From a virus (lineage: Duplodnaviria; Heunggongvirae; Uroviricota; Caudoviricetes), in IMG/VR virus record IMGVR_UViG_3300006201_000009: 64,000 nt of DNA; one strand, 5' to 3'. Of this stretch, positions 1 through 64,000 are shown in pieces. The position numbers were made by a program, and so were the translations under genes. The number at the start of each line of letters is the position of its first letter. Positions within the stretch are counted from its first letter, which is position 1. A model generated the notes under the pieces. That model had not been told where the DNA came from and made no database searches. It worked only from the letters and a program-made list of their open reading frames with translations.

Positions 1-53
1 TATTCTTACGTTTGTGTACATCGCATGACGATGGTAGTTTTGAAATACTTTCA

Positions 54-1883
54 TTAGCCTTCTCCAGAAATGTGTCCATAAATCTCTTCTTCATCTTGCT
101 GATAAAGTTGAGGCGGTGGGAAGGGGAGTGCGCCAGCGTACTCTTCGTCATCCCAACCATATCGTTTATCGAGAGACTCTTCGTCAACAAAGAAGCGTCT
201 TGATGGTTTGTCATAATACAAACCGGCGGAACTGCCCTCGAAGCCAAGTAATCTATCTTTTAAGATGTCACATAAGACATCGAACTTAATTGGCTCTTTG
301 TACCAGCCGCCGCGCTTATTTGGAACGCCGCGCCTATCTTCTTGCGTAACTCTATACAAACTTAAAATTCTGTGGGCTAAATCGATAATTGCCGATATAC
401 CCTGAATGTCCATTTTGTTGAGCCTACGCATTTGCTCGATTTTGTGTGGATGCACAACCAAGAGAACCGCGACATTATATTTCTTTGCAAAATCTATGAG
501 CCGTGTAACAAATTCTTCTTGCTTTTGATACTTGTTCTGCTCGTTTGCTTCGAGGTTTACTGACGTCAAGTTGTCTATGATATGTAGCTTGCATCCATAT
601 TTTCTTGTGGAGTCTTCCATAGATTTTAGAATGGAGTCTACTTTGTGATCATAGCCGTCCTTGTAAATAAAGAGTTTGCCGCGATAATGTTCGTTCATTT
701 TCTTTTGTGCATCTGGTGTTACTTTCCAGTAAGTTGCTCCGTTGAAACTATATTCTCGAACGTTACGTTGACCGGCGAGAATGTAGTTAATCCAGTTTTT
801 ACTTTGGAAGTTTGGCAACTCACCAGAATAGAGAAACGCATTCTTATCTTCGTCTATCGCATTGCACACAAGTTGCGACAGGAACGAAGATTTGCCAGAA
901 CCGTTAACGCCCGTTACGATAGTGAATGTTCCGTAGAACAACTTCATTAAACGCTTATCGAGTTCTGGTATGCCTGTTTTTATTCCGTCAATTTGGTCGA
1001 GGTCTATGTTCGTAATGTCGGCAAAATCTGCGACGCTATCAACAGGAGAGTCTTTCGCGTTATGTATGAGTTCGAGAACCGCGTCTTTACCCTCATAGTA
1101 AAGAACATGATTGATATCTTTCATTGGGAACTTCTTATCTTGTTCCGCATCATAATGAAACGGAGGTATATCAATAAACTTTGTTCTCCAAGAACCGAGA
1201 CGGAAGACGCATTCTTTTTGCATTTTAATACCAGCTTCGTCGTTATCCGAACATATGATGATGTTATCGAATTGCTCGAGCCAGTCAAAGTTTTCCTCAA
1301 TCCAGCCATAATTGTTCGCGCCAAGTGGGACGGATACTGCATTTGTGAAGCCTGCTTCGATAGCAGCCATGCAATCAATTTCGCCCTCGCAAATCAATAG
1401 GGGAGAGGTTGTGTTTACTCTATTCATATTAAACAATAGTGGAGTGACGTCGGCGTCTTTCTGACACCAAGCCTTTATATCGCCACGTGTCTTATCGATT
1501 TTATGCGAAGGTCTGTACTTGACTGTACAGAGCACATCGTTTGTATCGTAATAATTAAAGACAATATTTCCGTGTGCGTCTTCTCTTACGTCAACCGCAT
1601 CTACCGTTTCTTTTGATATGTGCCGTTGAGCCAAATATGTATAGACGTGTTCTTTGTCGTTCAACGGTTCTTCTTTCGGGTATCTGTACTGATACTTTGT
1701 TCTTACGCCCTTTTCTCCAAAAGAGATAGGGATTTTGGCTTCCTCAAAAAGTTTTTGCAGTGCTTCGAGATATGTCATTCCCGTGTGTGTGTACGCATCG
1801 ATGATGTCTGTATTCCTCCCACAACCGAAACAGTGAAAACTGAACGTCTTTGGGTTATATATGAAACTCGGTGAGTCTTCCAA
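54..1883 (-). CDS. Bifunctional DNA primase-helicase (zinc-binding DnaG-like primase/Toprim at the N-terminus, DnaB/gp4-like P-loop helicase at the C-terminus)
   Basis: CHC-type zinc finger FHCFGCGRNTD; Toprim-like acidic residues; Walker A GTFTIVTGVNGSGKSSFLSQL; Walker B-like HIIDNL; 609 aa. Confidence 0.7.
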   Translation of the reverse strand: MEDSPSFIYNPKTFSFHCFGCGRNTDIIDAYTHTGMTYLEALQKLFEEAKIPISFGEKGVRTKYQYRYPKEEPLNDKEHVYTYLAQRHISKETVDAVDVREDAHGNIVFNYYDTNDVLCTVKYRPSHKIDKTRGDIKAWCQKDADVTPLLFNMNRVNTTSPLLICEGEIDCMAAIEAGFTNAVSVPLGANNYGWIEENFDWLEQFDNIIICSDNDEAGIKMQKECVFRLGSWRTKFIDIPPFHYDAEQDKKFPMKDINHVLYYEGKDAVLELIHNAKDSPVDSVADFADITNIDLDQIDGIKTGIPELDKRLMKLFYGTFTIVTGVNGSGKSSFLSQLVCNAIDEDKNAFLYSGELPNFQSKNWINYILAGQRNVREYSFNGATYWKVTPDAQKKMNEHYRGKLFIYKDGYDHKVDSILKSMEDSTRKYGCKLHIIDNLTSVNLEANEQNKYQKQEEFVTRLIDFAKKYNVAVLLVVHPHKIEQMRRLNKMDIQGISAIIDLAHRILSLYRVTQEDRRGVPNKRGGWYKEPIKFDVLCDILKDRLLGFEGSSAGLYYDKPSRRFFVDEESLDKRYGWDDEEYAGALPFPPPQLYQQDEEEIYGHISGEG

Positions 1884-2033
1884 ATGCCACGGGCATAGTG
1901 CTTTTTTATTTACAGCATCGTACTTTTCGAGGTTTAATAGGTTCGCAATTATTTCGGCGTTTCGTTCGCCGAGTTTTGTCTTTGCTTTTATGATTTGTTC
2001 TTTCTCGACAAGAATAAGCCTATACCTCCAATG

Positions 2034-2789
2034 TTATATTTTGCTCTCGCAATATTCGCGATGATTACACAAGTTCTCGCTAAAGAACTCGTCGCACGTC
2101 GGTGTGAAATCCCAACACTCACGGATTTCTTTCACCGTCTCTTTCGCCCAACTTAACGCTTCGTTTAAGTCGGCTTCGACGAACGGTATATCAATGGCTT
2201 TATTTTTCCTTATCAGCATAAAGCGAAGTGTATCTGGGTATCTACCATACTTTTGCTTCACATACAATGCGTAAAGATATAATTGCCTTGCGTATTCCGC
2301 TTGCTCGCGTTTATTTTTGAAAGAACTCTTGGATTTATAGTCTTGTATTATAAGTTTTCCATCTTTGTCTTCAAAAACTAAGTCGATTATTCCATTAAAA
2401 ATCCAATCATCAATTTCTAAATCGAATTGAGATTCGACTTCTAAAATTTTTCTGTCGTCATATCCTGCAAAATTCTTAAGATATTCAAGTCCTTGGTCGT
2501 AGTACAGCTTACGCATATCTTTGCAATATTTGGTGGAGGGGAACTTTTCGGGCACCGCCGCGTCAAATTCCCACTCATATATTCCAACCAAATCCCAAAG
2601 TGAAAGCTCACCTTTTGCGTACCTTTCCATAATGGAATGGACTTCAAGACCATAGGAACTGAAGCAATTTCCAATTCCTTTTTTGTGGTCTATGTATGTC
2701 AACTTGTAACCGTATTTACAAGTATGAAATGCCGACAACTTTGAAAAGCTATACCGTTCTTTTCTTGGCTCGCCGCTTACCAAGGGCAA
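2034..2789 (-). CDS. PD-(D/E)XK nuclease, Cas4/RecB-like exonuclease with Cys cluster
   Basis: IIDLVFEDKDGKLIIQDYKSK (D..E.K motif); C-terminal Cys cluster TCDEFFSENLCNHREYC plus an N-terminal Cys. Confidence 0.55.
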   Translation of the reverse strand: MPLVSGEPRKERYSFSKLSAFHTCKYGYKLTYIDHKKGIGNCFSSYGLEVHSIMERYAKGELSLWDLVGIYEWEFDAAVPEKFPSTKYCKDMRKLYYDQGLEYLKNFAGYDDRKILEVESQFDLEIDDWIFNGIIDLVFEDKDGKLIIQDYKSKSSFKNKREQAEYARQLYLYALYVKQKYGRYPDTLRFMLIRKNKAIDIPFVEADLNEALSWAKETVKEIRECWDFTPTCDEFFSENLCNHREYCESKI

Positions 2790-3175
2790 GCGTCCTCAGC
2801 CGCCGCGGTACTTGGTTCGTCTTGCGGCTTATCGTTCTTTTTAGCTTCTTTTGCGGGAGTGTTGCCGCCGGCTCTTTCGCTGCCTTCGATTTCTGCTTCG
2901 AGAATGAGGAAGCGGAAGAAGGATTTTTTGCCGTTCTCTGTATCCTTGCGCTCGTTCGTAAATTTCGATTTTGTGATGATGATGCGGTCTTCGCGTTTTA
3001 ATCCTTTGAGAGTATTGACCGCTTTGCCGATAACGCGAGGGAACCACGACGAGTTGACGTAGTTGCCGTCGCTGTCTTTTTCCGATGTTGTGATTTGCAG
3101 ATCGACATATTTACCGTTTTCGGACGGCGTTACTTTCCATACCTTTGCGTAGATTTTATTTTCGTTAAAAATCAT
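2777..3175 (-). CDS. Single-stranded DNA-binding protein-like (OB fold) with acidic C-terminal tail
   Basis: Size 132 aa, basic core, acidic C-terminus DEPSTAAAED, position next to the recombinase; weak. Confidence 0.3.
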   Translation of the reverse strand: MIFNENKIYAKVWKVTPSENGKYVDLQITTSEKDSDGNYVNSSWFPRVIGKAVNTLKGLKREDRIIITKSKFTNERKDTENGKKSFFRFLILEAEIEGSERAGGNTPAKEAKKNDKPQDEPSTAAAEDACPW

Positions 3176-3954
3176 TTTGTTTCTCCTTTTGGTTTGCCTG
3201 ACTTTTTATCGTCTTTGGATGCTTCGAGTTTCTTAAACTCTTCCATAACCGCCGCGCATATTTCAAGCGTCTTAATGCTTGAAGGGTTCGAGTTGCCGTC
3301 GTTGAGTTTTCCTACAACAGCCATAACATCTTCGCGGACAAATCCTTTCTTTATGAGCTCCGAGCCTTTGCTGACAACTTCTTTAACAGCTTTTGCAAGT
3401 TCTTCAGCCGCAGCTTTTTGTCCCTTTTCCAAATCGTAATTTTCGGCTTCTTTCTGCTTGCTTCTGTACTCGTCGGGATCGTCTTCAGTTGTTGCGAGTT
3501 GCAATGCTTTCATCAGATAATATCTGTTGCCGTATGTTGCGCCCGCGCCGAATGCTTGTGCCGCGTCTTCCATTTGCCCGATGTAAGCCCATCTGCATTC
3601 AAATTTATCGTTTGGGTCGTCTGTGTTAACCCACGTATAAACGACTTCTGCTTTTACGATGACTTCGTTAACGGGAACTGTATAGTCGATGATGATGTCC
3701 TTGCCTTTGTCATCTTTTCCTTTTTTCGTTTTAGGTTTTTGGTATGTATAGGGTTCTACGGTCAAAGTTCCTGGCACGATGGAAGGGTAGAGCATAACTC
3801 CGTACTTCTGCATACAAGCCGTAACTTTTGCTTGAATTTCCTCTTCGGGTACATACCTGTAGTTAAAGCCCGCTTTTGTTTTTTGAAGCACACCGGCAGC
3901 ATCGGCAATCTTCAAAATCTTTTGATGAATGTTTAACTTTTCTGTATCTGGCAT
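3172..3954 (-). CDS. ERF-family single-strand annealing protein (recombinase)
   Basis: N-terminal KILKIADAAGVLQKTKAGFNYRYVPEEEIQAKV...GVMLY pattern typical of ERF; 260 aa; adjacent nuclease and SSB-like genes. Confidence 0.5.
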   Translation of the reverse strand: MPDTEKLNIHQKILKIADAAGVLQKTKAGFNYRYVPEEEIQAKVTACMQKYGVMLYPSIVPGTLTVEPYTYQKPKTKKGKDDKGKDIIIDYTVPVNEVIVKAEVVYTWVNTDDPNDKFECRWAYIGQMEDAAQAFGAGATYGNRYYLMKALQLATTEDDPDEYRSKQKEAENYDLEKGQKAAAEELAKAVKEVVSKGSELIKKGFVREDVMAVVGKLNDGNSNPSSIKTLEICAAVMEEFKKLEASKDDKKSGKPKGETK

Positions 3955-3969
3955 TTTTGCCTCCTTAAA

Positions 3970-4290
3970 TTATTTTTTCTTGGTTTGGCGTTGTGCATTG
4001 GCAAGCAACTTTTTAAGGTTTGCGTGAGTATAACCGCTCGCCTTGGCAAGACACATAAGTAGTCCTTTTTCTTCGTCGAACTTTTCATCGTGTGCCTTTG
4101 AAATGTACTTCTTGTTGCCGACAATTAAGATGGTGGTAGGGTCGTTAAAGATAACCCTCATGTTTCTTGTCTTGTCGGCAAGGTCAAGTCCTATTACGCC
4201 AATGGGTACAGTGTAGCTTGGGGTTTTGAGGATTTCGTTGACAACGCATCTATCAAGATGGCGTCTGAAATTTTCCAACATTTCGTCCAT
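3970..4290 (-). CDS. Hypothetical protein
   Basis: ORF with RBS; no recognised motif. Confidence 0.3.
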   Translation of the reverse strand: MDEMLENFRRHLDRCVVNEILKTPSYTVPIGVIGLDLADKTRNMRVIFNDPTTILIVGNKKYISKAHDEKFDEEKGLLMCLAKASGYTHANLKKLLANAQRQTKKK

Positions 4291-4301
4291 AATTTATCTC
4301 C

Positions 4302-4874
4302 TTATTTTTTTGTTTCTTCAAATAGGTTTGATGCTAACAAATCAGCGACGCTGATTAACGTTACGAGTTTCGAGTTATCTTGTGCCTTGCTCAAGCTGTA
4401 ATCGCCGCCCTTGGTGGCGGAATCGAAGCCGCCCATGTGCCAACGTATAGCGAGTAATTCTTCAAGTGAAAGCTTTATGTACCACTGCAAAATGATGCAG
4501 CTCTTTTCACCGTGACCAAGTGGAACTCTCTCGTCAACTTCGTAGACTTCCTTGACAACCCAGTTGCCGTTTTCGTCTTTGACATTTCGTGTTCCGCGCT
4601 TATAGTAATTAACCTTGCAAAGGTCATGGAAGAGAGCGGTGATTGCAATTGTTTCTTTTGAATAGCCGAGTTGGTAGATGTCGTTCAGCCTTGCCAATTC
4701 TCTATGAACGTTTAGCGAGTGCTCGCACAAACCGCCTTCATAGTTTCCGTGAAATCTTGTGCTTGCTGGAGCAGTGAAGAAGTCGCTGTCTTCAAGCCAC
4801 TTCAATAAATCGTTTATACCGTCTCGCTTGATATCTTCTTTACAGATAGCGAGGAATGTTTCTTTGTTTGTCAT
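4302..4874 (-). CDS. HD-domain phosphohydrolase
   Basis: H...H...HD pattern (HSLNVH...ALFHDLCK); preceded by GTGTCTAAATATG motif and AAGGA RBS. Confidence 0.55.
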   Translation of the reverse strand: MTNKETFLAICKEDIKRDGINDLLKWLEDSDFFTAPASTRFHGNYEGGLCEHSLNVHRELARLNDIYQLGYSKETIAITALFHDLCKVNYYKRGTRNVKDENGNWVVKEVYEVDERVPLGHGEKSCIILQWYIKLSLEELLAIRWHMGGFDSATKGGDYSLSKAQDNSKLVTLISVADLLASNLFEETKK

Positions 4875-4916
4875 ATTGTTTCCTTGTGTCTAAATATGTT
4901 TTATAATGATAAAAAA

Positions 4917-5150
4917 TTATGTGTCAGATTTACTACATTCGCTACAGATCATCTTTCCAAGTTCGGCGTCGCCAAGAGGAGCTCCGCAACAAACGCATAT
5001 TTCCGACATATTACGAAGCTCAAGTTTTTGCTGTTGCCGCAATTTATGGTTAAGCTGTCGTCTTGCTGTTCTTTTCAGCGATGGGGTAACGCTATCAAGG
5101 CGAGCGTCCCATCCGGCGTCTCTCGCAGTAATCTTCTTTGTGCTACGCAT
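4917..5150 (-). CDS. Small zinc-ribbon protein
   Basis: CVCCGAPLGDAELGKMICSECS; start ATGCGTAG overlaps stop of upstream gene (translational coupling). Confidence 0.4.
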   Translation of the reverse strand: MRSTKKITARDAGWDARLDSVTPSLKRTARRQLNHKLRQQQKLELRNMSEICVCCGAPLGDAELGKMICSECSKSDT

Positions 5151-6144
5151 TTGAAAGTTCCTCTCTGATTCGCATAAGAATTTTTCCGAGCTTGTTTTTG
5201 CCCTCACCGTTGCATACACCCCATTCTCTGTCGTTCCAATCGTTACCCTCGATGAGTTGTACGGAACCAGTGGAGAGTAGTTTTTCTTTTAGGTCAGGAT
5301 GTTGCATAAACTTAGCGCGGCAAACCTCGAGCATGATGTCTTCTTTGACTTGCTCCCAGTCGGAACGAAGTTGGACGTGTCGCCCAAGTTTCTTTGCCGC
5401 CGACGGGTCGAGGTCGCAAAACTCGCTTGCTCTTTCGGGACACTTCATTGCGTGGAACGCCGCTTCATTATTCTTAAATGTAAGACCGAAACAGGTAACG
5501 TCTCTTTCGTAGAAGTTGCTTAGGTAGTAATTGTTTCCTCTGAACTCTGTGATGTCATTCATAATTTGTTCTCCGTTTATCCTTAAAAGAATTTCTCGAA
5601 CAATCTCGTCATATCCTTTCACATCGCCTTCAATGGAGCGGTAGGGGATGTTTCTGTCTTTGAGGAGCGAGATAACCGATGCACCAAGTGCGTCTGACTC
5701 AGCTTCAGTCTGCTTACGCCCAACGGGATTGTACGGCTTAACTCTCAGCAAGAGGTAGTTAAGGTTGTCGTATGTGTTGAACACATCCATTACGGCTTTG
5801 TTAAAGTTTTCTGTAAGTCGTTCGTCGTTGTTGTACATTACACTTAAAGGAAGCGGGCTGTCGGTAACGATAACATCAACCTTACCGGCGCAGCGGCTTA
5901 TCCTATAAGATTGCTCTCCAAATATGTAGGCTTGGTTGCGGAACGCTTCATCGTTTCGTTCCCAAACTTTATCTTTTGCATATTCGGTTATAAGTTCTGC
6001 ATTGATGCCTGCCATTTTAATGCAGGAGAATATGTATGCGGCTCCCGTGCTTTTGCCTGCGCCAGGAACGCCAAATAGATTAACTACCAACGTATTAGCC
6101 ATTTCGTGTACTCCAAACTTTGATAGCTTCTTCGCGTGAGTCAT
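5143..6144 (-). CDS. P-loop NTPase/kinase fused to NADAR (YbiA-like ADP-ribose/N-glycosidase) domain
   Basis: Walker A FGVPGAGKST at N-terminus; C-terminal NADAR-like signature EGNDWNDREWGVCNGEGKNKLGKILMRIREEL. Confidence 0.55.
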   Translation of the reverse strand: MTHAKKLSKFGVHEMANTLVVNLFGVPGAGKSTGAAYIFSCIKMAGINAELITEYAKDKVWERNDEAFRNQAYIFGEQSYRISRCAGKVDVIVTDSPLPLSVMYNNDERLTENFNKAVMDVFNTYDNLNYLLLRVKPYNPVGRKQTEAESDALGASVISLLKDRNIPYRSIEGDVKGYDEIVREILLRINGEQIMNDITEFRGNNYYLSNFYERDVTCFGLTFKNNEAAFHAMKCPERASEFCDLDPSAAKKLGRHVQLRSDWEQVKEDIMLEVCRAKFMQHPDLKEKLLSTGSVQLIEGNDWNDREWGVCNGEGKNKLGKILMRIREELSNA

Positions 6145-6343
6145 AAATTAAACGACCTAATGGTTCATCTGGTTCTGTTGCGATAGGACAGTGAACACCG
6201 TCGGCTTCCTCGTGAACTAACATATAGCCTAAGCCGCTCCACGGATCGTCTTCGTATTCGTCTGGATGGATATTGCCTTCGTCATCACAGACTACAATTC
6301 TTACTTCTCTGCCGCAAAAGGGACAGGTTAACTTTTTGTCCAT
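6095..6343 (-). CDS. Lar-like restriction-alleviation family small protein (CPFCG zinc ribbon)
   Basis: LTCPFCGREV...HCP; 82 aa; resemblance to Lar family is from memory. Confidence 0.3.
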   Translation of the reverse strand: MDKKLTCPFCGREVRIVVCDDEGNIHPDEYEDDPWSGLGYMLVHEEADGVHCPIATEPDEPLGRLIYDSREEAIKVWSTRNG

Positions 6344-6385
6344 ATTTTCACCTCAATAAAATATCAGTTTTATTCAGACTTTTAA

Positions 6386-6472
6386 TTAAAATCTTGGCGG
6401 TCTGTTGTCGCCATCTATGTATAGCAGGGCAAGCAAAGCCCCGCACATAAGACCTAACATAAAGTAAAGCAT
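6386..6472 (-). CDS. Possible 28-aa hydrophobic peptide (MLYFMLGLMCGALLALLYIDGDNRPPRF)
   Basis: ATG preceded by GGAGA RBS and by the GTGTCTAAATATG motif (variant); below the ORF-track size cutoff. Confidence 0.25.
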   Translation of the reverse strand: MLYFMLGLMCGALLALLYIDGDNRPPRF

Positions 6473-6735
6473 AATTCTCTCCGTTGTGTCTAAATATGTC
6501 GTATAATATTTATATTTATTACCGCACAAATGGCGGCACTTATCCTATTATGTGTCTAAATATGTTTTATAATACCATATGTAAAGGAAATTGTCAAGAG
6601 ATTTTCGGCAATTTCCTAAAAAATTTTTTACATTTTCGCCACTTTCAATTACGTTTTCAAAAGCGATAGTTTTTACCTTGCCTTTAATGCTCATTTATTA
6701 TATAATGTATATACAAATTTCAAATGAGGTGCCCT

Positions 6736-6927
6736 ATGACAGAGTTAAAACTAAATGAATTCCTTGACCGTGCCGACGATTTTATAAATAATGCGTCAAT
6801 GGGGGAGGATTTCTATTCCGTTAAAACCAATTCAGGCAAGGCTATAATTATAAGCGAAGACGAGTGGAAGATAATGACCGATGCAATGAGAGTTGCAATG
6901 GGATGCAAGCCTCAAAATTGCGATTGA
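6736..6927 (+). CDS. Phd/YefM-like antitoxin-fold protein (orphan; possible small regulator)
   Basis: LKLNEFLDRADDFINNASMGEDFYSVKTNSGKAIIISEDEWKIMTD resembles YefM/Phd N-terminus; GAGGTG RBS; only plus-strand gene in a promoter-rich intergenic region; no toxin downstream. Confidence 0.4.
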   Translation: MTELKLNEFLDRADDFINNASMGEDFYSVKTNSGKAIIISEDEWKIMTDAMRVAMGCKPQNCD

Positions 6928-7650
6928 TTATTTGTAGAGCCAAGGATAGCGTTTTTTATTTTCCTCGTATTGCTTAATGCGCATATCGGATTGCTGCCAA
7001 GGTGACTCTTGCCTATTCCAACTATAATTTACCTTCTCTTCGTCTAACGCTCTTATAGTTAGCAAGTTGCATATACGCAAAATTAAACGAGCCGGTTCTG
7101 TTGCAAACAAATTAGATGCACGTCCATAATTATCATATTTATATACGATATCATCTATTGTTATTGAGGCGTTCGGTTCACCAAAGAATAGTTCGGGTCT
7201 ATCAATATACGGTGGCTGCCAAGGATAATACCATATTAAATCATGCAATCCCAATTGTTGTTGGGCTGGTTGCTGATTGCCTAAAATTTTTGCAAAGGCA
7301 CAATCATCTTCATAGTTTTCGGCAATTGATTTACAAGCTTCTTTATATAGGCGCGAATGTTTTTGTAGCGCAGATATCTTTTCGCTTTCCGATCTCGTAT
7401 CAGGGATATCGTATTTAACAAATAGAGACTCAATAGTTTCCATTATTGAGTTGCCGTCTACTGTCATCGATTGACTAATCTCTTCTAAGTCAGACATGAC
7501 TTTGGAAAAGTTATTACACCAAAGTTCATCCTGGCGCTTTACGTTCGTTATTGTTTTTTCTCTATATGTGCGCTTGTCTTCTTTTTTCTTTGCGGAGTCA
7601 AAGAACCACACAACCAAGAAGACTATGAGCACGACAAGTGCTAATGTCAT
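6928..7650 (-). CDS. Membrane-anchored hypothetical protein
   Basis: N-terminal TM helix MTLALVVLIVFLVVWFF. Confidence 0.35.
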   Translation of the reverse strand: MTLALVVLIVFLVVWFFDSAKKKEDKRTYREKTITNVKRQDELWCNNFSKVMSDLEEISQSMTVDGNSIMETIESLFVKYDIPDTRSESEKISALQKHSRLYKEACKSIAENYEDDCAFAKILGNQQPAQQQLGLHDLIWYYPWQPPYIDRPELFFGEPNASITIDDIVYKYDNYGRASNLFATEPARLILRICNLLTIRALDEEKVNYSWNRQESPWQQSDMRIKQYEENKKRYPWLYK

Positions 7651-7739
7651 ATTAAATTCTCCTTTTGCTGTGCGGAGACTGTGTCCACCGCCAACGCATT
7701 TCCATTATATCATAATGGAGATAAGTAGTCAAGAGCCTG

Positions 7740-8065
7740 TGAGAAGGGTAAAAGTTCTCTATGTCCACCATTTGTCCACGCCGCCTAAGTAACAGTAGGT
7801 GAGCGTGGATGTTTTTTAATGTTAATATATGATTTAGTGTCGCTAATTGCGGCACTTTTTTTCTGTTGTGAGTGTCTAAATATGTTGCGTAGTGAAACCT
7901 AATCTTTTTGTTGAGTAAAACAAATTTATTAGGAAACACTTTCACTTATTTTCGCTAAATTCACAAGATATAGTTAAAACGGCATAGATAAACACAATAT
8001 ATAGTGTGGCATTGTCCACGCTTTTTCTTTTTGTCCACGTATTGTCCACTGGTTGTAGAGCGGGT
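7740..8065. promoter_or_regulatory. Cluster of TTGTCCAC direct repeats plus one inverted copy (GGTGGACAAAAA); candidate integrase arm-type/attP or operator sites
   Basis: ttgtccacgcc (7771), attgtccacgc (8010), ttgtccacgt (8031), attgtccactgg (8040), gggtggacaaaaa (8062). Confidence 0.35.
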
Positions 8066-8074
8066 GGACAAAAA

Positions 8075-8515
8075 TCATTTGTAAAGCTGGTACTTTTTGC
8101 TGATGAGATGAGCAATATCATCAGGGAGTGGACGAAAACCTATACAAGTGAGTGTTCTGCCGATGCCATTCTCATCAATTTCTTCTGGTTCAAGCTCGGT
8201 AAGACAACTGTCTTTAATGAGAAAGAAATCTTTGCCCTCAATCAGACCAAGTTCGTTTGCCATAGTAACAGCTTTCATAAGTTGGTTGCGGTTCTTTGCC
8301 TCGCAAATTGTTTTCGTGAAAATACCGCAAATCCATTCCTTGTACACGTCGGTATCTATGTCCGCTTTGTACGTGATTCCGCCTGTTCCAACCCATTGGC
8401 AATTTCCGTTGCGCATTGGGCTTGTGATAAATGCCATAGAGGCGTGGCAGCATTGCGCTGCCAACTTACCCGCTGACATATTCAAATCCTTTCTTGCAAT
8501 TATTAACTGTCTCAT
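8075..8515 (-). CDS. PTH2-family peptidyl-tRNA hydrolase-like protein
   Basis: MRQLIIARKDLNMSAGKLAAQCCHASMAF matches the PTH2 N-terminal signature (K..vR.DL.M..GK.aAQ..HA). Confidence 0.5.
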   Translation of the reverse strand: MRQLIIARKDLNMSAGKLAAQCCHASMAFITSPMRNGNCQWVGTGGITYKADIDTDVYKEWICGIFTKTICEAKNRNQLMKAVTMANELGLIEGKDFFLIKDSCLTELEPEEIDENGIGRTLTCIGFRPLPDDIAHLISKKYQLYK

Positions 8516-8525
8516 CTTTGTTCCT

Positions 8526-9824
8526 TTATGCCGCGGGCGGTGTTGCCATTATCTCTTCAAAGGCGTCAGCGGCTTCTTGTTGCATATGCTCTGTGGCTTT
8601 AACGTAGGTCTGGAGCGTCGTAACGATGCTTCTATGACCAAGTCTCTGCTGTACTGCTTTCGGGCTTACACCGTTCTCTATAAGGAGCGTAGCGTGCGAA
8701 TGACGAAGCGAGTGGAAGTCAAAAGGTGTTTCTATTAGTCCCTGAATGACGCGAGTCGCATACTTGAACGTGTCTGTTGTAGAGAAGATTCCATTCTCTT
8801 CAACGCATACGAAGTTAATATGAGGTTGAACCGTTTCAATACATTTTTGTACCGGCACAATTCTCGTAATCTCATTACCTTTCTCGTCAATCTCATTTAC
8901 TGCCACATAGGTGGTGTAATATTCTCTATAGAGTTGCTCGTTACTTTCTTGGCGTTGCTTTTCTTGGCGGAGAATATCTATAAGGTGGTCTCCAATCTTT
9001 ATCACTCTACACGAGTCATATTTTGGAGGAGCAAAATACCAAGCAGATTTCTCGTTGTTTCTGCGGTAGCGCAATGAAGTCTTTTCTTCCAAACCATAGT
9101 TGCGCTTAATGATCTGTTTGTCAACGTTCAAGGTTTTATTTTCAAAGTCAATGTCTTCCCACGTAACAGCGAACGCCTCTGATATTCTCAATCCGCAGTA
9201 CCACCCAAAGAGAAGGGGGATGTGGAAGCGGTTTCCAAAAGGGAACCGTTGCATTATTTTTTCAAATTCTTCGCGACTTATTACTTGCCTTGCACGTTTT
9301 CGCTTGCCATTAGTAGGGAACTTGATATAAGTGATAGGGTTGTCTCGAATATATTTCAAGGGAAATACTGCGTAATCAAGAGCAACCTTTAAGGTGGAAA
9401 GTATCCCAAAAACATAAGAAATGGAATATCCTTTCTTGCTTAATTCGTTTGCATAGTCTTGCAATACGGAAGGGTTCAAACTTTTAAGTTTGTACATTCC
9501 TATGTGTGGTTTAATGTGTTTCTTGATAAGGTTTTGATATGTCACGAGCGTATTATATTTTAAGTTTGTAACGCAATACTGTTCATACCAATAATCAAGG
9601 TAATCATTAACACCAATCTCGGAGGGTTCAAAGTGAAGTCCTGCCGTATTATACTCCGACATCGCCAAAGCACCTGCTTCCAAGGCTTCTTTTTTTGTTT
9701 TGAACCCAGCCTTGGATATGTGCTTTCTTTTGCCATCAACCCGAGCTGCCTCAAATCGGTATTCCCAGTTTGGTTTCTTGTCGGGCTTGTTTCTGTTCCT
9801 GTCTCTTACGTTAATTTTTGCCAT
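8526..9824 (-). CDS. int: Tyrosine integrase (phage integrase family)
   Basis: C-terminal catalytic region HSLRHSHATLLIENGVSPKAVQQRLGHRSIVTTLQTYVKATE (H-x-x-R ... Y); LRISEAFAVTWEDI (R box); adjacent excisionase. Confidence 0.75.
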   Translation of the reverse strand: MAKINVRDRNRNKPDKKPNWEYRFEAARVDGKRKHISKAGFKTKKEALEAGALAMSEYNTAGLHFEPSEIGVNDYLDYWYEQYCVTNLKYNTLVTYQNLIKKHIKPHIGMYKLKSLNPSVLQDYANELSKKGYSISYVFGILSTLKVALDYAVFPLKYIRDNPITYIKFPTNGKRKRARQVISREEFEKIMQRFPFGNRFHIPLLFGWYCGLRISEAFAVTWEDIDFENKTLNVDKQIIKRNYGLEEKTSLRYRRNNEKSAWYFAPPKYDSCRVIKIGDHLIDILRQEKQRQESNEQLYREYYTTYVAVNEIDEKGNEITRIVPVQKCIETVQPHINFVCVEENGIFSTTDTFKYATRVIQGLIETPFDFHSLRHSHATLLIENGVSPKAVQQRLGHRSIVTTLQTYVKATEHMQQEAADAFEEIMATPPAA

Positions 9825-10020
9825 CGTCGAGCTCCTTAATATTGGTAGGCTCTGTTAAGTCTTTTCCTTCATACTTTTGCAGGAAGATTTCCAAAGACTC
9901 TTTCCTAACCTTGAAGGAGCCGAGCTTGATGAATGGCAATAATTTCGCTTTTCTGAGTTTGTGGACGTAATCCACATTTGTCTTTAAGATTGCCGCTACT
10001 TCAGCTACTGTAAATAACAT
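9811..10020 (-). CDS. xis: Excisionase/HTH_17 (AlpA/Xis-like) DNA-binding protein
   Basis: MLFTVAEVAAILKTNVDYVHKLRKAKLLPFIKLG winged-HTH pattern; TAGGAGA RBS before internal ATG; overlaps int start. Confidence 0.55.
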   Translation of the reverse strand: MLFTVAEVAAILKTNVDYVHKLRKAKLLPFIKLGSFKVRKESLEIFLQKYEGKDLTEPTNIKELDDGKN

Positions 10021-10158
10021 ATTGTCTCCTATATTGATTTTATTATGTATAGGCTGAGTAGCGCAACGGTCGTCATCAAATTTCATCTTATTAACCTCTC
10101 GATATTTAATGACCTTTTAATCCGTTTAATCCTCGCCGCATATGGCGGCGCAATTATT

Positions 10159-10404
10159 TTATTTTGTTACGGGGAAGACGTGGTAGAAATCTACGCGCCT
10201 TTTGTTGATGTACGCATAGCTGTCTTTGCCCGTTATAACTTTGAGTTTTCTCTTGCGTGTGTTCCAAATTTCTGTAAAGGCGGAAACCGTAAGAGGTGTT
10301 CCAACGCCGATCTGTGCGCCGTTTTTCATAATGAATACGACATTTGTTATGGGCTCGAATGATACGTCGTCCAAGTTTACGTTCAGTTCTTCAAGTGATG
10401 CCAT
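10159..10404 (-). CDS. Hypothetical protein
   Basis: ORF preceded by AGGAG RBS and GTGTCTAAATATG-family motif. Confidence 0.35.
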   Translation of the reverse strand: MASLEELNVNLDDVSFEPITNVVFIMKNGAQIGVGTPLTVSAFTEIWNTRKRKLKVITGKDSYAYINKRRVDFYHVFPVTK

Positions 10405-10462
10405 GTAATCTCCTATATGTCTAAATATGTTTTATAATCGTTAAAAATATAAGACCGTAATC

Positions 10463-11374
10463 TTATATTTCGTTGTTTTCAAGTGTCTTAACAAACTCTA
10501 CGTATTGATCGCGGTAGTTAAAGGCATAGTTTAGTGTACAACCCATTATTGACGTAATTTTATTGATAAGGCTTTGCTCACTTTTATCGTTATAGATTTC
10601 AAGGAATAAAGCATTCTTGTGCAAATTACGGAAGATAATCGATGTCTTCATTGAGCGAGGGACGCTCATATTAAACCGCTTAATTATTTGGATTATTTGC
10701 CCGCCGTCGAGTTTCTCACAATTCGCATCGGTCGGTCTAAACAGGTAATCATCATTGCCCTTTAAGATTACCTTTCTGCCCGACGGTAAACCTTTATAAG
10801 ACTCTAAATCTGATAAGTAGTATATTGCCGCGAATGGCTGTCCGTAAATCTCAAATGAGCCTCCTCTACCAGAAATCTTATAACCATCAAGTCCGATAGG
10901 GGTGAGGTCTCGAACAGTAAGGTTTGCTATGTCTTCGGGTGTAAACCCAAGCCAGCCCAATACACACACCGCCTTAACTCTTACAAGGTCTTGTGTGGGG
11001 TTGTAACCTGTCAATACTTCATCGCCAACAGCATCTATAAATGACAGAAGTTCGTTGATGCCTCTAAAATAGCAAACGCTTTCCTGAGAAGCAATTACTT
11101 CATCGCGGCTCGGCACTTCGGAGTTGACGCCCACATACTCAAAAACGTTAAGCAAATACTCTTTGATTTTTTGATAGTGCGGACGAGATATGCTGTTACC
11201 CGCTTTTTGTACATAAAAAGCGTTGCATAATAGTTGCTTGCTTTTCAATGCCTCGGCGATTGGCGTGTTACCAACCAACTCGCTAAGATTGTCAAGGAAT
11301 CTAATAACGTCGCTTTTGCGTGAAGCGTTCGCGGAAGGGTAATACCTTTCCACAAATTCTTGTTGGTTTATCAT
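10463..11374 (-). CDS. Hypothetical protein (possible degenerate integrase-like fold)
   Basis: Driven by perfect sigma70 promoter TTGACT-17-TATAAT at ~11385-11415 (minus); weak R/K/Y-like spacing only. Confidence 0.3.
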   Translation of the reverse strand: MINQQEFVERYYPSANASRKSDVIRFLDNLSELVGNTPIAEALKSKQLLCNAFYVQKAGNSISRPHYQKIKEYLLNVFEYVGVNSEVPSRDEVIASQESVCYFRGINELLSFIDAVGDEVLTGYNPTQDLVRVKAVCVLGWLGFTPEDIANLTVRDLTPIGLDGYKISGRGGSFEIYGQPFAAIYYLSDLESYKGLPSGRKVILKGNDDYLFRPTDANCEKLDGGQIIQIIKRFNMSVPRSMKTSIIFRNLHKNALFLEIYNDKSEQSLINKITSIMGCTLNYAFNYRDQYVEFVKTLENNEI

Positions 11375-11384
11375 TGTCTTATAC

Positions 11385-11416
11385 CTCCATTTTATTATAC
11401 AACATTATTAGACATA
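11385..11416 (-). promoter_or_regulatory. Consensus sigma70 promoter (TTGACTTATGTCTAATAATGTTGTATAAT) for gene 10463-11374
   Basis: Reverse complement of plus sequence gives TTGACT, 17-nt spacer, TATAAT, then GGAGG and ATG. Confidence 0.6.
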
Positions 11417-11480
11417 AGTCAATGCCGTATAAGTTAAATTTTATGTATAAGATAGGAAAAATGGGGGAAGTTTGTCAGGC

Positions 11481-12062
11481 TTACTTTTTGTTCTCTAAAT
11501 TGCTTCCGTTAAAGATATTTGTAAACAATTCTGCCATCGCCGCCTTGAATGTGTTGTCATCGAAAGGATATTCCTTTTTCAATGTTTTTGCGTCTGCTTT
11601 GTTCGGCGCAACATTGGGTGTGGGCGACTTTTCTTTTGTCTTAACCATTGACAGCAAAGGATTGAAAAGTGAGAGGAGGAGTGCATATTTTTCTTCAACG
11701 CTCATCCTTACGTCGAACTCAATTTCATCGCCTATGCCGCCAATAAATTCGTCATACTGCTCGTCCATTTCGTCAGACGCCTCGGCTATTGCGCAAATAT
11801 GTATATCGTGCTTTGTAAACTTCACAAGGAAGCTGACTGACTGAACGTCAAAAGGGAGGTTGAGTGGATGTCCACATTCCTCGAAGTCGTACTGGAATGT
11901 TACGACTTTTTCATCCGCATCGGCGTGTAGCGTCATAATAAGGTTGGGGTCAAATACAGCATCGTCGCATACAAGCTGCTTGCCCTTTGAGTTTCTGTTT
12001 GTACTGAAAAGTTTCATCTCTGATGTTCTCCTAATTTGATAATTTTTTTTCGAGTTGGTCAA
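11481..12062 (-). CDS. Hypothetical protein
   Basis: ORF only. Confidence 0.3.
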   Translation of the reverse strand: MTNSKKNYQIRRTSEMKLFSTNRNSKGKQLVCDDAVFDPNLIMTLHADADEKVVTFQYDFEECGHPLNLPFDVQSVSFLVKFTKHDIHICAIAEASDEMDEQYDEFIGGIGDEIEFDVRMSVEEKYALLLSLFNPLLSMVKTKEKSPTPNVAPNKADAKTLKKEYPFDDNTFKAAMAELFTNIFNGSNLENKK

Positions 12063-13050
12063 TCTTTGAAACTATATCATCGATTGTATAGTTATTGCCT
12101 GCTACGATTTCGTGTATGTCAGTCTTTCCCAGAACGAACTCGCTCACGGACTCACGGGCTTTGTCAAACATCTGTTGATAAGTGCCCAGATATCTCATAG
12201 TGACGCGCTGGTCGCTATGGTTCAAAAGCCCTTGGATTTTCGTGATTGCGTTCATGTCGATACTTGACTTATCTACACAAGCAGCAATGTTGGCGAAGCT
12301 TTTACGCATTGTGTGTGAGCCTATTATAATTGGTAGGTTCAAAGCTTTGCCGGCGTCGGACAAAATCTTCCACCCATATTCCTCAAACATTTTGCCCTTC
12401 GTCTTATTACTTTTGAAGAGGTAATCGTCTAACTCGAAGTCCCAATTTATTGAGTCAAATAACTTCGTCGCCGCGTCTTTGACTGATTGGGTTATCAGGC
12501 AATTATTTATCTTCAAAGTTTTTTGTTCGACGATATACATTCTTTGACGAAATGTTCTATCGTCATTGAGCAAGTAACTTATCTTTAGCGATAGTAAGTC
12601 CGAGATACGCAATCCAAGGCTTACTCCGATTGTCCACAACGCCCAATCACGTATTTTGCCTTGCTCCAAAAAATAATTTTGGATTGACGCAAAGTCTTCA
12701 TATGAACGTATCGGGTCTGCCGGACGTGGTTTCCTTTTGCCGTCGGACTTAAATTCAGAGAATACTATGGGTTCCGCGGCTTCCATTTCGGCTTTTGTTC
12801 GACGCTTACGACGTGGTTTATTTTCAAGCTCGCAAATTTGCCGTTGTAGTTTATCTACGCGATCTTCTGCATCACGTCTCATGATACGTTCAACCGCAAG
12901 CTCTTCAACGAGCTGTTTGTTTTCCAGTTCAAGGCGATCTGCTCTTTCTGCGTCTGTTTCAAATGCCCTTGGAACGGGAAAGTTTAATACAACTGAGTCG
13001 CGGCTACAATCAGTTCGCATCGTCATCTCCCTCCATATATATTTTTTCAA
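12031..13050 (-). CDS. Tyrosine recombinase (second copy) with N-terminal coiled-coil
   Basis: GVSLGLRISDLL (R), GSHTMRKSFA (H-x-x-R), VTMRYLGTY (Y); N-terminal heptad-like region. Confidence 0.55.
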   Translation of the reverse strand: MKKYIWREMTMRTDCSRDSVVLNFPVPRAFETDAERADRLELENKQLVEELAVERIMRRDAEDRVDKLQRQICELENKPRRKRRTKAEMEAAEPIVFSEFKSDGKRKPRPADPIRSYEDFASIQNYFLEQGKIRDWALWTIGVSLGLRISDLLSLKISYLLNDDRTFRQRMYIVEQKTLKINNCLITQSVKDAATKLFDSINWDFELDDYLFKSNKTKGKMFEEYGWKILSDAGKALNLPIIIGSHTMRKSFANIAACVDKSSIDMNAITKIQGLLNHSDQRVTMRYLGTYQQMFDKARESVSEFVLGKTDIHEIVAGNNYTIDDIVSKIDQLEKKLSN

Positions 13051-13207
13051 ATGTATTTAATTGGGTAAAAATTGCCTTAAGCATTGGGCAATTCGTGCAA
13101 CCGTTAGGCTTATGTATGAGGCACTCATTGGTGCCATATAACCGACAAGCAGCCATCTGGTTGCCGTTATCGTCGATTACTATTTTAGTTAATGGTTCGT
13201 AGCTCAT
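13010..13207 (-). CDS. Small Cys-rich protein
   Basis: CxxxxC / CTNCP pattern, 65 aa. Confidence 0.25.
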   Translation of the reverse strand: MSYEPLTKIVIDDNGNQMAACRLYGTNECLIHKPNGCTNCPMLKAIFTQLNTFEKIYMEGDDDAN

Positions 13208-13208
13208 A

Positions 13209-13550
13209 TTAAACTCCTATACCGATAGAAATCATAAGTTTTCTGTTAATGTCGTCAATTTTACTTCTATTAACAACTTCGCCCAACTTTTTCTTAAGTC
13301 TCGTTTTGTCTACAACTCTGACCTGCTCACATAACACCGTAGAAACTTTAAGTATTCCTGCATCGCTTGGCGTCAGCGTAACGTGAGTTTCTATCGGTGT
13401 TTTATCTTGAGATGTGAGAGGGCAAATGATAGTAGTAGGGGAATGTTGGTTCCCTTGTTCATTCTGTACTATCAAAGCGGGGCGAATACCGGTTTGTTCC
13501 GAGCCTACCTGATTACTTAAATCGACTAAATATATTTCGCCTCGGTGCAT
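13209..13550 (-). CDS. mazF: MazF/PemK-family endoribonuclease toxin
   Basis: GEIYLVDLSNQVGSEQTGIRPALIVQNE...IICPLTSQ...VLCEQVRVVDKTRL is collinear with the MazF/PemK consensus. Confidence 0.65.
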   Translation of the reverse strand: MHRGEIYLVDLSNQVGSEQTGIRPALIVQNEQGNQHSPTTIICPLTSQDKTPIETHVTLTPSDAGILKVSTVLCEQVRVVDKTRLKKKLGEVVNRSKIDDINRKLMISIGIGV

Positions 13551-13564
13551 AATTGATACCGCCT

Positions 13565-13789
13565 CTAAATTTCTTCCAAGGTACTTGCCGCCTGTCGAAT
13601 GTCAGAGATTGCATCTTCTATTTTATCACTACAGTCTTCCGATGTACAATAAGCGTCGCCCCCTTGCAAATTTTCGGGTGTGTTCTCTCTTGCGTAGTCT
13701 TCGTCAAACTTTATATCGTCAAGCTCATCGGCACACCCATTGATTGTAGCTATGACTTTGTTAATTCGTTTTCTTCTCTCTCTGTTCAC
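13565..13789 (-). CDS. Putative cognate antitoxin of MazF (acidic, no recognisable MazE/AbrB fold)
   Basis: Immediately upstream (14-nt gap) and co-oriented with the mazF-like gene; 74 aa, acidic. Confidence 0.35.
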   Translation of the reverse strand: MNRERRKRINKVIATINGCADELDDIKFDEDYARENTPENLQGGDAYCTSEDCSDKIEDAISDIRQAASTLEEI

Positions 13790-13802
13790 ATCTCACGACT
13801 CC

Positions 13803-15014
13803 TTATATATTGTGTTTAAGTAAGAATTGATTGCTGATACACTTAAAGCTAATTTTGTTGTCGTGGTCTCGTATAACAACGCCTTCTCTAAGCGTATCGC
13901 ACAATGTGGACTTTCCGTCAGCATAAGCAATCATTTCATCGACAGTGGGGAGCAGCTTAAAGTTCGCGTTAATAATCGGAACCCACTTGATTCCAAAGTC
14001 GTGCATCACATCTGTTGCGACTGCGCTGTCCATTTTTACCCCGTCGATTACAAGGTTGAAGGCATAGAAATCAATTCCCTTGAGACCGTATTTATTTTTT
14101 TGAATTGCCTCGCCAATGGTTTCGCCCTGAAGAACGACAGTAGTTGCTTTATATTTTTCAAGTATCTGCATAAGCACGTTGCGGATGTCGTACTTATTGG
14201 CGATTTGGTGGTACACATTGTCGTCGTAGAAACACTTTTGGTTGATGTCGGCTTGGCGCACGTTCCGTGAACACACCGCGAAGTCATATTTTCTTTTCTT
14301 TTCTTTTCTCAACCCAAAGCTCGTAGAGGTGCCGTCCAGCTTTTCAGTGACGACCATTGGCTTGTCCTTGTATGTATCGAGAACGAAAGGCATATTTTGC
14401 AAACGTGTTTCGTCCGTTTTAACGATCCAGTCGGGGAAGTTTTTCGGTTTCTTTTTCGGTGCGAGAAGTTTATAAACGGTTTTTCTAAACCACTTGAACT
14501 TCATAAACCATAAAAATACTTTATTTTTGAAGAGTTTTTTGTGGCGTTGCTTAATTGCCGCCGCGGGGTCTTTGACCTGTTGCTTGGGAACATCATCTTC
14601 GACCTGTTTAATCTTAAGGATGTCGGTAACATCGTCACCGATGCCGTGTGTTTTTTCGTCATGGAGAACAGAGAGGGGGAAGATGATGCCTTGAGATATG
14701 ACGCCGCGCATTTTCATTGTCTTAATTTTATAATGTTTAGACTCAAGAAACGCGAAGTCAGGATTGTCGGAAGGCATAATGCTGTCAATTTCAACGTAGA
14801 TTGCAAGATCGCCAACCTTAAATTCATTCTTTTTTACGATACACTGCCAGCCGAGTATGCCGGCGAGCTCGATTTTGTCAGCTCCTTCGATGGGGCGGAG
14901 CCATGCAATTTGTTCGATGTGAGCAAGTTTTCTCATAATACACTCCAAATTATTTTTTGTGTTTGGAACGAAGCCATTGAATATGTTTTTTAATGCTGTC
15001 TTGACGACTGTCAT
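13803..15014 (-). CDS. ATP-dependent RNA ligase with N-terminal OB-like domain (Rnl5/DraRnl/NgrRnl-like)
   Basis: Nucleotidyltransferase motif I KLDGTS (VVTEKLDGTSTSF); N-terminal MRKLAHIEQIAWLRPIEGADKIELAGILGWQCIVKKNEFKVGDLAIYVEIDS resembles N-terminal domain of this Rnl class. Confidence 0.55.
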   Translation of the reverse strand: MTVVKTALKNIFNGFVPNTKNNLECIMRKLAHIEQIAWLRPIEGADKIELAGILGWQCIVKKNEFKVGDLAIYVEIDSIMPSDNPDFAFLESKHYKIKTMKMRGVISQGIIFPLSVLHDEKTHGIGDDVTDILKIKQVEDDVPKQQVKDPAAAIKQRHKKLFKNKVFLWFMKFKWFRKTVYKLLAPKKKPKNFPDWIVKTDETRLQNMPFVLDTYKDKPMVVTEKLDGTSTSFGLRKEKKRKYDFAVCSRNVRQADINQKCFYDDNVYHQIANKYDIRNVLMQILEKYKATTVVLQGETIGEAIQKNKYGLKGIDFYAFNLVIDGVKMDSAVATDVMHDFGIKWVPIINANFKLLPTVDEMIAYADGKSTLCDTLREGVVIRDHDNKISFKCISNQFLLKHNI

Positions 15015-15315
15015 TTTCTTTCGTTCCTATGCTTCTGTCAACCGCGACGAAAATTTTGAATGAACCAATTAACATTTCCGCTAATTGTTCATCGGTGAGA
15101 CTTTCAAGCCATTCGCGGTTGGTTAAAACGGGTTCGGTTTGAGCCTCTTGAATTTTTGAATTTGCTTGCTGTTCGGCACGCTGACGCTGAATTGTACGAT
15201 TGCTTTTACTCCAATCGTCACCGCCGTGATTGCGGCACGCTGGATCAAATGCTTTCTCGCCATAGTAAGGTTTTCTCTTTTCTTTACCGTGTTGAATTGC
15301 TTTGTCGAGGCTCAT
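14950..15315 (-). CDS. Hypothetical protein
   Basis: ORF only. Confidence 0.3.
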   Translation of the reverse strand: MSLDKAIQHGKEKRKPYYGEKAFDPACRNHGGDDWSKSNRTIQRQRAEQQANSKIQEAQTEPVLTNREWLESLTDEQLAEMLIGSFKIFVAVDRSIGTKENDSRQDSIKKHIQWLRSKHKK

Positions 15316-15328
15316 AATTATTCTCCGT

Positions 15329-16438
15329 TTAAGGTTTAGGTATGATTATTGTTGCAGAGTCACCGCTCATAACATCTGGCAGTTCTCCGTTCCATTTTGA
15401 TAGATATTCGATATACTTGAGATAATCAGAAATGACAGAAATTTCCTCAGCACTTTTGCCCGTGAAGTCGATAGTGTATTCAATGATTGTTTCTCCATCA
15501 TTGTCTGTAACTTCATTTTCAAGAATAGTAAACCCAAGCATACGAGCAACTTCGATAGACTTAAGTTTTGTTGCTCTCGCCTCTGACTGCGCTATTGTTA
15601 CTTGCGCAGCGGCATCACCTTCGGCGGCGGCTATCTTTGCTTCGGCGTTTAACTTTGCAACAGCGAGCGAAGCTTCCGCTTCAATCTTTGCTATTTGAGC
15701 TGCGGCTTCCGCTTCAATTTTGGCTTTCTCCGCCTCATATTGTGCTTGCAATTGTTGTTGTTCAGCAATCATTTTTTGTTCGACAGTTTGTTCAAAAGCA
15801 TCCGAAAAGTCGATGTTTGTCAGAACGGCGGTATTTATGGTTACGAAATAATTTTCCGATATAACAAGCTTAATTGCGTCTTCAACTTCTGGTGATATTG
15901 AAGCTCTGGTTTCAATAATTGTCATCGCCGAATAGTTTGATAGAACAGATTTGGCACGTTCAATCGATACGCTGCGAATTCTACTTGATAAAGCATCAAG
16001 AGAGCCGTAGGTTGTTGCAATTTCTTTGACTTTATCTGTATCGATTTGATATTGAACTGTCATTGTCAAGTCCATTGTTTGGGCATCTTTTGAATAGGCG
16101 GAATCTTGTATGTCGAGCGTTTGTACCTTGGTATCGTACTTTTCGTATTTTTCCGTGATCCAGAAATCGTAGTACGTCCCTGCTGTGTGTACGTCTTTTA
16201 TCTGTCCGAGATGCTTTACTACGGCAATTTCACCAGTATCTACTGTGTGAAAACTTCCAGGAATAAAGAATGTAAGCAATGCAAATGCAATGCCAAGACA
16301 TAGGCATCCCCATTTGCTAACTTTCCAGCCGATAGCGTCCTCGCCATCATACACTTTGTATGCGCTTATGCCGAATACTACCCAGCCAGCCACACAAAGA
16401 GCAGCAAATAAAAAACCAAGTGTTAATGCTATTGCCAT
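15329..16438 (-). CDS. SPFH/band-7 (prohibitin/flotillin-like) membrane protein with Ala-rich coiled-coil
   Basis: N-terminal TM segments; SPFH-like core (VVKHLGQIKDV...); long A/E/K coiled-coil AEQQQLQAQYEAEKAKIEAEAAAQIAKIEAEA. Confidence 0.5.
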   Translation of the reverse strand: MAIALTLGFLFAALCVAGWVVFGISAYKVYDGEDAIGWKVSKWGCLCLGIAFALLTFFIPGSFHTVDTGEIAVVKHLGQIKDVHTAGTYYDFWITEKYEKYDTKVQTLDIQDSAYSKDAQTMDLTMTVQYQIDTDKVKEIATTYGSLDALSSRIRSVSIERAKSVLSNYSAMTIIETRASISPEVEDAIKLVISENYFVTINTAVLTNIDFSDAFEQTVEQKMIAEQQQLQAQYEAEKAKIEAEAAAQIAKIEAEASLAVAKLNAEAKIAAAEGDAAAQVTIAQSEARATKLKSIEVARMLGFTILENEVTDNDGETIIEYTIDFTGKSAEEISVISDYLKYIEYLSKWNGELPDVMSGDSATIIIPKP

Positions 16439-16462
16439 TATTGTGTAAATCTCCTTAAAAAA

Positions 16463-17101
16463 TTAGTGCTTATTAAATACAACGGACTCGCCGCTCTTAA
16501 TGTTCCAACACTGCAAGCAATTCGTGCAATCGCCAGAGCATTCAGCCGCGCTTTCCGGTATAGATTTGTTTTCGCTTTCCTTAAACCGAACATACGCAAC
16601 AGGGAAGGAGTATGGATTTTCAACTTTGAAATCGTCACCCCAAGCGCTAAATACGATGTGCAGGTTATCGGGAATAGTGCCGCCATTTTGTATGTATTCG
16701 TTTACAAGTTCAAACTTTTTAGTAAACGCAAGGAAGGATGTGAGGGGAAGTTCATTGGCGACTTTAACGACGCCCTCAAAATATTCTTTATCTACGAAAT
16801 CGCCCGAAGCGTGCCAACGAAAGTAAGAATATGAAACCATTCCGTTGTTGATTGCGTGTTTAATTTCTTCAAAGTATGACGCAGGATCGTGAAAGTAAAG
16901 CTTGTAATTGTTTGTTAGATTGTCCTTTACGTTTTGAAAACGAAAGCGTCCCTTTGTGGCATAGCAATCTTTTGCGCATGGGCAATGTGGTCGGCAGGTT
17001 GTTATCGGCGGCAAGTTCACCGACGGTATCAACCCAAGTTTGCTGTTGGTAGTTGATATCTTTACTGGCATATAAATCTCCTTATTTGGCTCATTGTCCA
17101 A
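16463..17101 (-). CDS. Cys-rich putative Fe-S protein (DUF5131-like?)
   Basis: CRPHCPCAKDC and CSGDCTNCLQC clusters. Confidence 0.3.
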   Translation of the reverse strand: MDNEPNKEIYMPVKISTTNSKLGLIPSVNLPPITTCRPHCPCAKDCYATKGRFRFQNVKDNLTNNYKLYFHDPASYFEEIKHAINNGMVSYSYFRWHASGDFVDKEYFEGVVKVANELPLTSFLAFTKKFELVNEYIQNGGTIPDNLHIVFSAWGDDFKVENPYSFPVAYVRFKESENKSIPESAAECSGDCTNCLQCWNIKSGESVVFNKH

Positions 17102-17150
17102 AGAGAAGATTTATATTTAGTTAAGTCAGTCTCTTTGGACTGAGAAGTTG

Positions 17151-17906
17151 TTACTCTAACGTAGCGGGCATATTTCTCTTGTGCTCTGACGCTTGGTGCA
17201 TTTGCTCTATTTTTAGAGCGGTTTCGTAATCCGTGTTTGAAGTTCCACCCGTGATATACCCGTCAAGCGTTGAGTATGTAAAGCCGAAACTATCTTCGTC
17301 ACTCTTGCCGCATAATCCATCGGACGGTGTCTTAACGACATACTTTTTATCTAATCCGAACTCCTCAGCAAGCAGTTCGCCGAGAGCAATAACCTCGGTA
17401 CAGGTTAGATGGGCAATGGGGTTGAAGTCGTATGCGCTGTCGCCCCATTTGGTTGTCCAACCGATATAAGCCTCGCTTGCATTGCCTGTTCCAATAACCC
17501 TGTATCCAAGGGTTTGGGCAATGGCGTACAGCACTGTCATACGAATACGAGGAGGGATATTGGTAAGTGATTTTCTTGAGATATTAAATACCTTACCGTT
17601 ACAATAATCCGAGCCAGAACCTTCGTCTTCGACAACCTCGAGCAATGAGTCATAAACTTTTCCGATATTAACTACCTTGAAGTTTATCCCAAGGGTTTCA
17701 ACAATTTTGAGAGAGTCGTCAAGGTCGGATTGGTTGTGATTTGGCATAAGAACGCCAAGCACATTGTCCCCCCAAACTTTCTTCGCAAGCATTGCTACAA
17801 CGGTGCTATCTTTGCCGCCACTTATTCCAAGAACAACTCCGCGACATCTTGTAATTTCTTTGTACTGTTCAAGCCAGTCTAATATTTCTTTTAGTTTAGC
17901 TTCCAT
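17151..17906 (-). CDS. nadE: NH3-dependent NAD+ synthetase (PP-loop ATP pyrophosphatase)
   Basis: PP-loop SGGKDS in GVVLGISGGKDSTVVAMLA; size 251 aa. Confidence 0.65.
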   Translation of the reverse strand: MEAKLKEILDWLEQYKEITRCRGVVLGISGGKDSTVVAMLAKKVWGDNVLGVLMPNHNQSDLDDSLKIVETLGINFKVVNIGKVYDSLLEVVEDEGSGSDYCNGKVFNISRKSLTNIPPRIRMTVLYAIAQTLGYRVIGTGNASEAYIGWTTKWGDSAYDFNPIAHLTCTEVIALGELLAEEFGLDKKYVVKTPSDGLCGKSDEDSFGFTYSTLDGYITGGTSNTDYETALKIEQMHQASEHKRNMPATLE

Positions 17907-18367
17907 ATTTCAACCTTCCATTTATCGTCGGCAAATTCTTCTTCGATGATTTTTCTCACTATGTTCCAGTCGCCGCCACCCAGTCCGCAACCGATGCCAT
18001 AAGGGAAGCCAATAGTAAATTCTGTATCGGCAATCTCTATCGGAATAAGGGTTTTAAGTTGTTGGCAGCATAGCCTAAACATCTCATAGTTCGTATGGTT
18101 AATGCCACGCGGCAAGTAATGAAGCTGTGCGAACATATTAGCAATGTAGTGGGTCTTAGCCTCTGAAATTGCGCATATTTGAGCAACTCCCATTAGGTAT
18201 TCCAGTTTATTCTGCTCGCATAGCTGTTTATATTTTGAAAAGATATGGGGGTAAGTGGCGCGTATCTGTTTTGCGATGCCTGAACCCATAACTCCTTGAC
18301 AGTTTACTTGGTGGCAGATGATATTGCAGTTGCTTTTAAGCAAATCTCCGTTTTTATATGTGATCAT
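17891..18367 (-). CDS. Macro-domain protein (ADP-ribose binding/hydrolase)
   Basis: ITYKNGDLLKSNCNIICHQVNCQGVMGSGIAKQI matches the macrodomain N-terminal signature. Confidence 0.6.
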   Translation of the reverse strand: MITYKNGDLLKSNCNIICHQVNCQGVMGSGIAKQIRATYPHIFSKYKQLCEQNKLEYLMGVAQICAISEAKTHYIANMFAQLHYLPRGINHTNYEMFRLCCQQLKTLIPIEIADTEFTIGFPYGIGCGLGGGDWNIVRKIIEEEFADDKWKVEIWKLN

Positions 18368-19860
18368 TAAAATTTATCTCCATAAAGCCTTCTGCGGACA
18401 TCGGCAAGACTATATTCGAGCGTCATCTTGCCGTCGTTAAAGACCGTCTTTAGGGCATTGTCGGCACGATAAGTCTCTTTGAAGTCGTGTTCGTCTTCGC
18501 TTGTTAACGCGCCGTCAGCCCCCGTTAAAACGAGCACACAGCCTTTGTGAGACTTTTTGAACGAAGCCTCTTTGGGATTTTTGAAAATCATTATAGGCTT
18601 TCCGTCTTTATCTTCAGCATAAGTCGCCTTGATGGCAATTCCGAACGTATCTCTTGTGTAGGGGTTGAACGTCGGGATAGCAGCGTGTTCCTCGTAAGAC
18701 TCAAGGCATTGCATAGAGAAGCTACCAACACCGAGAGCAACATTGCTTGCTGCAAATCCGTTGTCAACCAATATCGTGTAAATTGCTTCTGCTCTTTGAG
18801 GCGTAATGCTATCGCCGTATATTGCCTTGATATGGGGGTTTAGAACCTTGTAGCCCTTTGAGTTGACTGTTCCACCGAACTGCTCCCAAAGGTGGAACAC
18901 GGTCTTTGTGACGACCTCAACGGGGTCGCCAGAGTCGCCGCGCACCAAGAGACATCCGTTATGCTCGAGGATTTCTTTCTTACACATTGGCAAGATGTTG
19001 TCTACCAAGTTCCAGTAATCGTAGCTGTCGCTCACCATACTGAAAGACGTATTAGGATAGATTTCTGTGAGCAGACGCTTAATCATTGTGATTTCGTCAC
19101 CGTCAACCGCGAAATTGCTGCACATTACAGAGTGCTCAGTTGACACAGAACCAAAGCCGACTTCCTCTTTTGAACAGTCGCAGTTATAATATCTTTCCAT
19201 ATAATCTACCGCAGGAACGGTGGCAGTGTTCACGAATGATAACAGCCAACCGGCGGAAGATTTATATGCACTACGTTTTGACTCTTGTCCTCTCATTGAG
19301 AAATCTCCAAGAGCTTTTCTACGAGGGATATTGTCGTCGCAACTTAAATCATAGAAGTGATCTACAATTTTCCTATATTTGTACCCGACATTTGCCGAAA
19401 TCATGGCGTGCCACATTTCGCAACTGATGACAGATTCGAGCGCGTTTGTAAGCCAAGCAAAATCGGGGTGAGTGTTGCTTATCTCGAACATAGGAACGCC
19501 GATTGGAACGAGAGTGCCTTCTGCGAGTGCCTTAATCTCAATGGGCAGATAGCCCAAGTCGTGTAGTTCTGCGATGCGCTCAATGCCGTACAACCCTTCA
19601 CCGAGTGTGTTGTTGAGGAGATGTTTGTATTCGCGTACAACGTCTTCCTTAGGACGGGAAAAGAAGAACTCGTTAAAGTCTTCGATAAGATATTCTTTGA
19701 TGAAAGACTGTAACCCAAACATTATAAGGTGTTTATCGTTCTTTAATCTGCTCATTCTTGGCACAAAATAGCTTACGACCTTCGTGATGCCTTTTGGATA
19801 TTGGTTCCAATGAACTTGTTTATAAAAATCGCTTTCTAAAAGCGGGTTAATTCTGTACAT
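18367..19860 (-). CDS. nadV: Nicotinamide phosphoribosyltransferase (NAMPT/NadV)
   Basis: ESDFYKQVHWNQYPKGITKVVSYFVPR N-terminal NAMPT signature; 497 aa. Confidence 0.65.
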   Translation of the reverse strand: MYRINPLLESDFYKQVHWNQYPKGITKVVSYFVPRMSRLKNDKHLIMFGLQSFIKEYLIEDFNEFFFSRPKEDVVREYKHLLNNTLGEGLYGIERIAELHDLGYLPIEIKALAEGTLVPIGVPMFEISNTHPDFAWLTNALESVISCEMWHAMISANVGYKYRKIVDHFYDLSCDDNIPRRKALGDFSMRGQESKRSAYKSSAGWLLSFVNTATVPAVDYMERYYNCDCSKEEVGFGSVSTEHSVMCSNFAVDGDEITMIKRLLTEIYPNTSFSMVSDSYDYWNLVDNILPMCKKEILEHNGCLLVRGDSGDPVEVVTKTVFHLWEQFGGTVNSKGYKVLNPHIKAIYGDSITPQRAEAIYTILVDNGFAASNVALGVGSFSMQCLESYEEHAAIPTFNPYTRDTFGIAIKATYAEDKDGKPIMIFKNPKEASFKKSHKGCVLVLTGADGALTSEDEHDFKETYRADNALKTVFNDGKMTLEYSLADVRRRLYGDKF

Positions 19861-20656
19861 TTAGTAAGCCCTCCCTGTAACACCTTGTGACTTTGAGTTT
19901 TGGATGTGATACGGTACAAATACTGTCGGTAGTGAACACTGCATCTATATGATCGAACACCTCACCCTTAAGAATGTTATTCTCGCAATGTGATACAACG
20001 AGGGTAATATGTTCGACACCGCGTTTTCTTAATTCTTTCGCCGCCGCAACGAATGTTCCACCGTAGCTACAAATGTCGTCACGAATGATAACGCTCTTTG
20101 TCCCTTCTACGAAGTTCATCAACTCATAGCTTTCAATACGACCATCCGTGTTGCGGTGTTTATTTCCGATAATGAAAGGGTTGTCTGTCGGCTCAAGATG
20201 ATAACGAGGAGCGTACTTCTTTGCAGCTCCGTTGTCAGGAAACATAATGGTTGCTTGCTCATCTTTGGGCGAAACCCTGAACGGTAAGTCACTTTCTTCC
20301 ACACGATCAATGAGTGCCATTGAAACATCGGAGTGGGGGTCGAGTACAAACACTTTGTTAAACTTCATAAGATTTATGAGTTCTGCAAAATATTTGAGGG
20401 TAAACAGTCTATTGCTGACGTTTCTGTCTTGCCGTGCATGAGGAATATACGGCATACAAAGATTTATGAGAAGTGTAGGGTGTTGCTGGCGAATGTGTCC
20501 TACAAGACTCCACAGGCAAAACAGCTCTGCGTCATTGTCGTAGCACCACGTAATATAGATAAAACCACGCGCCGCTGCAATTGGTGGAATAGGGCATTTA
20601 AGCGTTCCGTCGCCAAATGTTTCTTGTTTAATAATCGTGTCTTCGATTTTAATCAT
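19847..20656 (-). CDS. prs: Ribose-phosphate pyrophosphokinase (PRPP synthetase)
   Basis: PRPP-binding loop IIRDDICSYGGTFVAAAKEL; DPHSDVS motif; linked to nadV as in other phage NAD salvage modules. Confidence 0.6.
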   Translation of the reverse strand: MIKIEDTIIKQETFGDGTLKCPIPPIAAARGFIYITWCYDNDAELFCLWSLVGHIRQQHPTLLINLCMPYIPHARQDRNVSNRLFTLKYFAELINLMKFNKVFVLDPHSDVSMALIDRVEESDLPFRVSPKDEQATIMFPDNGAAKKYAPRYHLEPTDNPFIIGNKHRNTDGRIESYELMNFVEGTKSVIIRDDICSYGGTFVAAAKELRKRGVEHITLVVSHCENNILKGEVFDHIDAVFTTDSICTVSHPKLKVTRCYREGLLNVQN

Positions 20657-20677
20657 TGTGTTTCTCCGTTATATGTC

Positions 20678-21448
20678 TTAGTCTTCGGATACAGCGCCGA
20701 GTTCTAATAAAATTGGTACGAGTTCATCTTCCAAGAAAATGTCATACCACTCGTCGAATGCGTCCTTTGTTGCTTCGTTGAACTTGCTTGCTTCGATGTC
20801 TGGCTTTAGGTCATAACCGACGTCATACAAAGCACAATCGGATAATGTTCCTTCGCCGTTAAGATAACCGTGTTCTTGTGCCCAGCTATGCACAAATGCC
20901 CTTAACTCATCGTTTGAGTTAATAACTGCAATCTGGCAACTGTGCATAACTTCCAACGCGGCTTCGTGCTTCTCTTTTGTTAGCCCTGCGCATAAGTCGG
21001 CAAGAACAAGTATGTTTGCTTTGCTGAACAAGGTTACAAGGTTAAGAGCGTTAGATACGACGCAAATATCGGTACAGGTTCCGCATAGTTGAATTTCTTC
21101 TGGGAACTCGCACTTTGTTTTAATTGCAACGTACAGCGGTGTACCCGCTGAGAATGTGGTTTTGTTCACTTTAAGGATTGTTGCCTTAGGGTTGCGCTCT
21201 GCCGCCGCGTAGATTTCTGTATTGATGTTCCATCCCTCAGTTAAGGCGATGCAGTGGGGGACTGGTAGGTTCTTGCCCTCGCGAGTGTCGAGATAATCTT
21301 CCTCGTGTGTGTCTCTTGTAAAAACAATCAGACCTTCAAAGTTCGATACATAGTTAGCAACTTTATTAACGATTGCCTGTGCCATAGGATTAGCCAGCGA
21401 ACCGTCGATAAAATCGTTCTGCATATCGACAACAACTAAAACTTTCAT
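20678..21448 (-). CDS. pncA: Nicotinamidase / isochorismatase-family cysteine hydrolase (PncA-like)
   Basis: VVVDMQNDF, catalytic Cys context LCGTCTDICV. Confidence 0.6.
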   Translation of the reverse strand: MKVLVVVDMQNDFIDGSLANPMAQAIVNKVANYVSNFEGLIVFTRDTHEEDYLDTREGKNLPVPHCIALTEGWNINTEIYAAAERNPKATILKVNKTTFSAGTPLYVAIKTKCEFPEEIQLCGTCTDICVVSNALNLVTLFSKANILVLADLCAGLTKEKHEAALEVMHSCQIAVINSNDELRAFVHSWAQEHGYLNGEGTLSDCALYDVGYDLKPDIEASKFNEATKDAFDEWYDIFLEDELVPILLELGAVSED

Positions 21449-21602
21449 TGTTCCTCCTGAATTTTTATTTCTTGTAATACTTGCTCTTTTGTTTGTATGC
21501 GTCGAGCATATTCAAGCGCATCCTCGAATGAAGAAGCCTTGATATTTTCCGTCGAAAAGCTATTCTTGTCCAGCTCGTAGAAAGTTATTAAATAGTTTTC
21601 CA

Positions 21603-21842
21603 TTATTTTTGTCCTGTTAGAATGTATTTAAGTTTTGCTTGATCTTCCGGTGTATCCATAGAGGGTTGATAAACGTTGCCACCGTCAGGTGAATTGTAGT
21701 CCACATATAATTGACCATTTTCATACCAAGCGGCTTCGATTTCTTCATCGTCCTCGAAAACAAAAACATCATAAATGCGGTCAATTTGTTCTTTGGTTAA
21801 ATAGTTATTCAAATCGTTTGGTGTTATCATATACGCCTCCAT
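21603..21842 (-). CDS. Hypothetical acidic small protein
   Basis: ORF only. Confidence 0.3.
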   Translation of the reverse strand: MEAYMITPNDLNNYLTKEQIDRIYDVFVFEDDEEIEAAWYENGQLYVDYNSPDGGNVYQPSMDTPEDQAKLKYILTGQK

Positions 21843-21891
21843 GCGCGGAAAAGTTTTGCGACGAATAATTAGCTCATTCGTCGTTATTGAT

Positions 21892-21968
21892 TGGTCGGAG
21901 CGACAGGATTTGAACCTGCGACCTTATGATCCCAAATCATACGCACTACCAAACTGTGCTACGCCCCG
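21892..21968 (-). tRNA. tRNA-Pro (anticodon UGG), CCA encoded
   Basis: Acceptor CGGGGCG/CGCTCCG, D arm GCACAGTTTGGTAGTGC, loop TTTGGGA, T loop GGTTCAAATCC, CCA. Confidence 0.7.
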
Positions 21969-22097
21969 ATGGCGGGTTAACGTGACCCGAACGGCATATC
22001 CCATAATTTAGCGCCGAAATGTGGTGCAACATTGTACTTCTGTTACATAATCCAACATTTCATTTAGGGCTATGGAAATCATTTGCTCTAACCCTCG

Positions 22098-22174
22098 TTG
22101 GTCGGAGTGAGAGGACTCGAACCCCCAAATTGCTGATCCTAAGTCAGCCGCCTATGCCAATTCGGCTACACTCC
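22098..22174 (-). tRNA. tRNA, type I, anticodon-loop CTTAGGA (anticodon UAG; Leu-like anticodon but no long variable arm)
   Basis: Acceptor CGGAGTG/CACTCCG + CCA; T loop TTCGAGT; D loop AATTGGCATA shared with two neighbours. Confidence 0.5.
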
Positions 22175-22177
22175 GTT

Positions 22178-22254
22178 GTGGTGGGAGAAGAGAGACTTGA
22201 ACTCTCAGAACCCAGTGTTTGAGGCTGGTACGTATGCCAATTCCGTCATTCTCC
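22178..22254 (-). tRNA. tRNA, type I, anticodon loop CTCAAAC (anticodon CAA?)
   Basis: Acceptor GGGAGAA/TTCTCCC + CCA; T loop GTTCAAGTC; D loop AATTGGCATA. Confidence 0.45.
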
Positions 22255-22359
22255 CGCGTCCTGCACCTAAGCATTGCTTATATACATCCGCAAGTTCTCG
22301 TTAAGCTATTCCTTGTTTCAGCTATTCCCAATACCCTTAACGTGGCTGGGAGGTGCAAG

Positions 22360-22436
22360 TGGTCAGGACGGTGGGAGTTGAACCCACAAAACACGGGGTT
22401 TAAGCCCGATGTCTATGCCAATTCGACTACGTCCTG
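22360..22436 (-). tRNA. tRNA, type I, anticodon loop CTTAAAC (anticodon UAA?)
   Basis: Acceptor CAGGACG/CGTCCTG + CCA; T loop GGTTCAACTCC; D loop AATTGGCATA. Confidence 0.45.
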
Positions 22437-22602
22437 ATAAAGCTCTTTCCAATTCGCCCAAGATTTCTCTTGCTCACGAGCAGATGAGTAGGTCGGTGAT
22501 GTTACCTGACGTTTCTTGGTTGTGATGTTATGTGCAATCATCACAAGCGCCGGTGCTTCTGGAAAGAGTTGTTATGTCGTTCTTGCACTGAACGGACATA
22601 AG

Positions 22603-22677
22603 TGGAGCGGGTAGCGAGAATTGAACTCGCACCTTCTGCTTGGAAGGCAGACGTCGTAGCCTTTTGACTATGCCCGC
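22603..22677 (-). tRNA. tRNA-Gly (UCC)
   Basis: Acceptor GCGGGCA; anticodon stem TCTGC/GCAGA, loop CTTCCAA; T loop GTTCAATTC; CCA. Confidence 0.65.
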
Positions 22678-23037
22678 AAAAAAAACTAATGGTGTGCTGT
22701 TACGCTAAAGACTCCAAGGGCACATATAGCATTGCCAGCGAACAGGGACTTAGCATATTCCACTGGGTTAAGTCGCAGAGTTTTCCTTTCTTTGCAACCT
22801 TACTATATTACACACTACTTACAGCTCTCGAACATCATAGATATCAGACCCTCGGGCGTATTTCAACGCCGTCCAAACTGCACTATATTGATGCCGTACC
22901 ACTTTCGTTTCCCTGAGGTGAAGATGTGTAGTGTAAGTTCACATCACATCGTTTCTTGTATGCCCGTGTACTTTGTCATACTTCCTCTCGTCACTCTTTA
23001 GATGGTGGCTGCTTCTAAGCCCACATTCCATTAGTGA

Positions 23038-23120
23038 TGGTGGGAGAGGTTGGACTCGAACCAACGAAGCCGAAACGCCTGATTTACAGTCAGGTGCAAT
23101 TGCCGCTATGCGACTCTCCC
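23038..23120 (-). tRNA. tRNA-Tyr (GUA), type II with long variable arm
   Basis: Acceptor GGGAGAG/CTCTCCC, anticodon stem CCTGA/TCAGG loop CTGTAAA, variable arm ~13 nt, T loop GGTTCGAGTCC, CCA. Confidence 0.65.
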
Positions 23121-23166
23121 ATGTAGTAAGAGCATCCTACCTAAACATTGAACGAACCGCCCCAGG

Positions 23167-23200
23167 TGGACGGTGTTGGAGTCGAACCAACATCTCTCTT
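23167..23200 (-). other. tRNA 3'-half-like remnant (T arm + acceptor 3' strand + CCA) immediately after tRNA-Lys
   Basis: Minus strand reads ...GTTGGTTCGACTCCAACACCGTCCA with no 5' half. Confidence 0.4.
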
Positions 23201-23276
23201 TGGTACCCGCGGTGAGAATCGAACTCACGACCCTTTGATTAAAAGTCAAATGCTCTACCGACTGAGCTACGCGGAT
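23201..23276 (-). tRNA. tRNA-Lys (UUU)
   Basis: GCGTAGCTCAGTCGGTAGAGCA D arm; anticodon stem TTTGA/TCAAA loop CTTTTAA; T loop GTTCGATTC; CCA. Confidence 0.65.
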
Positions 23277-23550
23277 AAAAAACAAGACACACCGAGACCT
23301 TCTATGTACATAAAGTAGCCAAAAATGGCAGAGGGCAACCAACGTAACACCTATATCCGCTCCCAGTTGCTTTTGCGGAGGAGTATGCTATTTAAGCATA
23401 AATCATTTAGCTTTGCTAAAAGTCATCTAACAACGGTTAGAACGTGGAAAACTCGCCAGCGAGCAGTCCTCAACTATACTGTTAATCTTCGTAAAGTTGC
23501 TGTGTGTGTCTTTAATAATGCGATGTTAAAAGGAGTGTACTTAATCGCAT

Positions 23551-23624
23551 TGGCAGGGACGGATGGGCTCGAACCATCACTGCGGGAGTCAAAGTCCCGT
23601 GCGCTACCGTTACGCTACGTCCCT
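23551..23624 (-). tRNA. tRNA-Gln (UUG)
   Basis: Acceptor AGGGACG/CGTCCCT; anticodon stem CGGGA/TCCCG loop CTTTGAC; T loop GGTTCGAGCCC; CCA. Confidence 0.6.
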
Positions 23625-23898
23625 ATAAAGGCTTTAAGGTCAGCCAACCGCACATACTTAACCCGAAAAATACTCAGGGTTGGATATTTGCTCCCCGAAG
23701 GTTTTACTCGATACTCAAACACACAAAGGGAATTTTCACTCGTCTCGTGAAATTCGTTATCGAATCGGATTTTCATGAGCTCGCGTAGTGAGCTTCTAAA
23801 AATCTGATTTGATGGAAGGGCGTTGTGATACATTTGCTATAAGCAAGTGCCTAACAGTATGTATAAAAGTTAGCATTGCTGTTTGAGTATCGGAGTAG

Positions 23899-23978
23899 TG
23901 GTGGAGCTGTTGGGATTTGAACCCAAGTCCTACGAATTCACTTTGGTTTTAATCGTAGTCGAAACCTTTCTCAGCCCC
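23899..23978 (-). ncRNA. tRNA-like RNA with canonical acceptor stem, T arm and CCA but aberrant D/anticodon region
   Basis: GGGGCTG...TTGGGTTCAAATCCCAA CAGCTCC A CCA; central part folds as an 5-bp stem (TACGA/TCGTA) with a 17-nt loop rather than a cloverleaf. Confidence 0.4.
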
Positions 23979-23979
23979 A

Positions 23980-24055
23980 TGGTTGGCAAGGATGGAATCG
24001 AACCATCGGCAACTGGTTTATAAGACCAGCCCCATCACCACTTGGGTACTTGCCA
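23980..24055 (-). tRNA. tRNA with anticodon UAU (Ile-like, AUA-decoding)
   Basis: Acceptor TGGCAAG/CTTGCCA, U8A9, D stem CCCA/TGGG loop AGTGGTGA, anticodon stem CTGGT/ACCAG loop CTTATAA, T loop TTCGATT, A73, CCA. Confidence 0.6.
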
Positions 24056-24060
24056 ATATG

Positions 24061-24136
24061 TGGAGCTGGATGTCGGACTTGAACCGACAACCTATCGCTT
24101 ACAAGGCGATTGCTCTGCCAATTGAGCTAATCCAGC
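24061..24136 (-). tRNA. tRNA-Thr (UGU)
   Basis: GCTGGATTAGCTCAATTGGCAGAGC; anticodon stem ATCGC/GCGAT loop CTTGTAA; T loop GGTTCAAGTCC; CCA. Confidence 0.65.
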
Positions 24137-24138
24137 GT

Positions 24139-24216
24139 TGGTCACCGCAGAGGGGGTCGAACCCTCAAACTCCACCGTGAAAGGGTGGTGACTTTAGCCA
24201 TTTTGTCTATGCGGCG
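24139..24216 (-). tRNA. tRNA-Glu (UUC)
   Basis: Anticodon stem CCACC/GGTGG loop CTTTCAC; T loop GGTTCGACCCC; CCA; acceptor with one G-U. Confidence 0.55.
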
Positions 24217-24368
24217 ATAAAAATATATAGGCTGTTCCTCAAACTCCATTTAACGTATCGTTATTTTCCGGCGCCCCAGTCAATAACTTTATCCATCCTT
24301 TCCCCGTTTCAATGCGGGTGTCTGCTTTACACTTCACTTCGCGGTTAGTACGGCACCTATATATTTTT

Positions 24369-24515
24369 TGGTGACTCGAACAGGAATTGAACCTGTACAT
24401 CTATCCCGTTTCTCGGCTACATACTGCAATGCAGGGATGTCGCGAACATCGCCGTAACCTACGCTTTAAGGCTTACTGTTCCCTCAGGGGTGTTCTATCA
24501 TTGAACTATCGAGCC
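24369..24515 (-). ncRNA. 147-nt tRNA-like RNA: canonical acceptor, U8A9, D arm, T arm and CCA, with ~70 extra nt replacing/inside the anticodon-variable region
   Basis: 5' GGCTCGA-TA-GTTC-AATGATA-GAAC ... 3' ACAGG-TTCAATT-CCTGT-TCGAGTC-A-CCA; 7-bp acceptor pairing (one G-U); internal small hairpins (CCCTGAGGG, GCGATGTTCGC, CTGCATTGCAG). Confidence 0.45.
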
Positions 24516-24518
24516 AAA

Positions 24519-24608
24519 TGGCGGAGGGTGTAGGACTCGAACCTACGCTCCGAATGAACGGAGAACGGCTTAGCAAGCCGCGGCAGTACCAACTATGCTT
24601 AACCCTCC
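24519..24608 (-). tRNA. tRNA-Ser (GCU), type II
   Basis: Acceptor GGAGGGT/ACCCTCC; anticodon stem GCGGC/GCCGT loop TTGCTAA; variable arm CTCCG-TTCATT-CGGAG; T loop GGTTCGAGTCC; CCA. Confidence 0.65.
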
Positions 24609-24622
24609 AAGCGGGAGCATCG

Positions 24623-24886
24623 CTACTCCCAATATGGATATATTTCAGCATCCGACACGTCTCCGTGAGACCATTTTACTGCCTTTCCGGCGTGAACAAT
24701 GGGCTCATCTTCTTTGTCATCGAATGATTGTTGTACCTTTTGCGTTGCGGCTTCTTCATTTTTTGCAAACACAACTCGTTGTCCATATATTCTGCCGCCG
24801 TCAAAGTAGGTTCCAGAGTAGGGAACTGTGAATTTCTTTAATCCTTTAATCATAAAACACCTATTCTGTATTGAAATTTTCGCCAT
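24623..24886 (-). CDS. Hypothetical protein
   Basis: ORF only. Confidence 0.3.
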   Translation of the reverse strand: MAKISIQNRCFMIKGLKKFTVPYSGTYFDGGRIYGQRVVFAKNEEAATQKVQQSFDDKEDEPIVHAGKAVKWSHGDVSDAEIYPYWE

Positions 24887-25133
24887 TCGCAGATATAAAG
24901 GTTGTAACAGCTTTTGCTATGTCATTTTTTTCACCTTTGATAACGAGAGTAAGTTCAGTTTGATACGATTGCTTGCACTTAACTATTGCTATATTAAATC
25001 GCGAATGATTTCGTATGAACCATTCCAGTGCGTGACGAACAGGGACATACAGGTATTCGCCAAATGAACACGTGCGGTCATATTTATGCACGGAATTTAT
25101 GTGAAGCACTTTCTTTCTTTTCATATTGACCAC
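24861..25133 (-). CDS. Hypothetical protein
   Basis: ORF only. Confidence 0.3.
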   Translation of the reverse strand: MVNMKRKKVLHINSVHKYDRTCSFGEYLYVPVRHALEWFIRNHSRFNIAIVKCKQSYQTELTLVIKGEKNDIAKAVTTFISANGENFNTE

Positions 25134-25156
25134 CTTTTTTGAATAAAAGAGTACTT

Positions 25157-25378
25157 TTATTTAAGGTTACGCAAGATTGTTTTCTTGTCTATGTCACACA
25201 TCTCGCAAAGTTCATCAAACCAGTCAGACGAAAAGAATTTTTTCAGCTCTTTCATATTGAAGTCCTTGCATTCCGTGGCTTGTCCGTTCCGTAATGCTCG
25301 GAAATCTGAGATTGCTTGTAGCAATACTGCGGCAATCAATCTGCGAATGGTTGTTTGATCAACATACTGTGTGCTCAT
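25157..25378 (-). CDS. Hypothetical protein
   Basis: ORF only. Confidence 0.3.
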   Translation of the reverse strand: MSTQYVDQTTIRRLIAAVLLQAISDFRALRNGQATECKDFNMKELKKFFSSDWFDELCEMCDIDKKTILRNLK

Positions 25379-25402
25379 ATTTATGTATCCTTATAAATTT
25401 TT

Positions 25403-25491
25403 TGGCGGAAGCGGTGAGATTTGAACTCACGAACCCTTGCGGATTGCCAGTTTTCAAGACTGGTGCAATAAACCAAGCTCTGCCACACTTC
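25403..25491 (-). tRNA. tRNA-Ser (UGA), type II
   Basis: Acceptor GGAAGTG/CGCTTCC; anticodon stem CCAGT/ACTGG loop CTTGAAA; long variable arm; T loop GGTTCAAATCTC; CCA. Confidence 0.6.
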
Positions 25492-25502
25492 CATAGTAGG
25501 GT

Positions 25503-25974
25503 TTAACCCCACACGACGGCGCATAAACTTGCAAGTCGCGCTCTATATTCAAAGTCTTTCGGTAAAAAATTGCCGTACAAGAGCTTCATTTCCGAAATCA
25601 AAGCCTCTTCGCTTTCATAAGCTTGCTCAAACAGCGACGCATACCTCGGTAAACACATCAAAACCCAATCATCGTTCTCAACATCAACACCTATTTCGTT
25701 AATGTCTTTGATAAGAGGGGTAAAATCACCGTAAATATCGTTTCCGTATGACCATTTGTGACAGATTACACCTTGTTCCCAATTTTCTTTGAGATAATAT
25801 TGGCTATCGTCGCAAATGTATTGTCTAATGGCGTCGTATATATCTTCGCCTTCGTCGGGTTCAAGCTCAATGCCGTCTTTTTCTTTAATATATTCGCGGA
25901 ATTTTTCCACGTCGATTTCCTGAATTTTGACCGCAAGCCCTTTATCGCTCACGGCATAGCTGTGTGTACTCATA
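25503..25974 (-). CDS. Hypothetical acidic protein
   Basis: AAGGAG RBS before MSTHSY start; longer ORF-track version overlaps tRNA-Trp and is rejected. Confidence 0.4.
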
Positions 25975-25988
25975 ATTGCTCCTTTTTT

Positions 25989-26062
25989 TGGCAAGGGTGG
26001 GGCGAATTGAACGCCCATCAATGGTTTTGGAGACCACCGTCCTACCATTAAACGACACCCTT
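25989..26062 (-). tRNA. tRNA-Trp (CCA)
   Basis: A1-U72 acceptor AAGGGTG/CACCCTT; anticodon stem GTGGT/ACCAT loop CTCCAAA; T loop GCGTTCAATTCGC; CCA. Confidence 0.6.
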
Positions 26063-26066
26063 AAAG

Positions 26067-26849
26067 TTAGTCATCAATTACAATGCAGTTTATTTGCTTT
26101 GAGTAAGCCGTACAAGCGTCAAGTGCTATGATGCCGTCAGCGTAAAAAGGGGAGAAGTCTGCATCATCGCCGTACTCACTCTTAATTTTTCCTACGAGCT
26201 TATGCCCGAATGATGTGTTCCAATGTCCGCAGACAATGGTTTTGTTCGGTATCGTTGCTCCACACTCAACTGCAAGAGACATCCCGTTTTCCCAGCGAGC
26301 CTCAGCCCATTCTTCGTCCGTCGCTTCTTTCAAGTTTTTAACGTAATATCCTTCTTGTGGATCAACGCCACAAGGCACCCAGCCGTGAACGAATACATAA
26401 TGCTCTGTCTCATAATAATTCAACATCTTTGGTATGATTATGCGAACGAGGGGAGTAGCGGCGGTAGCTCTTGATACCGCTAAAATATCATCGTACAGGT
26501 CTCTCATTTTCTTTCCCGTTAATTGAAACGCCGTATCGAGGGTTTTGTTGCTTGCATGATGCGAATATGCAATAGCAAACGGGTCGCCTTCATCCATATC
26601 TTTTATCATATCCAGCGTTAAATCTTCGTGATTGCCGCGAATGAGTATGACCTTATCCTTTTTGAGCAAAGATAGGATATAATCCTGCATCTTGCGTGCT
26701 TCCTTACCGCGATCCATTAAATCACCGCAAATAATAACCTTGTGTTCAGGATTGTTTTCGTCAAATCCTTGCTCAAGCAGCGCATTGTGCAATAAGGCGA
26801 AGAACCCGTGAGGGTCTGCTGTTACAAAATATTTCATATAATTCCTCAC
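26067..26849 (-). CDS. Calcineurin-like metallophosphoesterase (Ser/Thr phosphatase/ApaH-like)
   Basis: ADPHG, GDLMDRG, GNHE motifs. Confidence 0.6.
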   Translation of the reverse strand: MRNYMKYFVTADPHGFFALLHNALLEQGFDENNPEHKVIICGDLMDRGKEARKMQDYILSLLKKDKVILIRGNHEDLTLDMIKDMDEGDPFAIAYSHHASNKTLDTAFQLTGKKMRDLYDDILAVSRATAATPLVRIIIPKMLNYYETEHYVFVHGWVPCGVDPQEGYYVKNLKEATDEEWAEARWENGMSLAVECGATIPNKTIVCGHWNTSFGHKLVGKIKSEYGDDADFSPFYADGIIALDACTAYSKQINCIVIDD

Positions 26850-27346
26850 GTTTCAAAAATCAGTATCGGTTGATAGTTTATTCTCTCAACGCTGACGCAC
26901 TTCGTGGTTGCTGTATCGTGATATTTTTCATCGTTATGGATGTGTCCATAGTAATTAAAATACGGCGTTGTTTCGCTCAACTGAAGGGGAGCGTGCGACA
27001 ACAGAAAGAAGTTGTTATAAAGTATCGGAAATTTTGACACGTATGAGAAACCAGCCTCACGATAAAATTCATCTGACCAATTATCGTGGTTGCCCTTAAT
27101 GAGAATTTTCTTACCATTAAGTTGTTTGATGATTTCTCTGCAACGCTCTTTACGTCCAAGCATAAAATCCCCGAGGTGTATTATTGTGTCTTGTTGTGTA
27201 ACCACGGCATTCCAATTTTTTATTAAAGCCTTGTCCATATCCTCGACTGAGCGGAATGGGCGGTTGCAATAGCGGATAACATTCTCATGTCCGAAGTGCG
27301 TGTCGGCAATAATAAATATTTTCATATCAGTTGCTCCTTGAACCAC
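26846..27346 (-). CDS. Small metallophosphoesterase
   Basis: ADTHFGH, LGDF, GNHDNW motifs; 166 aa. Confidence 0.55.
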   Translation of the reverse strand: MVQGATDMKIFIIADTHFGHENVIRYCNRPFRSVEDMDKALIKNWNAVVTQQDTIIHLGDFMLGRKERCREIIKQLNGKKILIKGNHDNWSDEFYREAGFSYVSKFPILYNNFFLLSHAPLQLSETTPYFNYYGHIHNDEKYHDTATTKCVSVERINYQPILIFET

Positions 27347-28146
27347 TGACGCAGTACGTCAACTTTAATTTGCTCCAACTTTGCGTAAGCAGTTCCGTCA
27401 CAATCCGTGCCATGTTCGTCAATGTATTTGTTCTTCAATGCCGCGTTTTCGTCGTCCAATTCTTTTGCAATTTTCAGCGCGTCTGCAAGCGGAATAGTAT
27501 TGAGTTTGGCTTCCGTCATTAAAATGAGTGTTTGCTCGTCATGTGATGTAAGGCAATCTGTAAACGGCATACCGGATAGGTAGTTCTTCATAAATTCGTT
27601 GATGCGAATGATGTGATGAAGTTGCTTTCCGTCATACCCGTACTTGTCGATTTTATGTTTAATAGTAGGGTAGGGGTGGCATAGAGCCTTGTACTTTTCA
27701 TAGCTCATACCAGCCATTGTTTTAAGTGTTTGCGAAGGATGGCAGTGAGTCAACTCTTCAGCAAGGCGCCGCAATTTTCTCCAATGCTTTACATATTTGT
27801 CCGCGACAATGAAATATTTTGTAAAAAGTATTTCAACGAAGTTCACGTTCTGCTTCTTAAAAGTCTCAAACATGATTCGCATATCTTTCAGATCGATGTG
27901 TTCTTTATTGGCGCGCTCACAAGTGGTGGAGATTGGAGACTTACCGCGGCAAAAATCATCAAAAGAAGGAAGAACAATAACCTTCGTATCAACGTCACTT
28001 TGATACTGTTCGCTATACACATCGAGATTGTAGTTCTGGCTTCCTTGCAAGAAAACTCCAAAAACTTCGTTTCCCATAAGGCAGGCTTCTTTGTAGTGTT
28101 GTTGCACTTTTGCGTTGATGAGATTATTACGTTCTTTTTTGTCCAT
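27322..28146 (-). CDS. Pol-beta-superfamily nucleotidyltransferase
   Basis: GS...DxD motif FLQGSQNYNLDVYSEQYQSDVD; start taken at internal MDKKERNN preceded by AAGAGG. Confidence 0.45.
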   Translation of the reverse strand: MDKKERNNLINAKVQQHYKEACLMGNEVFGVFLQGSQNYNLDVYSEQYQSDVDTKVIVLPSFDDFCRGKSPISTTCERANKEHIDLKDMRIMFETFKKQNVNFVEILFTKYFIVADKYVKHWRKLRRLAEELTHCHPSQTLKTMAGMSYEKYKALCHPYPTIKHKIDKYGYDGKQLHHIIRINEFMKNYLSGMPFTDCLTSHDEQTLILMTEAKLNTIPLADALKIAKELDDENAALKNKYIDEHGTDCDGTAYAKLEQIKVDVLRQWFKEQLI

Positions 28147-28156
28147 TGATTGCCTC

Positions 28157-28819
28157 TTAAAGTCCTGTTTGTTCTGTATGGAAGCAGAGCGGCTGACCTG
28201 TTGTTTTGTCGATACCTTCACCAATAACTCGTATATACTTATCGTGCTTCGTGCTTGTCTGCTCAATGTAGACCGTGCCCTTAAAATTCTTAATAAGCGT
28301 AGTTGTCCACGGTTTTTCGGTGTGATAATCGAATTGCGGGTTGTAATTTAATACCTCGGACAAAAGGAAAACGCCAACCATACCAGCATCAGCACAGAAT
28401 TTGCCAAGCTCCCTATTCGTCTTGTCCTCAAAGGTGGTGCAGCTCCAATCACCGTAGATTGTGCTGTTGGTGAGGTATGTGGTGAGACCAAGTTTTTCCA
28501 TTTCATCCCCGTATGAGCAGATATACCAGTCATCAGGGTGAGCTTTATCCCACGCATCGTAAGCTTCACGCATTTTGTCGTACTGAGGGCGGAATTCATT
28601 CTTCATAATGTCAGCAATTTGCTCAGCCGTTAACCCTTCAGCTGCGAGGTCTTTGTCGTTGTAGCTTTTCCTGCTCATATAATCGTCCCACTTGGGTTCG
28701 TCGGTTGTGTCGCGATCCTTGGTAATATAACAAGGGTCTGTTATAATGATATCTCCGTCAAATGACATTAATTTGAGACGTTCTCTGACCATAATTTTCT
28801 CCTTACGCGCCGGCAACAT
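28157..28819 (-). CDS. Hypothetical protein (ITDPCY motif)
   Basis: ORF; no confident family. Confidence 0.3.
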   Translation of the reverse strand: MLPARKEKIMVRERLKLMSFDGDIIITDPCYITKDRDTTDEPKWDDYMSRKSYNDKDLAAEGLTAEQIADIMKNEFRPQYDKMREAYDAWDKAHPDDWYICSYGDEMEKLGLTTYLTNSTIYGDWSCTTFEDKTNRELGKFCADAGMVGVFLLSEVLNYNPQFDYHTEKPWTTTLIKNFKGTVYIEQTSTKHDKYIRVIGEGIDKTTGQPLCFHTEQTGL

Positions 28820-29699
28820 CGCACTGATGAAAAGTGTCTAATAATTTCGACAACTCGTCTGGCAATGCCGCGCTATATTTTGTGTGAAGGAACACATCCA
28901 TATGTACGTTAATAAGCCAATAAATCAATGCTCTCTGTTTGATATGTAGGGGAATGGTTTCTTCGTATCCAATGGCGAAGTAGCTTCCCACATTTTGATG
29001 GTTGTAGAAGTGAGCAATCTCGCTCGGTTCGCCGCGGCTATTCTTAAAGCCTTTCACGAATTTTTTCCCAATATCGTGTAGACTTGCCGCAATAAGCAAC
29101 GTAATTGCAACTCCTTTGTGTGAACTTCTGTTTTTCTGCAATTTTGCGGCTTCCGTCATAACTTTCAAAGTGTGTTCTTTGACTGTGTTGTTATGATGAG
29201 GATTGTCGTGTTCGCAATCGAGCCAATTTTCATAATCGCTGTGCTTATAAGATTCGTCGTTTACCTTAAACTCAATTTCATCCCAGCCCTCATCGTAATA
29301 GGGTGGCTGAAAATTAAGAAGCATACGCTTAATGACACTTTCGCCTACATTACGATTTCTGCTACAGTCCCTCGCTACGCAAGTTTCGTATCTTGCCCAT
29401 ACTACGCAGGCGATTTTCTTGCAAGGTATTTTGAGACTCGATAAGAGATGTTTGCGCTTTTTGCGACTGATGTTGGTTGCATCATATACAACATTCTTGC
29501 TGCTTTTAAGTGCGGCGATAGTGCGGCGCTGCATTTCCTCAAATATTTTAGAAGGGTTGTCCTGAATAGCTTCGTCGCCATAGAACTCTTTTCTTATCGC
29601 GTCGGAGGATAAAATAATTGTATTGTCGTTGGTGAGTTGTTTTGCAACCTCGGTTTTGCCGGAGCCAGGCAATCCTATAAGCATAGTGAATTTAACCAT
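28803..29699 (-). CDS. P-loop polynucleotide-kinase-like domain fused to HD phosphohydrolase (HD-Pnk-like)
   Basis: Walker A LIGLPGSGKTEVAKQL; C-terminal HD motif LLIAASLHDIGKKF; GGAGAGG RBS before MVKFTMLIG start. Confidence 0.5.
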   Translation of the reverse strand: MVKFTMLIGLPGSGKTEVAKQLTNDNTIILSSDAIRKEFYGDEAIQDNPSKIFEEMQRRTIAALKSSKNVVYDATNISRKKRKHLLSSLKIPCKKIACVVWARYETCVARDCSRNRNVGESVIKRMLLNFQPPYYDEGWDEIEFKVNDESYKHSDYENWLDCEHDNPHHNNTVKEHTLKVMTEAAKLQKNRSSHKGVAITLLIAASLHDIGKKFVKGFKNSRGEPSEIAHFYNHQNVGSYFAIGYEETIPLHIKQRALIYWLINVHMDVFLHTKYSAALPDELSKLLDTFHQCDVAGA

Positions 29700-30054
29700 A
29701 GACGACCTCTCCAAAAATCGCATACTGGATAATTGCGTCTGCATCTTCGGCATCGATTTCACCTGCATCGATTTTTCCTTCGTAAAGAATATCAAGCCCA
29801 CGCTCTTCGGCAATCTTTGTTAATCCGGCTATAAACTTTTCAAGATTAAGTTCATACCATTTGTCTTCATCGGAATCGTGAAGCCTAAGTGTGCCGCCGC
29901 GAGAAATCTGATCGCTTGCATATTCTCCGAGATGATCTCCAACAACTTCGGCGCAATCACACCAGTAAGAAATCCCGCCATCTAATGCGGTGCTCATTAT
30001 ATCGTCAATGCACTGATTGTCGTATTCAACTTCATAAGTAATGGTAAGTTTCAT
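29692..30054 (-). CDS. Hypothetical acidic protein
   Basis: Start MKLTITYE preceded by GAGG RBS and GTGTCTAAATATG motif; longer ORF-track version would translate the motif. Confidence 0.35.
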   Translation of the reverse strand: MKLTITYEVEYDNQCIDDIMSTALDGGISYWCDCAEVVGDHLGEYASDQISRGGTLRLHDSDEDKWYELNLEKFIAGLTKIAEERGLDILYEGKIDAGEIDAEDADAIIQYAIFGEVVYG

Positions 30055-30079
30055 GTTGCGCCTCGTGTCTAAATATGTT

Positions 30080-30694
30080 TTATTTTTGTTTAATTTTATC
30101 GCCAAAGAGTTGTTTGGCTTTCTTTATGTAAAACTTGCTCAAATCATCGTCGCTCATTTCGTTGTCGAAGAATTCATCGATACAAGCGGGGTCTTGACCT
30201 TGCATAGCGGGAGGCATATCACTGTACCACTCATGGATATATGCAGCATAGATCAAAATATCTTCAGGCTCATAACAATCAAGACCAACAAGAGGGGAGA
30301 TACCGCCGTCCGTAAGGACGTTGTCAAGTTCATCCCAGTTAATTTCCCAAAATTCATCGTTCTCGTTGAGTGCTTCCTGCCAATGGCTCACCAATTCATC
30401 TACGACTTTTATTGGTAATGCTTTAACAATTTCTTCGACTTCTTCTCCAAAATATTCCTTGGCTTGCGTTATCACGTCTTCTCTGTGATACTCCGCATCG
30501 ACCTCTCTTGAGATTATTTCGCGATTGTCATAAATGAACTGAACAAGTGCATCTTCAAAATCATAGTAGGGCTGATCTTTTAAGTGTGAAACCGCAGGAT
30601 TCTTATCGATAAATTCGGCAACCTTTTGCCTTATCGAGTTATCGCCACACTCGTCCCAAAATTTGTCGTTTCTCATATGGTCTCCTATTAACAA
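30080..30694 (-). CDS. Hypothetical acidic protein
   Basis: ORF only. Confidence 0.3.
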   Translation of the reverse strand: MLIGDHMRNDKFWDECGDNSIRQKVAEFIDKNPAVSHLKDQPYYDFEDALVQFIYDNREIISREVDAEYHREDVITQAKEYFGEEVEEIVKALPIKVVDELVSHWQEALNENDEFWEINWDELDNVLTDGGISPLVGLDCYEPEDILIYAAYIHEWYSDMPPAMQGQDPACIDEFFDNEMSDDDLSKFYIKKAKQLFGDKIKQK

Positions 30695-30741
30695 CGAGTT
30701 TATTTATAAGCACCATTCGGTGCTGATTTTTTGATTTTAGA

Positions 30742-31464
30742 TTAAATACAAAAGCCGAAAGCGACGCCGACACTGTAGTTGGCACTGAGGTAATTGCTGA
30801 AACCGGTGCTGGAGACATAGCAGAAGGAGCTGCTATTATTGTAATACGGAGAGCGAAGCCACTTCTCATTGTTAAACGTTCTATTTTCAGTCAGTACAAA
30901 ATACTCATACTGCTCATTCTCGCCAAGGCGGGAGTATTCAATCTCTCCACGGATTTCAACTTCGCTGAACAAGAAGCATTTATCTGTGGTGCTGACTATC
31001 TCTTGACTTCCGCCACCCGCAGAGGTGCGCTTAATAACAGGCTTAATGGCGTTGCGAAGTGTTTCGGGTAGCAGTCGCAAAATCCTTTCCATGCGAACAG
31101 TTCTCATTTCGCTGTCTTTCCAGCTCGTAGTGTTGGTACGTTCCGCGTTCATTCTGAAAAGACCGTCCATTTCCAAGATGCCGAAGGTTGCTTTCGCATT
31201 ACCTTCACGCTCTGCAAGTTTATCCTTGTCAGTATCAAGCAAAATCATTTTGACTTTTTCGCCCGTATAAAGCTCGATTATTTTGTAATCGCCAACGCCG
31301 AATCTTTCCGTAATATCGTCGTTGTTGTTGATATAATCGACGAGCTCTTCGAGGGAGCAGTCAATTTCCTGCGGCACGTGGGTTCTCGTCTTTTTGAAGA
31401 CCTTACAATTATGGCAATGGGGTTCCTTACCGAACATTTCACAGAAACTGCATTTTGCTTCCAT
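30742..31464 (-). CDS. Hypothetical protein with N-terminal zinc-ribbon
   Basis: CSFCEMFGKEPHCHNC. Confidence 0.3.
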   Translation of the reverse strand: MEAKCSFCEMFGKEPHCHNCKVFKKTRTHVPQEIDCSLEELVDYINNNDDITERFGVGDYKIIELYTGEKVKMILLDTDKDKLAEREGNAKATFGILEMDGLFRMNAERTNTTSWKDSEMRTVRMERILRLLPETLRNAIKPVIKRTSAGGGSQEIVSTTDKCFLFSEVEIRGEIEYSRLGENEQYEYFVLTENRTFNNEKWLRSPYYNNSSSFCYVSSTGFSNYLSANYSVGVAFGFCI

Positions 31465-31469
31465 ATGTA

Positions 31470-31925
31470 TTACCTCTTAATATTTTTTATCGCCTCAGTG
31501 GCGAGCTTGTCGCATTCATTATTGAATGCGTTATCGGAATGACCTTTAACTTTGATGAACCTAACCTTATGCTTCTTGGTAAGTTCGATAAGTTTGAGCC
31601 ACAAATCTTTGTTTTGTACTGGCTTTCTGCCACTTGTTCTCCAGGCGGAATTCTGCCAGTTTGTAATCCAGTTTTGGTTGAATGCGTTTACAACGTAGGC
31701 AGAGTCGCTATACAATGTTACTCGACTTGGTGTTTTTAATGCGAGAAGGGCATTTATAACGGCGGCTAACTCCATTCTATTGTTGGTAGTTTCGGCTTCA
31801 CTGCCACTTAACCGTTTAGAGTGTGTGCCGCACATTAAGATAGCACCCCATCCGCCCACACCAGGGTTTCCTGAGCAAGCTCCGTCTGTGTAAATTGTTA
31901 CATCATACATATTGCATTCCTCCAA
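31470..31925 (-). CDS. rnhA: Ribonuclease HI
   Basis: IYTDGACSGNPGVGGWGAIL...TNNRMELAAV...DSAYV...KGHSDNAFNNECDKLA is collinear with RNase HI catalytic DEDD residues. Confidence 0.7.
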   Translation of the reverse strand: MEECNMYDVTIYTDGACSGNPGVGGWGAILMCGTHSKRLSGSEAETTNNRMELAAVINALLALKTPSRVTLYSDSAYVVNAFNQNWITNWQNSAWRTSGRKPVQNKDLWLKLIELTKKHKVRFIKVKGHSDNAFNNECDKLATEAIKNIKR

Positions 31926-32474
31926 AAATATTTGCCGTTACAATCCATGTAAGAAATTGTTGATCATGAAGAGTCACTGAAGTCCGCCACGATGGAAGTT
32001 CTGTAAGTTCGTTAATCATAAATTTGATATTTTGTCAAGAAAGTTTCAATTGAAAGTGGGAAAATAAATTTATTTTCTTGCCGAATTACATTTGTTGTTG
32101 GCTCTTTCTGTGTCGAATTCCTCACCATATTGGTTTCAGGAGCAGGTGATTGCGCATTTGCTGCCTCTGGCAGGCACCGTCTCTCTGACATTTTGGCACT
32201 TTAGATTTAACCTAAAGCTCTATCCGAAGATAGACATAACGATTGTAATGTGAAGCTCAAATACGAGAAAGGGGCGGCGGCAAGCTCCAGAGGAGAGCCG
32301 CCGTTTACGAATCTAACTTTTATCATAAATTAAACTCAAGTTCGCAGAAATTGGTTTAATTTATTATCAAAGTTGGATTTGTATGTGGGATTGTCTTGTT
32401 ACATCCGATATAACCAGATGCCCAATGCTATGTATTAAATTGGAATTTCTATTTAAGCTTCATTTGCTTTTGTC
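31926..32474 (-). ncRNA. ~550-nt non-coding region downstream of RT containing structured repeat element A (candidate ncRNA)
   Basis: No ORF >=60 aa; contains conserved element at 32186-32260 with covarying hairpins. Confidence 0.3.
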
Positions 32475-33623
32475 TTAACCGGCGCGGAGAACCTCTTTGA
32501 TGGTTGCTTCCACGTCTTTGTGAAATTTCTCACTGTACGACTTGATTATCGTTTCGATTGTTTCTCCCTCGACCATTTTGTAATAGGAGATAAGCCCTTG
32601 TAGGTGTTGGGTATCTTCCAGTGACCACGTGTTGCCGTTTTGCTCATCGTTCATAAACGAGAACAGCATTGCCTTAAAGACTTTCTTTTTGGAGTGTCCA
32701 ATCGTGATTTGGTTGTCGTTGTTAAGCATAACGCCTAAATTCCAGTTACGCCCCGCCGAACTTCCGTATCTCGTTTTATTGGTGTTAAGAGTAAACGGAG
32801 CGTGGAATTTATTATTTACAATATCTAATACCGCGTTCTGCACATCGCCCCAGTTGAACGACAAGTCACTCGAAAGGATGATGTCGTCCGCATATCTTGT
32901 GTAAATGAGATGGGGAGTATGTTCTCTCGACATTTTTGCAATAGCGTGGTCAACCGGTATCATAAACAGATTGGTAAGAGTAGGGCTTATCGGGGTTCCT
33001 TGCGGCAAACCGTTATTCAAGTAACACAACGACAATGCTTTCGTTAATTCTTCGCGACCATCTTCACGTGCAAGTATCTCATTGTAGGGGAAGATAAGAG
33101 AAAGTTGCGCAAGAATAAATTCAGGCTTGGAACTTCCGAAGAAATCGTGGAAGTCGAGTTTGAGAAACCAGCGCGACTTATTACGTTGATGTCTCTTAAC
33201 CGCGTCGATTGTACTTCTGCCTTTAACGTAAGCAAACGCTGCGGTGTGATAACTCGCAAAAAGTTGCTTCTCAAATAAAAATTTGAGTTCTTTCAATGCA
33301 CCCATCAATTCATCGAGAGGCGCATTTATTTGGCGCAAGCCGCCGCTTCTTTTGGGAATTTTGAAACTCCTATACAAAGTGGACTTATCCTCGGTGTTGA
33401 TGAGGTCAATATGCCTTTCGTTGAACTTATGAAGAGCGGTTATCATTGCGTCTATATTAACGCGATCCAAAAGACGTTGCGGGGTTCTTTCGCGATAGAC
33501 GGTCTTCGTGTCGTGGGTGTTTTCCATTTGACGCGCAAATGCGGCTTCGTTCATTCCGTTCAAAATGTCGTCAAATGATACTTGGTACATTTTTTCAGGT
33601 ACCGGTGCTGTTATGTATGGCAT
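32475..33623 (-). CDS. Reverse transcriptase (stand-alone RT, retron/UG-DRT-like size; no maturase or endonuclease domains)
   Basis: RT motifs FKIPKRSGGLRQINAP (1/2), LDFHDFFGS (A/3), GLPQGTPISPTLTNLFM (4), YTRYADDIIL (YADD, 5); 382 aa. Confidence 0.75.
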   Translation of the reverse strand: MPYITAPVPEKMYQVSFDDILNGMNEAAFARQMENTHDTKTVYRERTPQRLLDRVNIDAMITALHKFNERHIDLINTEDKSTLYRSFKIPKRSGGLRQINAPLDELMGALKELKFLFEKQLFASYHTAAFAYVKGRSTIDAVKRHQRNKSRWFLKLDFHDFFGSSKPEFILAQLSLIFPYNEILAREDGREELTKALSLCYLNNGLPQGTPISPTLTNLFMIPVDHAIAKMSREHTPHLIYTRYADDIILSSDLSFNWGDVQNAVLDIVNNKFHAPFTLNTNKTRYGSSAGRNWNLGVMLNNDNQITIGHSKKKVFKAMLFSFMNDEQNGNTWSLEDTQHLQGLISYYKMVEGETIETIIKSYSEKFHKDVEATIKEVLRAG

Positions 33624-33934
33624 TTGTGTGCCTCCTAATAAACTGATTTTTGTGAAACGGGCTTCTGAAGGTGACCATGGGTCTCGTTGTTGATGTAGAT
33701 TACCGGTCAGTTTCGTGGAGAAACTCGTAGGATTTCTTAAATGTTGGGGTGATTTTGGGAGTTTTGATAAGGTTACGAATAGCTGATTTGGTGCTTTCGG
33801 CTACTCGCACGCCGATGACGTTCGGCGAGCATCTCGGGATGGAGGTGCTGGCGTCCTTCGTCGCCCTGACATTTTGGCACTCTGGATATAATCCAAAGCC
33901 TTATCCGAAGATAAGCATTGCTTTATTAGTTGTT
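33624..33934 (-). ncRNA. ~310-nt structured non-coding region upstream of RT containing repeat element B (candidate RT-associated ncRNA)
   Basis: No ORF; GC-rich hairpins (gccgatgacgttcggc) and UUCG-hairpin element. Confidence 0.3.
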
Positions 33935-34609
33935 TTAATATGCGTCTACTTCAAAATTGAACGCATCGATTGTTACAATCTTTTTCAGTTCGTTCTTACG
34001 GATGAAGTTCATAAAATTTGCTACACCGTATGAGCAAACAATTCGGACGGTCGGTGCAATGCCCATTTCTACGTGACACGCCGTCATAGGAGTGGACTCT
34101 TGCGCTTCTTCGTGAGAAAATTCCATTCCCTTAATGAAGTTGTCCACGCTTTTCGGATCGCGCCAATCCGCAGCATAATGCTGAGCATCTTCGAGCCTTG
34201 TCCTAAAATCAAACATTGCTTTGATGGACATATTCGGCTTATTTTTTGTCGCAATCGTTCTACGCAGGTCGATATTGTCAACGCAGAGAAAGACATAGCC
34301 ATTGAGCTTGGTCTTTTCCGACCAGCCGTCGTTGCAAATTTGGATGTCGTTCTTCGCTTCGGGATTGATTGCAAGAAGCATATCCCTTACGGCTTCCGTC
34401 TTTAATCGCTTAATGTCGGCATTTACAAACATCTGGTTCGCAAGGTTATGTGCCGATACAACGTCGAAGTCGTACAAAGATATCTTGGTAAGTCCAAGAC
34501 GAATGAGGAGTTCTGCTACCGTCGAGCCGACCGAGCCGCAGCCAATAATATGGCAACGGTTCGTAACCTTAATCGGGTCGAAGTAGTCCTGAGATTTTAC
34601 AAGATTCAT
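33935..34609 (-). CDS. Minimal E1-like ThiF/MoeB-family adenylyltransferase
   Basis: Rossmann GxGxxG IIGCGSVGSTVAELLIRLG followed by LYDFDVV; 224 aa; operon with JAB and Ubl-like genes. Confidence 0.6.
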   Translation of the reverse strand: MNLVKSQDYFDPIKVTNRCHIIGCGSVGSTVAELLIRLGLTKISLYDFDVVSAHNLANQMFVNADIKRLKTEAVRDMLLAINPEAKNDIQICNDGWSEKTKLNGYVFLCVDNIDLRRTIATKNKPNMSIKAMFDFRTRLEDAQHYAADWRDPKSVDNFIKGMEFSHEEAQESTPMTACHVEMGIAPTVRIVCSYGVANFMNFIRKNELKKIVTIDAFNFEVDAY

Positions 34610-34611
34610 AT

Positions 34612-35550
34612 TTATCTACCTCCGTATCGTCCGTAGCCGTACACACCACTATAATAGTCATCGTCAAGCGGGTCAGGGGCGTCATCGTCAAGAGCACTCA
34701 GTTGACGCGCTTCTTGCTTAGCTCCAATCTTCGGAGATTTTGTAGTTGTAGCGGGCGTCGTTTGCGCTGCCGCTGTGTTTCCATACGAACCGCCGTAATG
34801 GGAACCTCCGCCGTAATTGCCACCGCTATATCCACCGCTGTTATAGCTGTATGTCTTTTCCTTAACGAGCTCTTTTGCTTCGTCGAGGAACTTCGTAAGC
34901 CAGCCAGCGGACTCGTGAAGAATGTTGATTTCGTCCGTTGAGTAAAGCGCATTATTCTGTAAATCGTACACTTCACCGCTTATGTCGCCCTTTTTGTTAA
35001 AGATAAGGAAAATGTAGAAGTAATCGGACTTAGCCGACGGCATTCCGAAGTTGTTCAAAATATTTCTGCGGTAAGTCATATCAACGGTTGACGGGGTAAC
35101 GCCCATATTCACATGGGAATGTCCATGGAAACGGAGAGCGTTGAACGTGTTGTTATCGAGACCGTCAAGCCACTCTTCATAAGCCTTTTGGTCGGAAGTT
35201 ACAGTTGAACCTGTAACTTCGTGGGGGAAAACAAGGATATCCTCAATGAGGAACGTGTCGGGAGCGGTTCTCTTTACAACTCCGTGCCACTCAACCTCGG
35301 TAGAGTAGGAGTGGACGAGTGCAAAAATCTTTATCCACGCTGTTTCTGTAAAGATAATGTTTGCTTTACGATCGTCTTTTACTTCTTTGAGCTTGAAGTT
35401 GAGGGTTACGCCCTCGGATTGGTCGCCCTGAAATTTTTTCTTTTTGAGCTGGCGACTTTCTTCGATGAGTTGCGCCTGAGCGCTACGCAGAAATTCATTG
35501 ACTTCTGCTTCGGTAGGGAATATTTTTTTAGCCATTTTCAGCACCCTCAT
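34612..35550 (-). CDS. JAB/JAMM-family metallo-isopeptidase with Gly/Tyr/Ser-rich low-complexity C-terminal tail
   Basis: JAMM motif E...HGHSHVNMGVTPSTVD (HxHx7SxxD); C-terminal GGYSGGNYGGGSHYGGSYG...YYSGVYGYGRYGGR. Confidence 0.65.
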   Translation of the reverse strand: MRVLKMAKKIFPTEAEVNEFLRSAQAQLIEESRQLKKKKFQGDQSEGVTLNFKLKEVKDDRKANIIFTETAWIKIFALVHSYSTEVEWHGVVKRTAPDTFLIEDILVFPHEVTGSTVTSDQKAYEEWLDGLDNNTFNALRFHGHSHVNMGVTPSTVDMTYRRNILNNFGMPSAKSDYFYIFLIFNKKGDISGEVYDLQNNALYSTDEINILHESAGWLTKFLDEAKELVKEKTYSYNSGGYSGGNYGGGSHYGGSYGNTAAAQTTPATTTKSPKIGAKQEARQLSALDDDAPDPLDDDYYSGVYGYGRYGGR

Positions 35551-36913
35551 TTTGTCTATTCTCTCTTATATAAGCAAGAAATTCGTGAAGTGTCATCTCT
35601 TTCCCGTTATCAGCAAGTATGCACTTACGTGGCGTGTCAAATGTATTGCGTACATCGTCTACAAACTCTCTGATGACAGTAGAATCACCAAAGTTAATGT
35701 TTTTAACGGCGGCAATGGTTTGTTCGATAGCCATATCCCAATTACCTTGTTCCATATAAGAATTGATGTATCCCTCGTTACCACCAAGACAAGCGTGATG
35801 ATACAGGTGCGGATGGGGCAAATGGGTGTTGTTAAATTGTCCAGAAACGTAGCCTCTTCGAGCATTAAGACTTGAAAGGTTAACCAACCTGAACATACCT
35901 TCAACCCTAAAGACGCCCTTGTTTTCGGCAAACACCCCATAAAAGACATCTTTGATATCTTTACTTGCGCCACCGATTGCTGAATGTTGATTGTTATATA
36001 AGCGCAAGAATGCGTCGGCATCAAAATACTCTATCGTTTCGACAACAGAGAAGTCCATTACGTTGCCATCGGTGCCTTGCGAGGTATTACAAATTGTGAT
36101 CTGCCTATGCGACATAAAGAACTTGTAAACGCTGTCGTCTGCACTATTTCCTTGTGCTTGAAGTGCTTCTAAATTGATGCTGCTTTGATTGATCTTATTG
36201 AGCAAGCTTGTGATTTCCGCTTGATAACGTTCGATTGAACTGTGATATTCGTCGCATTGTCTTTTTAGAAGTGATATCTGCCTCGTGCGATAGCCGTCAT
36301 TCCAGCCGATAAGTACCTTTCTAAACCGAGATGACTTAAAATCATACGGCGCACATAAATTATCTATGATTGTCCTAAACGCATCCTCGTTTTTGTCGTT
36401 GATAGCTTTGAACAGATTTTTTTCGTCGTTACTTATGCCCTCGGTGAAATACCACGGAAGAATTCTGAACATTATGGAACAGAACATATCCATCCATTTT
36501 TCCGAAGAAGAATTTCTCACAAAGACGATAGTGCTTCTTAAAGCCATATTGGAATAAACGCGGGTTTCCGATGCACCGGAAAGATAGGGGGCGACAGGAT
36601 ATGGAGGCGTATCCAGCGCAACCCAACCCTCTTCGTTAATTGTAGGTAGCTGTGCGCCACGGGGTGCGGTTAAAATATAGAGTTCGATGCCATATTCTTT
36701 GGCGCGATAAGCATACTCGTTTCCGTTGGTACGCTCGTAAAACTGATCGGTTTCACACTTGATGGTTTTAATCGTTTCTATATCGCCCTGATGGTGTTTC
36801 AGGGCGATGAAACGTAAAACTGCTCCAAGCGTAAAACTACCCAAAGGGGAGTTATTATTGCCAAAGAAAGCGTTAGCATCAGAACTCGTGATGATAGTAT
36901 TCACGTAGTTCAT
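35528..36913 (-). CDS. Large protein with possible C-terminal E2/UBC-like element (HPH...C)
   Basis: THLPHPHLYHHACLGGNEGY resembles the UBC HPN-x(6-8)-Cys active-site context; position between Ubl-like and JAB genes. Confidence 0.3.
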   Translation of the reverse strand: MNYVNTIITSSDANAFFGNNNSPLGSFTLGAVLRFIALKHHQGDIETIKTIKCETDQFYERTNGNEYAYRAKEYGIELYILTAPRGAQLPTINEEGWVALDTPPYPVAPYLSGASETRVYSNMALRSTIVFVRNSSSEKWMDMFCSIMFRILPWYFTEGISNDEKNLFKAINDKNEDAFRTIIDNLCAPYDFKSSRFRKVLIGWNDGYRTRQISLLKRQCDEYHSSIERYQAEITSLLNKINQSSINLEALQAQGNSADDSVYKFFMSHRQITICNTSQGTDGNVMDFSVVETIEYFDADAFLRLYNNQHSAIGGASKDIKDVFYGVFAENKGVFRVEGMFRLVNLSSLNARRGYVSGQFNNTHLPHPHLYHHACLGGNEGYINSYMEQGNWDMAIEQTIAAVKNINFGDSTVIREFVDDVRNTFDTPRKCILADNGKEMTLHEFLAYIRENRQNEGAENG

Positions 36914-36938
36914 ATCCTGTACGCTCCTTTATGTATTC

Positions 36939-37175
36939 TTATCTTGCGCCGTCGGCTTTAACGATGCTGTTCAAGTTGACGGTTGCGCCGTCTGCCACGC
37001 CGAGCTGCTCGAAAGTCGAGTTCAAATCCGTTATCGTAAGAATGCTTCCGTTGAGGTTGACCATTGCGCCGGCAACGCCTGCATCCGCCTGTTCAAATAC
37101 CTGAGCGGGGGTCTTCGTTACTTCCGTGATAACTTCCTGGCGCATCGTGTTGGTTTTTACAAGAACTTTAATCAT
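36939..37175 (-). CDS. Small beta-grasp/ubiquitin-like candidate (78 aa)
   Basis: Size, predicted beta-rich fold, position at head of E2-JAB-E1 operon; ends ...VKADGAR (no terminal GG). Confidence 0.3.
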   Translation of the reverse strand: MIKVLVKTNTMRQEVITEVTKTPAQVFEQADAGVAGAMVNLNGSILTITDLNSTFEQLGVADGATVNLNSIVKADGAR

Positions 37176-37306
37176 AATGATTTCTCCTTAATTTTGATTT
37201 TTTGTGGATGTGGGTGACCGGTCACTGGCTCGCCGTACCTATCTGTCCTTTAAGTGAGCAACCCACAGGGGAATGGGGCGCGTTTCAGCGCCCCGCCGTC
37301 TGTTTG

Positions 37307-37708
37307 TTACGCTACGGTGATGCCGTCGATGAGCTTCTTGCGCTTGTCGGCAACCGCTTTCGCCGCTTCGGAAACACTCTTTTCGAGCTGTTCAAGGTAG
37401 GCAATCACGCCGCCGAACTCTTCCGCAACGAACTTCTTCGCTTCGTCGGTATTGAGATGAGGGGGGAGCATCTTGGTGATGGTTGCGCATCCTTCTGCGC
37501 CTTCGCCGCGCCCTTCGCCGCTGAACGTCACGCCGAACGGAGCAACGCTGGGTTTACCCTCGATGTAGTCTACGCCGAAAAGCGTTTTCTTGGTTTCTTT
37601 GTCCACGATAGTCAACGCTGCGGGGTTGTACTTCTTAAGAAGTGCGATGTCCGATACCTTGATGGTGGACGTGAGTGCATAAGCATCTCCGGTGATTGTG
37701 AGTTTCAT
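37307..37708 (-). CDS. Hypothetical protein
   Basis: AGGAGA RBS; upstream operator-like inverted repeat GTGTCTAAT...ATTAGACAC. Confidence 0.35.
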   Translation of the reverse strand: MKLTITGDAYALTSTIKVSDIALLKKYNPAALTIVDKETKKTLFGVDYIEGKPSVAPFGVTFSGEGRGEGAEGCATITKMLPPHLNTDEAKKFVAEEFGGVIAYLEQLEKSVSEAAKAVADKRKKLIDGITVA

Positions 37709-38166
37709 TACTTGACTCTCCTTTTGAAAAAATATTTTTTATCTCAACATTGAGTTGGATACAAACTATGTGTCTAATACATTGCCCCTCACTACATTAG
37801 ACACTTTTATAAACAATAGTAACGGAGAAACGAGAAGTTCGAGGGAACTTATTCGTTTTTGCAAATTACATTACCTATTCTGTATTGCGCTCCTTTATAG
37901 TTCTCGGTGTGCAAGTCAATAGGAACTTGCAACCAAAGCCCTGCTTCTCAGGACTAATAGCGACCTGTAAGTTATTCGCTCACTCCGCATCAATCTTAGT
38001 GTCGGGATCACACTTCGACTTGATTACGCATCCGTTCCATTTTGGATTATCTAATTGCCCTCTATGCCTACCGCAGGAAGAGGAGAGTGGGGCGGAGCCC
38101 GCTTCGGACGCTACGCTTTCAATTACAATGGCGTAGTCTTTTCTGATGACCGATATTTTATATATC

Positions 38167-39711
38167 TTAACCCTTAACGGCTTGCTCTACGAGAGCGTAA
38201 CGTTCGCTGTTAAGTTGTTCAAGCAAGCACTCAAACGGGTCGGTGGAATTGCTGAGAACCATTTTGACAATGGCGGGACTGAAACCGCTTACCAGAGCAA
38301 CGCCGAGTTCGTTTTCTTTTACGGGGATAGTTCCCGTGCGGCTGCAAATATTCCAGAAAACCAAGCGGGGGAGTTTGTAGCCGAGCTCTGCATAACGCTT
38401 TGCGATAACAGAGAAAAGCTTTTCGTCAACCCTCGCATATCCATATCCTGATCGACGAGAAGATACCGCACAGGAATCAAATTCCATATCGGAGAGGATA
38501 AGGATATTTGCGGGCAGTTCACTCTGCTTCATGTGTGCTTTTATCGCAGTTGTTAATATTAAGTCAAACACAGCTTCGATGTTTGTGTTTGCAACTTCAT
38601 TATGGGTGCGAGCAATGCCTATTTTATCGCGAAGCGATTTGCCGCTCGCGAGGTTGACGAGTTGCGGATGTTCGCTGAACGTGATGTACTTATCTTTGAA
38701 CTGCCCCGAACTTCTTTCGGCAAAGTAAATTGCCAAAGCGTTGGCGACATCGAGGCAAGAAACGCCCGTACCACCAACCGTCGAAGTCATACTGCCAGAC
38801 CCGTCGGCTACGCAGATCGTGTTGCCGTTTTCTTTGACGTAATCGGGAAGTGCCTTCCACATTTCTTCAAGGGCGGTATCCTTGTCCAAAAGACCGCCCC
38901 AGCTTCCTTTGCTGTATTTGTGAACGATATCGTGAGGGAAGAGGACACCCGCATTGATTTTTGTTTCACCCCTTTCGAGCTTGGAAAGATACTCTCTACG
39001 GCGTTCTTCGTCGTTGCGCAAGAAAGCTTTGTTGTAGATAAGGTTCGCTCTCGACGGAACCGCTGCGTATTCGATCGCCGACCACTCACGGTTGCTCATC
39101 TTAACTTCTACTACGTTCGTATAAGAGCGCAGAGCGGAGAGCATTTTACGATACTGTCTCTCAGTGATGCCGAGCTGACCGATAAGCAGTTTTGCATAGC
39201 GGCGAGTTTCTGCGGAAGAAGCATTTGCGGACGGCATCCATTTTGCACACAGCGAAATCGGTTGTTTGCGACCATAATTGCTCATATCACTGTCCAGCTG
39301 CTCTTTGATGATTGCCACAACCTCGTTGTGAAGCGCGGTGTCGAGCAGAACGATGAGATTATCCCATCGAGTGTATTCGGGGATGAGCTTGAGAAGTTTC
39401 AACGCAACGGCAGGTTCTTCCTGAATAAGATATTCCATACCGATACGGAACAATCTGCGTTCACCAAGACCGCCACGAACATCGCCGGCATAGAACAGCC
39501 ACTTGATAGCGAGCAATTTATCTTCGTAATATGCCTTTGCAAATCTCGCTCTGATATTTGCAGGAACCTCGTTACGTAACGAAGACACCGCAAAGTTGAT
39601 GTCGAGCAAAGCCTTGCCCGAAGTACGATACCCAACCGCGCCGTTTTCGGTACGCGATTCGTTGAAGTCTTCGCCGAGCGTGCGTTTGAGATTGTCCATA
39701 AAGTTGTTCAT
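38167..39711 (-). CDS. rsr: Ro60/Rsr-like protein (TROVE-like N-terminal region + vWA domain with MIDAS)
   Basis: vWA MIDAS CVADGSGSM; ~515 aa; GGAGG RBS before MNNFMDNL; the 611-aa ORF-track version is an artefactual extension across two tRNA-like genes. Confidence 0.5.
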   Translation of the reverse strand: MNNFMDNLKRTLGEDFNESRTENGAVGYRTSGKALLDINFAVSSLRNEVPANIRARFAKAYYEDKLLAIKWLFYAGDVRGGLGERRLFRIGMEYLIQEEPAVALKLLKLIPEYTRWDNLIVLLDTALHNEVVAIIKEQLDSDMSNYGRKQPISLCAKWMPSANASSAETRRYAKLLIGQLGITERQYRKMLSALRSYTNVVEVKMSNREWSAIEYAAVPSRANLIYNKAFLRNDEERRREYLSKLERGETKINAGVLFPHDIVHKYSKGSWGGLLDKDTALEEMWKALPDYVKENGNTICVADGSGSMTSTVGGTGVSCLDVANALAIYFAERSSGQFKDKYITFSEHPQLVNLASGKSLRDKIGIARTHNEVANTNIEAVFDLILTTAIKAHMKQSELPANILILSDMEFDSCAVSSRRSGYGYARVDEKLFSVIAKRYAELGYKLPRLVFWNICSRTGTIPVKENELGVALVSGFSPAIVKMVLSNSTDPFECLLEQLNSERYALVEQAVKG

Positions 39712-39831
39712 AGTTACCTCCAATGAATTAAAATATGAGATTTTAACTCCAAGACGGGATTCAAAAAGAGATTTCAAGTCCTTGTTTTGTAACGTTGCTG
39801 TTACCGTCTTTGAGTTGATGGTACGAAAGAA

Positions 39832-39950
39832 TGGGAGCGGTGGGACTCGAACCCACGACCACGAGCTTAAAAGGCTATTCAGTAAAATTGCTGTGAGAGA
39901 TTTTACAAACCTCGTAGTGATACGTGCTCTACCAACTGAGCTACGCTCCC
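39832..39950 (-). ncRNA. Y-RNA-like tRNA mimic 1 (acceptor + D arm + T arm; anticodon arm replaced by 8-bp stem with 41-nt loop)
   Basis: GGGAGCG-TA-GCTCAGTTGGTAGAGC ... GTGGG-TTCGAGT-CCCAC-CGCTCCC-A; no CCA. Confidence 0.55.
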
Positions 39951-39956
39951 AAATGA

Positions 39957-40073
39957 TGGAGATGGTAGGACTCGAACCTACAACCTTCGGCACCCTATGC
40001 AAAAGTAAAGTTGCTGTATGAGCCTAACAAGACTCGTCTTTAACGACGCTCTATCCAGTTGAGCTACATCTCC
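39957..40073 (-). ncRNA. Y-RNA-like tRNA mimic 2
   Basis: GGAGATG-TA-GCTCAACTGGATAGAGC ... GTAGG-TTCGAGT-CCTAC-CATCTCC-A; expanded central region; no CCA. Confidence 0.55.
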
Positions 40074-40491
40074 ATAAAAGGTAGGGAAGGGAAGAAAGTG
40101 GTTTTTGTGAGGAAAGTATCAATTTCTTCTTTTAGCTGTAAACGTGTTTGCTGTGTGCGAACCCTACCCATTTCGCAATAACAACACATTCTTCCCTTAA
40201 CACAAGGCACAAAATATAGATGTTAAATTTACCATAAAAATTTGATCTAAATAATTGCTGTATGTGCCTTTACTATATATAGTTTTACAGGCGATAACTA
40301 TAAACGCCAGCAGCCATCCAATGTTTTAAGCCCACGGGTTGCCATGACAGGCTCTCATCAGCCGACGCTACTGATGAGCAAATGTAAGTACAAGACGCTT
40401 TAAGTTTGCGGGAGTTGAACCCGCTCAAATTCTTTTACAGGAGAATATTTTTTACCGTTTATATGTAAGTTGTTGTAAGCGTCTTTCAACA

Positions 40492-40677
40492 TTAGTTATT
40501 TAATATACATAAATTTTTAACAGGTTCGACATCAAGCCTGTGTGAATGATCGTTTTCTCGATATCCGACGGCAAGCACTTCGTCATTTTTAACAACAAAA
40601 GCAAGAATAATAAATACGCCGCGCATATCTCGATAATCTTCTTGACAGGCTCTCAATTTGGGGAATAATTGTTCCAT
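40492..40677 (-). CDS. Hypothetical small protein
   Basis: ORF only. Confidence 0.25.
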   Translation of the reverse strand: MEQLFPKLRACQEDYRDMRGVFIILAFVVKNDEVLAVGYRENDHSHRLDVEPVKNLCILNN

Positions 40678-40689
40678 AAAAGACTCCTT

Positions 40690-40887
40690 TTATTGAGTGT
40701 TGTTGCACAAAGCGAGGAACTGAGGTTTAACTTTGTCTTGGAGCTCTTTTTGAACGGCTTCCGAGGCGAGTTCATGAGTGAACACAGAGCGACCGAGTTG
40801 CTTTTCAATAAACTCGTGTAGCTCTCCAAAATTAGTCATAAGAAATCCCGTGTAAGCCGATACAATAAGTTTTTCTTCTTGTGTCAT
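40690..40887 (-). CDS. Hypothetical small protein
   Basis: ORF only. Confidence 0.3.
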   Translation of the reverse strand: MTQEEKLIVSAYTGFLMTNFGELHEFIEKQLGRSVFTHELASEAVQKELQDKVKPQFLALCNNTQ

Positions 40888-40896
40888 ATTACTCCT

Positions 40897-41541
40897 TTAT
40901 TGCTCCGTATTCGCAAGTACTATTACTTCCTTGCCGATGTCATCATTCTCAAACGATGTTCCGGCTTGACAGTAAAAATTGCCAATACGGTCTTCGTGCA
41001 CTTTGACTTTTCTTACTTTCGATATTGCAAAGTCGCATTCGTCGGTGTAGCTATATCCGGCGACAACAAGATTTTTATCGTATTTTTGTAAAGCTTTAAT
41101 AAGCTCTCCGACAGTCATTCGTTTGGGTTTTTGAGTAAACTTTTTAGGAATATGGGCAAGTGCTTCTTCGTATGTTGCAAATGCAAGCCCTGCGCTTAAA
41201 ATGCCTTTATCAATGTGATCGTCGCACCAATACAACTTTTTGACTTGATATTTCCCGAACCATCTTCCTGGCGTATAATAAGCACACCCGAGGCGAGGAA
41301 AATCATTGCAGTCAATGATGCCCCAATGCTTAATTTTTTCAAAGTTTATCGTTGTTCTGCCTACGCCATAGTAAAACCAGCGATTTGCATTATATGCGTA
41401 ATATCCAAGGGCAATAGCATTTTTATCTTCGGACACTATAACAACTACGCTGGCGCTGCCGCACTTTTCCTCGTCGGGCGGTGGCAACTTGTCGTTGACA
41501 TCAAACCATTGAATGTTTTTGCGATTTTCTAACTCTTGCAT
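40897..41541 (-). CDS. Hypothetical protein
   Basis: ORF only. Confidence 0.3.
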   Translation of the reverse strand: MQELENRKNIQWFDVNDKLPPPDEEKCGSASVVVIVSEDKNAIALGYYAYNANRWFYYGVGRTTINFEKIKHWGIIDCNDFPRLGCAYYTPGRWFGKYQVKKLYWCDDHIDKGILSAGLAFATYEEALAHIPKKFTQKPKRMTVGELIKALQKYDKNLVVAGYSYTDECDFAISKVRKVKVHEDRIGNFYCQAGTSFENDDIGKEVIVLANTEQ

Positions 41542-41553
41542 AAAACCTCTTTT

Positions 41554-41775
41554 TTATCGATTGAGAGCACCGGAATTCTGCAACCGAGTAATATAAGTCA
41601 AAGAAAGCCTTGCTATCTTAGCGGTACAGTCGTTGGTATATTTGAATGGCAAGAGTGGGCAGTTGTTACAACGCGGTTCGCTAAGTGTTGCGCAGTTAAG
41701 CAATATATTGTAAATCAATTCATCAGGAATATCTGCGCAAATTGACATACAGTGCTCTATTAAATTCTGTGCCAT
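41554..41775 (-). CDS. Small Cys-rich protein
   Basis: CxxxC / CNNCP. Confidence 0.25.
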   Translation of the reverse strand: MAQNLIEHCMSICADIPDELIYNILLNCATLSEPRCNNCPLLPFKYTNDCTAKIARLSLTYITRLQNSGALNR

Positions 41776-42053
41776 AACAATCTCCTTATGGATTTTATAT
41801 TTCCCAAACGCGGTAAGGATTGAAAGTTACGAAGCTCGTCGCAGACTGAGCTGAGTAACGGAGTGTGGAGGCGCTCGCGCCTCCTTTTCAATCCATGTTA
41901 TTTTGCGTAAATGATGATGAAGACAGAACTGGGCGGTAGCCCGTGATGTCTTCATGATGGTTTACGTCAAAATGAGACAACGTTTTGTTACATTCGGTAA
42001 GACCAAATGCCCAAAAATGATATGTATTTGGAATAACCGTTTGGGTACATACG

Positions 42054-42395
42054 TTACGCCGGCACAGCCAGCAGTTGGTTCATCGTTTCGATGTCCGTAA
42101 ACACAATTCCTTTATTCGGAACTGTAACGCATTCTTTTTTGATAGCCACCCAACGACCTGTCGGTATGGGTTTGTCGCGTTCATCACGCCGTGCTTCAAC
42201 AACAAGCACTGCGTCCTTGAACTTTTCTTTGCATTCGGCACAAGGTTCGAGGCTCGTACACATATGTTGTGGTGCTTCGCCGTCGTAGTTCGCGCCGAGT
42301 AAAGCAATTTCGCCCGTTTCTTTCCCGCAATAGAAGCAGGTCGATAGGGTGGGATTTAAGCCGTACTTTGCGTGTAACCTTATACTATTAGACAT
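42054..42395 (-). CDS. Hypothetical zinc-ribbon protein
   Basis: CFYCG...CAEC; preceded by AAAGGAG RBS and GTGTCTAAATATG motif. Confidence 0.35.
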   Translation of the reverse strand: MSNSIRLHAKYGLNPTLSTCFYCGKETGEIALLGANYDGEAPQHMCTSLEPCAECKEKFKDAVLVVEARRDERDKPIPTGRWVAIKKECVTVPNKGIVFTDIETMNQLLAVPA

Positions 42396-42895
42396 AATCC
42401 TAACTCCTTTGTGTCTAAATATGTTTTATGCAATTCACAATCCTGTGTAACGTAGAAGGTGATCTCAGAAGGTTCCGGAGAAGCTTGGATACGGGAAAAA
42501 TTCGCAAGTTACCGTAACGAGAGGTCATTGAGAATAAGGAACTTAAAGAAATGTTACTTATCGTCTGCAATTATTAACTCGAAATGGTGAGGCGACCTGC
42601 TCCAAAGACCTTGGTTGTTCAGCCCGATGTCCAACGGCGGTGCCGTCGTCCCGCGGAGCTGCCTGCGGCGCCTGTCCGTCTCCCTGACATTTTGATACTT
42701 TGAGTTTTACCCAAAGCCCAAACCGTTAGGTAAGGAATACGATTGTGAAGTCCGCCAGCCACTCGGTAGGCAAAGGGGGATACCTACCGAGGGAGGTGTT
42801 TGTGAGGTATAAGACCTGTGCTGGCGGTGCGAAAGTGTCTAAATATGTCGTAAAAGCCTTAAAAAATTTAAGCACCTCGCAGGTGTCATTGGTGA

Positions 42896-42930
42896 TTGAC
42901 AAGACGATTATAAAACATATTTAGACATAA
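42896..42930 (-). promoter_or_regulatory. Consensus sigma70 promoter TTGACTTATGTCTAAATATGTTTTATAAT (leftward)
   Basis: Reverse complement of plus 42896-42930; paired with inverted partial copy at 42838-42858. Confidence 0.55.
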
Positions 42931-42973
42931 GTCAAGCGTTTTTACAAACTTTTTTTGATTTTTTTGAATTTTT

Positions 42974-43384
42974 TTATTCGTTCAAGAAGGTAAGCTGATT
43001 TGTCTGTGCTTTCTTCTTTTCACGATAGCGGCGATTATATTCCGCTTTCTTTGCTTTTGCCTTTTGTTCGGCGGAAAGCACTTCGGATTCGGGTGCTGCG
43101 CCGACGGGGGCAGGGGCGGTTCTGTGAACGGGCTGTTCGATTGCTCTTTGCGAGCGTGTCGTCAGCTCATACGACCTGATTTCGTCAAGTAACGCATACT
43201 TGGTGCGTTGGATGCGGCAGTAGATCGCATCATCCTTATGCACGACGAATTCCACGCCGGTGCAGTTAAGTTTGACTTTTGCCGAGCCGTTCTTGTCGAT
43301 TTTCGAGAGCAGTTTGTCGCAATGCTTTAACGCTTTCGATTTTTTGCCGATGGTTTCGGCGGTCACGATATCCATAATGTACAC
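42974..43384 (-). CDS. Hypothetical protein with basic C-terminus
   Basis: ORF only. Confidence 0.3.
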   Translation of the reverse strand: MYIMDIVTAETIGKKSKALKHCDKLLSKIDKNGSAKVKLNCTGVEFVVHKDDAIYCRIQRTKYALLDEIRSYELTTRSQRAIEQPVHRTAPAPVGAAPESEVLSAEQKAKAKKAEYNRRYREKKKAQTNQLTFLNE

Positions 43385-43433
43385 TCCTTATGAGAATAAA
43401 AAAGGCACCGCAAGGGTGCCGTTAGGTTTGTAT

Positions 43434-43841
43434 TTACTTTTTGGGTGATGCGGGTATCCAAGCGTCTTGGAATGTCATTGATACAGAAACATCACCTGTA
43501 GTCAGTGGACACGCTTCAAACGTATTCGCATATTTTAGCAACTCGCAAAATTTGTCAATCATATCAACAACGAATAGGCTTGATGTGATTTCCAAGCAAA
43601 GAGTTGTGCCCACAAGTTCGTCTGGACGAATTGTAATTTTCGCATCGCTATCGCAAAGCAAAGCTATTTCAGAGATTTCTCTTACCGCTTTTTCAACAAG
43701 CGGATAACGCTCTGCGTTTTTTATGAGATAGGCGGTGCGGGGCATATGATCTACATAGTAGTCGAGCAGTTCGTCAATTTTGTCTTTCACGCTATACCTC
43801 CTTATATGTTTTAAGATGATTGGCGGCAAGCGTGCAAGCAA
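43434..43841 (-). CDS. Hypothetical protein
   Basis: ORF only. Confidence 0.3.
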   Translation of the reverse strand: MLARLPPIILKHIRRYSVKDKIDELLDYYVDHMPRTAYLIKNAERYPLVEKAVREISEIALLCDSDAKITIRPDELVGTTLCLEITSSLFVVDMIDKFCELLKYANTFEACPLTTGDVSVSMTFQDAWIPASPKK

Positions 43842-44054
43842 CCAGCTAACGCAATCATCTATTTGATTTTTTTGCGGTAACTGTAAGTTGCCAAAAACAT
43901 ATCTTGCGAGATGTGATTATAAAAAAGGACGGGGGTTTACGATACCCCCAAAACGCAATGAAATGTTTTTCGTTTAAGCGAAAAACACACCACCACCCGT
44001 AGAAACGGGCATATAGCAAACCACCACGAATGCTATACTATAAAAAGTATATCA

Positions 44055-44363
44055 TCATGTGTCTGATTTGTCAAGATGTTTTTGAATAGTCACGCCATAC
44101 TTTTCTTCAACGGCACCTATACACAATTGTGTTATATTGAGCCCCGTATCGGATAGAAGTTTTTCAAGCACGGATTTGTTTTCAATAGGTATGCGCAATT
44201 TTGGCTCATATATCAAACCACGCGAGCGTTCGCGCTGTTTACGCTTCTGCTCTCTTATTTTATCGGGATGATTTGCCCGATATCGTTTTTGCGACGCATA
44301 GCCGCCTTCTTTGGTGGAAGAAAAGCCAGCCTTTGATGTTTTTTTATTGCTATCGTCCGCCAT
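44055..44363 (-). CDS. Hypothetical basic protein (possible DNA-binding)
   Basis: ORF; K/R-rich N-terminus. Confidence 0.25.
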   Translation of the reverse strand: MADDSNKKTSKAGFSSTKEGGYASQKRYRANHPDKIREQKRKQRERSRGLIYEPKLRIPIENKSVLEKLLSDTGLNITQLCIGAVEEKYGVTIQKHLDKSDT

Positions 44364-44529
44364 AATATACCTCGCTTAATATGTTATGTATATTATAGCA
44401 TAGCGCGACGTGAAAATCAATCGCAATCACGATTCGGTTTCGTTTTTTTACAATATTAGCGCATATCAGGGGCGTCATGTATCGCAATGACGCCCTATTA
44501 GTACGCTTACTTGACGTGATTAGCCGTGA

Positions 44530-45318
44530 TTAGTTGGACGCAGTTTCGTCTTTGTAACCCTTGTATCCGTCTACGCCGTATTTGCTGTTCGTTATGAGGC
44601 GATAGCAGATATCGACGAGTATGCGACGGAAGAACGCATCGTTCGATACGCGAACCGTGAGCATATTTTTGTTGGACTTTTTGCCGTACAAATCGTCGAG
44701 ATATGCCACGTCGTAGTTGTTACATTTGTAGGTCGGCGTATCGCCTTCGTGAGGCAGAATTTCGTCGATGACAGTTTGCAAAAGTTTGCATACCTGCGTA
44801 TTGCTGGTCGGTGTTTTGCCGAGTTTGATTTCGCGAGCCTTTTCTTTAAGGAAGTACGATTTCGCGATTTTGTCTACGTCCGCGCCCAACTCTTTGGCGG
44901 CACGCAAACACATCAACTGATTGAAACAACTCGCGGTGAGTTCCCAATGCGTATCGAGTTTTGCGTGAGAACAGAACGCAAGCAAGTCAATCTGACGCTT
45001 GCGGGTGTCGGGATTGATTGCGATAACGCGAGGATTGTCCTTATCGTCGCTGCGCTTTTCCTTATGCGCCAAAGTTTCGTAACTGTACGCCTTGATGATT
45101 TCGACGATGGGGTTTTCTTTGCCCGCATACTCGCTATACATAGCGATTGCCGCCGCTTTTGCGTAGTCCTTTTCCGCTTTGTCAAGCGCACCCATTGCCG
45201 CATTGTACGCCACGAGGTCTACGGGGTTCTTGCCGAGAGCGTCATTTGCCGCCTTAATCGCAACGTCATACGCTTCTTTTGCGATTTCGCAGGGGGTCTT
45301 CTTTGCTTCGTTTGCCAT
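44530..45318 (-). CDS. Hypothetical protein
   Basis: AGGAG RBS before MANEAKK; the longer 347-aa ORF is rejected. Confidence 0.35.
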   Translation of the reverse strand: MANEAKKTPCEIAKEAYDVAIKAANDALGKNPVDLVAYNAAMGALDKAEKDYAKAAAIAMYSEYAGKENPIVEIIKAYSYETLAHKEKRSDDKDNPRVIAINPDTRKRQIDLLAFCSHAKLDTHWELTASCFNQLMCLRAAKELGADVDKIAKSYFLKEKAREIKLGKTPTSNTQVCKLLQTVIDEILPHEGDTPTYKCNNYDVAYLDDLYGKKSNKNMLTVRVSNDAFFRRILVDICYRLITNSKYGVDGYKGYKDETASN

Positions 45319-46654
45319 AATGTTACACTCCTTGAATGTATGTATTTTTTTGAGCAATCGGTTGAGTATCCACGCCCGCCACGAGGAGGCTTGCTCATTG
45401 GGCGCATCGCCCCACATAACGTGGGGCATAAGGAGGAGAAAAATGAAAGAAGGGCAGAGATTATGCGGGTTTGTGCAAGTTGTCCAATAAAAAGGACACG
45501 AACCGTTCGAGGCATTTTTCGCCCCGTTTTGCGTAATGCGCCGCAATCTCGGACACTTGTGCCAGTGATACATTATCGGCTAAACACAACGCTGCCGAGC
45601 GTTCGGGCATCTCAAAGAGATACTTTTCCATAAACACCTCAAAGCGATTTTTATGTGGGTACGTCCACAAGCGTTAGGCAATTAGCAAAATCACACTCGC
45701 CACGGGAAGGCTTGCCTTTGAGTGCATAAAGAACGCCCCGCGCAATACTGCGCGAAGCGTTCCCATATTACAGCGTATTGCTACGCTAATTGTAAAGTTT
45801 TGATAATTCACGCTATTCAAAATCCGTTTCAGACGTACACCGAATACACGCTAACACCCCTTGGGGCATAGTCGCATACATACTCGCACGACGGGATTAC
45901 CTTCGATTTGACAAACATAACGCCGTTTGTCTTACCCACTTGGGGCAAGTAACGCTATGCTGGCGCACCATTGTACGAAAGTCGTAATAATGACATCACG
46001 CATAGACACACGTTGCACAAGCCGAGTTTAGGTTTGATGCCATACCTGTTGCCATTTTCACTATCTGACGCGCAAAGGGGCTTAATTCCGCGATTGCTTA
46101 ACCGACGCATTTTTGATTTGGCTGAATGTACAGCCTTATGCTTGCGCATATGCCACTCATCACTATACCCTGATGGTGAATAGGTCGAGCGCAAAAAGCA
46201 CTCAATGTTAGGCAAGTTCGCCGATATTACTATCGCCCACGCTACACCACGCGGAGGTTTGCCTATGTAGCGCAACACCAATGTGTGGACGTCCCTATTA
46301 AAGGGAACGCCCCACATAATTGAAAGTTAAACAAGTTTGTGTCTTGACTGTCCGCAAGTCATAGTTGTTGTAATGAACGCTATGCCGTCCACCCTTACGG
46401 GGCGCGTTTGGCACGCGACGCCCCATAGGTAATTAGTCCCTATGGTAACTGTTTTATATACGGTCGTGATGTGATGCACGACATAAAACCTAATTAAACG
46501 TAACGCAAGAGGTTTGTTTGCGTTGTGTCCGCTCACTTAAAGAGTAGCGGGGGGCGGGGTGTCCGTCCGTGTGGGCGGTTGCCGTGTCCGCTCACTTAAA
46601 GAGTAGCGGGGGGCGGGGTGTCCGTGTCATACGCTCGCGGGCGCACGGCAAACA

Positions 46655-46692
46655 CGGCAAAAAGAAAACCCCCGCGGGGGCGGGGGTTTAGG
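46655..46692 (-). terminator. Rho-independent terminator (GC hairpin CCCCCGC/GCGGGGG followed by U-tract on minus strand)
   Basis: aaaacccccgcgggggcgggggttt; on minus strand hairpin then TTTTCTTTTTG, just after the stop of 46705-47454. Confidence 0.55.
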
Positions 46693-46704
46693 TGGTTGCG
46701 GTGG

Positions 46705-47454
46705 TTATGCGTTAGCGGGTTGCGCTTGCTTGTATGTGGTGTATTTGCGTTGTATCGCTTGTAAATGCTCTTGTAGCGTTTTGCGGTGTATTTTCAAAAT
46801 GTCCGCTATTTGGTGTACGCTTTTACCGCTCAGCCGATAGCGTAAAATTTGCGCTTGTCGGCTTGTCAAATTTAACGCTTTAATCGTTGCGGTTACTTGC
46901 TTAAAGTCCGTTGCCGTTGGCATATCCCATTCGGCGGGTATTTCGTAGTAAAGCGTGTTGCCGTCCGCGCCGATTTCGTCCACATATACCCGCTTGTAGT
47001 CGTGTTGACGCTCGCCCATAATATAGCGGTTTACGGCTCTAAAACACGCCCGCAAAATGGTTGCGGGGTTGCCGTCCTTGTCTGTCTGTCCGTCCGCTGT
47101 CGCGTCTTGTAACGTCTTGCCGATATAGTCGCATAAAAACGCGCTCGCCGTTTGCGCTATGTCGTAGCCGTCCGACAACGGCGCGCCCGTCTTTTTGTTT
47201 TCGGTGATGTCCGCGACAAGTCCGCAATATAACGAGTATATAAAAGGCTGTCCGCCTTTTTGGTAGCAAGTTTTTAACGCTCTAATCGCTATACGCTCGC
47301 CCATTGTTTGCACGCTGTCCGCCGTGATAATTTCGGCGGGGTTTGCCGTGTCCGTTATGGGCGCGGGCGGGGTTTGCTTGCGGTTGCGCTTGCTTGCGGT
47401 TGCGGGGTTTGCTTGCCTTGCCGTCTTCGGCTGTTTGGTGTTGGTGGTTTTCAT
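46705..47454 (-). CDS. ECF-like sigma factor (region 2/region 4 with C-terminal HTH), high-GC gene
   Basis: C-terminal LTSRQAQILRYRLSGKSVHQIADILKIHRKTLQEHLQAIQRK (sigma region 4/LuxR-type HTH); GC content much higher than rest of phage. Confidence 0.45.
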   Translation of the reverse strand: MKTTNTKQPKTARQANPATASKRNRKQTPPAPITDTANPAEIITADSVQTMGERIAIRALKTCYQKGGQPFIYSLYCGLVADITENKKTGAPLSDGYDIAQTASAFLCDYIGKTLQDATADGQTDKDGNPATILRACFRAVNRYIMGERQHDYKRVYVDEIGADGNTLYYEIPAEWDMPTATDFKQVTATIKALNLTSRQAQILRYRLSGKSVHQIADILKIHRKTLQEHLQAIQRKYTTYKQAQPANA

Positions 47455-48467
47455 TTTTGTTTGTCCTTTGCCCTATATTTTGTTGACAACGGCGGGCGGG
47501 TGTTGTCGTGGTATAGTATAAAGGGCGGGCGGGGTGTTGTCAATGATTTTTGGCAAAATTTTTTCAAAAATATTTTTTCAAAACCTATTGACAACGGCGC
47601 GAAAAAGTGCCACCGCGTGGGGGTGCGCGTGCGCGTGTTATGCGCGGTTATTTCGTCGCGTGTGTGTGCGTGTCGCGTGGGTGTGGGTTTGCCCGCTGTC
47701 CGTGTCCGTCCGTCCGCTTGTCGGCGGTTTTGGCGGTTTGGTGTGGGCGTCCGTTTGGCTGTCGGCTGTCCGTGTGTGGGTGTGTTTGGTGTGGTGGTGT
47801 GGTGGTGTGGGTATGCGGGCGCGTGTTTTCCTTTACGGCTCACGGAATAACCGAAAACGCGCAACGGCTCACGGCTTGCGGGGGTCCGTGTGCTTGCGGT
47901 TGCGCTTGCCGTCCGTGTCCGTGTCGGCTGTTTTCGTCCGTCCGTCAAATATTATCTTTTTAACGTTGATAATATCGCCGTATAGTCGGGGGGTATTTTA
48001 CACGAAAACGGCAACCGAAAAACGGCGAACAGTGTGTGTCCGCTCACCATCACTCCCACAAACATTTCCCCGAACACCGACACCTCTTACCTCGGTGGAT
48101 CGTTTCGGAAACTTTCCCAATAGTGGGGGAGAATTTAGAAACGGGAATCTTGGCATTTTTTCTTGATCCATACAATCAATTTGTAAATTCTCCCGCACAG
48201 TAGGCATCTTTTCCGAAGACCTGCCAAATTCACAAAATAGGGCACATTTTACATGGCTCCGAACTGCACCCTTATTTGTGCCCGCAGCTGCTTTAGTAAC
48301 GGAGAGCTTCTTATATTATATATAGTAACAGTAAGCTCCCTTATATATAGCTTATAGTAACAGTAAGCTTACAGCGTATGCTCTCTTAGTTCAGAGTATA
48401 AAAGAAAAAAAATAAATAAAAAAAAGAAAGAAAACCTAAAATTTTTTTATTTTTTTTCGTAAAAACA

Positions 48468-48496
48468 CTTGACTTATGTCTAAATATGTTTTATAA
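48468..48496 (+). promoter_or_regulatory. Consensus sigma70 promoter TTGACTTATGTCTAAATATGTTTTATAAT heading the plus-strand gene block
   Basis: TTGACT, 17 nt, TATAAT exact; followed by ~300-nt leader before first plus gene. Confidence 0.6.
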
Positions 48497-48810
48497 TTAA
48501 AGGGTAATCTGAAGTGAATGAGATAATAAAGATATTCGCCTGATTGAAACCCATAGCCCCTCGGGCTGCAATCGACAAGAGTGCAATTACCCAGAGCTGC
48601 CTTGTTCCTATTGCTAACTGCGAGCGTCGTAAGCGGCGTCACAGCGAGCAGCCTATTAGGAAAAGTGGTAGCAAAATTGCTACTTTATTATCTCTTTCTT
48701 TTTAAGGGCACCAAATTCCGCCCCTACCATACGGGATAATTTTTTCGATTTGCAACCCCCAGGGTTGCATTTTTGATTTTTACCCCCTATAATTGGGGTT
48801 TGGAGGACGA

Positions 48811-50136
48811 ATGAAAGTTAAAGTTTGCGATGCTTTATGCGGCGCAGGCAAGACGGTATCTTGCATCAATATGATGAACTCCGACACGGAGCACAAATAT
48901 ATATTTGTAACGCCGTATCTCAACGAAGTAGACCGTATTAAAAATGCTTGTACGGACAGGGGGTTCGTATCCCCCGAAAAAACTTACGACAGCCACTTTT
49001 CAAAGATACGAGATTTACCTAAGTTGCTCGCGGCTGGCAAGAATATAGTCAGCACTCACGCACTCTTCTCATGTTATACGGATGAGATCAAAGACTTGAT
49101 CCGAGAACAAGGATACATACTTGTTCTTGATGAGGTAATAGATTTGTTCCAGCCGGTAGATATAGACCGCGGCGATATTGACTTCCTTAAACGCAACAAG
49201 ATTGCCAGAGAGGAAGGGGATAATATCATCTGGGAAGACGATGACTATAATGGTGTAGCGTTCAGCGAAGTGATGAGGTTGTCAAAGTCCAGAGATATGG
49301 TCAACTACGACGGATCGTTCTACTTCTGGGCGTTACCGATAGATGTGTTTAACTGTTTCTCTGGTGTGTACGTGCTAACTTATCTGTTTGAATACCAGCT
49401 CCTAAAATACTTTTTTGAAGTGAACGGTGTTGAGTATGAACTCATAGGCACGACCAAGAAGAACGGTACGTATCAATTCTGCCCGTTGGACGAAATGAAT
49501 AGGGCGCAGGATTTACGGGAAAAGATACATATCAATATGAGCGAACGCTTTAACGAAATAGGATATGAAAACTTCTCTCTCTCGTCCGGTTGGTTCGAGC
49601 GAGCTGAAAGAGAAGAAGGGCAGCCCAAGTTGGCTGTTTTACAAAACAACTTATACAACATATTTAGACACAAGGGAGTGGGTACAAACGATAAAATGTG
49701 GACGACACTCAACAAGTACAGAAAGTATTTGAAGGGCAAGGGATACGCAAACAACTTCCTGACGTTCAATCGCCGCGCATCAAATGACTACGTTGAAAAA
49801 CATCATTTAGCATATTGTCTCAACGTGTATATGATGCCTTGGATGAAGAACTATCTGGTGAGACTCGGCATCGATGACATCAACCAAGATATGTATGCGC
49901 TGTCGGTTCTTATTCAATGGATATTCAGGTCTGGGATACGGAACGGAGAGGAAATCTGGGTGTACGTGCCGAGCGGACGCATGAGGTATCTGCTTAAAAC
50001 TTGGCTTGATAATCTTGCCGAGGGTAACGATCTTAAAGAAATTAAATTCAGTATGAAGAACTTAAATAGGCTTGGTGTGGCTGCCTACCAAATGAAAAAA
50101 GCAGCGAGGACTAAAAATAAGGAGGCTAACAAATAA
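48811..50136 (+). CDS. P-loop NTPase (Walker A GAGKT, Walker B-like VLDEV); function unassigned
   Basis: CDALCGAGKTVSC; YILVLDEVIDL; GGAGG RBS before MKVKV. Confidence 0.4.
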   Translation: MKVKVCDALCGAGKTVSCINMMNSDTEHKYIFVTPYLNEVDRIKNACTDRGFVSPEKTYDSHFSKIRDLPKLLAAGKNIVSTHALFSCYTDEIKDLIREQGYILVLDEVIDLFQPVDIDRGDIDFLKRNKIAREEGDNIIWEDDDYNGVAFSEVMRLSKSRDMVNYDGSFYFWALPIDVFNCFSGVYVLTYLFEYQLLKYFFEVNGVEYELIGTTKKNGTYQFCPLDEMNRAQDLREKIHINMSERFNEIGYENFSLSSGWFERAEREEGQPKLAVLQNNLYNIFRHKGVGTNDKMWTTLNKYRKYLKGKGYANNFLTFNRRASNDYVEKHHLAYCLNVYMMPWMKNYLVRLGIDDINQDMYALSVLIQWIFRSGIRNGEEIWVYVPSGRMRYLLKTWLDNLAEGNDLKEIKFSMKNLNRLGVAAYQMKKAARTKNKEANK

Positions 50137-50324
50137 TGAAGACTTGCGAAAACTGCTATTGGGCTGACAAATGCCCCGATGCCGGTAAGCGCTGTGAATA
50201 TTACGATCCGATTATCGGCGGAGAAAACATTGTACGCAGAGAGTATGAAGAAGCGTTGACGGAGCGCGTCGAAGAATACAACGACCTCGTGCGCGAACAA
50301 CAAGACGATTATTACGGAGATTAA
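50136..50324 (+). CDS. Small Cys-rich protein
   Basis: CENCYWADKCPDAGKRC. Confidence 0.3.
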   Translation: MKTCENCYWADKCPDAGKRCEYYDPIIGGENIVRREYEEALTERVEEYNDLVREQQDDYYGD

Positions 50325-53126
50325 ATGAAGACAAGGTCAATAAGGATATTATCACTGGAATCTAAGGACATATACGCCGCGATGAATTTGGTAAACGGAG
50401 ACGGGCGCGGCTATAACATAAGGAACAAAGACGGAGCCATTTCGCTACGCAAATTCGAGAACACGCTCGATTGGAGCTTGGACACAATCAAACTGCAAGA
50501 AGAATACGAAAAGGCTGTTCGGCGCAGAGACTTCTACTTTATGGTAAACAAGCGGAAGTACACACAGGTTATCATCAATGTAAAATTCTCTTATTCATAT
50601 AAGGAGTTTAACAAAGTCGGGAAGAACGTGTTTGTGCGCGACGGATATGACTTCAGAGAATGCGTATTTACGGATGGAGTTTGCATTAAAGACGGTTTGC
50701 TTATAGGCATTCAAACAAACGTAGAAGTATTGAACGCAGCACCGAAGGATTTAATCCCGTCATACTTTACATACGCAGACGGTTGCTATCAACAGACAGG
50801 CGCAATACCTGTCATAAAAAATAAGGCGGACTTGCGGCAAGAACTTTACGAGAACGGTTTTATGTGCGACGGTGTTAAGTACGTGAGATACAAGAGAAGT
50901 GCGGGTAGCAGCAGAGTCGGTAAGTGCTTGTTCGTAAATGAGATTGTAGCAAAAAGAATGGCTCGTTGGGATAGGTGCGGATTAAGTATTCGCGACAACG
51001 CGCCGATAGACCTCGCTTCCTACGAAGCGTATATCGCATTACCTATGAGCAGCATTATAGACACAATGATTATTGAGCCAGAAAACATTCTCATTGTTGA
51101 CGATTTTGAAAGTACATTCAAAGACAGGGTTATTGCCGTAGAAGAAAAAGACGGAAGACTCACCGCCAGCGAAAAAGATGTCGAAGTATCTAACAATATC
51201 TGGGACGGAGAGTCGTTGCTTGACATAAGTATGTTCGGCAAATATGCGAGCAAAGGTATGGTCTTGCTGAGAAACCGTTTCTTTAAGACGTGCGCGTTCA
51301 ATGCAAATATACAAAAATGGTTTGCAGACAACGGTGTTACGAGCGTTGATCAGCTTAATGGCTTCACACTTGCTACGGATATTTCGCAAGTAAAATTGAT
51401 AACCACTCCGAGCAGCGTTAAGTATTTGAAGTTCGGCAGTATGGAAGACTGGCTTGCAAACATAGAACACACATTCGGCGTTGTTAAATATGAAAAGGAA
51501 ACTCACTTCTTTGATGGGCGAATGGTGCAATGTCACTACCAGCTTTTGAACACATTGCAATTAGCATATAAAGACGTAGAAGAACTTTTGAAACCGTCAT
51601 TGGATTATGTTGGCTCTATACGACAAGACCCCGCCGTGCTTCGTTATCATATCGGTTACGCATTCAAAAATGAAGGCGAAGATGAAGAGATAAGCTCGCT
51701 GACAACGAAGAACGAAATTATATTCAAGTTGCTTGGTATCAACGACAAGTTCAGTTGCACAAAAATCTATAAAGAGTTCCGCGATGCGATTGTTAAAGGG
51801 TTCTTCCGTAATTTGAAACGTGGACACATTTTACTCAATGGCAATTATTCAACGTTGCTCGGAAACGGATTAGAGTTGTTGAAGCAAGCAATTGGAACAT
51901 TCGATGGGTCGAGTGAAATCGGCGTAGGGAATATACATAGCCACAGGTTCGATTATGGTAAGACTGTTCTGGGTTCACGTAGTCCTCACGTTACGATGGG
52001 TAACATACTACTCTCAACTAACGTTGCAAATGCGGACATCGACACTTATTTCAATATGACCAACGAAATCGTTTATATCAATTCGATAGGCGAGAATATT
52101 TTGCAAAGGTTATCCGGCGCAGATATGGACAGCGACACAATGTTGTTGACCGATAATGAGTTGTTGATCAAGACGGCACAAAAGAATTATAATGTTTACT
52201 TGGTTCCTACGAACTGTGTGAGCGCACAAAAGACAAAACGCAGATACAACTCCAAGGACAAAGCAGACCTCGACGTTAGAACGAGCGTCAATAAAATTGG
52301 CGAGATAGTAAATCTTTCGCAACAATTAAATAGTTTGTATTGGGAGCGTCTTAATGGTGGAACGAGCATTGATTCAAACAAAGAGTTGTACTGGGATATT
52401 TGCAAATTGGATGTACTGTCAGGCGTAGAAATTGACAAGGCTAAGAAAGAGTTTACTATAGACAGCGGAAAGGAAATCGACATTCTTAAGCGCAAATATC
52501 ACTTGGAGGAAGATGGTAAAACTTTGAAGCCAATGTTCTTCAAGATGATTACGACCGAAAATGGATACGCACTTCCGCCAGATACGATGTACAGATATTT
52601 TGAAACGCCAATGGATTATTTACAGAAGATTATATCTTCGGCAAACTACCGCCAAGCACGCTTAACCAATAAAGACATCATTCCTTTAATGGACATCATT
52701 AAAAAGCCGAGTGGGAAAAGCGGGGCATACAACACCGTTCGGGATAAAATTATCGAGATGATTAAATTTTATAAGACGCGCATCTCAGAAACGTACATTG
52801 GGTATGACGACAAAGATAAGATAGGCAAGCAGCTTGCACGCGAAATAGCAATGCAATTAAAGCAAGAATGTGAAAATGCCATAAGCAAAATGTCATCGCA
52901 CGAATATCTCATGTATCTGGTTCTTAAGGAAGTAGAAAAAAAGGAAAATCGCTCGATTAAAAATTTAATGTTTGAGATTATGTTCGGTAAGCCGGATGAG
53001 ACATTTATGAAGATGGTCGCAGCGAGTAGGGAGTGTGTGTATATGCTCGTTGAAGACGCAGAGGGAGACGAAAAATATTATGATTTTTCCTTCAAAAGAG
53101 CCGCGTCATCCGAGGAATTTTCGTAA
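50325..53126 (+). CDS. Large hypothetical protein (933 aa)
   Basis: Long ORF; no confident polymerase/structural motifs recognised by eye. Confidence 0.4.
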   Translation: MKTRSIRILSLESKDIYAAMNLVNGDGRGYNIRNKDGAISLRKFENTLDWSLDTIKLQEEYEKAVRRRDFYFMVNKRKYTQVIINVKFSYSYKEFNKVGKNVFVRDGYDFRECVFTDGVCIKDGLLIGIQTNVEVLNAAPKDLIPSYFTYADGCYQQTGAIPVIKNKADLRQELYENGFMCDGVKYVRYKRSAGSSRVGKCLFVNEIVAKRMARWDRCGLSIRDNAPIDLASYEAYIALPMSSIIDTMIIEPENILIVDDFESTFKDRVIAVEEKDGRLTASEKDVEVSNNIWDGESLLDISMFGKYASKGMVLLRNRFFKTCAFNANIQKWFADNGVTSVDQLNGFTLATDISQVKLITTPSSVKYLKFGSMEDWLANIEHTFGVVKYEKETHFFDGRMVQCHYQLLNTLQLAYKDVEELLKPSLDYVGSIRQDPAVLRYHIGYAFKNEGEDEEISSLTTKNEIIFKLLGINDKFSCTKIYKEFRDAIVKGFFRNLKRGHILLNGNYSTLLGNGLELLKQAIGTFDGSSEIGVGNIHSHRFDYGKTVLGSRSPHVTMGNILLSTNVANADIDTYFNMTNEIVYINSIGENILQRLSGADMDSDTMLLTDNELLIKTAQKNYNVYLVPTNCVSAQKTKRRYNSKDKADLDVRTSVNKIGEIVNLSQQLNSLYWERLNGGTSIDSNKELYWDICKLDVLSGVEIDKAKKEFTIDSGKEIDILKRKYHLEEDGKTLKPMFFKMITTENGYALPPDTMYRYFETPMDYLQKIISSANYRQARLTNKDIIPLMDIIKKPSGKSGAYNTVRDKIIEMIKFYKTRISETYIGYDDKDKIGKQLAREIAMQLKQECENAISKMSSHEYLMYLVLKEVEKKENRSIKNLMFEIMFGKPDETFMKMVAASRECVYMLVEDAEGDEKYYDFSFKRAASSEEFS

Positions 53127-53304
53127 AAAACTTACAAAAATAAGCCAATAAAATACACCGTCAAAAAAACGCGGTGTTAAAAAACGCCCTACTATACGAC
53201 ATATTTAGACACATAAAAATTAAAAAATTGTTGTCGTATAGGAAAGAGAACAAAACACAACTCCCTATGGGAGTTACCAGATAAGATTAAGGAGGGATAA
53301 GGAC

Positions 53305-54534
53305 TTGAGTGATATCGACCAAGAACTGCAAAAGTACGGTCTTAGCAGAGAACAATACGAGCTCTGCTTGAAAGATATTAAAGACAAAATCAATGGTTCA
53401 AACGATATGGATTGGGCGGAAATCGTTGCCAAATACGAAATCGATTGTCATAGTGACACGCTGAGGAAAGCGAGTCAAACAATATTCGGCGGTAAGTTCG
53501 TAGCTGACTACTTTGCCGAAAAGAAATCGGTTGACAATGCGGGCGATGGCTATCTCGCACAGCTACGCCTTGAAAAAGAAGAAGTACGAAGAGAGCGCCA
53601 AAAACTCAGTGACGAGAAGCTTGAATACAATCGGTGGTTGAGAGAACAAGCAAGGGATGAATTGATCTGCGAAAAAATTTGCGGAGCCGTCAGAGAGTTA
53701 GAGCCGCTGCCGCTACCATCACCTATACCTTACAATCATCAAGAAACGGTTGGTGTGTTGTGCTTCGGAGATACGCATTATGGCACAGAGTTTACAATCA
53801 AAGGTTTGTACGGAGACATTGTGAACGCATATAGTCCGGAAATCTTTGAACAGCGTATGGACGAGTTGCTTGCACAGACAATAGCAAAAGTACAAAGAGA
53901 AGGCTTTACAAAAATTAAAGTCTATTCGCTTGGGGATGAGCTTGATGGTTGTCTACGTGCGTCTCAGCTTATGAAATTGAGGTACGGAGTCGTTGAAGCA
54001 ACAATCAAATATGCAGACTACATTTGCAGATGGCTCGCAAAACTTACCGAATACGTTTGCGTTGACTTTCAAATGGTGGGAGGAAATCATACCGAGTTGC
54101 GTATGTTGAACCAACCAAAAGGAACATTCAAAGACGATAATATGAGCGAGATTATCCGCAACTTCATTAAGACAAGATTGCAAGATAATCAAAACTTCAA
54201 AATGGGAGAGAATACGAGCGGCTTGATCTACGACGAAGTGATGGGATATAGCGTGCTTGCAATACACGGTGAAGTTAAAAATCTTGCCACGGCAATACAT
54301 AACTTCGGTAACTTGTACCACACGAATATCGATATTCTTATCGGCGGACATATGCACCATTCCCATACGGAAACGGTCGGAGTAAATCGCGACGTTATCA
54401 GTATTCCGTCAGTCATCGGCATTGATGATTATTCGGTACAACTTGGGAAGGCTTCAAACGCCGGTGCAACGTTCTTACTCATTGAAAGCGGTAAAGGAAT
54501 TGTGGAACAAACCACATTCAAGTTTTCAATATAA
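53305..54534 (+). CDS. Metallophosphoesterase-domain protein (Mre11/SbcD-like fold?), TTG start
   Basis: GDTHYG, GDELDG, GGNHTE, GGHMHH motifs; AAGGAGGG RBS. Confidence 0.5.
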   Translation: MSDIDQELQKYGLSREQYELCLKDIKDKINGSNDMDWAEIVAKYEIDCHSDTLRKASQTIFGGKFVADYFAEKKSVDNAGDGYLAQLRLEKEEVRRERQKLSDEKLEYNRWLREQARDELICEKICGAVRELEPLPLPSPIPYNHQETVGVLCFGDTHYGTEFTIKGLYGDIVNAYSPEIFEQRMDELLAQTIAKVQREGFTKIKVYSLGDELDGCLRASQLMKLRYGVVEATIKYADYICRWLAKLTEYVCVDFQMVGGNHTELRMLNQPKGTFKDDNMSEIIRNFIKTRLQDNQNFKMGENTSGLIYDEVMGYSVLAIHGEVKNLATAIHNFGNLYHTNIDILIGGHMHHSHTETVGVNRDVISIPSVIGIDDYSVQLGKASNAGATFLLIESGKGIVEQTTFKFSI

Positions 54535-54556
54535 CTGATTAAAGGAATACAAGGAA

Positions 54557-54835
54557 ATGATAAACAGAAAACAATTCGGCAGAAGGTTTGCCGAGACATA
54601 CGGTATTACATATCAAGATGCGGAGCAGATATGCAGAAACGCATTTGAATTACTCGGTAAGTTGCTTTACGAAGAAAAACAAGATGTTGTCATACATGGC
54701 TTCGGTGCATTTAAGCACAAGAAAGCAAAGCAAAAAAATGTAAGACATCCAGGCACGGGTGAGATGATAACGACACCCGAAAGAGATTTCGTAAAGTTCA
54801 CTCCGTCAGAGTTGCTTGATATAAAAGAAGATTAA
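54557..54835 (+). CDS. hup: HU/IHF-family DNA-binding protein
   Basis: FGAFKHKKAKQKNVRHPGTGEMITTPERDFVKF (arm region), 92 aa. Confidence 0.6.
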   Translation: MINRKQFGRRFAETYGITYQDAEQICRNAFELLGKLLYEEKQDVVIHGFGAFKHKKAKQKNVRHPGTGEMITTPERDFVKFTPSELLDIKED

Positions 54836-54854
54836 ACATTATTAGGAGGGGCGG

Positions 54855-55847
54855 ATGAAGAAGCTTGATGCAGTGACGCAAGAGCAGTGGAATGAAGTCT
54901 GCGAGTTTAATAGAAACCTTGTCGAATCTTTTTTAAGTGATTCCGTAGAGCTTTCTCCTAAATCAAGAAAAGCCTATGAGTCGAACTTAAAAATTTGGTT
55001 CGTATGGGTTAAAGATAATCTCAAAAACAAAAAGCAGATTGATATTAAACCACTTGAATATAAAAAGTTTCAAAACTGGATGGTTAACAGAGGTTGTTCG
55101 TCGTCAGATACGAATAATAAAAGGGCGGCAATATCTTCGCTCAATGGTTATATAGAAATATATTATCACGACGATTATCCAACATTCAGGAACTTCATAA
55201 ACAAATCCATCAAAAGACCGCCAAAGAATATAGTGCGGGAGAAAATTCCTCTTACAAAAGAGGAATTTCGTCATTTAGTGGATGTTTTGAAAGAGCGCGG
55301 CGAATATCAAATGGTCGCGTATATACTATTTACTTTTGATGCGGGGTGCCGCAGAGAAGAAAGTAGACAACTTACAAAAGATACAGTTAACTTTGAACCG
55401 ATAATCAAAACCCGTCTTACAAAAGGTGAGAACGGCGAAGACATTGAGAACGAAATAAAGATGTATTACACGAAACCAATTCGTTGCAAAGGCGGCAAAA
55501 TAAGACGTCTCGCATTTGGCGAAGAGGCAATGGAAGCTATGAAGAAGTGGCTTGATGTTCGTGGAGAGGATGATTGCCCCTTTATGTTTGTAACGAAATA
55601 TGGTGGGCAGGTAAGGCAGATTGGGGAAACCACTTTTAATAATTGGTTTACTACTAAAATAACTCCCATCGTAGGCAGACCGGTTCATCCACACACTTTG
55701 CGTTCCAGCCGAGCGACACAAGCAGTTGTCGAAGATGGTAAGGATGTAGAGTCGGTCAGACAGTTACTTGGGCATGAAGATTCAAGTACAACAATTAACT
55801 TCTACGTCGTAAGAGAAGATGATGACGAGGTAGATGATTTGTTCTAA
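54855..55847 (+). CDS. Tyrosine recombinase (third copy; XerC/D-like with N-terminal SAM-like domain)
   Basis: FDAGCRREESRQL (R), HPHTLRSSRATQ (H-x-x-R), LLGHEDSSTTINFYV (H...Y). Confidence 0.6.
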   Translation: MKKLDAVTQEQWNEVCEFNRNLVESFLSDSVELSPKSRKAYESNLKIWFVWVKDNLKNKKQIDIKPLEYKKFQNWMVNRGCSSSDTNNKRAAISSLNGYIEIYYHDDYPTFRNFINKSIKRPPKNIVREKIPLTKEEFRHLVDVLKERGEYQMVAYILFTFDAGCRREESRQLTKDTVNFEPIIKTRLTKGENGEDIENEIKMYYTKPIRCKGGKIRRLAFGEEAMEAMKKWLDVRGEDDCPFMFVTKYGGQVRQIGETTFNNWFTTKITPIVGRPVHPHTLRSSRATQAVVEDGKDVESVRQLLGHEDSSTTINFYVVREDDDEVDDLF

Positions 55848-55874
55848 GGACAATAAGGAATACGAGGAGGGAAT

Positions 55875-56987
55875 ATGTCAGAACAAAATGCAGGACGCCC
55901 CCTCGGGGGTAATATGCTGGAGCAGACAAAGATTTTGTCAAAGGCTCCCATAAAGATAAATAGCAATTTTCAAATGCCAAAGATAAGAGTGCAAGAGAGC
56001 AATTCGTCTCGCGAGTATGTCTGCACTTGCTGTGGCAAAAGCTACCAAAGGCAAGATGGGAACTTTCTAAAAGCGGGAAGTTCTATTCTATGGCAAGGCA
56101 ACAACGGATATATGCCAATATGTAAAAGCTGTGCCGAGACCATATTCAATGCGCTTGTTGACTTTTATAGCGGAAACGAGGAACACGCGCTACATCATTG
56201 GTGCGGGATTTTTGATTACCCATATGATTTAGAGGCGTCATCTATGACGGCTGTTCACGTTCAGCCTGGAAGATCGAGAGTTTCTCTATATCCATCTAAG
56301 CTCAATACAAAACAAGTACGCAGCCGTGGGACGAGCTATCTTGATACTGTTCGCAATGAGGCGGGTGAGGCTACACGTATTCATACGGTTAATGACATAG
56401 TTTTATCAGAAACCAATAAAGATGGGTTTATTGTAACGAAGCCTATGATAAAGAAATGGGGATACGGGCATAAACCAGAGGAATACGAATGGCTCGAAGA
56501 GCAAGAAGAAGATTGGCGTTCGCGTGTCGAATGTAAAAGCAAGGCGCAAGAGGAGCTGATAAGAACTATATGCTTATCGCAACTTAATATCCAAAAAGCT
56601 CAACAAGGCGGCGGCAAAGTAGCCGAAGCAATGAAAGCCTTCCAAGATTTGCTTGCCTCGTGTAATTTGCAACCGCGTCAAAATGCAAATGATGATCTCG
56701 CCGAACAAAACACGTTTGGTACTCTTATCAAGCAATTTGAGCAAGAAAAACCATTACCACAAGCAGAGCCGGAATGGGAAGACGTTGACGGCATCAAGAA
56801 ATATATCGATACATTTTTCTTTGGGCACCTTTGCCATTTGGTTGATATTAAAAACGATAACGAAGAACAGTATAGGCGCGAGATGGAGAAATACACAGTT
56901 AAGCCGCCCGAATACGACGGGGAAGAAGATGCGGTCGATATATCCTTGCTTGAAAAGTATAGCAACAAAGGAGATAAGAAGGAATGA
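55875..56987 (+). CDS. Possible terminase small subunit / DNA-binding protein (zinc ribbon)
   Basis: Position immediately upstream of TerL with overlapping stop/start; CTCCGK...CKSC. Confidence 0.3.
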   Translation: MSEQNAGRPLGGNMLEQTKILSKAPIKINSNFQMPKIRVQESNSSREYVCTCCGKSYQRQDGNFLKAGSSILWQGNNGYMPICKSCAETIFNALVDFYSGNEEHALHHWCGIFDYPYDLEASSMTAVHVQPGRSRVSLYPSKLNTKQVRSRGTSYLDTVRNEAGEATRIHTVNDIVLSETNKDGFIVTKPMIKKWGYGHKPEEYEWLEEQEEDWRSRVECKSKAQEELIRTICLSQLNIQKAQQGGGKVAEAMKAFQDLLASCNLQPRQNANDDLAEQNTFGTLIKQFEQEKPLPQAEPEWEDVDGIKKYIDTFFFGHLCHLVDIKNDNEEQYRREMEKYTVKPPEYDGEEDAVDISLLEKYSNKGDKKE

Positions 56988-58762
56988 GCGTAGCGACCGA
57001 AAGACAGACAGACGCAGAGATTAAAAGAGAAAAACAGAAGCGAATGATGGAAGGGGTTGCTACTTGGGCATCGTTCTATCGGGCAAATCCGCATAGGTTT
57101 GCACGCGATTATCTTGGTTTGAAGTTGAAAAAATTCCAACAGATAATACTGAACGAAATGTTCAGAAAGGTCAACTCGATTTATCTTGCAAGTCGTGGTG
57201 GTGGTAAATCATTTTTACTTTCGATATTTTGTGTTTGCTATTGTATTCTATTTCCAGGTACGACTATTTGTCTTGCGTCGAAAACACGTGGACAAGCAAT
57301 CGAAATTATAGATAAGATACAAACAATACTTATGCCTATGTCTGCAAATTTGCGGATGGAGATAGGGGAAGTAAAATCAAACCAAGCGGAGTCATTCGTC
57401 GGGTTTAGGAACGGATCGATAATCAAAGTTGTTACTGCCGCAGACTCGGCAAGACATAATAGGGCTACAATACTCATAGTGGACGAATATCGTATGGTGG
57501 ACAAAAACACTATTGATACAGTCCTCCGTAAATTCTTAACGTCGCCAAGACATCCAGGGTTTATGGATAAGCCGGAATATGCAAATTATCCGATTGAGAG
57601 AACAAAAGAACTTTATGCAAGTAGTTGTTGGTATGAGGCTCACTGGAGCTACAAACACGTTCAATCTTACGTCGTCCAAATGATGCGCGGCAGAAGTTAC
57701 TTCTGTTGCTCAATGCCATATCAGCTTGCCATTAAAGAGAATTTACTTGATAAAGAGAGGGTCGAAGACGAAATGTCGGAAGCCGACTTTAACGAAGTTC
57801 AGTTCCATATGGAAATGTGTGCTTTGTTCTGGTCGCAGGCAAGCAGCGGGTTGTACAGTTTTGATGAGATAGATAAGAACCGGCTCATTCAACATCCATT
57901 CTATCCGAGCTATATAATTGGCAAACATCAAGACAAACAGTTGCGCATACCTCCAAAACGAGAGGGCGAAAAACGTATTTTATCTGCCGATATAGCGTTG
58001 ATGGCTTCTGGGAAAAACAAGAACGACGCTACGTCGATCTTTATCAACCAGATGTTACCAACATCGTCGGGTAGGTATATTAACAACATTGTCTATACTG
58101 AAAACAACGAGGGCTTGCGAACTGAGGCGCAGGCTCTTGTCATACGTAAGTTATTCGCAGAGTTTGATTGCGATTACTTGGTTATCGATAGAACGGGGCT
58201 TGGTCTTGGCGTTGTCGATGCGCTAATGGGCGATATATACGATCAAGCGACAGGCGACACATATGGAGCATTGTCTTGTTGTAATGATGAAGAAATAGCA
58301 AAACGTTGCGCCGTACCGAATGCACCCAAAATGATTTGGGCAGTTAAGGGCGCTCCAGAGTTTAACTCCTCTTGTGCGCTTGGATTACGCGAGGCATTGA
58401 AACAAGGGCAAGTTAGGCTCTTGGTTTCGGAGTTTGATGCGGACGAGTTCCTGCACAATATTATCAAGGGATATGCTTCGTTGCAGACGCCCGAATCTTT
58501 ACAATTTAAGCTACCTTATATACATACCACATTACTCGTAAACGAGCTTGTAAATTTGGAATACGAAACAAAGAATAATGTAATCAGAGTCAAAGAAAAA
58601 TCTGGTATGCGAAAGGATAGATATAGTAGCTTAAGCTACAATATTTTTGTAGCGAAAGCCATAGAGAGAGAAATTGCACTCTCTGCAAAAAACAATACAG
58701 AAAACTTGGTGCTAAAATTCAGGGCGCCAAAAATAAGCAGAAACTATAGAGGAGGAAGGTAA
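56984..58762 (+). CDS. terL: Terminase large subunit
   Basis: Walker A-like LASRGGGKSFLLS; Walker B ATILIVDEYRMV; C-terminal RNase H-like nuclease LVIDRTGLGLGVVDAL. Confidence 0.7.
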   Translation: MSVATERQTDAEIKREKQKRMMEGVATWASFYRANPHRFARDYLGLKLKKFQQIILNEMFRKVNSIYLASRGGGKSFLLSIFCVCYCILFPGTTICLASKTRGQAIEIIDKIQTILMPMSANLRMEIGEVKSNQAESFVGFRNGSIIKVVTAADSARHNRATILIVDEYRMVDKNTIDTVLRKFLTSPRHPGFMDKPEYANYPIERTKELYASSCWYEAHWSYKHVQSYVVQMMRGRSYFCCSMPYQLAIKENLLDKERVEDEMSEADFNEVQFHMEMCALFWSQASSGLYSFDEIDKNRLIQHPFYPSYIIGKHQDKQLRIPPKREGEKRILSADIALMASGKNKNDATSIFINQMLPTSSGRYINNIVYTENNEGLRTEAQALVIRKLFAEFDCDYLVIDRTGLGLGVVDALMGDIYDQATGDTYGALSCCNDEEIAKRCAVPNAPKMIWAVKGAPEFNSSCALGLREALKQGQVRLLVSEFDADEFLHNIIKGYASLQTPESLQFKLPYIHTTLLVNELVNLEYETKNNVIRVKEKSGMRKDRYSSLSYNIFVAKAIEREIALSAKNNTENLVLKFRAPKISRNYRGGR

Positions 58763-60285
58763 TGGCGAAAGAAAATGACAATCGCGGTCGCAGAAACAAC
58801 AATAGACCAAACAATCGAAGAAACAATCAGAACCGCAACAGCCAGCAAAGAATGGTTGAAATGCCGTTGTATTTTGCGAAAGCGTTAATGCGTCAAATTA
58901 CATATAACCCTCAGAATGCTTCTTCAAAAAAATCACGCTCGTATTCTGTTTACACCAAAGAGAACATCATCAAGTGGTTGCAATCACCAACGAGTTCATC
59001 CAACGAAAAGAGTTTGCGCGACGCATCGAACTATATGTATTTGTCTTCGATGCACTACAACAGGTTGTTGAATTATTATGCCGGACTTTATACCGGTGCT
59101 TACGTTATTTCCCCGCTGGGATTTAATGGTGAAGCCGTAAAAGATAATTTCGTTAAGCAGTATAGAAAGGTTTCAAAAGCGATAGAGCTTATGAATATAC
59201 CAACTATCCTAAGAGAGGAAATTCTCATCGCCTTACGTGACGGGGCGTTCTATGGCGTTTTGCTTAGCGACAACAACTCTGCTTTCATCCAGCAAATAGA
59301 CCCCGATTATTGTAGAATCACATCAATATGCGATGGAAGTTTCTTATATAAGGTTGATATGACCAAAATTGCAAGCAAGCTCGAATTTTATCCAGCGGAA
59401 TTTACGAAGATGTATAACAATTACATCGCTACGGGTGACCAATGGCAAGAGGTTCCAGTTGAGATTTCTGTTTGTATCAAGGCAGATAGCACCTTAATCG
59501 ATTATACAATACCGCCGTTTGCGGCAGTAATGCCGTCGCTTTACACAATCGCCAATACGGAAGCACTCCAAGAGACCGCGACAGAATTAAAGAATTACAA
59601 GATGCTTGCGGGTAAAGTGCCAGTAGATGATAAAGGCAACCAGTTAATGCCAGACGATGTTGTGCAGAAGTATTATGCGCATATAGCGAATGCGCTTGGC
59701 GACAATGTTGGTCTCGCTTTGTCTCCGTTTGAATTTGAAACATTTAGTTTTGAGAATAAAAGCGGTGTGGCGGATGTAGATGATCTTTCTAATGCTGTGG
59801 CAAACTTCTGGTCAACGGCTGGTACATCTGGTTTGCTGCACGGAAGAGAGAACGATACAAGCGGTGTAGCGAAGTTGGCTATTAAAAATGATGAGACATA
59901 CGTTCTCGGAATAGTACAACAAGTCGAGAAAGTGATCAACAGATACTTGAAGGTAGGATTTTCAGGTACAACGAAATTTAAGATTACCATTTTACCTATT
60001 ACAGTATTTAACAAAGAGGAGCATTTGAAATATTACAAGGAAGCGGTTGCGTTTGGCATAGGCAAGTCACAATATGCTGCCACGCTCGGCATTCCACAGT
60101 GTGATATTGAGGGGCTTTCATATATCGAAAGTGAAATTATACCTTTCGATAAATTGCGTCCATTGAAAACTTCATACACGTCGGGCGGCGGTGATGACGA
60201 AGCCGGTAGACCCAAGAGTTCAGACAATGATTTGGGTGACGCGGGCGAAGCAACACGCGACGACGATACAAATGCAAATAGGTGA
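58762..60285 (+). CDS. Portal protein (candidate)
   Basis: Size 507 aa and position directly after TerL; basic N-terminus, acidic C-terminus. Confidence 0.45.
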   Translation: MAKENDNRGRRNNNRPNNRRNNQNRNSQQRMVEMPLYFAKALMRQITYNPQNASSKKSRSYSVYTKENIIKWLQSPTSSSNEKSLRDASNYMYLSSMHYNRLLNYYAGLYTGAYVISPLGFNGEAVKDNFVKQYRKVSKAIELMNIPTILREEILIALRDGAFYGVLLSDNNSAFIQQIDPDYCRITSICDGSFLYKVDMTKIASKLEFYPAEFTKMYNNYIATGDQWQEVPVEISVCIKADSTLIDYTIPPFAAVMPSLYTIANTEALQETATELKNYKMLAGKVPVDDKGNQLMPDDVVQKYYAHIANALGDNVGLALSPFEFETFSFENKSGVADVDDLSNAVANFWSTAGTSGLLHGRENDTSGVAKLAIKNDETYVLGIVQQVEKVINRYLKVGFSGTTKFKITILPITVFNKEEHLKYYKEAVAFGIGKSQYAATLGIPQCDIEGLSYIESEIIPFDKLRPLKTSYTSGGGDDEAGRPKSSDNDLGDAGEATRDDDTNANR

Positions 60286-60509
60286 GGTGGAGTATGAACA
60301 CAAAATTCATAAAATTATTTGATGAAAGAATCGCCAACGCTTTAAGTGATGGCGGTTTTTCATATATAGAGGAAAAAGTTAACGGCAATCAGACAGTTTA
60401 TTGTTTTGAAGAGTCTCCAGAACTTATAGAGGCAATCCGCGGCTTCTGTGGGGAGAAAAATTATCAAGAGGCAATAATTGTCGTTCAAGATGGCTCGTTA
60501 TTTTTCTGA
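60282..60509 (+). CDS. Hypothetical small protein
   Basis: ORF only. Confidence 0.3.
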   Translation: MRWSMNTKFIKLFDERIANALSDGGFSYIEEKVNGNQTVYCFEESPELIEAIRGFCGEKNYQEAIIVVQDGSLFF

Positions 60510-60522
60510 GGAGGATAGGCTA

Positions 60523-62136
60523 ATGGAAAAGAAACTTATAGAAATTACGTTCAAAGCTAAGATTAAGCCTGTCAAACCTATCAACGACCAACTGACACTG
60601 TGTAAGTGTTATGTAATGGCGCTTGGTAAAAATGTCAACAAGACAATCATCTCGAAAGAAGCTGTCGATGATGCTTTGCCTACGTTATTTAACATTCCGG
60701 TTGTAGGACATTTATATATGGACGAAGACGGCGTTATCCGTCTCGGCGGTCACGATATAATACTTGAGAAAGATGCCGACGGTAAATATAAATTCACATC
60801 GGTTACTGTTCCGTATGGTACAGTTCCACAGCAAGACAATGTCCACTATGAAGAAGTGGAAGAAGCAGACGGTACTAAAAACACCTATTTGGTTGCAGAC
60901 ATAATTCTTTGGACGGGCAGATACCCTGAATTGCTTGACGCACGTTACGATGAGGATATCTATTTTGCTCAAAGTATGGAGATTTTGCCTTCTGATACAA
61001 AGAAGACACCAGAGGGATTGGAAGTAAACAAATTCCAATTCTCCGCATTATGTTTGCTTGGTAAGAGCGATGATGCAACCAAGAACGTGGTGCCATGTTT
61101 TAAGTCTGCGAGGGTTGAGCCATATAAATTCTCCGACGAGGGAAATTGGCTTGAGCTGTTTACGGAATTTAAGGAACAGTTGGCAAAAAGTTATTCGGCG
61201 GTTGACGTCGTGAAAGGAGGAAAAAAAGCATTGAACACTGAAACTATCAAAAAGATTTTACTCGAATTCGGTTTAGCCGAAGACACTGTTTTATCTTTTG
61301 AAGTTGCGGAAGAGATGACGGAAGATGAATTAAGGGAGAAAATCAAGGAACTTTATTCCCAAGACAATCAAGCAGATACATCGGCGGAGGGTGGAGAACC
61401 CGAAGATAATGATGTGGCTACCGGCGAGGACGCTGGTGCTAACGAACCTGCACAAGAACCAGAGACATTCACAGAAAATGGCGAAAACTCTACAGGAGAA
61501 CCCGCTACTAATGAACCTTTGAAGTTCTCGGTTGAGCTTACTTATGAGGAAAAACGCGATGCTTTATATAAAGCTCTCGGAGCTTATGAGATGCACGACG
61601 AAAAATCCTACATATGGTATTGTCTTGTTGATTTCGATGACACTTATGTCTACTCTTGTTTCCATTTTGCCGGCGTCGATATTGCAGAAGAAAGAGGAAT
61701 GATAAGAATTCCCTATGCTTTTGCTGATGATAAAGCCGTACTTGATATGGCACGCAACGAAAAAGTAAGACAGGTTTGGCTGACTAAGGCAGACGAAGAT
61801 AAACTCACGGCGGATAAGGCGCAACTTGCGGAACTTGTGCAGTACAAAGCCGATAGACTGGAAGAAGACAAAAGACAATCATATGCCGCAGTTATTTCGG
61901 AGTTCTCCGATCTTGGAGAAATTGACGAATATAAGGCGGTGGTTAAAGACGCTATGACGTTTGAAAGCGTTGAGGCTTTAACCGAAAAACTTTATGCGAT
62001 TCGCGGAAAGAATGCGGGGAATATCGAAAAGAAATCCCTTGACAAAGTGCGCATTCCCGTTGGATTTGAAGCAAAATCAAAGCAGAGCGAGTATGACGAA
62101 TTCATGTCGAAATATCTTGCTCCAAATAAAAAATAA
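60523..62136 (+). CDS. Candidate prohead protease/scaffold fusion
   Basis: Position between portal and capsid; acidic low-complexity central region; GAGGAGG RBS. Confidence 0.35.
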   Translation: MEKKLIEITFKAKIKPVKPINDQLTLCKCYVMALGKNVNKTIISKEAVDDALPTLFNIPVVGHLYMDEDGVIRLGGHDIILEKDADGKYKFTSVTVPYGTVPQQDNVHYEEVEEADGTKNTYLVADIILWTGRYPELLDARYDEDIYFAQSMEILPSDTKKTPEGLEVNKFQFSALCLLGKSDDATKNVVPCFKSARVEPYKFSDEGNWLELFTEFKEQLAKSYSAVDVVKGGKKALNTETIKKILLEFGLAEDTVLSFEVAEEMTEDELREKIKELYSQDNQADTSAEGGEPEDNDVATGEDAGANEPAQEPETFTENGENSTGEPATNEPLKFSVELTYEEKRDALYKALGAYEMHDEKSYIWYCLVDFDDTYVYSCFHFAGVDIAEERGMIRIPYAFADDKAVLDMARNEKVRQVWLTKADEDKLTADKAQLAELVQYKADRLEEDKRQSYAAVISEFSDLGEIDEYKAVVKDAMTFESVEALTEKLYAIRGKNAGNIEKKSLDKVRIPVGFEAKSKQSEYDEFMSKYLAPNKK

Positions 62137-62160
62137 ATTAAGGAATAAGGAGAAACAAAT

Positions 62161-62640
62161 ATGTACGCTTATGTAAGAACCGATAATATGTCGGGAACAG
62201 TTGTTGCTAAAGACCTCGCTTCTGCAAAATTCTACAAAGGCAGCGAAGAGGCAGAAATCGAAAACGGAAACATCGTTACGCTCGGCGATTATCTTGAAGG
62301 AGAAAGAGAACTCAGAAAGGCTACGGCGCCTACCGCCACTACAAAACTTCGCGACTTGTATCTTGTCGCAACTCCAGAGGTTGTTAAGGACAAGACCTAC
62401 TACGGCTTGGGCGAATTTACCAACAAAAAGGGCGAAGCAATCCGTTGCTACCGTTTGACTTCCGGCGATATCTTCTCGGTATCCAAAGAAGCACTCGACG
62501 GCGAAGCGGCTGTGGGTTCGGTTGTCGAAGCGCAGGCTGGCACGAAGCTTAAGGTCGTGAAAACTGCAACAAGCGGCTCTACCACGGTCGGCAAAGTCAT
62601 GGCTATCGAAGGCAATTATTTTGTTATCGAAGTAGCCTAA
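62161..62640 (+). CDS. Head-associated protein (decoration/unknown)
   Basis: AAGGAG RBS; position. Confidence 0.3.
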   Translation: MYAYVRTDNMSGTVVAKDLASAKFYKGSEEAEIENGNIVTLGDYLEGERELRKATAPTATTKLRDLYLVATPEVVKDKTYYGLGEFTNKKGEAIRCYRLTSGDIFSVSKEALDGEAAVGSVVEAQAGTKLKVVKTATSGSTTVGKVMAIEGNYFVIEVA

Positions 62641-62675
62641 GAAAAAATTAAAATAAGGAAAGGAGAAAACATATA

Positions 62676-63671
62676 ATGGAACTTTTACAAGTTATGATTG
62701 ATGCCGTTAAAGGTACATATCAAGAAAATTATACCAAGGGTCAAACTTCCGACGCCATCCGTAATGCGCTTATCGAGGCGAACGGCGGCTCGAACAAAAT
62801 CAACATCAAGAACTTCTATCGCGGAAGTCAGGTTTATGCGCTTATCGAGGAACTCATTCCTACGATAATCGACGAAGGGTTCAAAGACGAAGACGTTATC
62901 TTCTCGCTTGTGGACTACAGAAATATCGCGGACGGCGACGAACAGGAGTTCGAGGTTGAAGGTAATTCTCTGTTCGCCGTTGCGGACGCGGCTGCCGGCA
63001 TCAAGGGCGTGAGACGTCAAAGAATTGACGAGTCGCAAAAAGTGACCGTTAAAACTTCTATGAAGATTGCTCGCGTGTACGAGGAACTGAATCGCTTGCT
63101 TGCGGGACGTATCTCGTTCGATACCTTCGTTGACCGTCTTGCAAAATCTTTCAAACAGCAAATCCTTGCGGACGCTTACAAGGCTATCGACGCTATCGCA
63201 ACGGATACCGTTGGTCTTAACGCAGACTACGTAGTGGCAGCCAACGTGGCGGGCGCAGAGGACAAGCTTTTGGAACTCATTGCGCACATCGAGGCGGCTA
63301 CCGGTAAAACCGCCCGCATTTACGGAACGAAGGCGGCTCTTCGCAAGGTTCCCAATGCGGTTGTGTCCGACGAAGCAAAGAGTGACCTTTACAATATGGG
63401 CTACTTCGGCAAGTTTAACGGCAACGAAATGATTGCGTTAAGACAGGTTCACAAACCTGGAACTACCAAGTTCGCTATGAACGACAGCAAACTCTTCATT
63501 ATCGCAGGCGGCGATAAACCCGTTAAGGTGGTTAACGAAGGCGAAGGTCTCATGATTGAGGGCGAAGCTACGGATAACCAAGACTTGACGAAAGAGTATG
63601 TTTACGGTCAGCCTATGGGCGTCGGCGTAGCGTGCGCGGAAGCTATGGGCGTATTCACGTTCAGCGCCTAA
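62676..63671 (+). CDS. Major capsid protein (candidate)
   Basis: 331 aa, strong RBS AAGGAGA, position after protease/scaffold. Confidence 0.45.
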   Translation: MELLQVMIDAVKGTYQENYTKGQTSDAIRNALIEANGGSNKINIKNFYRGSQVYALIEELIPTIIDEGFKDEDVIFSLVDYRNIADGDEQEFEVEGNSLFAVADAAAGIKGVRRQRIDESQKVTVKTSMKIARVYEELNRLLAGRISFDTFVDRLAKSFKQQILADAYKAIDAIATDTVGLNADYVVAANVAGAEDKLLELIAHIEAATGKTARIYGTKAALRKVPNAVVSDEAKSDLYNMGYFGKFNGNEMIALRQVHKPGTTKFAMNDSKLFIIAGGDKPVKVVNEGEGLMIEGEATDNQDLTKEYVYGQPMGVGVACAEAMGVFTFSA

Positions 63672-63754
63672 TCTGAACGATAAAATAAGTGGGCAGGCGT
63701 GTATTAGTATGCGCTTGCCCATTTTTAATTTTGAAAAATAAGGAGAACAAGGGA

Positions 63755-64000
63755 ATGTCAGAAGAAACAAAAAACACTAAAACACAGCCAAGACCAGTAA
63801 AGATCGAGGACGGCGTTTCTATAAAAGTTAAGAGCGGATTCTACGGCGTGTTATGCTACAAAAATCCAAGAAGCCAAGAGACTTTTGTTTGGGAACATAT
63901 CGGCGATATACAATTCATGTCGATGTCAGACCTCAAAACTATGAAGGCACAAGACGTAGGCTATTTCAAAAACCAGTGGATAGTTATCGTCGGCGTGTCG
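63755..64000 (+). CDS. Hypothetical structural protein (5' partial, continues past window)
   Basis: AAGGAGAACAAGGGAATG start; runs off window end. Confidence 0.3.
   Translation, partial: MSEETKNTKTQPRPVKIEDGVSIKVKSGFYGVLCYKNPRSQETFVWEHIGDIQFMSMSDLKTMKAQDVGYFKNQWIVIVGVS

What the first reader, a model, noticed from the sequence alone, without database searches (positions are those of the whole stretch)
17151..21448. NAD+ salvage cluster (PncA, NAMPT, PRPP synthetase, NadE) with macrodomain and NADAR nearby
Five contiguous genes give nicotinamidase, NAMPT (NadV), Prs, NH3-dependent NAD synthetase and a macrodomain. An NADAR domain is elsewhere at 5143-6144. No NMN adenylyltransferase was seen in the window, so the phage apparently relies on host NadD/NadR. 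This combines both salvage branches, unlike the NAMPT+NMNAT pair typical of described phage NAD reconstitution. It likely counters NAD-depleting defences (TIR/SIR2/Thoeris-type). The macro and NADAR domains could reverse ADP-ribosylation, for example by DarT-like toxins.
Basis: partly seen in the sequence, partly recalled or inferred. Interest (0 to 1): 0.6.

Follow-up and report, generated by a model that had tools for sequence, protein, structure and literature searches.

The report
Phage NAD-rebuilding operon, nicotinate-routed variant
This five-gene phage operon most likely rebuilds NAD+ from the fragments left by NAD-destroying bacterial defences, and, unlike the known NARP1 pathway, it appears to go through nicotinic acid and deamido-NAD, a route not described in the literature I could search.

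Summary
The five contiguous minus-strand genes are real, intact and tightly packed. The "PRPP synthetase" fails every Prs threshold and belongs to the phage Adps family (ADP-ribose pyrophosphokinase). The "NAMPT" is closest to the crystallised SPbetaL1 Namat. With the adjacent macro gene this is a NARP1-AP-type core, which makes a dinucleotide directly from ADP-ribose and needs no NMNAT.

The new part is the pyridine pocket of the Namat-like enzyme. The Asp that hydrogen-bonds nicotinamide's amide is Ala, the neighbouring Ala is Ser, and Gly213 is Asn. True nicotinate phosphoribosyltransferases carry Ser and Thr at the first two positions. This pocket type sits beside a nicotinamidase and/or NadE in 72-76 of 87 Namat-anchored loci, against 0 of 87 canonical loci. 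In related phages PncB+NadD occupy the same slot between PncA and NadE, and the two middle modules almost never co-occur.

Best reading: PncA makes nicotinate, Adps makes ADPR-PP, the Namat variant joins them into deamido-NAD, and NadE amidates it to NAD+. This is inferred, not assayed. The cassette also occurs in a Clostridium chromosome under an NrtR regulator. I found no prior description.

The parts
20678..21448 (-). Nicotinamidase PncA (aa 1-178) with a 78-aa C-terminal extension of unknown function
   Evidence: PF00857, 75.5 bits. The best solved relatives are nicotinamidases/pyrazinamidases (1ilw/1im5, 3pl1, 3o90). The catalytic triad D8/K96/C129 and the metal ligands D46/H48/H65 are invariant in 6 homologues. 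The extension occurs only in close relatives. In L184 it is a separate piece between Adps and Namat.
19847..20656 (-). Adps-type ADP-ribose pyrophosphokinase (annotated elsewhere as Prs): predicted ADPR + ATP -> ADPR-PP + AMP
   Evidence: It scores below every Prs cut-off and hits phrog_619 at 205 bits. tblastn finds 1409 phage records, including Felixounavirus, Kayvirus, Pakpunavirus and ICP1. ICP1-Adps residues F18, R87, H121, D161, K185, D212 and D213 are conserved. The PP loop DDICSYGGTF resembles Staphylococcus and Bacillus phage Adps. At 269 aa it lacks the Prs C-terminal helices.
18367..19860 (-). Namat-like ADPR-PP transferase with an altered pyridine pocket (N211/A213/S240): predicted nicotinate + ADPR-PP -> NaAD + PPi
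   Evidence: 391 bits to SPbetaL1 Namat 9w5x against about 174 to human NAMPT. The AF2 model (pLDDT 87.9) matches 9w5x/9w5w best, TM 0.88-0.91. Namat D215 is Ala, A242 is Ser and G213 is Asn, while all other catalytic and NAD-contact residues are kept. A 15-aa insertion in the SCH clamp motif is predicted as a beta-hairpin.
17891..18367 (-). Macro-domain protein, Adpp-like: predicted ADPR-1''-phosphate -> ADPR
   Evidence: PF01661; phrog_335 'phosphatase', 137 bits. Full-length 28% identity (E 7e-16) to Vibrio phage Javier gp172, which lies between Adps and Namat as in the published NARP1-AP operon. It shares the N-x-(Y/F)-x-Q and IGCGLxGGDW motifs. DarG's catalytic Lys is Gln here.
17151..17906 (-). 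NH3-dependent NAD+ synthetase NadE: predicted NaAD + NH3 + ATP -> NAD+
   Evidence: PF02540, 180 bits; TIGR00552, 184 bits against 63.65. All top solved relatives are NH3-dependent NAD synthetases. The SGGKDS PP-loop is invariant. There is no glutaminase domain.

Best explanation
The operon is a NARP1-type NAD+ reconstitution pathway with the associated macro phosphatase, rerouted through deamidated intermediates.

Proposed steps, after a host NADase (TIR, SIR2, RES and similar) has split NAD+:
1. The macro protein converts ADPR-1''-phosphate to ADPR where needed.
2. Adps pyrophosphorylates ADPR to ADPR-PP.
3. PncA deamidates the released nicotinamide to nicotinate, giving off NH3.
4. The Namat-like enzyme, whose amide-recognising Asp is replaced, couples nicotinate to ADPR-PP to give nicotinate adenine dinucleotide (NaAD).
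5. NadE amidates NaAD to NAD+.

In this reading Adps plus the Namat variant do the job that PncB plus NadD do in the Preiss-Handler pathway, using ADPR instead of PRPP plus ATP. No host NMNAT, PncB or NadD is required.

Shown here: gene identities, conservation, the pocket substitutions and the genomic associations.
Inferred: every enzymatic step, and above all the nicotinate specificity.
For: Core is NARP1-AP-like:
- Adps features and scores.
- Namat is the best sequence and structure match.
- Adpp-like macro.
- Published definitions of NARP1 and NARP1-AP.

Pocket switch:
- SPbetaL1 Namat binds nicotinamide with F189, R192, D215, A242, R306, D13' and Y15', and D215 hydrogen-bonds the amide.
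- In the window protein, and in all 52 distinct PncA/NadE-linked homologues, only D215 (to A/S) and A242 (to S) change, together with G213 (to N/K/R). Seven canonical Namats keep G-T/S-D and A.
- Bona fide PncB proteins from related phages have Ser ('GTSN') and Thr at these two positions.
- The SPbetaL1 D215A mutant loses about 8-fold activity with nicotinamide.
- Human NAMPT D219S is listed as switching substrate affinity and D219A as inactive.
- Among 150 representatives at 50% identity the states are bimodal: 91 have D+A and 50 have A/S+S, with almost no mixed states.

Context:
- Namat-anchored variant loci carry NadE in 72 of 87 and PncA in 76 of 87. Canonical loci carry them in 0 of 87 (Fisher p about 1e-34).
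- The cassette survives at least 5 different gene orders.

Module displacement:
- Around NadE, 58 of the 59 loci with Adps/Namat have neither PncB nor NadD; the other one has a NadD-like gene.
- 22 loci without Adps/Namat have PncB and/or NadD, 19 of them both. These were verified as NAPRTase and CTP_transf_like.
- The two states interchange at least 10 times on the NadE tree and at least 8 times on the PncA tree.

A bacterial version lies under NrtR (NUDIX + NrtR_WHD) in a Clostridium chromosome. From my own knowledge, NrtR is an ADP-ribose-responsive regulator of NAD genes.
Against: - No enzyme was assayed.
- The pocket switch arose only once or twice (2 Fitch changes), so the raw association counts are phylogenetically non-independent.
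- D215A reduces canonical Namat activity about 8-fold rather than abolishing it. N211/S240 could instead re-create an amide-binding site, leaving nicotinamide as the substrate.
- Wild-type human NAMPT has been crystallised with nicotinic acid (6ta0), so the Asp is not an absolute discriminator.
- The adenine 'selectivity clamp' motif is interrupted by a 9-26 aa insertion in most of the clade, and Y396 is lost. Use of ADPR-PP is therefore presumed from the adjacency of Adps, not shown.
- Exceptions exist. One variant protein has no partner genes within a 13-kb contig (L098). One locus has a NadR-like gene (L187). One has a NadD-like gene (L074).
- The second-best solved relative of the NadE is the Francisella enzyme 3fiu. 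From my own knowledge it prefers NaMN, so NaAD specificity cannot be read from the sequence.
- Only 64 kb of a genome of roughly 180-190 kb was inspected for PncB, NadD and NMNAT.
Confidence: 0.6

Rival explanations
1. Canonical NARP1-AP plus an independent Preiss-Handler boost. The Namat-like enzyme still uses nicotinamide and makes NAD+ directly. PncA and NadE are separate auxiliary genes that speed the first and last steps of the host's PncA-PncB-NadD-NadE route, so two parallel branches run at once.
For: All catalytic and ribose/phosphate-contact residues of Namat are kept. D215A Namat retains residual activity with nicotinamide. PncA and NadE also occur in phages without Adps/Namat (20 loci), so they can act as a module of their own.
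Against: It does not explain why the pocket switch (D to A/S, A to S, G to N/K/R) is universal in PncA/NadE-linked enzymes and absent from 87 canonical loci. It does not explain why Adps+Namat and PncB+NadD are almost mutually exclusive between PncA and NadE. Where PncA and NadE stand without NARP genes, the phage brings its own PncB and NadD rather than relying on the host. A phage nicotinamidase would also compete with a nicotinamide-using Namat for substrate.
Confidence: 0.25
2. A true PRPP synthetase and a true NAMPT make NMN from nicotinamide, and host NadD/NadR adenylylates it. PncA and NadE add the deamidated branch.
For: Pfam names the domains NAMPT_N/NAPRTase, with weak Pribosyltran hits. 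NCBIfam PRK09198 is passed. No NMNAT is present in the window.
Against: The Prs-like protein fails all Prs cut-offs and is an Adps by score, length and active-site features. In Bas63 exactly these annotations were shown to be wrong, and counter-defence was independent of host pncC and nadR. 94% of phages with true Nampt also carry an Nmnat, and none is seen here. The protein is far closer to Namat than to NadV or NAMPT.
Confidence: 0.05
3. The macro protein, alone or with the distant NADAR protein, is an anti-DarT enzyme that removes ADP-ribose from DNA and is unrelated to NAD rebuilding.
For: The best solved sequence matches are the macro-domain entries 5m3i (49.6 bits) and 5m31. From my own knowledge these are the M. 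tuberculosis and T. aquaticus DarG macrodomains. There is also a sub-threshold NCBIfam DarG hit, 74 bits against 250.
Against: The Lys in the 'PTK' motif of the 5m3i chain, which from my own knowledge is DarG's catalytic residue, aligns to Gln. The NARP1-AP macro proteins of Vibrio phage Javier and Pakpunavirus share that Gln and the rest of the motifs. The gene sits inside the operon and overlaps both neighbours. Macro genes accompany 14-35% of the related cassettes and 11 of 80 canonical NARP1 loci, as reported for Adpp (15%).
Confidence: 0.1

Closest known systems
NARP1 (Adps + Namat; Osterman et al. 2024; phages Bas63, SPbetaL1, Fado)
   Same: A Prs-like Adps lies immediately upstream of a NAMPT-like transferase. 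The Adps catalytic residues are conserved. The transferase is closest in sequence and predicted fold to the crystallised Namat. No NMNAT is needed. The presumed role is to counter NAD-depleting defences.
   Different: The nicotinamide-recognising Asp215 and Ala242 are replaced (Ala/Ser and Ser). The SCH clamp motif carries an insertion. The pair is embedded between a nicotinamidase and NadE, neither of which was found in 87 canonical NARP1 loci. The predicted product is NaAD, not NAD+.
NARP1-AP (Adps + Adpp macro phosphatase + Namat; Vibrio phage Gary; Osterman et al. 2026 preprint)
   Same: A 158-aa macro protein lies within the operon. It is homologous over its full length to the macro protein that sits between Adps and Namat in a Vibrio harveyi phage. 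Its predicted role is to turn ADPR-1''-phosphate, the product of aRES, into ADPR.
   Different: The gene order differs: the macro gene follows Namat here. Identity is only about 28%. The rest of the cassette carries PncA and NadE.
Preiss-Handler salvage (PncA-PncB-NadD-NadE), also found as phage gene clusters
   Same: The first and last enzymes are the same (nicotinamidase, NH3-dependent NadE), as is the predicted penultimate intermediate NaAD. Related phages carry PncA-PncB-NadD-NadE in the same genomic slot.
   Different: PncB and NadD are absent and are replaced by Adps plus the Namat variant. ADPR rather than PRPP would supply the ribose phosphate and the AMP moiety.
NARP2 (Nampt/NadV + Nmnat; Vibrio phage KVP40) and NARP3 (PnuC + NadR-like; Bas30)
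   Same: These are phage-encoded NAD+ rebuilding pathways built on the NAMPT superfamily or on salvage enzymes.
   Different: No Nmnat, NadR or PnuC is present in the window. The transferase groups with Namat rather than NadV. The pathway starts from ADPR.

Membership tests
NARP1 | Prs-like protein of the Adps clade (not a true Prs) | tested here: met
   It fails the Prs cut-offs. It scores 70-170 bits against phage Adps and 52 bits against E. coli Prs. The ICP1-Adps catalytic residues are conserved, and at 269 aa it lacks the C-terminal alpha11-12 module.
NARP1 | Namat homologue immediately next to adps | tested here: met
   The two genes overlap by 14 nt. The best PDB sequence and fold matches are Namat 9w5x/9w5w.
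NARP1 | [quoted passage not shown] | tested here: not met
   The window has GSFSMQC + 15-aa insertion + YTRD. F392, R40, T398 and D400 are kept, and Y396 is Cys.
NARP1 | Nicotinamide pocket with Asp215 hydrogen-bonding the amide | tested here: not met
   Asp215 is Ala213, Ala242 is Ser240 and Gly213 is Asn211.
NARP1 | ADPR -> ADPR-PP -> dinucleotide chemistry | not testable with these tools
   This needs LC-MS assays with purified proteins.
NARP1-AP | Macro-domain gene (PF01661, PF14519 or PF20016) within two genes of the NARP1 pair | tested here: met
   A PF01661 protein lies directly downstream of Namat.
NARP1-AP | Homology to the Adpp (Poa1p-like) phosphatase | tested here: met
   28% identity over the full length to Vibrio phage Javier gp172 (E 7e-16), with shared motifs. 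It hits phrog_335 'phosphatase' and has an N-terminal match to the ADP-ribose 1''-phosphate phosphatase 6lfu, the Poa1p series cited as 6LFQ. Activity was not tested.
Ribose-phosphate pyrophosphokinase (Prs) | Passes the curated Prs models and has the C-terminal regulatory/filament module | tested here: not met
   TIGR01251 scores 72 against 113, and all equivalogs are far below their cut-offs. The protein is 269 aa, against 315 aa for E. coli Prs.
NAMPT / NARP2 | An Nmnat is encoded by the same phage (94% of cases) | tested here: inconclusive
   None is found in the 64-kb window. The rest of the genome was not available.
Nicotinamidase (PncA) | Asp-Lys-Cys catalytic triad plus Asp/His/His metal site | tested here: met
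   D8, K96, C129 and D46, H48, H65 are invariant. The nearest solved structures are nicotinamidases.
NH3-dependent NAD+ synthetase (NadE) | nadE equivalog model and SGGxDS PP-loop, no glutaminase domain | tested here: met
   TIGR00552 scores 184 against 63.65. SGGKDS is present. The protein is 251 aa.
Preiss-Handler cluster | PncB (NAPRTase_N + NAPRTase) and NadD present | tested here: not met
   Both are absent from the window and from 58 of 59 NARP-type loci. They are present in 19-22 sister loci.
DarG-type macro antitoxin | Catalytic Lys in the PTK motif; DarG model cut-off | tested here: not met
   The Lys aligns to Gln. NCBIfam DarG scores 74 against 250.

The most novel reading that the evidence does not exclude
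The Namat-like enzyme is a new activity, a nicotinate:ADPR-PP ADP-ribosyltransferase that makes NaAD. It would define a further NAD+ reconstitution pathway ('deamido-NARP1': PncA-Adps-transferase-NadE, with or without Adpp). The cassette is widespread in large phages of gut Clostridia. It also exists as an NrtR-regulated chromosomal operon in Clostridium, which would make it an unrecognised bacterial route for recycling ADP-ribose and nicotinamide into NAD+.
Probability: 0.55. Interest if true: 0.85.

Novelty: new variant of a known kind. Interest (0 to 1): 0.75.

Why it matters
NAD+ depletion is one of the commonest bacterial anti-phage strategies. The phage pathways that rebuild NAD+ (NARP1, NARP1-AP, NARP2, NARP3) were described only between 2024 and 2026.

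A variant that recycles ADP-ribose through nicotinate and deamido-NAD would add several things:
- a new enzyme specificity;
- an explanation for why many gut phages carry a nicotinamidase and NadE;
- a case of a two-gene module (Adps + transferase) repeatedly swapping with PncB + NadD inside a conserved pathway frame.

It may also explain how phages cope in hosts that deamidate nicotinamide quickly. That point is my inference.

The NrtR-controlled chromosomal copy suggests an overlooked housekeeping NAD-recycling route in Clostridium.

There is a practical point as well. Annotation pipelines call these genes 'Prs', 'NAMPT' or 'nicotinate phosphoribosyltransferase', which hides the pathway. A three-residue signature ((N/K/R)-T-(A/S) at 213-215, with Ser at 242) separates the two kinds.

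Tried and rejected
- A megablast of the cluster against 50,697 phage records found nothing. Relatives had to be reached through protein searches.
- The promoter/terminator scan of 16300-22100 gave no more sites than shuffled sequence, so it provides no evidence on operon boundaries.
- I considered stop-codon recoding, because the distant relative phAss-1 uses genetic code 15. I rejected it: the window's stop codons are TAA 46, TGA 12, TAG 4, and 89% of the window is coding under table 11.
- NadE as another PP-loop enzyme is rejected.
- The macro protein as a DarG-type enzyme is rejected on the catalytic Lys.
- A true Prs is rejected.
- I looked for prior descriptions of PncA or NadE with NARP1, of a nicotinate-using Namat, or of 'NARP4'. 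None was found in the searchable library or in the four NARP papers I read. The phAss-1 paper annotates the genes but does not discuss them. The gut jumbo-phage survey reports pncB-nadD-nadE clusters and NAMPT counts, not this cassette.
- The AF2 model confirms the Namat fold. Coordinates cannot be inspected here, so pocket geometry was not examined.
- One variant-type protein (P0223, L098) has no partner genes within 13 kb. It is kept as an exception.

Full report
OBSERVATION

Five minus-strand ORFs occupy 17151-21448 exactly as reported. In transcription order, with Pfam results:
- A 256-aa isochorismatase-family protein (PF00857, 75.5 bits).
- A 269-aa Prs-like protein, with only sub-threshold Pribosyltran and Pribosyl_synth hits.
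- A 497-aa NAMPT-like protein (NAMPT_N + NAPRTase).
- A 158-aa macro-domain protein.
- A 251-aa NAD synthase (PF02540, 180 bits).

Successive genes are separated by +21, -14, -1 and -16 nt. A 14-tRNA array lies just upstream.

The NADAR domain at 5143-6144 is real and is fused to an AAA_28 P-loop kinase domain. A Pfam scan of all other ORFs of at least 90 aa found no NMNAT-type nucleotidyltransferase, no Nudix and no second NAPRTase. Phage PncB and NadD queries hit nothing but the NAMPT-like gene.

The window is a phage, with terminase, primase-helicase, ERF and RNA ligase genes. Its closest relatives have a Namat-like protein 96% identical. They are contigs of 180-190 kb binned into mouse-gut Christensenella MAGs and other gut Clostridia MAGs.

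WHAT THE CORE IS

The literature held here shows that an adjacent 'Prs' + 'NAMPT' pair in phages is NARP1. Adps converts ADPR + ATP to ADPR-PP. Namat joins ADPR-PP to nicotinamide to give NAD+. No NMN step is involved and host pncC/nadR are not needed. A macro-domain phosphatase, Adpp, extends the pathway to ADPR-1''-phosphate, the product of the aRES defence. That extended form is NARP1-AP.

The window proteins fit this.
- The Prs-like protein fails every NCBIfam Prs model (best 72 bits against a 113 cut-off).
- It hits the phage family phrog_619 at 205 bits and finds 1409 phage records of known NARP1-carrying groups.
- It scores 170 to 70 bits against Adps of Bacillus, Felixounavirus, Kayvirus and ICP1 phages, and 52 bits against E. 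coli Prs.
- It keeps F18, R87, H121, D161, K185, D212 and D213 of the ICP1 Adps structure. Its PP loop resembles Staphylococcus and Bacillus phage Adps, and it lacks the Prs C-terminal module.
- The NAMPT-like protein scores 391 bits against PDB 9w5x/9w5w, about 310 against H. ducreyi NadV and about 174 against human NAMPT. I confirmed 9w5x as SPbetaL1 Namat by matching the paper's residue numbering.
- Its AF2 model (pLDDT 87.9, pTM 0.89) matches the Namat crystal structures best, with TM 0.88-0.91.
- The macro protein aligns end to end (28% identity, E 7e-16) with Vibrio phage Javier gp172, which lies between Adps and Namat as in the published Vibrio phage Gary operon.
- The macro protein shares that family's motifs, including Gln where the DarG-type macrodomain chain 5m3i has its PTK lysine.

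So the absence of an NMNAT is expected, not a dependence on the host.

WHAT IS DIFFERENT

(a) Context. Three IMG/VR relatives keep PncA-Adps-Namat-(Macro)-NadE at 47-81% identity. The published gut phage phAss-1 and a human faecal contig also carry the genes, the latter in a different order.

Anchoring on NadE gave 80 further viral loci. Of the 85 loci in total, 55 have PncA+Adps+Namat+NadE (30 of them also Macro), and 20 have PncA+NadE without NARP genes.

In those 20 loci the space between or beside PncA and NadE holds a genuine PncB (NAPRTase_N + NAPRTase, 216 bits) and a CTP_transf_like NadD-type enzyme. That is a complete Preiss-Handler set.

The two middle modules almost never co-occur.
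- 58 of the 59 NARP-type loci have neither PncB nor NadD; one has a NadD-like gene.
- 22 non-NARP loci have PncB and/or NadD, 19 of them both.
- On NJ trees of NadE and PncA the two contexts interchange at least 10 and at least 8 times.

(b) Pocket. In SPbetaL1 Namat the nicotinamide pocket is formed by F189, R192, D215, A242, R306, D13' and Y15', and D215 hydrogen-bonds the amide.
- The window enzyme has Ala at 215, Ser at 242 and Asn at 213, and keeps everything else, including the catalytic His.
- All 52 distinct PncA/NadE-linked homologues, including phAss-1 at 32% identity, show (N/K/R)-T-(A/S) and Ser242. Seven canonical Namats show G-(T/S)-D and Ala242.
- True PncB enzymes from sister loci have Ser ('GTSN') and Thr at the aligned positions. 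This is a MAFFT alignment at low identity, anchored on the F-x-x-R and phospho-His motifs.
- The Namat paper reports that D215A lowers NAD+ formation from nicotinamide about 8-fold.
- For human NAMPT, D219S is tabulated as switching substrate affinity and D219A as inactive.
- Among 150 representatives of 50%-identity clusters the two states are sharply bimodal: 91 have D+A and 50 have A/S+S, with almost no intermediates.

(c) Independent tests.
- Variant-type proteins were chosen by Namat homology alone. Three of four have Adps and NadE, and PncA where the contig reaches, in three further gene orders. One stands alone.
- A Namat-anchored scan of GTDB genomes returned 80 variant loci. Of these, 59 have all four genes, and most of the rest sit on short contigs or contigs cut close to the cassette.
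- A control scan anchored on canonical Namats returned 80 loci with 74 Adps, 11 Macro, and no NadE, PncA, PncB or NadD.
- Pooled, NadE accompanies 72 of 87 variant loci and 0 of 87 canonical loci.
- These counts are not phylogenetically independent, because the switch maps to one or two origins. The repeated module exchanges are the better argument.

(d) Bacterial version. In Clostridium sp. LP20 the order NrtR (NUDIX + NrtR_WHD)-Adps-PncA-Namat variant-NadE sits among housekeeping genes on a 2.9-Mb contig. L100 looks similar. From my own knowledge, NrtR is the ADP-ribose-responsive repressor of NAD genes.

MECHANISM

The simplest pathway that uses every gene, needs nothing from the host and explains both the pocket and the displacement of PncB+NadD is this:
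- nicotinamide -> nicotinate + NH3 (PncA);
- ADPR-1''-phosphate -> ADPR (macro protein);
- ADPR + ATP -> ADPR-PP (Adps);
- nicotinate + ADPR-PP -> NaAD (Namat variant);
- NaAD + NH3 + ATP -> NAD+ (NadE).

The gene identities and associations are shown here. All the chemistry is inferred.

I rate the NARP1-type core at about 0.9 and the nicotinate route at about 0.6.

Possible reasons for the route are speculation. Nicotinamide may be deamidated rapidly or may leak out of these hosts. The cassette may also descend from a phage Preiss-Handler cluster.

CAVEATS

- The adenine clamp motif is interrupted by a 9-26 aa insertion in most of the clade, though not in phAss-1. In the model the insertion is a beta-hairpin of moderate confidence.
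- NadE substrate choice (NaAD or NaMN) cannot be read from the sequence.
- Only 64 kb of the genome was seen.
- A few loci are exceptions.

PRIOR ART

Searches for NARP4, NaAD, nicotinamidase or NadE together with NARP1 or ADPR-PP found nothing. Neither did full-text checks of the NARP1, NARP1-AP and Namat-structure papers, or the single Preiss-Handler hit in the NARP3 paper. The cassette is annotated but not discussed in phAss-1. I therefore class it as a new variant of a known kind.

Noticed in passing
window 5143-6144 (-): The NADAR domain (aa 204-330) is fused to an N-terminal AAA_28 P-loop kinase domain (aa 21-175). From my own knowledge, AAA_28 is the Pfam family that holds NadR's ribosylnicotinamide kinase domain. 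It lies 11 kb from the NAD operon, and its role is unknown (ADP-ribose/NAD handling or guanine de-ADP-ribosylation).
   Followed up: partly
window 39832-39950 and 39957-40073 (-), next to 38167-40002 (-): Two 117-119-nt tRNA-like Rfam hits lie in tandem at the 5' end of a gene for a DUF2828 + DUF7788 protein. The ORF call runs into them, so the true start is probably the internal Met. The arrangement recalls Ro60/Rsr proteins with Y-RNA-like (YrlA) tRNA mimics.
   Followed up: no
window 32167-33918 (-): A reverse transcriptase gene (RVT_1, 32475-33623) is bracketed by 71-nt direct repeats (32167-32237 and 33848-33918, 77% identical). It is followed by a ThiF-family gene (33935-34609) and two large ORFs with no Pfam match (34612-35550, 35528-36913). 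It may be a retroelement or a defence/counter-defence module.
   Followed up: partly
window 23899-23978 (-): Inside the tRNA array, Rfam's tmRNA model matches an 80-nt stretch at 69 bits (gathering score 47). ARAGORN did not call a tmRNA there. It is probably a tRNA-like fragment.
   Followed up: no
window 8526-9824, 12031-13050, 54855-55847; 13209-13550: The window holds three tyrosine-recombinase genes, an HTH_17 excisionase-like gene and a PemK/MazF toxin gene, in what otherwise looks like a large virulent-type phage. The same set is conserved in the 96%-identical relatives (L093). They may be inserted mobile elements or a sign of a temperate lifestyle.
   Followed up: no
window 20678-20914 (C-terminal 78 aa of the PncA ORF): The acidic 78-aa extension of PncA has no Pfam match and occurs only in close relatives. 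In L184 the homologous piece lies separately between Adps and Namat, so it looks like a small accessory protein that became fused here.
   Followed up: partly
L005 2299-4405: In a 214-kb IMG/VR relative the Adps gene is split by an insert of about 1.3 kb (matches at 2299-3018 and 4286-4405). This may be an intron or a homing-endonuclease insertion.
   Followed up: no
window 13803-15014, 26067-27346, 28803-29813: An RNA ligase (PHA02142 OB-fold + RNA_ligase), two calcineurin-like phosphoesterases and an AAA_33/KTI12-type kinase flank the tRNA array. This looks like a tRNA-repair toolkit against anticodon nucleases.
   Followed up: no
L258 7741-12219 (Clostridium sp. LP20 chromosome); L100: NrtR (NUDIX + NrtR_WHD)-Adps-PncA-Namat variant-NadE lies among housekeeping genes. 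This is a chromosomal, apparently non-prophage copy of the cassette.
   Followed up: partly
L006 5784-6203 (phAss-1): In phAss-1 the slot between the Namat variant and NadE holds not a macro gene but a 139-aa protein matching phrog_1238 ('phosphoheptose isomerase', SIS-like). L097 also has an unassigned 139-aa ORF in that slot. These may be an alternative accessory enzyme.
   Followed up: no

What the first reader, a model, noticed from the sequence alone, without database searches (positions are those of the whole stretch)
24369..24515. 147-nt tRNA-like gene inside the tRNA array with a ~70-nt insertion in place of a normal anticodon/variable region
The 5' end (GGCTCGA-TA-GTTC-AATGATA-GAAC) and 3' end (ACAGG-TTCAATT-CCTGT-TCGAGTC-A-CCA) form a perfect tRNA acceptor stem, D arm and T arm. 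They are separated by 94 nt where ~22 nt are expected, and no canonical anticodon stem can be drawn. It is either a tRNA with an unusually short intron or large insertion, or a third tRNA-mimic ncRNA. A second aberrant 80-nt tRNA-like gene lies at 23899-23978. A tRNA 3'-half remnant with CCA follows tRNA-Lys at 23167-23200.
Basis: seen in the sequence. Interest (0 to 1): 0.55.

Follow-up and report, generated by a model that had tools for sequence, protein, structure and literature searches.

The report
Phage tRNA-Asp gene with replaced anticodon arm
This 147-base gene in a phage tRNA cluster is a former aspartate tRNA whose decoding arm was replaced by about 90 bases of unrelated sequence, so it keeps the tRNA shape that processing enzymes recognise but can no longer read a codon; it is most likely a young relic, not a new kind of RNA.

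Summary
On the minus strand of 24369-24515 lies a 147-nt RNA gene with a perfect 7-bp acceptor stem, D arm, T arm, A73 and CCA. It has 95 nt between the D and T arms where a tRNA has about 22. ARAGORN does not call it, with or without introns. The Rfam tRNA model scores 40.4 bits by skipping 88 nt.

The new result is its origin. In every sister phage outside a ~99%-identical lineage, the slot between tRNA-Ser(GCU) and tRNA-Glu holds a canonical tRNA-Asp(GUC). That gene has the identical acceptor stem and the same 3' flank. One sister has destroyed it by a deletion. So the element is a decoding-dead derivative of tRNA-Asp, with no GUC and no G73.

It is not an intron-containing tRNA. No excision restores an anticodon arm better than shuffled controls do.

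The insert has no fold signal (z = +0.38) and no homologue anywhere searched. It is unrelated to the two other long tRNA-likes in the window.

All nine substitutions in the tRNA body are G/C to A/T, which suggests decay, yet no helix pair is broken (p about 0.07).

Best reading: a young relic that is still processed like a tRNA (0.6). Rival: an exapted natural "tRNA scaffold" carrying a functional payload (about 0.27).

The parts
24369..24515 (-). Whole 147-nt tRNA-Asp-derived tRNA-like gene (RNA position n = window 24516 - n)
   Evidence: Sequence. Rfam tRNA 40.4 bits. Pattern match 1 versus 0 in shuffles. Identical or 99.3% identical in 11 other assemblies.
24509..24515 (-). Acceptor stem, 5' strand GGCUCGA (RNA 1-7)
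   Evidence: Pairs 7 of 7 with RNA 137-143. Identical to the acceptor stem of tRNA-Asp(GTC) in L099, L107, L109, L208 and L209.
24492..24506 (-). D arm GUUC-AAUGAUA-GAAC (RNA 10-24). The loop is shortened by 2 nt, and G19 is changed to A on my gapped alignment of the D loops.
   Evidence: Compared with the sister tRNA-Asp, C11U and G24A form a compensated pair.
24397..24491 (-). 95-nt stretch replacing position 26, the anticodon arm and the variable loop. It is an orphan sequence with no GUC triplet.
   Evidence: Rfam alignment. Fold z-score +0.38. No similarity to the window, loci, spacers or other inserts. No hit in public collections. Polymorphism U30C (window 24486) in L119-L124 falls in a predicted loop.
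24380..24396 (-). T arm ACAGG-UUCAAUU-CCUGU (RNA 120-136)
   Evidence: G51A and C63U (tRNA numbering) are compensated relative to the sister tRNA-Asp. A120G in L095 (window 24396) changes A-U to G.U.
24369..24379 (-). Acceptor stem 3' strand UCGAGUC, discriminator A73 (G73 in tRNA-Asp), encoded CCA
24352..24362 (-). 3' flank ATATAGGTGCC, shared with the 3' flank of tRNA-Asp in L099 and L103 and marking orthology
   Evidence: Alignment A1.
24519..24608 (-). tRNA-Ser(GCU). Its CCA end is only 3 nt (UUU) upstream of G1 of the element. In sister phages, 87-300 nt separate Ser from Asp.

Best explanation
The element is a lineage-specific, decoding-dead derivative of the phage's own tRNA-Asp(GUC) gene. 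In the ancestor of this phage lineage, position 26, the anticodon arm and the variable loop were replaced by 95 nt of unrelated sequence. The spacer to the upstream tRNA-Ser(GCU) was also lost. The rest of the tRNA then drifted by G/C-to-A/T changes, losing G73 and shortening the D loop (G19 too, on my alignment). The acceptor stem, D stem, T arm, T-loop consensus and CCA are all intact. I therefore infer, without having shown it, that it is still transcribed with the array. I further infer that RNase P cuts it at G1 and that its 3' end is trimmed to CCA, leaving a roughly 147-nt tRNA-shaped RNA that cannot be charged by AspRS or read a codon. The most likely reason the tRNA shape persists is youth. 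A second possible reason is a residual role as a processing unit. Because it starts 3 nt after tRNA-Ser(GCU), RNase P cleavage at its 5' end would also free the 3' trailer of that tRNA. On this reading the 95-nt insert has no function of its own.
For: Shown: orthology to tRNA-Asp.
- It occupies the same slot between tRNA-Ser(gct) and tRNA-Glu(ttc).
- It has the identical acceptor stem GGCTCGA/TCGAGTC and a homologous 3' flank.
- This holds against L099/L100, L103, L107-L109, L114/L115, L208 and L209.

Shown: loss of decoding.
- ARAGORN finds no anticodon arm, with or without introns.
- The element contains no GUC triplet, and it has A73 in place of G73.

Shown: the gene is dispensable in this phage group. 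L110 has deleted from the Asp anticodon stem to the T arm of tRNA-Glu.

Shown: signs of decay.
- All 9 substitutions relative to the sister tRNA-Asp are G/C to A/T transitions (p = 0.004).
- The D loop lost 2 nt, and G19 on my alignment of the loops.

Shown: the insert looks like passenger sequence.
- Its fold energy is no better than shuffles (z = +0.38, with 125 of 200 shuffles folding at least as well).
- It has no homologue in the window, the fetched loci, IMG/VR, JGI metagenomes, GTDB genomes or GenBank phages.
- It has no significant internal repeat.

Shown: narrow distribution. It occurs only in a lineage at least 99.3% identical over the element.

Established knowledge: a tRNA acceptor stem with T and D arms, carrying foreign RNA in place of the anticodon arm, is recognised and processed by the bacterial machinery and accumulates stably. 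This is the 'tRNA scaffold' of PMC3753655.

Tight tRNA-to-tRNA junctions of 1-5 nt are the rule in this array.
Against: All 16 helix pairs of the tRNA core are intact. The four substitutions that fall in stems form two fully compensated pairs. With 9 random transitions, the chance of breaking no pair is only 0.06-0.07. Both polymorphisms inside the lineage are structure-neutral, one in a predicted loop and one changing A-U to G.U. CCA and the T-loop consensus are retained. These points hint at continuing constraint on the shape. That constraint could come from a function of the RNA itself, not only from processing of the neighbouring tRNA. The D stem is not needed for RNase P cleavage. Within-lineage divergence is too low to measure selection: 0.7% in the element, against about 1-2% in spacers and about 0.3% in tRNAs. 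Expression and processing were not observed.
Confidence: 0.6

Rival explanations
1. Exapted natural 'tRNA scaffold'. The phage recycled its tRNA-Asp gene as a chassis that gets a roughly 90-nt payload RNA cut out by RNase P and protected from decay. The payload would then act on its own, for example as an antisense or sponge RNA or as a protein decoy.
For: The tRNA core is perfectly intact, with two compensated stem pairs. The probability of no broken pair by chance is 0.06-0.07. Both within-lineage polymorphisms are structure-neutral. CCA is retained. The architecture is exactly that of the engineered tRNA scaffold that works in bacteria (PMC3753655). The same window holds other tRNA-shaped non-tRNAs: a tmRNA tRNA-like-domain-only gene and two tRNA frames with 54-59-nt inserts. 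Phage T4 also keeps stable RNAs of unknown function in its tRNA cluster.
Against: The payload has no fold signal and no homologue or conserved motif anywhere. It has no significant complementarity within the window; the best match is 12 nt with E = 0.27. It is confined to one near-clonal lineage, while all sisters keep a normal tRNA-Asp. The body shows one-directional G/C-to-A/T decay, including loss of the elbow nucleotide G19 on my alignment. The compensated pairs may predate the insertion.
Confidence: 0.27
2. An intron-containing tRNA, either tRNA-Asp or another. The extra sequence is removed after transcription to give a functional decoding tRNA.
For: The insertion sits where tRNA introns sit. 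RNA ligase and polynucleotide kinase/phosphatase-like genes lie near the array.
Against: ARAGORN with introns up to 200 nt finds nothing. No Rfam group I intron or ribozyme family matches even at E up to 10. At 95 nt the stretch is far below group I size. There is no GUC triplet. Exhaustive single excisions give no consistent tRNA, and no more ARAGORN calls (113 of 864) than shuffled inserts (183 +/- 176). The discriminator is A, not the G73 of tRNA-Asp.
Confidence: 0.03
3. A member of a known tRNA-like RNA family (tmRNA, or YrlA/Y RNA-like), or of the family formed by the two long tRNA-likes at 39.8-40.1 kb.
For: It has tRNA-like ends and lies close to a tmRNA-like gene in the same array.
Against: There is no Rfam tmRNA or YrlA match over the element. 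The only YrlA hit nearby scores 15.9 bits against a gathering score of 69 and is offset. There is no G3:U70, and ARAGORN calls no tmRNA. In YrlA the 5' and 3' ends form the Ro-binding stem, not an acceptor stem. The insert shows no similarity to the 39.8-40.1 kb pair or to L006 (p = 0.65-0.78).
Confidence: 0.02

Closest known systems
tRNA-Asp(GUC) genes of sister phages (L099 7130-7207, L103 7217-7294, L107 4638-4714, L114, L115, L208, L209)
   Same: It occupies the same slot in the array, between tRNA-Ser(GCU) and tRNA-Glu(UUC). It has the identical 7-bp acceptor stem. The D and T arms are homologous (9 transitions and 2 single-base deletions over 52 nt), and so is the 3' flank. CCA is encoded.
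   Different: The anticodon arm and variable loop are replaced by 95 nt of orphan sequence. There is no GUC. G73 is changed to A. The D loop is 7 nt instead of 9-10 nt, and G19 is changed to A on my alignment. The Ser-Asp spacer is reduced from 87-300 nt to 3 nt.
Engineered 'tRNA scaffold' chimeras (Ponchon and Dardel; described in PMC3753655)
   Same: The architecture is the same: acceptor stem, T and D arms kept, with foreign RNA in place of the anticodon stem-loop. In E. coli such chimeras are recognised, processed and stable.
   Different: Those are designed constructs with a hairpin-closed insertion. Here the insert is natural, is not closed by a clear stem, and has no demonstrated payload function.
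Phage T4 species 1 and species 2 stable RNAs (rnaC 139 nt, rnaD 119 nt; NC_000866 70908-71171)
   Same: They are small stable non-tRNA RNAs of unknown function encoded at the end of a phage tRNA cluster. They are of similar size. rnaC carries a T-arm-like hairpin followed by an acceptor-like 3' strand.
   Different: There is no sequence similarity (blastn against the phage collection, which includes T4, found nothing). T4 rnaC and rnaD do not match the Rfam tRNA model (best hit tRNA-Sec, 17.5 bits) and lack a full tRNA core. The element here scores 40.4 bits and has a traceable tRNA-Asp ancestor.
tRNA pseudogenes and rearranged tRNA genes in phage arrays (for example the Asp/Glu deletion fusion in L110)
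   Same: It derives from a functional tRNA gene and has lost its decoding determinants. The same gene is affected in a sister lineage.
   Different: Unlike the L110 fusion, whose acceptor strands no longer pair, all three retained helices and the CCA are intact here.
tRNA-like sequences of murine gammaherpesvirus 68 (Bowden et al. 1997, listed among the references of PMC6409571 and not read here; the comparison below is from my own knowledge)
   Same: A viral tRNA-shaped module is used as a processing and expression unit for attached non-tRNA RNA.
   Different: That is a eukaryotic virus, transcribed by RNA polymerase III, with the payload downstream of the tRNA-like part and not inside it. 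There is no homology.

Membership tests
Canonical elongator tRNA | 7-bp acceptor stem, discriminator base and CCA end | tested here: met
   GGCUCGA/UCGAGUC pairs 7 of 7, followed by A73 and CCA.
Canonical elongator tRNA | D arm and T arm with a UUCNANN loop | tested here: met
   The D stem has 4 bp and the T stem 5 bp; the T loop is UUCAAUU. The D loop has a single G, so the G18 G19 pair of the elbow is incomplete.
Canonical elongator tRNA | Anticodon arm: 5-bp stem and 7-nt loop with U33 and an anticodon | tested here: not met
   ARAGORN makes no call. The Rfam alignment skips 88 nt in place of the arm.
Canonical elongator tRNA | Score at or above the Rfam RF00005 gathering threshold | tested here: met
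   40.4 bits against 29, but only through a large local insertion and only with lax filters. The whole-window run missed it.
Intron-containing tRNA | Exons reconstitute an anticodon arm after removal of one segment | tested here: not met
   ARAGORN with the intron option finds nothing. Testing 864 excisions gave 113 inconsistent calls, against 183 +/- 176 in shuffled inserts.
Intron-containing tRNA | Group I intron core, the only intron class known in bacterial and phage tRNA genes | tested here: not met
   No Rfam intron or ribozyme match at E up to 10. The stretch is only 95 nt.
Intron-containing tRNA | Bulge-helix-bulge motif and a splicing endonuclease (archaeal type) | not tested
   No dedicated search was run. 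No anticodon arm can be restored in any case.
Orthologue or derivative of the phage tRNA-Asp(GUC) gene | Same position in the array, same acceptor stem, homologous flank | tested here: met
Orthologue or derivative of the phage tRNA-Asp(GUC) gene | Functional tRNA-Asp determinants: GUC anticodon and G73 | tested here: not met
   There is no GUC in the 147 nt, and position 73 is A. That these bases are AspRS identity elements is from my own knowledge.
tmRNA | Match to tmRNA models, G3:U70, tag reading frame | tested here: not met
   No Rfam RF00023 or ARAGORN tmRNA call on the element. Pair 3-70 is C-G. The only short reading frame, MFATSLHCSM, has no tmRNA tag features (read from the sequence).
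YrlA / Y RNA-like | Match to Rfam RF02553, with the 5' and 3' ends forming the Ro-binding stem | tested here: not met
   The only hit scores 15.9 bits against a gathering score of 69 and is offset to 24492-24547. Here the ends form an acceptor stem.
T4 species 1/2-type stable RNAs | Non-tRNA stable RNA gene inside a phage tRNA cluster | tested here: met
   The position in the array is shown; the T4 annotation is. Stability of the RNA cannot be tested here.
T4 species 1/2-type stable RNAs | Sequence or structure homology to rnaC or rnaD | tested here: not met
   No blastn match to the phage collection, which includes T4. The T4 RNAs do not match the tRNA model.
tRNA pseudogene (non-functional relic) | Absence of purifying selection on the sequence | tested here: inconclusive
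   Decay-like G/C-to-A/T bias (p = 0.004) stands against no broken helix pair (p = 0.06-0.07). Within-lineage divergence is too low to test.

The most novel reading that the evidence does not exclude
A phage has converted one of its own tRNA genes into a natural 'tRNA scaffold'. The tRNA-Asp shell is kept only so that RNase P, 3' trimming and the tRNA fold deliver and stabilise a roughly 90-nt payload RNA with its own regulatory or decoy function during infection. This would be caught here at a very early evolutionary stage.
Probability: 0.25. Interest if true: 0.6.

Novelty: new variant of a known kind. Interest (0 to 1): 0.3.

Why it matters
As it stands, the finding is mainly an annotation and evolution point. 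Phage tRNA arrays turn over by local rearrangement. A tRNA gene can lose its anticodon arm and still keep the half of the molecule that processing enzymes read, so tRNA finders miss it and it could be mistaken for a new RNA class.

It also gives a dated, before-and-after example of how a tRNA-shaped non-coding RNA can arise, because sister phages still carry the intact tRNA-Asp. If the insert proved functional, it would be a natural counterpart of the engineered tRNA scaffold. It would then suggest a route by which the stable RNAs of unknown function in phage tRNA clusters, such as T4 species 1 and 2, originated.

Tried and rejected
**Searches for a cryptic intron or known RNA family**
- ARAGORN with introns up to 200 nt found nothing on the element.
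- Exhaustive excision of every segment, followed by ARAGORN, gave no more calls than shuffled inserts.
- Rfam at E up to 10 on the element alone matched only tRNA. No intron, ribozyme, CRISPR repeat, tmRNA or YrlA family matched.

**Searches for copies elsewhere**
- blastn of the element against 50,697 phage records found no match.
- Megablast of the surrounding 2 kb hit only generic tRNAs.
- Exact and gapped DNA patterns for the element found nothing in IMG/VR, JGI metagenome contigs or GTDB genomes.
- The pattern itself is valid, because it matches the window.
- The JGI contig collection evidently does not include the JGI assemblies that carry the element (L085, L086).

**Possible origin of the insert**
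- It shows no significant similarity to the rest of the window or to any fetched locus.
- It shows none to the Ser-Asp spacers of sister phages on either strand, or to the Asp anticodon arm (p = 0.21-0.93).
- An apparent internal direct repeat is not significant (p = 0.16).
- It shows no similarity to the inserts of the other long tRNA-likes.

**Other ideas**
- Structured payload: the fold z-score of the insert is +0.38.
- CRISPR-repeat mimic: this was suggested by the ...CCGAGAAAC ending. No Rfam CRISPR-DR hit and no genomic match support it, so it is only a recalled resemblance.
- tmRNA-like tag: the 10-codon frame has no tmRNA features.
- A motif scan in IMG/VR for the other family (CANACAGCAAYTTTACT) gave 82 single hits, none inside a tRNA frame. 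That is chance level.
- Within-lineage rate comparison: there is too little divergence to be informative.

Full report
**1.

The tRNA array of this window is on the minus strand. ARAGORN finds 14 tRNAs between 21892 and 26062. Read on that strand, 24515 down to 24369 gives a 147-nt sequence:

GGCUCGA-UA-GUUC-AAUGAUA-GAAC-[95 nt]-ACAGG-UUCAAUU-CCUGU-UCGAGUC-A-CCA

The features are as follows.
- The acceptor stem pairs 7 of 7, with G2.U71.
- The D stem pairs 4 of 4 and the T stem 5 of 5.
- The T loop keeps the UUC..A consensus.
- CCA is encoded, as in all neighbouring tRNAs.

A pattern describing this frame matches once in the window and never in 100 dinucleotide shuffles. ARAGORN does not call it. 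The Rfam whole-window run with default filters also misses it. When the interval is searched alone, the Rfam tRNA model scores 40.4 bits (gathering score 29). It aligns everything except the anticodon arm, where 88 nt replace 15 model positions.

The element is not an assembly artefact. The same 147 nt occurs in eleven other independent assemblies from JGI, ENA and Logan.

**2. The genome it sits in**

The window is part of a large tailed phage.
- It carries a terminase, a portal and a 933-aa YonO-type RNA polymerase-like protein. The nearest GenBank relative of that protein is a 176-kb phage contig from human faeces, at 47% amino-acid identity.
- One sister contig is labelled mouse gut metagenome.
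- The array is flanked by NAD-salvage genes. It is also flanked by metallophosphoesterase, kinase, nucleotidyltransferase and RNA ligase genes of the kind used for tRNA repair.

**3. Its origin, the main new result**

I used the flanking nicotinamidase and a 76-aa protein just upstream of tRNA-Ser(GCU) as handles. With them I fetched sister phages at 61-86% (the 76-aa protein) and 69-77% (nicotinamidase) amino-acid identity.

The array order Ser(GCU) - X - Glu - Thr - Ile ... is conserved.
- In L099/L100, L103, L107-L109, L114/L115, L208 and L209, X is a canonical 77-78-nt tRNA-Asp(GUC).
- That tRNA-Asp has exactly the acceptor stem of the element, GGCTCGA/TCGAGTC.
- In L099 and L103 it is followed by the same flank, ATATAGGTGCC.
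- In L110 the gene has been destroyed differently. A deletion joins the 5' half of tRNA-Asp to the T arm of tRNA-Glu.

The 147-nt form occurs only in the window's own lineage, in three haplotypes:
- the window type, in L085, L086 and L088;
- A120G in L095, which changes A-U to G.U at the first T-stem pair;
- U30C in L119-L124, which falls in a predicted hairpin loop.

The element is therefore a derived state of tRNA-Asp(GUC).

**4. What changed**

I compared the retained 52-nt body with the nearest tRNA-Asp (L107). There are nine substitutions and two single-base deletions in the D loop.
- All nine substitutions are G/C to A/T transitions (p = 0.004 if sites were hit at random).
- They include G73A. 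On my gapped alignment of the D loops they also include G19A.
- Four lie in stems and form two compensated pairs: C11-G24 to U-A, and G51-C63 to A-U.
- No helix pair is broken. With nine random transitions that happens 6-7% of the time.
- The 87-300-nt spacer between Ser and Asp has shrunk to UUU.

The functional tRNAs of the array differ between the window and these sisters by 5-6% on average. Some reach 16-18%, namely Lys and Leu-UAA. The roughly 20% divergence of the element's body is therefore high but not unprecedented. The compensated pairs could also predate the insertion.

**5. The insert**

The 95 nt (RNA 25-119, window 24491-24397) contain no GUC. I found no sign that the sequence is structured or derived from anything known.
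- Folded alone, it is no more stable than shuffles (z = +0.38, centroid almost unpaired). The modest z of -1.77 for the whole element comes from the tRNA stems.
- It has no significant similarity to any of the following:
  - the rest of the window or the roughly 200 fetched loci;
  - the sister spacers or the Asp anticodon arm;
  - itself;
  - the inserts of the other long tRNA-likes.
- Nothing was found in GenBank phages, IMG/VR, JGI metagenome contigs or GTDB genomes.
- No Rfam family other than tRNA matches.

**6. It is not an intron**

ARAGORN's intron mode finds nothing. I then removed every possible single segment leaving 70-96 nt (864 variants) and ran ARAGORN on each.
- There were 113 calls with scattered anticodons, many of them malformed and none Asp.
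- Twenty shuffled inserts gave 183 +/- 176 calls.
- A perfect tRNA core makes ARAGORN permissive, so these calls are not evidence of a hidden exon structure.

**7. How it most likely works**

Shown: it is a tRNA-Asp derivative that has lost every decoding determinant but keeps the acceptor, D and T helices and CCA.

Established knowledge: bacterial cells recognise, process and stably accumulate chimeras made of a tRNA acceptor stem with T and D arms and foreign RNA in place of the anticodon arm. This is the 'tRNA scaffold' (PMC3753655).

Inferred, not shown:
- The element is co-transcribed with tRNA-Ser(GCU), which ends 3 nt upstream.
- RNase P cuts at its G1, and its 3' end is trimmed to CCA.
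- The product is a stable, uncharged, tRNA-shaped RNA of about 147 nt.
- That same RNase P cut would create the short 3' trailer of tRNA-Ser. This gives a plausible reason for the tRNA shape to be retained after decoding was lost.

Tight junctions of 1-5 nt are the norm in this array: Glu-Thr 2 nt, Thr-Ile 5 nt, Ile to the tmRNA-like gene 1 nt, and Leu-Leu 3 nt.

I weigh the readings as follows.
- **Young relic, or processing unit with a passenger insert (0.6).** This is supported by:
  - the narrow distribution;
  - independent loss of the same gene in L110;
  - the decay-like mutation spectrum;
  - the orphan, unstructured insert.
- **Exapted natural tRNA scaffold with a functional payload (about 0.27).** The unbroken helices and the two structure-neutral polymorphisms keep this alive.
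- **Spliced tRNA (0.03) and membership of tmRNA, YrlA or the other local tRNA-like family (0.02).** Neither is supported.

**8. Comparison with known things**

- Closest by descent: the sister tRNA-Asp genes.
- Closest by architecture: the engineered tRNA scaffold.
- Closest natural analogue by context: T4 species 1 and species 2 RNAs (rnaC, rnaD), which sit at the end of the T4 tRNA cluster.
  - I fetched them. rnaC has a T-arm hairpin and an acceptor-like 3' strand.
  - Neither RNA matches the Rfam tRNA model; the best hit is tRNA-Sec at 17.5 bits.
  - There is no sequence similarity to the element. The resemblance is in context only, not in family membership.

**9. Verdict**

The feature is real. 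It is a new variant of a known kind: a rearranged tRNA gene, or tRNA-derived tRNA-like RNA, in a phage array. Interest is modest (0.3). The most novel reading not excluded is a natural tRNA scaffold caught at birth (probability about 0.25, interest 0.6 if true).

Noticed in passing
window 23899-23978 (-); also L095 4443-4519, L099 7754-7830, L103 7673-7749: This is an 80-nt gene that matches only the tRNA-like domain of tmRNA (Rfam RF00023, 69.4 bits). It has G3:U70 and ACCA. The 306-nt mRNA and pseudoknot part of the model is replaced by 11 nt. It starts 1 nt after tRNA-Ile, and its acceptor strands are identical in sister phages at about 70% protein identity. A tag-less mini-tmRNA in a phage tRNA array looks functional and deserves its own study.
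   Followed up: partly
window 39957-40073 and 39832-39950 (-); L006 3956-4068: These are two tandem tRNA-like genes of 117 and 119 nt (Rfam tRNA 51.7 and 50.6 bits). They carry 54-59 nt inside the anticodon stem and have no encoded CCA. Their inserts share ACAGCAAYUUUACU (0 of 500 shuffles). The first also shares AGUCUUGUU...CAGCAA with a 113-nt tRNA-like in a distant relative, which ARAGORN reads as tRNA-Ile(UAU) plus a 41-nt intron (p = 0.002). This looks like a recurrent family of insertion-bearing phage tRNAs, distinct from the element studied here. A motif scan of IMG/VR gave only chance hits.
   Followed up: partly
window 23121-23200 (-): The 80-nt spacer between tRNA-Lys and tRNA-Tyr contains the T-arm-like hairpin GUUGG-UUCGACU-CCAAC followed by ACCGU-CCA. 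It is almost invariant in all sister phages examined (L005, L095, L099, L103, L107, L110), as conserved as the tRNAs themselves. It is probably a functional processing signal or minihelix, not a decaying remnant.
   Followed up: partly
L110 4579-4655: In one sister phage, a deletion fuses the 5' half of tRNA-Asp (through the 5' strand of the anticodon stem) to the T arm and 3' end of tRNA-Glu. The product is a hybrid whose acceptor strands cannot pair. Both tRNA-Asp and tRNA-Glu are lost there.
   Followed up: yes
window 23625-23690 (-); L099 about 7070-7125, L107 about 4415-4470, L110 about 4350-4405: A conserved block of about 55 nt (CCAACCCTGAGTATTTTTCGGGTTAAGTATGTGCGGTTG.CTGACCTTAAAG) lies upstream of tRNA-Gln in the window. 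The same block lies upstream of tRNA-Asp in sister phages. It is a repeated leader of unknown role, perhaps a promoter or processing element.
   Followed up: no
window 24217-24260 (-): The block TAAATGGAGTTTGAGGAACAGCCTATAT, just upstream of tRNA-Glu, is conserved in all aligned sister phages while the rest of that spacer is not. It may be a promoter or processing site that starts the Glu-Thr-Ile-tmRNA-like unit. The sigma-70 consensus scan did not flag it.
   Followed up: no
window about 13800-21450 and 26067-29813 (-): The array is bracketed on one side by a complete NAD-salvage set: nicotinamidase, ribose-phosphate pyrophosphokinase-like protein, NAMPT, Macro domain protein and NAD synthase. 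On the other side and beyond lie two metallophosphoesterases, a nucleotidyltransferase, a KTI12/AAA_33 kinase-like protein and an RNA ligase. These are the kinds of genes used for tRNA repair.
   Followed up: partly
window 50325-53126 (+): This 933-aa protein is related to YonO-type single-subunit RNA polymerases, which are annotated as 'RNA-dependent RNA polymerase' in Enterocloster, Thomasclavelia and Psychrobacillus phages. Its nearest GenBank relative, at 47% identity, is a 176-kb phage contig from human faeces. This suggests a Firmicutes gut host.
   Followed up: no

What the first reader, a model, noticed from the sequence alone, without database searches (positions are those of the whole stretch)
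31470..33934. Stand-alone 382-aa reverse transcriptase flanked by long structured non-coding regions, with a separate RNase HI gene
The RT has all core motifs (IPKRSGGLRQI, FHDFFGS, QGTPISP, YADD). It lacks maturase, endonuclease and RNase H domains, and it is too short for a group II intron. It carries the group II/retron-type QGxxxSP motif rather than the DGR-type motif. It is bracketed by about 310 nt upstream and 550 nt downstream of ORF-free, hairpin-rich sequence. A discrete RNase HI gene lies just beyond. This architecture (single RT plus ncRNA) resembles retrons and UG/DRT defence RTs such as DRT2 and DRT9, where an adjacent ncRNA is the template. Here the type is unclear, and the pairing with a dedicated RNase H inside a phage is unusual.
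Basis: partly seen in the sequence, partly recalled or inferred. Interest (0 to 1): 0.75.

Follow-up and report, generated by a model that had tools for sequence, protein, structure and literature searches.

The report
Phage retron with many template RNAs
A gut-bacterial prophage carries one retron-type reverse transcriptase and at least six copies of a matching structured RNA, always next to a ubiquitin-like-conjugation-type operon, an arrangement I found described nowhere for retrons.

Summary
A 382-aa reverse transcriptase (RT; 32475-33623, minus strand) with intact catalytic motifs sits between two ORF-free gaps, and an RNase HI gene follows.

The RT is retron-type: its best profile and PDB matches are retron I-A/II-A RTs. 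It is not DGR, group II or DRT.

The gaps hold retron-like ncRNAs. Each has an 8-bp closing stem (a1/a2), then a G, two covarying hairpins and a template region that ends just before the next gene. The locus has three (nc1 upstream, ncB1 and nc2 downstream). Three more lie 8-10 kb away (nc3, ncB2, nc6). All six are on the RT strand.

Covariance models built from them found over 200 further copies beside homologous RTs in gut and rumen phage and prophage contigs. Every copy is on the RT strand. None occurs in bacterial retron loci. Some contigs carry tandem arrays of up to seven.

There are two classes: short ncRNAs with a very stable hairpin, and long ncRNAs (~300 nt) with an unstructured template drifting at about the neutral rate.

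RNase H adjacency is not conserved. A JAMM protease-E1 (ThiF) pair directly upstream is (50 of 51 loci).

Verdict: a new variant of a retron, one RT with many templates. Its biological role is unknown.

The parts
32475..33623 (-). Retron-type reverse transcriptase, 382 aa, catalytic YADD intact
   Evidence: ORF and motifs. Pfam RVT_1 3.8e-19. PADLOC RT_II-A 1.5e-53 and RT_I-A 2.4e-48; retron_St85_RT 191.6 bits (cut-off 235); best PDB matches are retron Ec83 and Ec78 RTs. D157, Y244-A-D-D247 and G297 are invariant in 13 homologues.
33635..33929 (-). nc1, a long (type A) retron-like ncRNA of 295 nt. a1 is CTAATAAA (33929-33922), the candidate branching G is at 33921, hairpin 1 is ~33915-33900, hairpin 2 is ~33898-33880, and a2 is TTTATTAG (33642-33635). 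a2 abuts the RT ribosome-binding site.
   Evidence: a1, G and a2 are invariant in 8 loci; the MFE fold closes a1/a2, z = -4.75. CM 76 bits; coordinates.
32256..32457 (-). ncB1, a short (type B) retron-like ncRNA of 202 nt. a1 is CTTAAATA, then G, and a2 is TATTTGAG. It has two msr-like hairpins and a long AT-rich hairpin (30-nt arms, 87% complementary).
   Evidence: inverted repeat I1; conserved in 8 loci. CM R1 28.3 bits, E 4e-4; a1/a2; the mids of its orthologues (L002, L005, L008, L010, L019, L068, L072, L073) fold with z = -4.7 to -9.8.
31938..32248 (-). nc2, a long (type A) retron-like ncRNA of 311 nt. a1 is TTACAATC, then G, and a2 is GATTGTAA. It ends 27 nt before the RNase H ATG.
   Evidence: 71-nt repeat shared with nc1; a1/a2 covary between loci (TTATAATC/GATTATAA, GTACAATC/GATTGTAC, TTACAACC/GGTTGTAA). 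CM 76.5 bits; coordinates.
42435..42748 (-). nc3, a long (type A) copy of 314 nt, 8.8 kb from the RT. a1 is TCACAATC, then G, and a2 is GATTGTGA.
   Evidence: CM R1 49.9 bits, E 5e-9; perfect 8-bp a1/a2; present in related contigs, with one allele changed only in the template part.
42907..42935 (-). Sigma-70-like promoter TTGACT-N17-TATAAT about 160 nt upstream of nc3
   Evidence: 11 of 12 consensus matches. It contains the over-represented 12-mer TGTCTAAATATG. This is a consensus match only.
41803..42045 (-). ncB2, a short (type B) copy of 243 nt. a1 is CCCAAACG, then G, and a2 is CGTTTGGG.
   Evidence: CM R1 27.7 bits, E 6e-4; perfect a1/a2; mid z = -10.2; an orthologue in L133.
23714..23887 (-). 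nc6, a probable short copy of 174 nt inside the tRNA cluster. a1 is CTCAAACA, then G, and a2 is TGTTTGAG.
   Evidence: R1 21.8 bits, E 0.014. R2 35 bits, E 8e-5, from a model built without this copy; perfect a1/a2; mid z = -4.0. This is the weakest of the six.
31470..31925 (-). RNase HI (likely start ATG 31910, 146 aa). A loosely linked neighbour and a possible helper in trimming template RNA.
   Evidence: adjacency is conserved only where the RT is at least 57% identical.
33935..34609 (-). E1-like ThiF-family adenylyltransferase, tightly linked to the RT
   Evidence: Pfam ThiF 9.5e-22. UBA5, MoeB and Cap2 in the PDB; 50 of 51 ThiF loci carry the RT downstream.
34612..35550 (-). JAMM/MPN metalloprotease-like protein with a disordered Gly/Tyr-rich tail
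   Evidence: The motif H142-x-H144-x7-S154-xx-D157 is invariant. The AF2 model matches Rpn11 and CSN5 at E 3e-9, probability 1.0. Pfam gives no hit.
35528..36913 (-). 461-aa protein confined to this phage family. It has a MogA/MoaB-like domain and a weakly E2/RWD-like domain with an invariant HPH-x5-C motif.

Best explanation
This is a retron-type module carried by a temperate phage of gut Clostridia. One reverse transcriptase (RT) serves a family of at least six paralogous msr-msd-like ncRNAs.

Anatomy, shown here. Each ncRNA sits between genes in a polycistronic minus-strand transcript and ends 11-40 nt before the next start codon. A 7-8 bp (often longer) stem joins its two ends (a1/a2). An unpaired G follows a1 directly. 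Two hairpins and a conserved single-stranded GUAnCAA(AAUG) tract form a shared scaffold. A variable template region follows.

Mechanism, inferred by analogy with characterised retrons.
1. The RT recognises the shared scaffold.
2. The a1/a2 stem places the G next to the 3' end of the template.
3. The RT primes from the 2'-OH of that G and copies the template towards the scaffold.
4. RNase H, from the phage or the host, trims the copied RNA.
5. The result is a set of different branched RNA-DNA molecules (msDNAs). Type B units would give short, very stable hairpins. Type A units would give roughly 200-nt, weakly structured single strands.

Biological role, inferred and least certain. Retrons work as sensor and regulator parts of conflict systems, and this RT is almost never found without the JAMM-E1 operon directly upstream. 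I therefore think the RT and msDNA products most likely act with that ubiquitin-like-conjugation-type module in phage-phage or phage-host conflict in lysogens. I do not think they act in replication.
For: RT family:
- PADLOC RT_II-A 1.5e-53 and RT_I-A 2.4e-48.
- NCBIfam retron_St85_RT 191.6 bits, against group II 75.8 and Drt2 44.8.
- The twelve best-scoring PDB matches are retron RTs or unnamed RT chains, led by Ec83 at 1.8e-27; the only group II RT (GsI-IIC) is last at 5e-7.
- The catalytic residues are invariant.

ncRNA scaffold:
- 12 base pairs; 100% of cells paired and 11 of 12 pairs with compensatory changes in 16 hand-collected copies.
- 99.6% paired in 62 copies.

Closing stem:
- All six window copies have an 8-bp complement; one, ncB1, includes a G-U pair.
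- The exact reverse complement of the first 7 nt lies 120-460 nt downstream in 88 of 117 copies, against 2-6 of 117 at control offsets. The stem stops just before a G in 84 of 117 copies.
- Dozens of different a1 sequences each have a matching a2.

Specificity of the models:
- 119 + 39 + 52 model hits, all on the RT strand, and none in bacterial retron control loci.
- No Rfam family matches.

Position:
- One copy lies ~300 nt upstream of the RT with a2 at the RT ribosome-binding site, the classical msr-msd-RT order.
- Further copies lie at +5..25 and +190..330 after the stop codon.
- Tandem arrays occur: 7 in L109 and 3 in L142.

Template regions:
- Type B mids fold with z = -4 to -10, like classical msd hairpins.
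- Type A length is conserved at 228 +/- 22 nt, although the sequence drifts at the rate of four-fold degenerate sites.

Linkage to JAMM and E1.
Against: - No cDNA, branch or transcript has been observed. Every mechanistic step is by analogy.
- The retron signature motifs are degenerate. NAxxH reads AVKRH and VTG reads NLG; only the H and the G are kept.
- The NCBIfam retron score is below its cut-off.
- Type A template regions show no excess structure (median z about -0.8 over all 86 template regions). This is unlike classical msd hairpins, and their near-neutral drift could mean they are unselected spacers.
- No known retron effector is present.
- The link to the JAMM-E1 operon rests on synteny alone, and gene order is conserved in phages anyway.
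- The dispersed copies have not been tied to the RT by a presence/absence test. Only one RT-less relative was found (L182).
- Strand bias partly reflects that all neighbouring genes share that strand.
Confidence: 0.62

Rival explanations
1. This is an ordinary one-template prophage defence retron. Only nc1 (upstream of the RT) is functional. The other copies are decaying duplicates or fossil insertions without function.
For: nc1 alone has the canonical position and invariant a1/a2. Type A template regions drift at about the neutral rate and lack excess structure.
Against: The extra copies keep complementary a1/a2 stems with their own sequences, the G, and both hairpins with compensatory changes. 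nc2 and ncB1 are at orthologous positions in phages whose RTs are only 52-69% identical. Copy length is held at 228 +/- 22 nt. Type B copies are among the most stably folded (z to -10). Decaying duplicates would lose these features.
Confidence: 0.1
2. The RNAs work as RNAs and are not reverse transcribed. They could be intergenic processing or stability elements, riboregulators of the downstream genes, or partners of the phage Ro/TROVE-like protein, as Y RNAs are. In that case the RT acts on something else.
For: Each unit ends 11-40 nt before a start codon. The phage encodes a Ro-like protein and RNA repair enzymes. Copies occur kilobases away from the RT. A closing stem joining the 5' and 3' ends is also a Y-RNA feature (established knowledge).
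Against: The closing-stem sequence is not conserved, whereas Ro-binding helices are (established knowledge). The densest copies flank the RT or form arrays right after it. The a1-G...a2 layout with a2 at the RT ribosome-binding site is the retron layout. The RT is of the class whose known members all copy such an RNA.
Confidence: 0.13
3. This is a DRT2/DRT9-like system. The RT makes long or concatenated cDNA from the ncRNA loop by template jumping across the closing stem, creating a new gene or a homopolymer.
For: A stem that joins the template ends would permit rolling-circle copying, and type A templates are long and unstructured.
Against: NCBIfam Drt2 scores 44.8 bits against a cut-off of 390, and Drt3a 40.5 against 200. 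The best PADLOC hits are all retron RTs. Every reading frame of all six ncRNAs, in both senses, contains stop codons.
Confidence: 0.04
4. This is a diversity-generating retroelement or a degenerate group II intron.
For: An RT lies in a phage next to a repeated sequence.
Against: The repeat differences are compensatory and not adenine-specific. No template/variable repeat pair of 40 nt or more exists in the 64-kb window. The motif is QGxxxSP. The group II RT-maturase model scores 75.8 bits against a cut-off of 300. There is no Rfam intron match, even at E up to 5.
Confidence: 0.01

Closest known systems
Retrons of RT clade 1: type I-A (Ec83/Eco4, Ec78/Eco7) and type II-A1 (St85/Sen2, Ec73/Eco3)
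   Same: These are the closest RT sequences. The ncRNA lies upstream on the same strand. a1/a2 inverted repeats flank it, with an unpaired G at the end of a1. msr hairpins are followed by a template, and a2 sits next to the RT start. Type B units have a long stable hairpin like a classical msd.
   Different: - Identity to these RTs is under ~31%, and the score is below the NCBIfam St85 cut-off.
- The NAxxH and VTG motifs are degenerate.
- There is a conserved 65-aa N-terminal extension.
- There are at least six ncRNAs per RT instead of one. They flank the RT, form arrays, or lie kilobases away.
- There is a second ncRNA class with a ~230-nt unstructured template.
- There is no ATPase/HNH or NDT effector. 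A JAMM-E1 operon takes that place.
- The module is a fixed part of a phage backbone rather than of a defence island.
Prophage-borne retrons (Ec73 on retronphage phiR73; retrons in P2/P4 hotspots)
   Same: A retron carried by a temperate phage and expected to act in the lysogen (established knowledge; Mestre 2020, PMC7736814).
   Different: Those are single-ncRNA cassettes with standard effectors, sitting in variable 'moron' hotspots. This one is conserved in place across a phage family whose RTs range from 34 to 99% identity.
Bil system (BilABCD: Ubl, E2, JAMM deubiquitinase, E1) and CBASS Cap2/Cap3
   Same: The genes upstream of the RT include a JAMM protease and an E1-like ThiF in the Bil order, preceded by a protein with a weak E2-like domain and a 78-aa ORF.
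   Different: The Ubl and E2 assignments are not established here. Neither Bil nor Cap systems are known to be linked to an RT (no paper found). PADLOC matched only the E1 part.
DRT2 / DRT9 (UG2, UG28) defence RTs with an adjacent ncRNA template
   Different: The RT belongs to another class. There is no open reading frame through the template. Priming from a branching G at a closing stem is a retron feature.

Membership tests
Retron | The RT belongs to the retron/retron-like clade | tested here: met
   PADLOC best hits are RT_II-A 1.5e-53 and RT_I-A 2.4e-48, and the 25 best listed of 68 matching families are all retron RT families. The twelve best-scoring PDB matches are retron RTs or unnamed RT chains, with the only group II RT last.
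Retron | Region X NAxxH motif and region Y VTG triplet (Mestre 2020: H and G are the most conserved residues) | tested here: inconclusive
   Aligned to the Ec83 RT, NAKIH corresponds to AVKRH and VTG to NLG. H145 and G297 are invariant in the family. The other positions differ.
Retron | A contiguous ncRNA on the RT strand, upstream of the RT | tested here: met
   nc1 spans 33929-33635, with a2 ending 11 nt before the RT ATG. A copy lies ~290-360 nt upstream of the RT start in most loci whose RT is at least 52% identical.
Retron | Inverted repeats a1/a2 closing the ncRNA | tested here: met
   All six window copies have an 8-bp complement, one with a G-U pair. 88 of 117 copies meet the test, against 2-6 of 117 at control offsets. 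There are many compensatory a1/a2 variants.
Retron | A conserved unpaired G at the 3' end of a1 (branching G) | tested here: met
   A G follows a1 in all six window copies and in 84 of 117 copies at the modelled position; in many of the rest the stem is 7 bp and the G sits one position earlier. The 2'-5' branch itself cannot be tested here.
Retron | The msd region forms a stable stem-loop | tested here: inconclusive
   Type B template regions fold with z = -4 to -10. Type A template regions mostly fall between z = +1.4 and -3.7, and the median over all 86 regions is -0.84.
Retron | Production of msDNA (branched RNA-DNA) | not testable with these tools
   This needs RNA/cDNA analysis of a lysogen or a heterologous expression strain.
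Retron | A cognate effector gene in the operon (tripartite system) | tested here: inconclusive
   No known retron effector is found. A JAMM-E1 operon is linked in 50 of 51 loci, but a functional link is not shown.
NCBIfam retron St85 family RT (NF038233) | Score at or above the curated cut-off of 235 bits | tested here: not met
   191.6 bits. This is the closest family, but the RT is not a member by NCBI's threshold.
Diversity-generating retroelement | A template repeat and variable repeat differing at adenines | tested here: not met
   The only repeats are the ncRNA scaffolds, and their differences are compensatory. The template regions match nothing else in the window. The rest of the genome was not available.
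Group II intron | Ribozyme domains flanking an RT-maturase ORF | tested here: not met
   No Rfam intron hit at gathering threshold or at E up to 5. TIGR04416 scores 75.8 bits against a cut-off of 300. No maturase or endonuclease domain is present.
DRT2 (UG2) | A Drt2-class RT, and an ncRNA whose repeated copying gives a stop-free ORF | tested here: not met
   NF041746 scores 44.8 bits against a cut-off of 390. All six frames of all six ncRNAs contain stops.
Bil-type Ubl conjugation operon (for the neighbouring genes) | Ubl with C-terminal Gly, E2, JAMM deubiquitinase and E1 | tested here: inconclusive

The most novel reading that the evidence does not exclude
A widespread family of gut and rumen prophages uses one retron RT as a multi-template enzyme. 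It would read a dispersed, partly tandem library of ncRNAs, including a new class with ~230-nt unstructured templates. The resulting set of msDNAs would control or be used by the adjacent JAMM-E1 (ubiquitin-like conjugation) module. That would be a new retron type whose 'effector' is a protein-conjugation system, acting in phage-phage or phage-host conflict.
Probability: 0.3. Interest if true: 0.9.

Novelty: new variant of a known kind. Interest (0 to 1): 0.8.

Why it matters
Retrons are described as one RT, one ncRNA and one effector. Here the sequence evidence points to one RT with many cognate ncRNAs: flanking it, in arrays of up to seven, and kilobases away. They share a recognition scaffold but carry different closing stems and templates.

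If the RT copies them all, three things follow.
- It is a natural multiplexed retron. That bears directly on retron genome-editing tools, which need orthogonal templates and long, unstructured donors.
- It raises the question of why a phage keeps a library of msDNAs.
- Its near-obligate linkage to a JAMM-E1 operon gives a testable lead to a new kind of retron partner.

The family is abundant in human, rabbit, ruminant, chicken and termite gut metagenomes, so material for experiments is easy to find.

Tried and rejected
- DGR: no template/variable repeat pair in the window, and the repeat differences are compensatory rather than A-specific.
- Group II intron: no Rfam intron domains even at permissive E-values, and the score is far below cut-off.
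- DRT2-like never-ending ORF: stop codons in every frame of every unit.
- Known RNA family: none in Rfam 15. The only weak hits were miRNA-precursor models on the long AT hairpin of ncB1.
- Hypervariable template under diversifying selection: I suspected this. The substitution rate of type A template regions equals the four-fold-site rate of the RT and ThiF genes, so ordinary near-neutral drift explains it. One exception remains. The nc3 allele in L135/L140 has 23 changes confined to the template, amid flanks that are 99-100% identical apart from one change in the adjacent scaffold. That could be a recombination patch.
- RNase H as a dedicated partner: adjacency is not conserved.
- GenBank phages: no nucleotide match. 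The best protein match is 41.7% identical, in an unannotated faecal contig.
- Literature: nine full-text searches found no description of a phage retron with several ncRNAs or of a retron linked to E1/JAMM genes. Subscription-only papers are not covered.
- p461 as an E2: Foldseek gave nothing, so this stays tentative.
- RT presence/absence test for the ncRNAs: only one RT-less ThiF locus was found (L182, with no ncRNA hit). That is too few to conclude anything.
Full report
**1. The observation**

The window is part of a phage. It encodes a terminase large subunit (56984-58762), a portal protein (58762-60285), a primase/helicase (54-1883), an integrase-like recombinase (8526-9824) and a cluster of 14 tRNAs.

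It matches Pfam RVT_1 at 3.8e-19. The gaps on either side (33624-33934 and 31926-32474) contain only short opposite-strand ORFs. An RNase HI gene follows at 31470-31925.

**2. What kind of RT**

- PADLOC: the best families are retron RT_II-A (1.5e-53) and RT_I-A (2.4e-48), and the 25 best listed of 68 matching families are all retron RTs.
- NCBIfam: retron_St85_RT 191.6 bits (below its 235 cut-off), group II RT-maturase 75.8 (cut-off 300), Drt2 44.8 (cut-off 390) and Drt3a 40.5 (cut-off 200).
- PDB: the best sequence matches are retron Ec83, an entry named only 'Retron', and Ec78/St85-family RTs. Ec67, Kva2 and Ec86 come next. The group II RT GsI-IIC is last at 5e-7.
- Aligned to Ec83, the retron signature NAxxH reads AVKRH and VTG reads NLG. 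The H and the G are kept; Mestre et al. 2020 (PMC7736814) call these the most conserved positions. Both are invariant in the family.
- The catalytic D157 and YADD are invariant.

The RT is therefore retron-type. It is closest to clade 1 (I-A/II-A1) but is a divergent branch. Bacterial relatives found in GTDB are at most ~31% identical, while the phage clade spans 34-99%.

**3. What is in the flanks**

The two gaps share a 71-nt direct repeat at 77% identity, and its differences are compensatory. I aligned the gaps from eight phages whose RTs are 62-84% identical to the window RT.

The upstream gap starts with the invariant CTAATAAAG and ends with the invariant GTTTATTAG, directly before the RT ribosome-binding site. 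That makes an 8-bp inverted repeat with an unpaired G after the 5' arm. This is the a1/G/a2 layout of a retron ncRNA.

The downstream gap holds two further units, each with its own closing stem: CTTAAATA/TATTTGAG and TTACAATC/GATTGTAA.

All units share one scaffold: hairpin 1, GC, hairpin 2, then GUAnCAA(AAUG). In 16 hand-collected copies the 12 scaffold base pairs are paired in 100% of cells, and 11 of 12 pairs show double compensatory changes. Sliding the partner by one column drops pairing to 43-57%.

**4. More copies, in the window and elsewhere**

A covariance model of the scaffold (R1) was run over the whole window without filters. It found six matches with E below 0.02. All are on the minus strand:
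- nc1, 33929-33864
- nc2, 32248-32183
- nc3, 42748-42682 (49.9 bits)
- ncB1, 32457-32394
- ncB2, 42045-41975
- nc6, 23887-23815

For every one, an 8-mer complementary to the first 8 nt lies 166-306 nt downstream (one, ncB1, with a G-U pair). A G follows a1, and a G precedes a2. Each unit ends 11-40 nt before the next start codon: RT, RNase H, a 113-aa ORF and a 73-aa ORF.

Two further model rounds (R2, R3) were run over about 190 loci fetched around RT or ThiF homologues. They gave 119, 39 and 52 hits. All hits are on the RT strand, and none is in the bacterial retron loci used as controls.

Typical positions are ~300 nt upstream of the RT, +5..25 after the stop (short class) and +190..330 after the stop (long class). 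Some contigs carry arrays: seven units at ~320-nt spacing after the RT in L109, and three between ThiF and the RT in L142.

An offset control shows the closing stem is real. The exact reverse complement of the 7-mer at the hit start occurs 120-460 nt downstream in 88 of 117 non-identical hits, against 2-6 of 117 at other offsets. The stem ends sharply before the G. At least 20 different a1 sequences have matching a2 partners.

No Rfam family matches these RNAs.

Caveats:
- Alignments made by the model lean towards its structure.
- The model E-values are rough.
- nc6 is the weakest member. However, R2, built without it, scores it at 35 bits.

**5. Two classes**

Short units (type B: ncB1, ncB2, nc6) are 174-243 nt in total. 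Their template region folds far better than shuffles (z = -4 to -10), with a long hairpin like a classical msd.

Long units (type A: nc1, nc2, nc3) are 280-320 nt in total. Their template region is 228 +/- 22 nt, G-poor in its second half, and shows no excess structure; most z values lie between +1.4 and -3.7, and the median over all 86 regions is -0.84.

The type A template sequence changes at the rate of four-fold degenerate sites in the RT and ThiF genes (0.10-0.23 against 0.13-0.17; 0.34-0.37 against 0.29-0.37; ~0.5 against ~0.56). The scaffold changes 3-10 times more slowly. So what is conserved is the scaffold, the closing stem and the length, not the template sequence.

One allele of nc3 (L135/L140) carries 23 changes, all between the scaffold and a2. 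The other 1.6 kb compared is 99-100% identical. This may be a recombination patch, and I do not build on it.

**6. Neighbours**

RNase H is adjacent only where the RT is at least 57% identical. In three loci it lies upstream of the RT, and elsewhere it is absent. It is therefore not a dedicated partner, although it could still trim copied template RNA, as host RNase H does for known retrons (established knowledge).

In contrast, the three genes upstream are found in essentially every locus of the clade.
- ThiF/E1: Pfam 9.5e-22. PDB relatives are UBA5, MoeB, MccB, TcdA and Cap2.
- A JAMM/MPN protein: invariant HxHx7SxxD, and a model matching Rpn11/CSN5 at E 3e-9.

Searching IMG/VR from ThiF instead of the RT gave 51 loci. 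Fifty of them have the RT 0.3-2.2 kb downstream and the JAMM gene upstream.

The gene order (78-aa ORF, p461, JAMM, E1) recalls Bil operons. The Ubl and E2 roles are not established here.

**7. Host and lifestyle**

Homologous contigs are binned with Christensenellaceae, Oscillospiraceae and other Clostridia. They come from human, rabbit, chicken, ruminant and termite guts. Some are 0.4-0.9 Mb contigs, and one is from an isolate genome (L100). With the integrase-like gene, this points to temperate phages.

**8. How it most likely works**

Shown:
- A retron-class RT with an intact active site.
- A family of ncRNAs with the retron closing stem, a G and scaffold hairpins.
- The placement of those ncRNAs around the RT.
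- The linkage to JAMM and E1.

Inferred by analogy with characterised retrons: the RT binds the shared scaffold, primes from the 2'-OH of the G next to a1, and copies the template from the base 5' of a2 towards the scaffold. RNase H removes copied RNA. Several different msDNAs result.

Inferred from linkage only: these products act together with the JAMM-E1 module in a conflict function in lysogens.

I give the core reading (the RT copies several of these RNAs) about 0.6, and the coupling to the conjugation module about 0.3.

**9. Rivals**

- Only nc1 is functional and the rest are relics. The preserved stems, the covariation and the orthologous positions argue against this.
- The RNAs act as RNAs without reverse transcription. 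This cannot be excluded in silico. The placement around the RT, the arrays and the retron layout argue against it.
- DRT2-like rolling-circle gene synthesis. The RT class is wrong and all frames have stops.
- DGR or group II intron. Both are refuted within this window.

**10. Comparison and novelty**

It works like a retron and meets the sequence-level defining features I could test: RT clade, upstream ncRNA, a1/a2 and the G. It does not meet the NCBIfam St85 threshold, has degenerate signature motifs and has no known effector.

It differs in four ways:
- Many ncRNAs per RT, dispersed and in tandem.
- A long, unstructured template class.
- A fixed place in a phage backbone.
- Linkage to JAMM and E1 genes.

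Nine full-text searches found no description of any of this. Mestre et al. 2020 mention stand-alone msr-msd-RT cassettes only in clades 2 and 11.

I rate it a new variant of a known kind, with high interest. The central claim still needs a cDNA experiment.

Noticed in passing
window 33935-37175 (-): The operon directly upstream of nc1 and the RT runs in this order: a 78-aa ORF (36939-37175, ending ...KADGAR), the 461-aa protein with a weak E2/RWD-like domain and an invariant HPH-x5-C motif, a JAMM/MPN protease, and an E1-like ThiF. This is the same order as Bil operons. The JAMM-E1-RT linkage holds in 50 of 51 loci. The Ubl and E2 roles are unproven.
   Followed up: partly
window 38167-40073 (-): A Ro/TROVE-like protein (DUF2828, phrog_850 'RNA-binding protein') lies here. 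Two 117-119-nt Rfam 'tRNA' matches (39832-39950 and 39957-40073) sit at its 5' end, and ARAGORN does not call them. They may be Y-RNA (YrlA)-like partners.
   Followed up: no
window 23899-23978 (-): An Rfam tmRNA match (69 bits) is only 80 nt long and spans model positions 1-374, so it is a tRNA-like core without the tag region. ARAGORN does not call it. It lies 12 nt upstream of nc6, inside the tRNA cluster.
   Followed up: no
window, 12 sites (e.g. 4887, 6487, 6553, 7873, 10418, 30066, 42412, 42836, 42916, 48477, 49659, 53200): The 12-mer TGTCTAAATATG occurs 12 times exactly, against 0.5 expected. It is often followed by TTTTATAAT, giving a promoter-like TTGACT-N17-TATAAT. Three copies bracket nc3. 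It is probably a phage promoter or operator motif.
   Followed up: partly
window 46500-47800: A GC-rich stretch (GC 0.54, AT skew -0.42) lies at the point where gene orientation switches. It has a perfect 42-nt direct repeat (46525 and 46584) and GTCC-rich repeats. It could be an origin, a packaging site or a regulatory region.
   Followed up: no
L109 1-3147 (termite-gut MAG contig): Seven ncRNA units lie in tandem at ~320-nt spacing, starting 26 nt after the RT stop. L142 has three units between ThiF and the RT and one after the RT.
   Followed up: partly
window 42443-42682 versus L135/L140: An allele of nc3 differs at 23 positions (15 transitions), all between the scaffold and a2. The surrounding 1.6 kb, including two ORFs, is 99-100% identical. 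This could be a recombination patch or cDNA-mediated replacement.
   Followed up: partly
window 13803-15014, 18367-19860, 28803-29813 (-): RNA-repair and NAD genes lie in the same early region: an RNA ligase, nicotinamide phosphoribosyltransferase, and a kinase (KTI12/AAA_33) protein carrying an HD-type motif in its C-terminal half. Together with the tRNAs and the Ro-like protein, they suggest a phage heavily invested in countering RNA-targeting defences.
   Followed up: no
window 42054-42395 (-): A 113-aa protein with Cys pairs that look like a zinc ribbon lies between nc3 and ncB2. It has no family match and is identical in six other contigs.
   Followed up: partly
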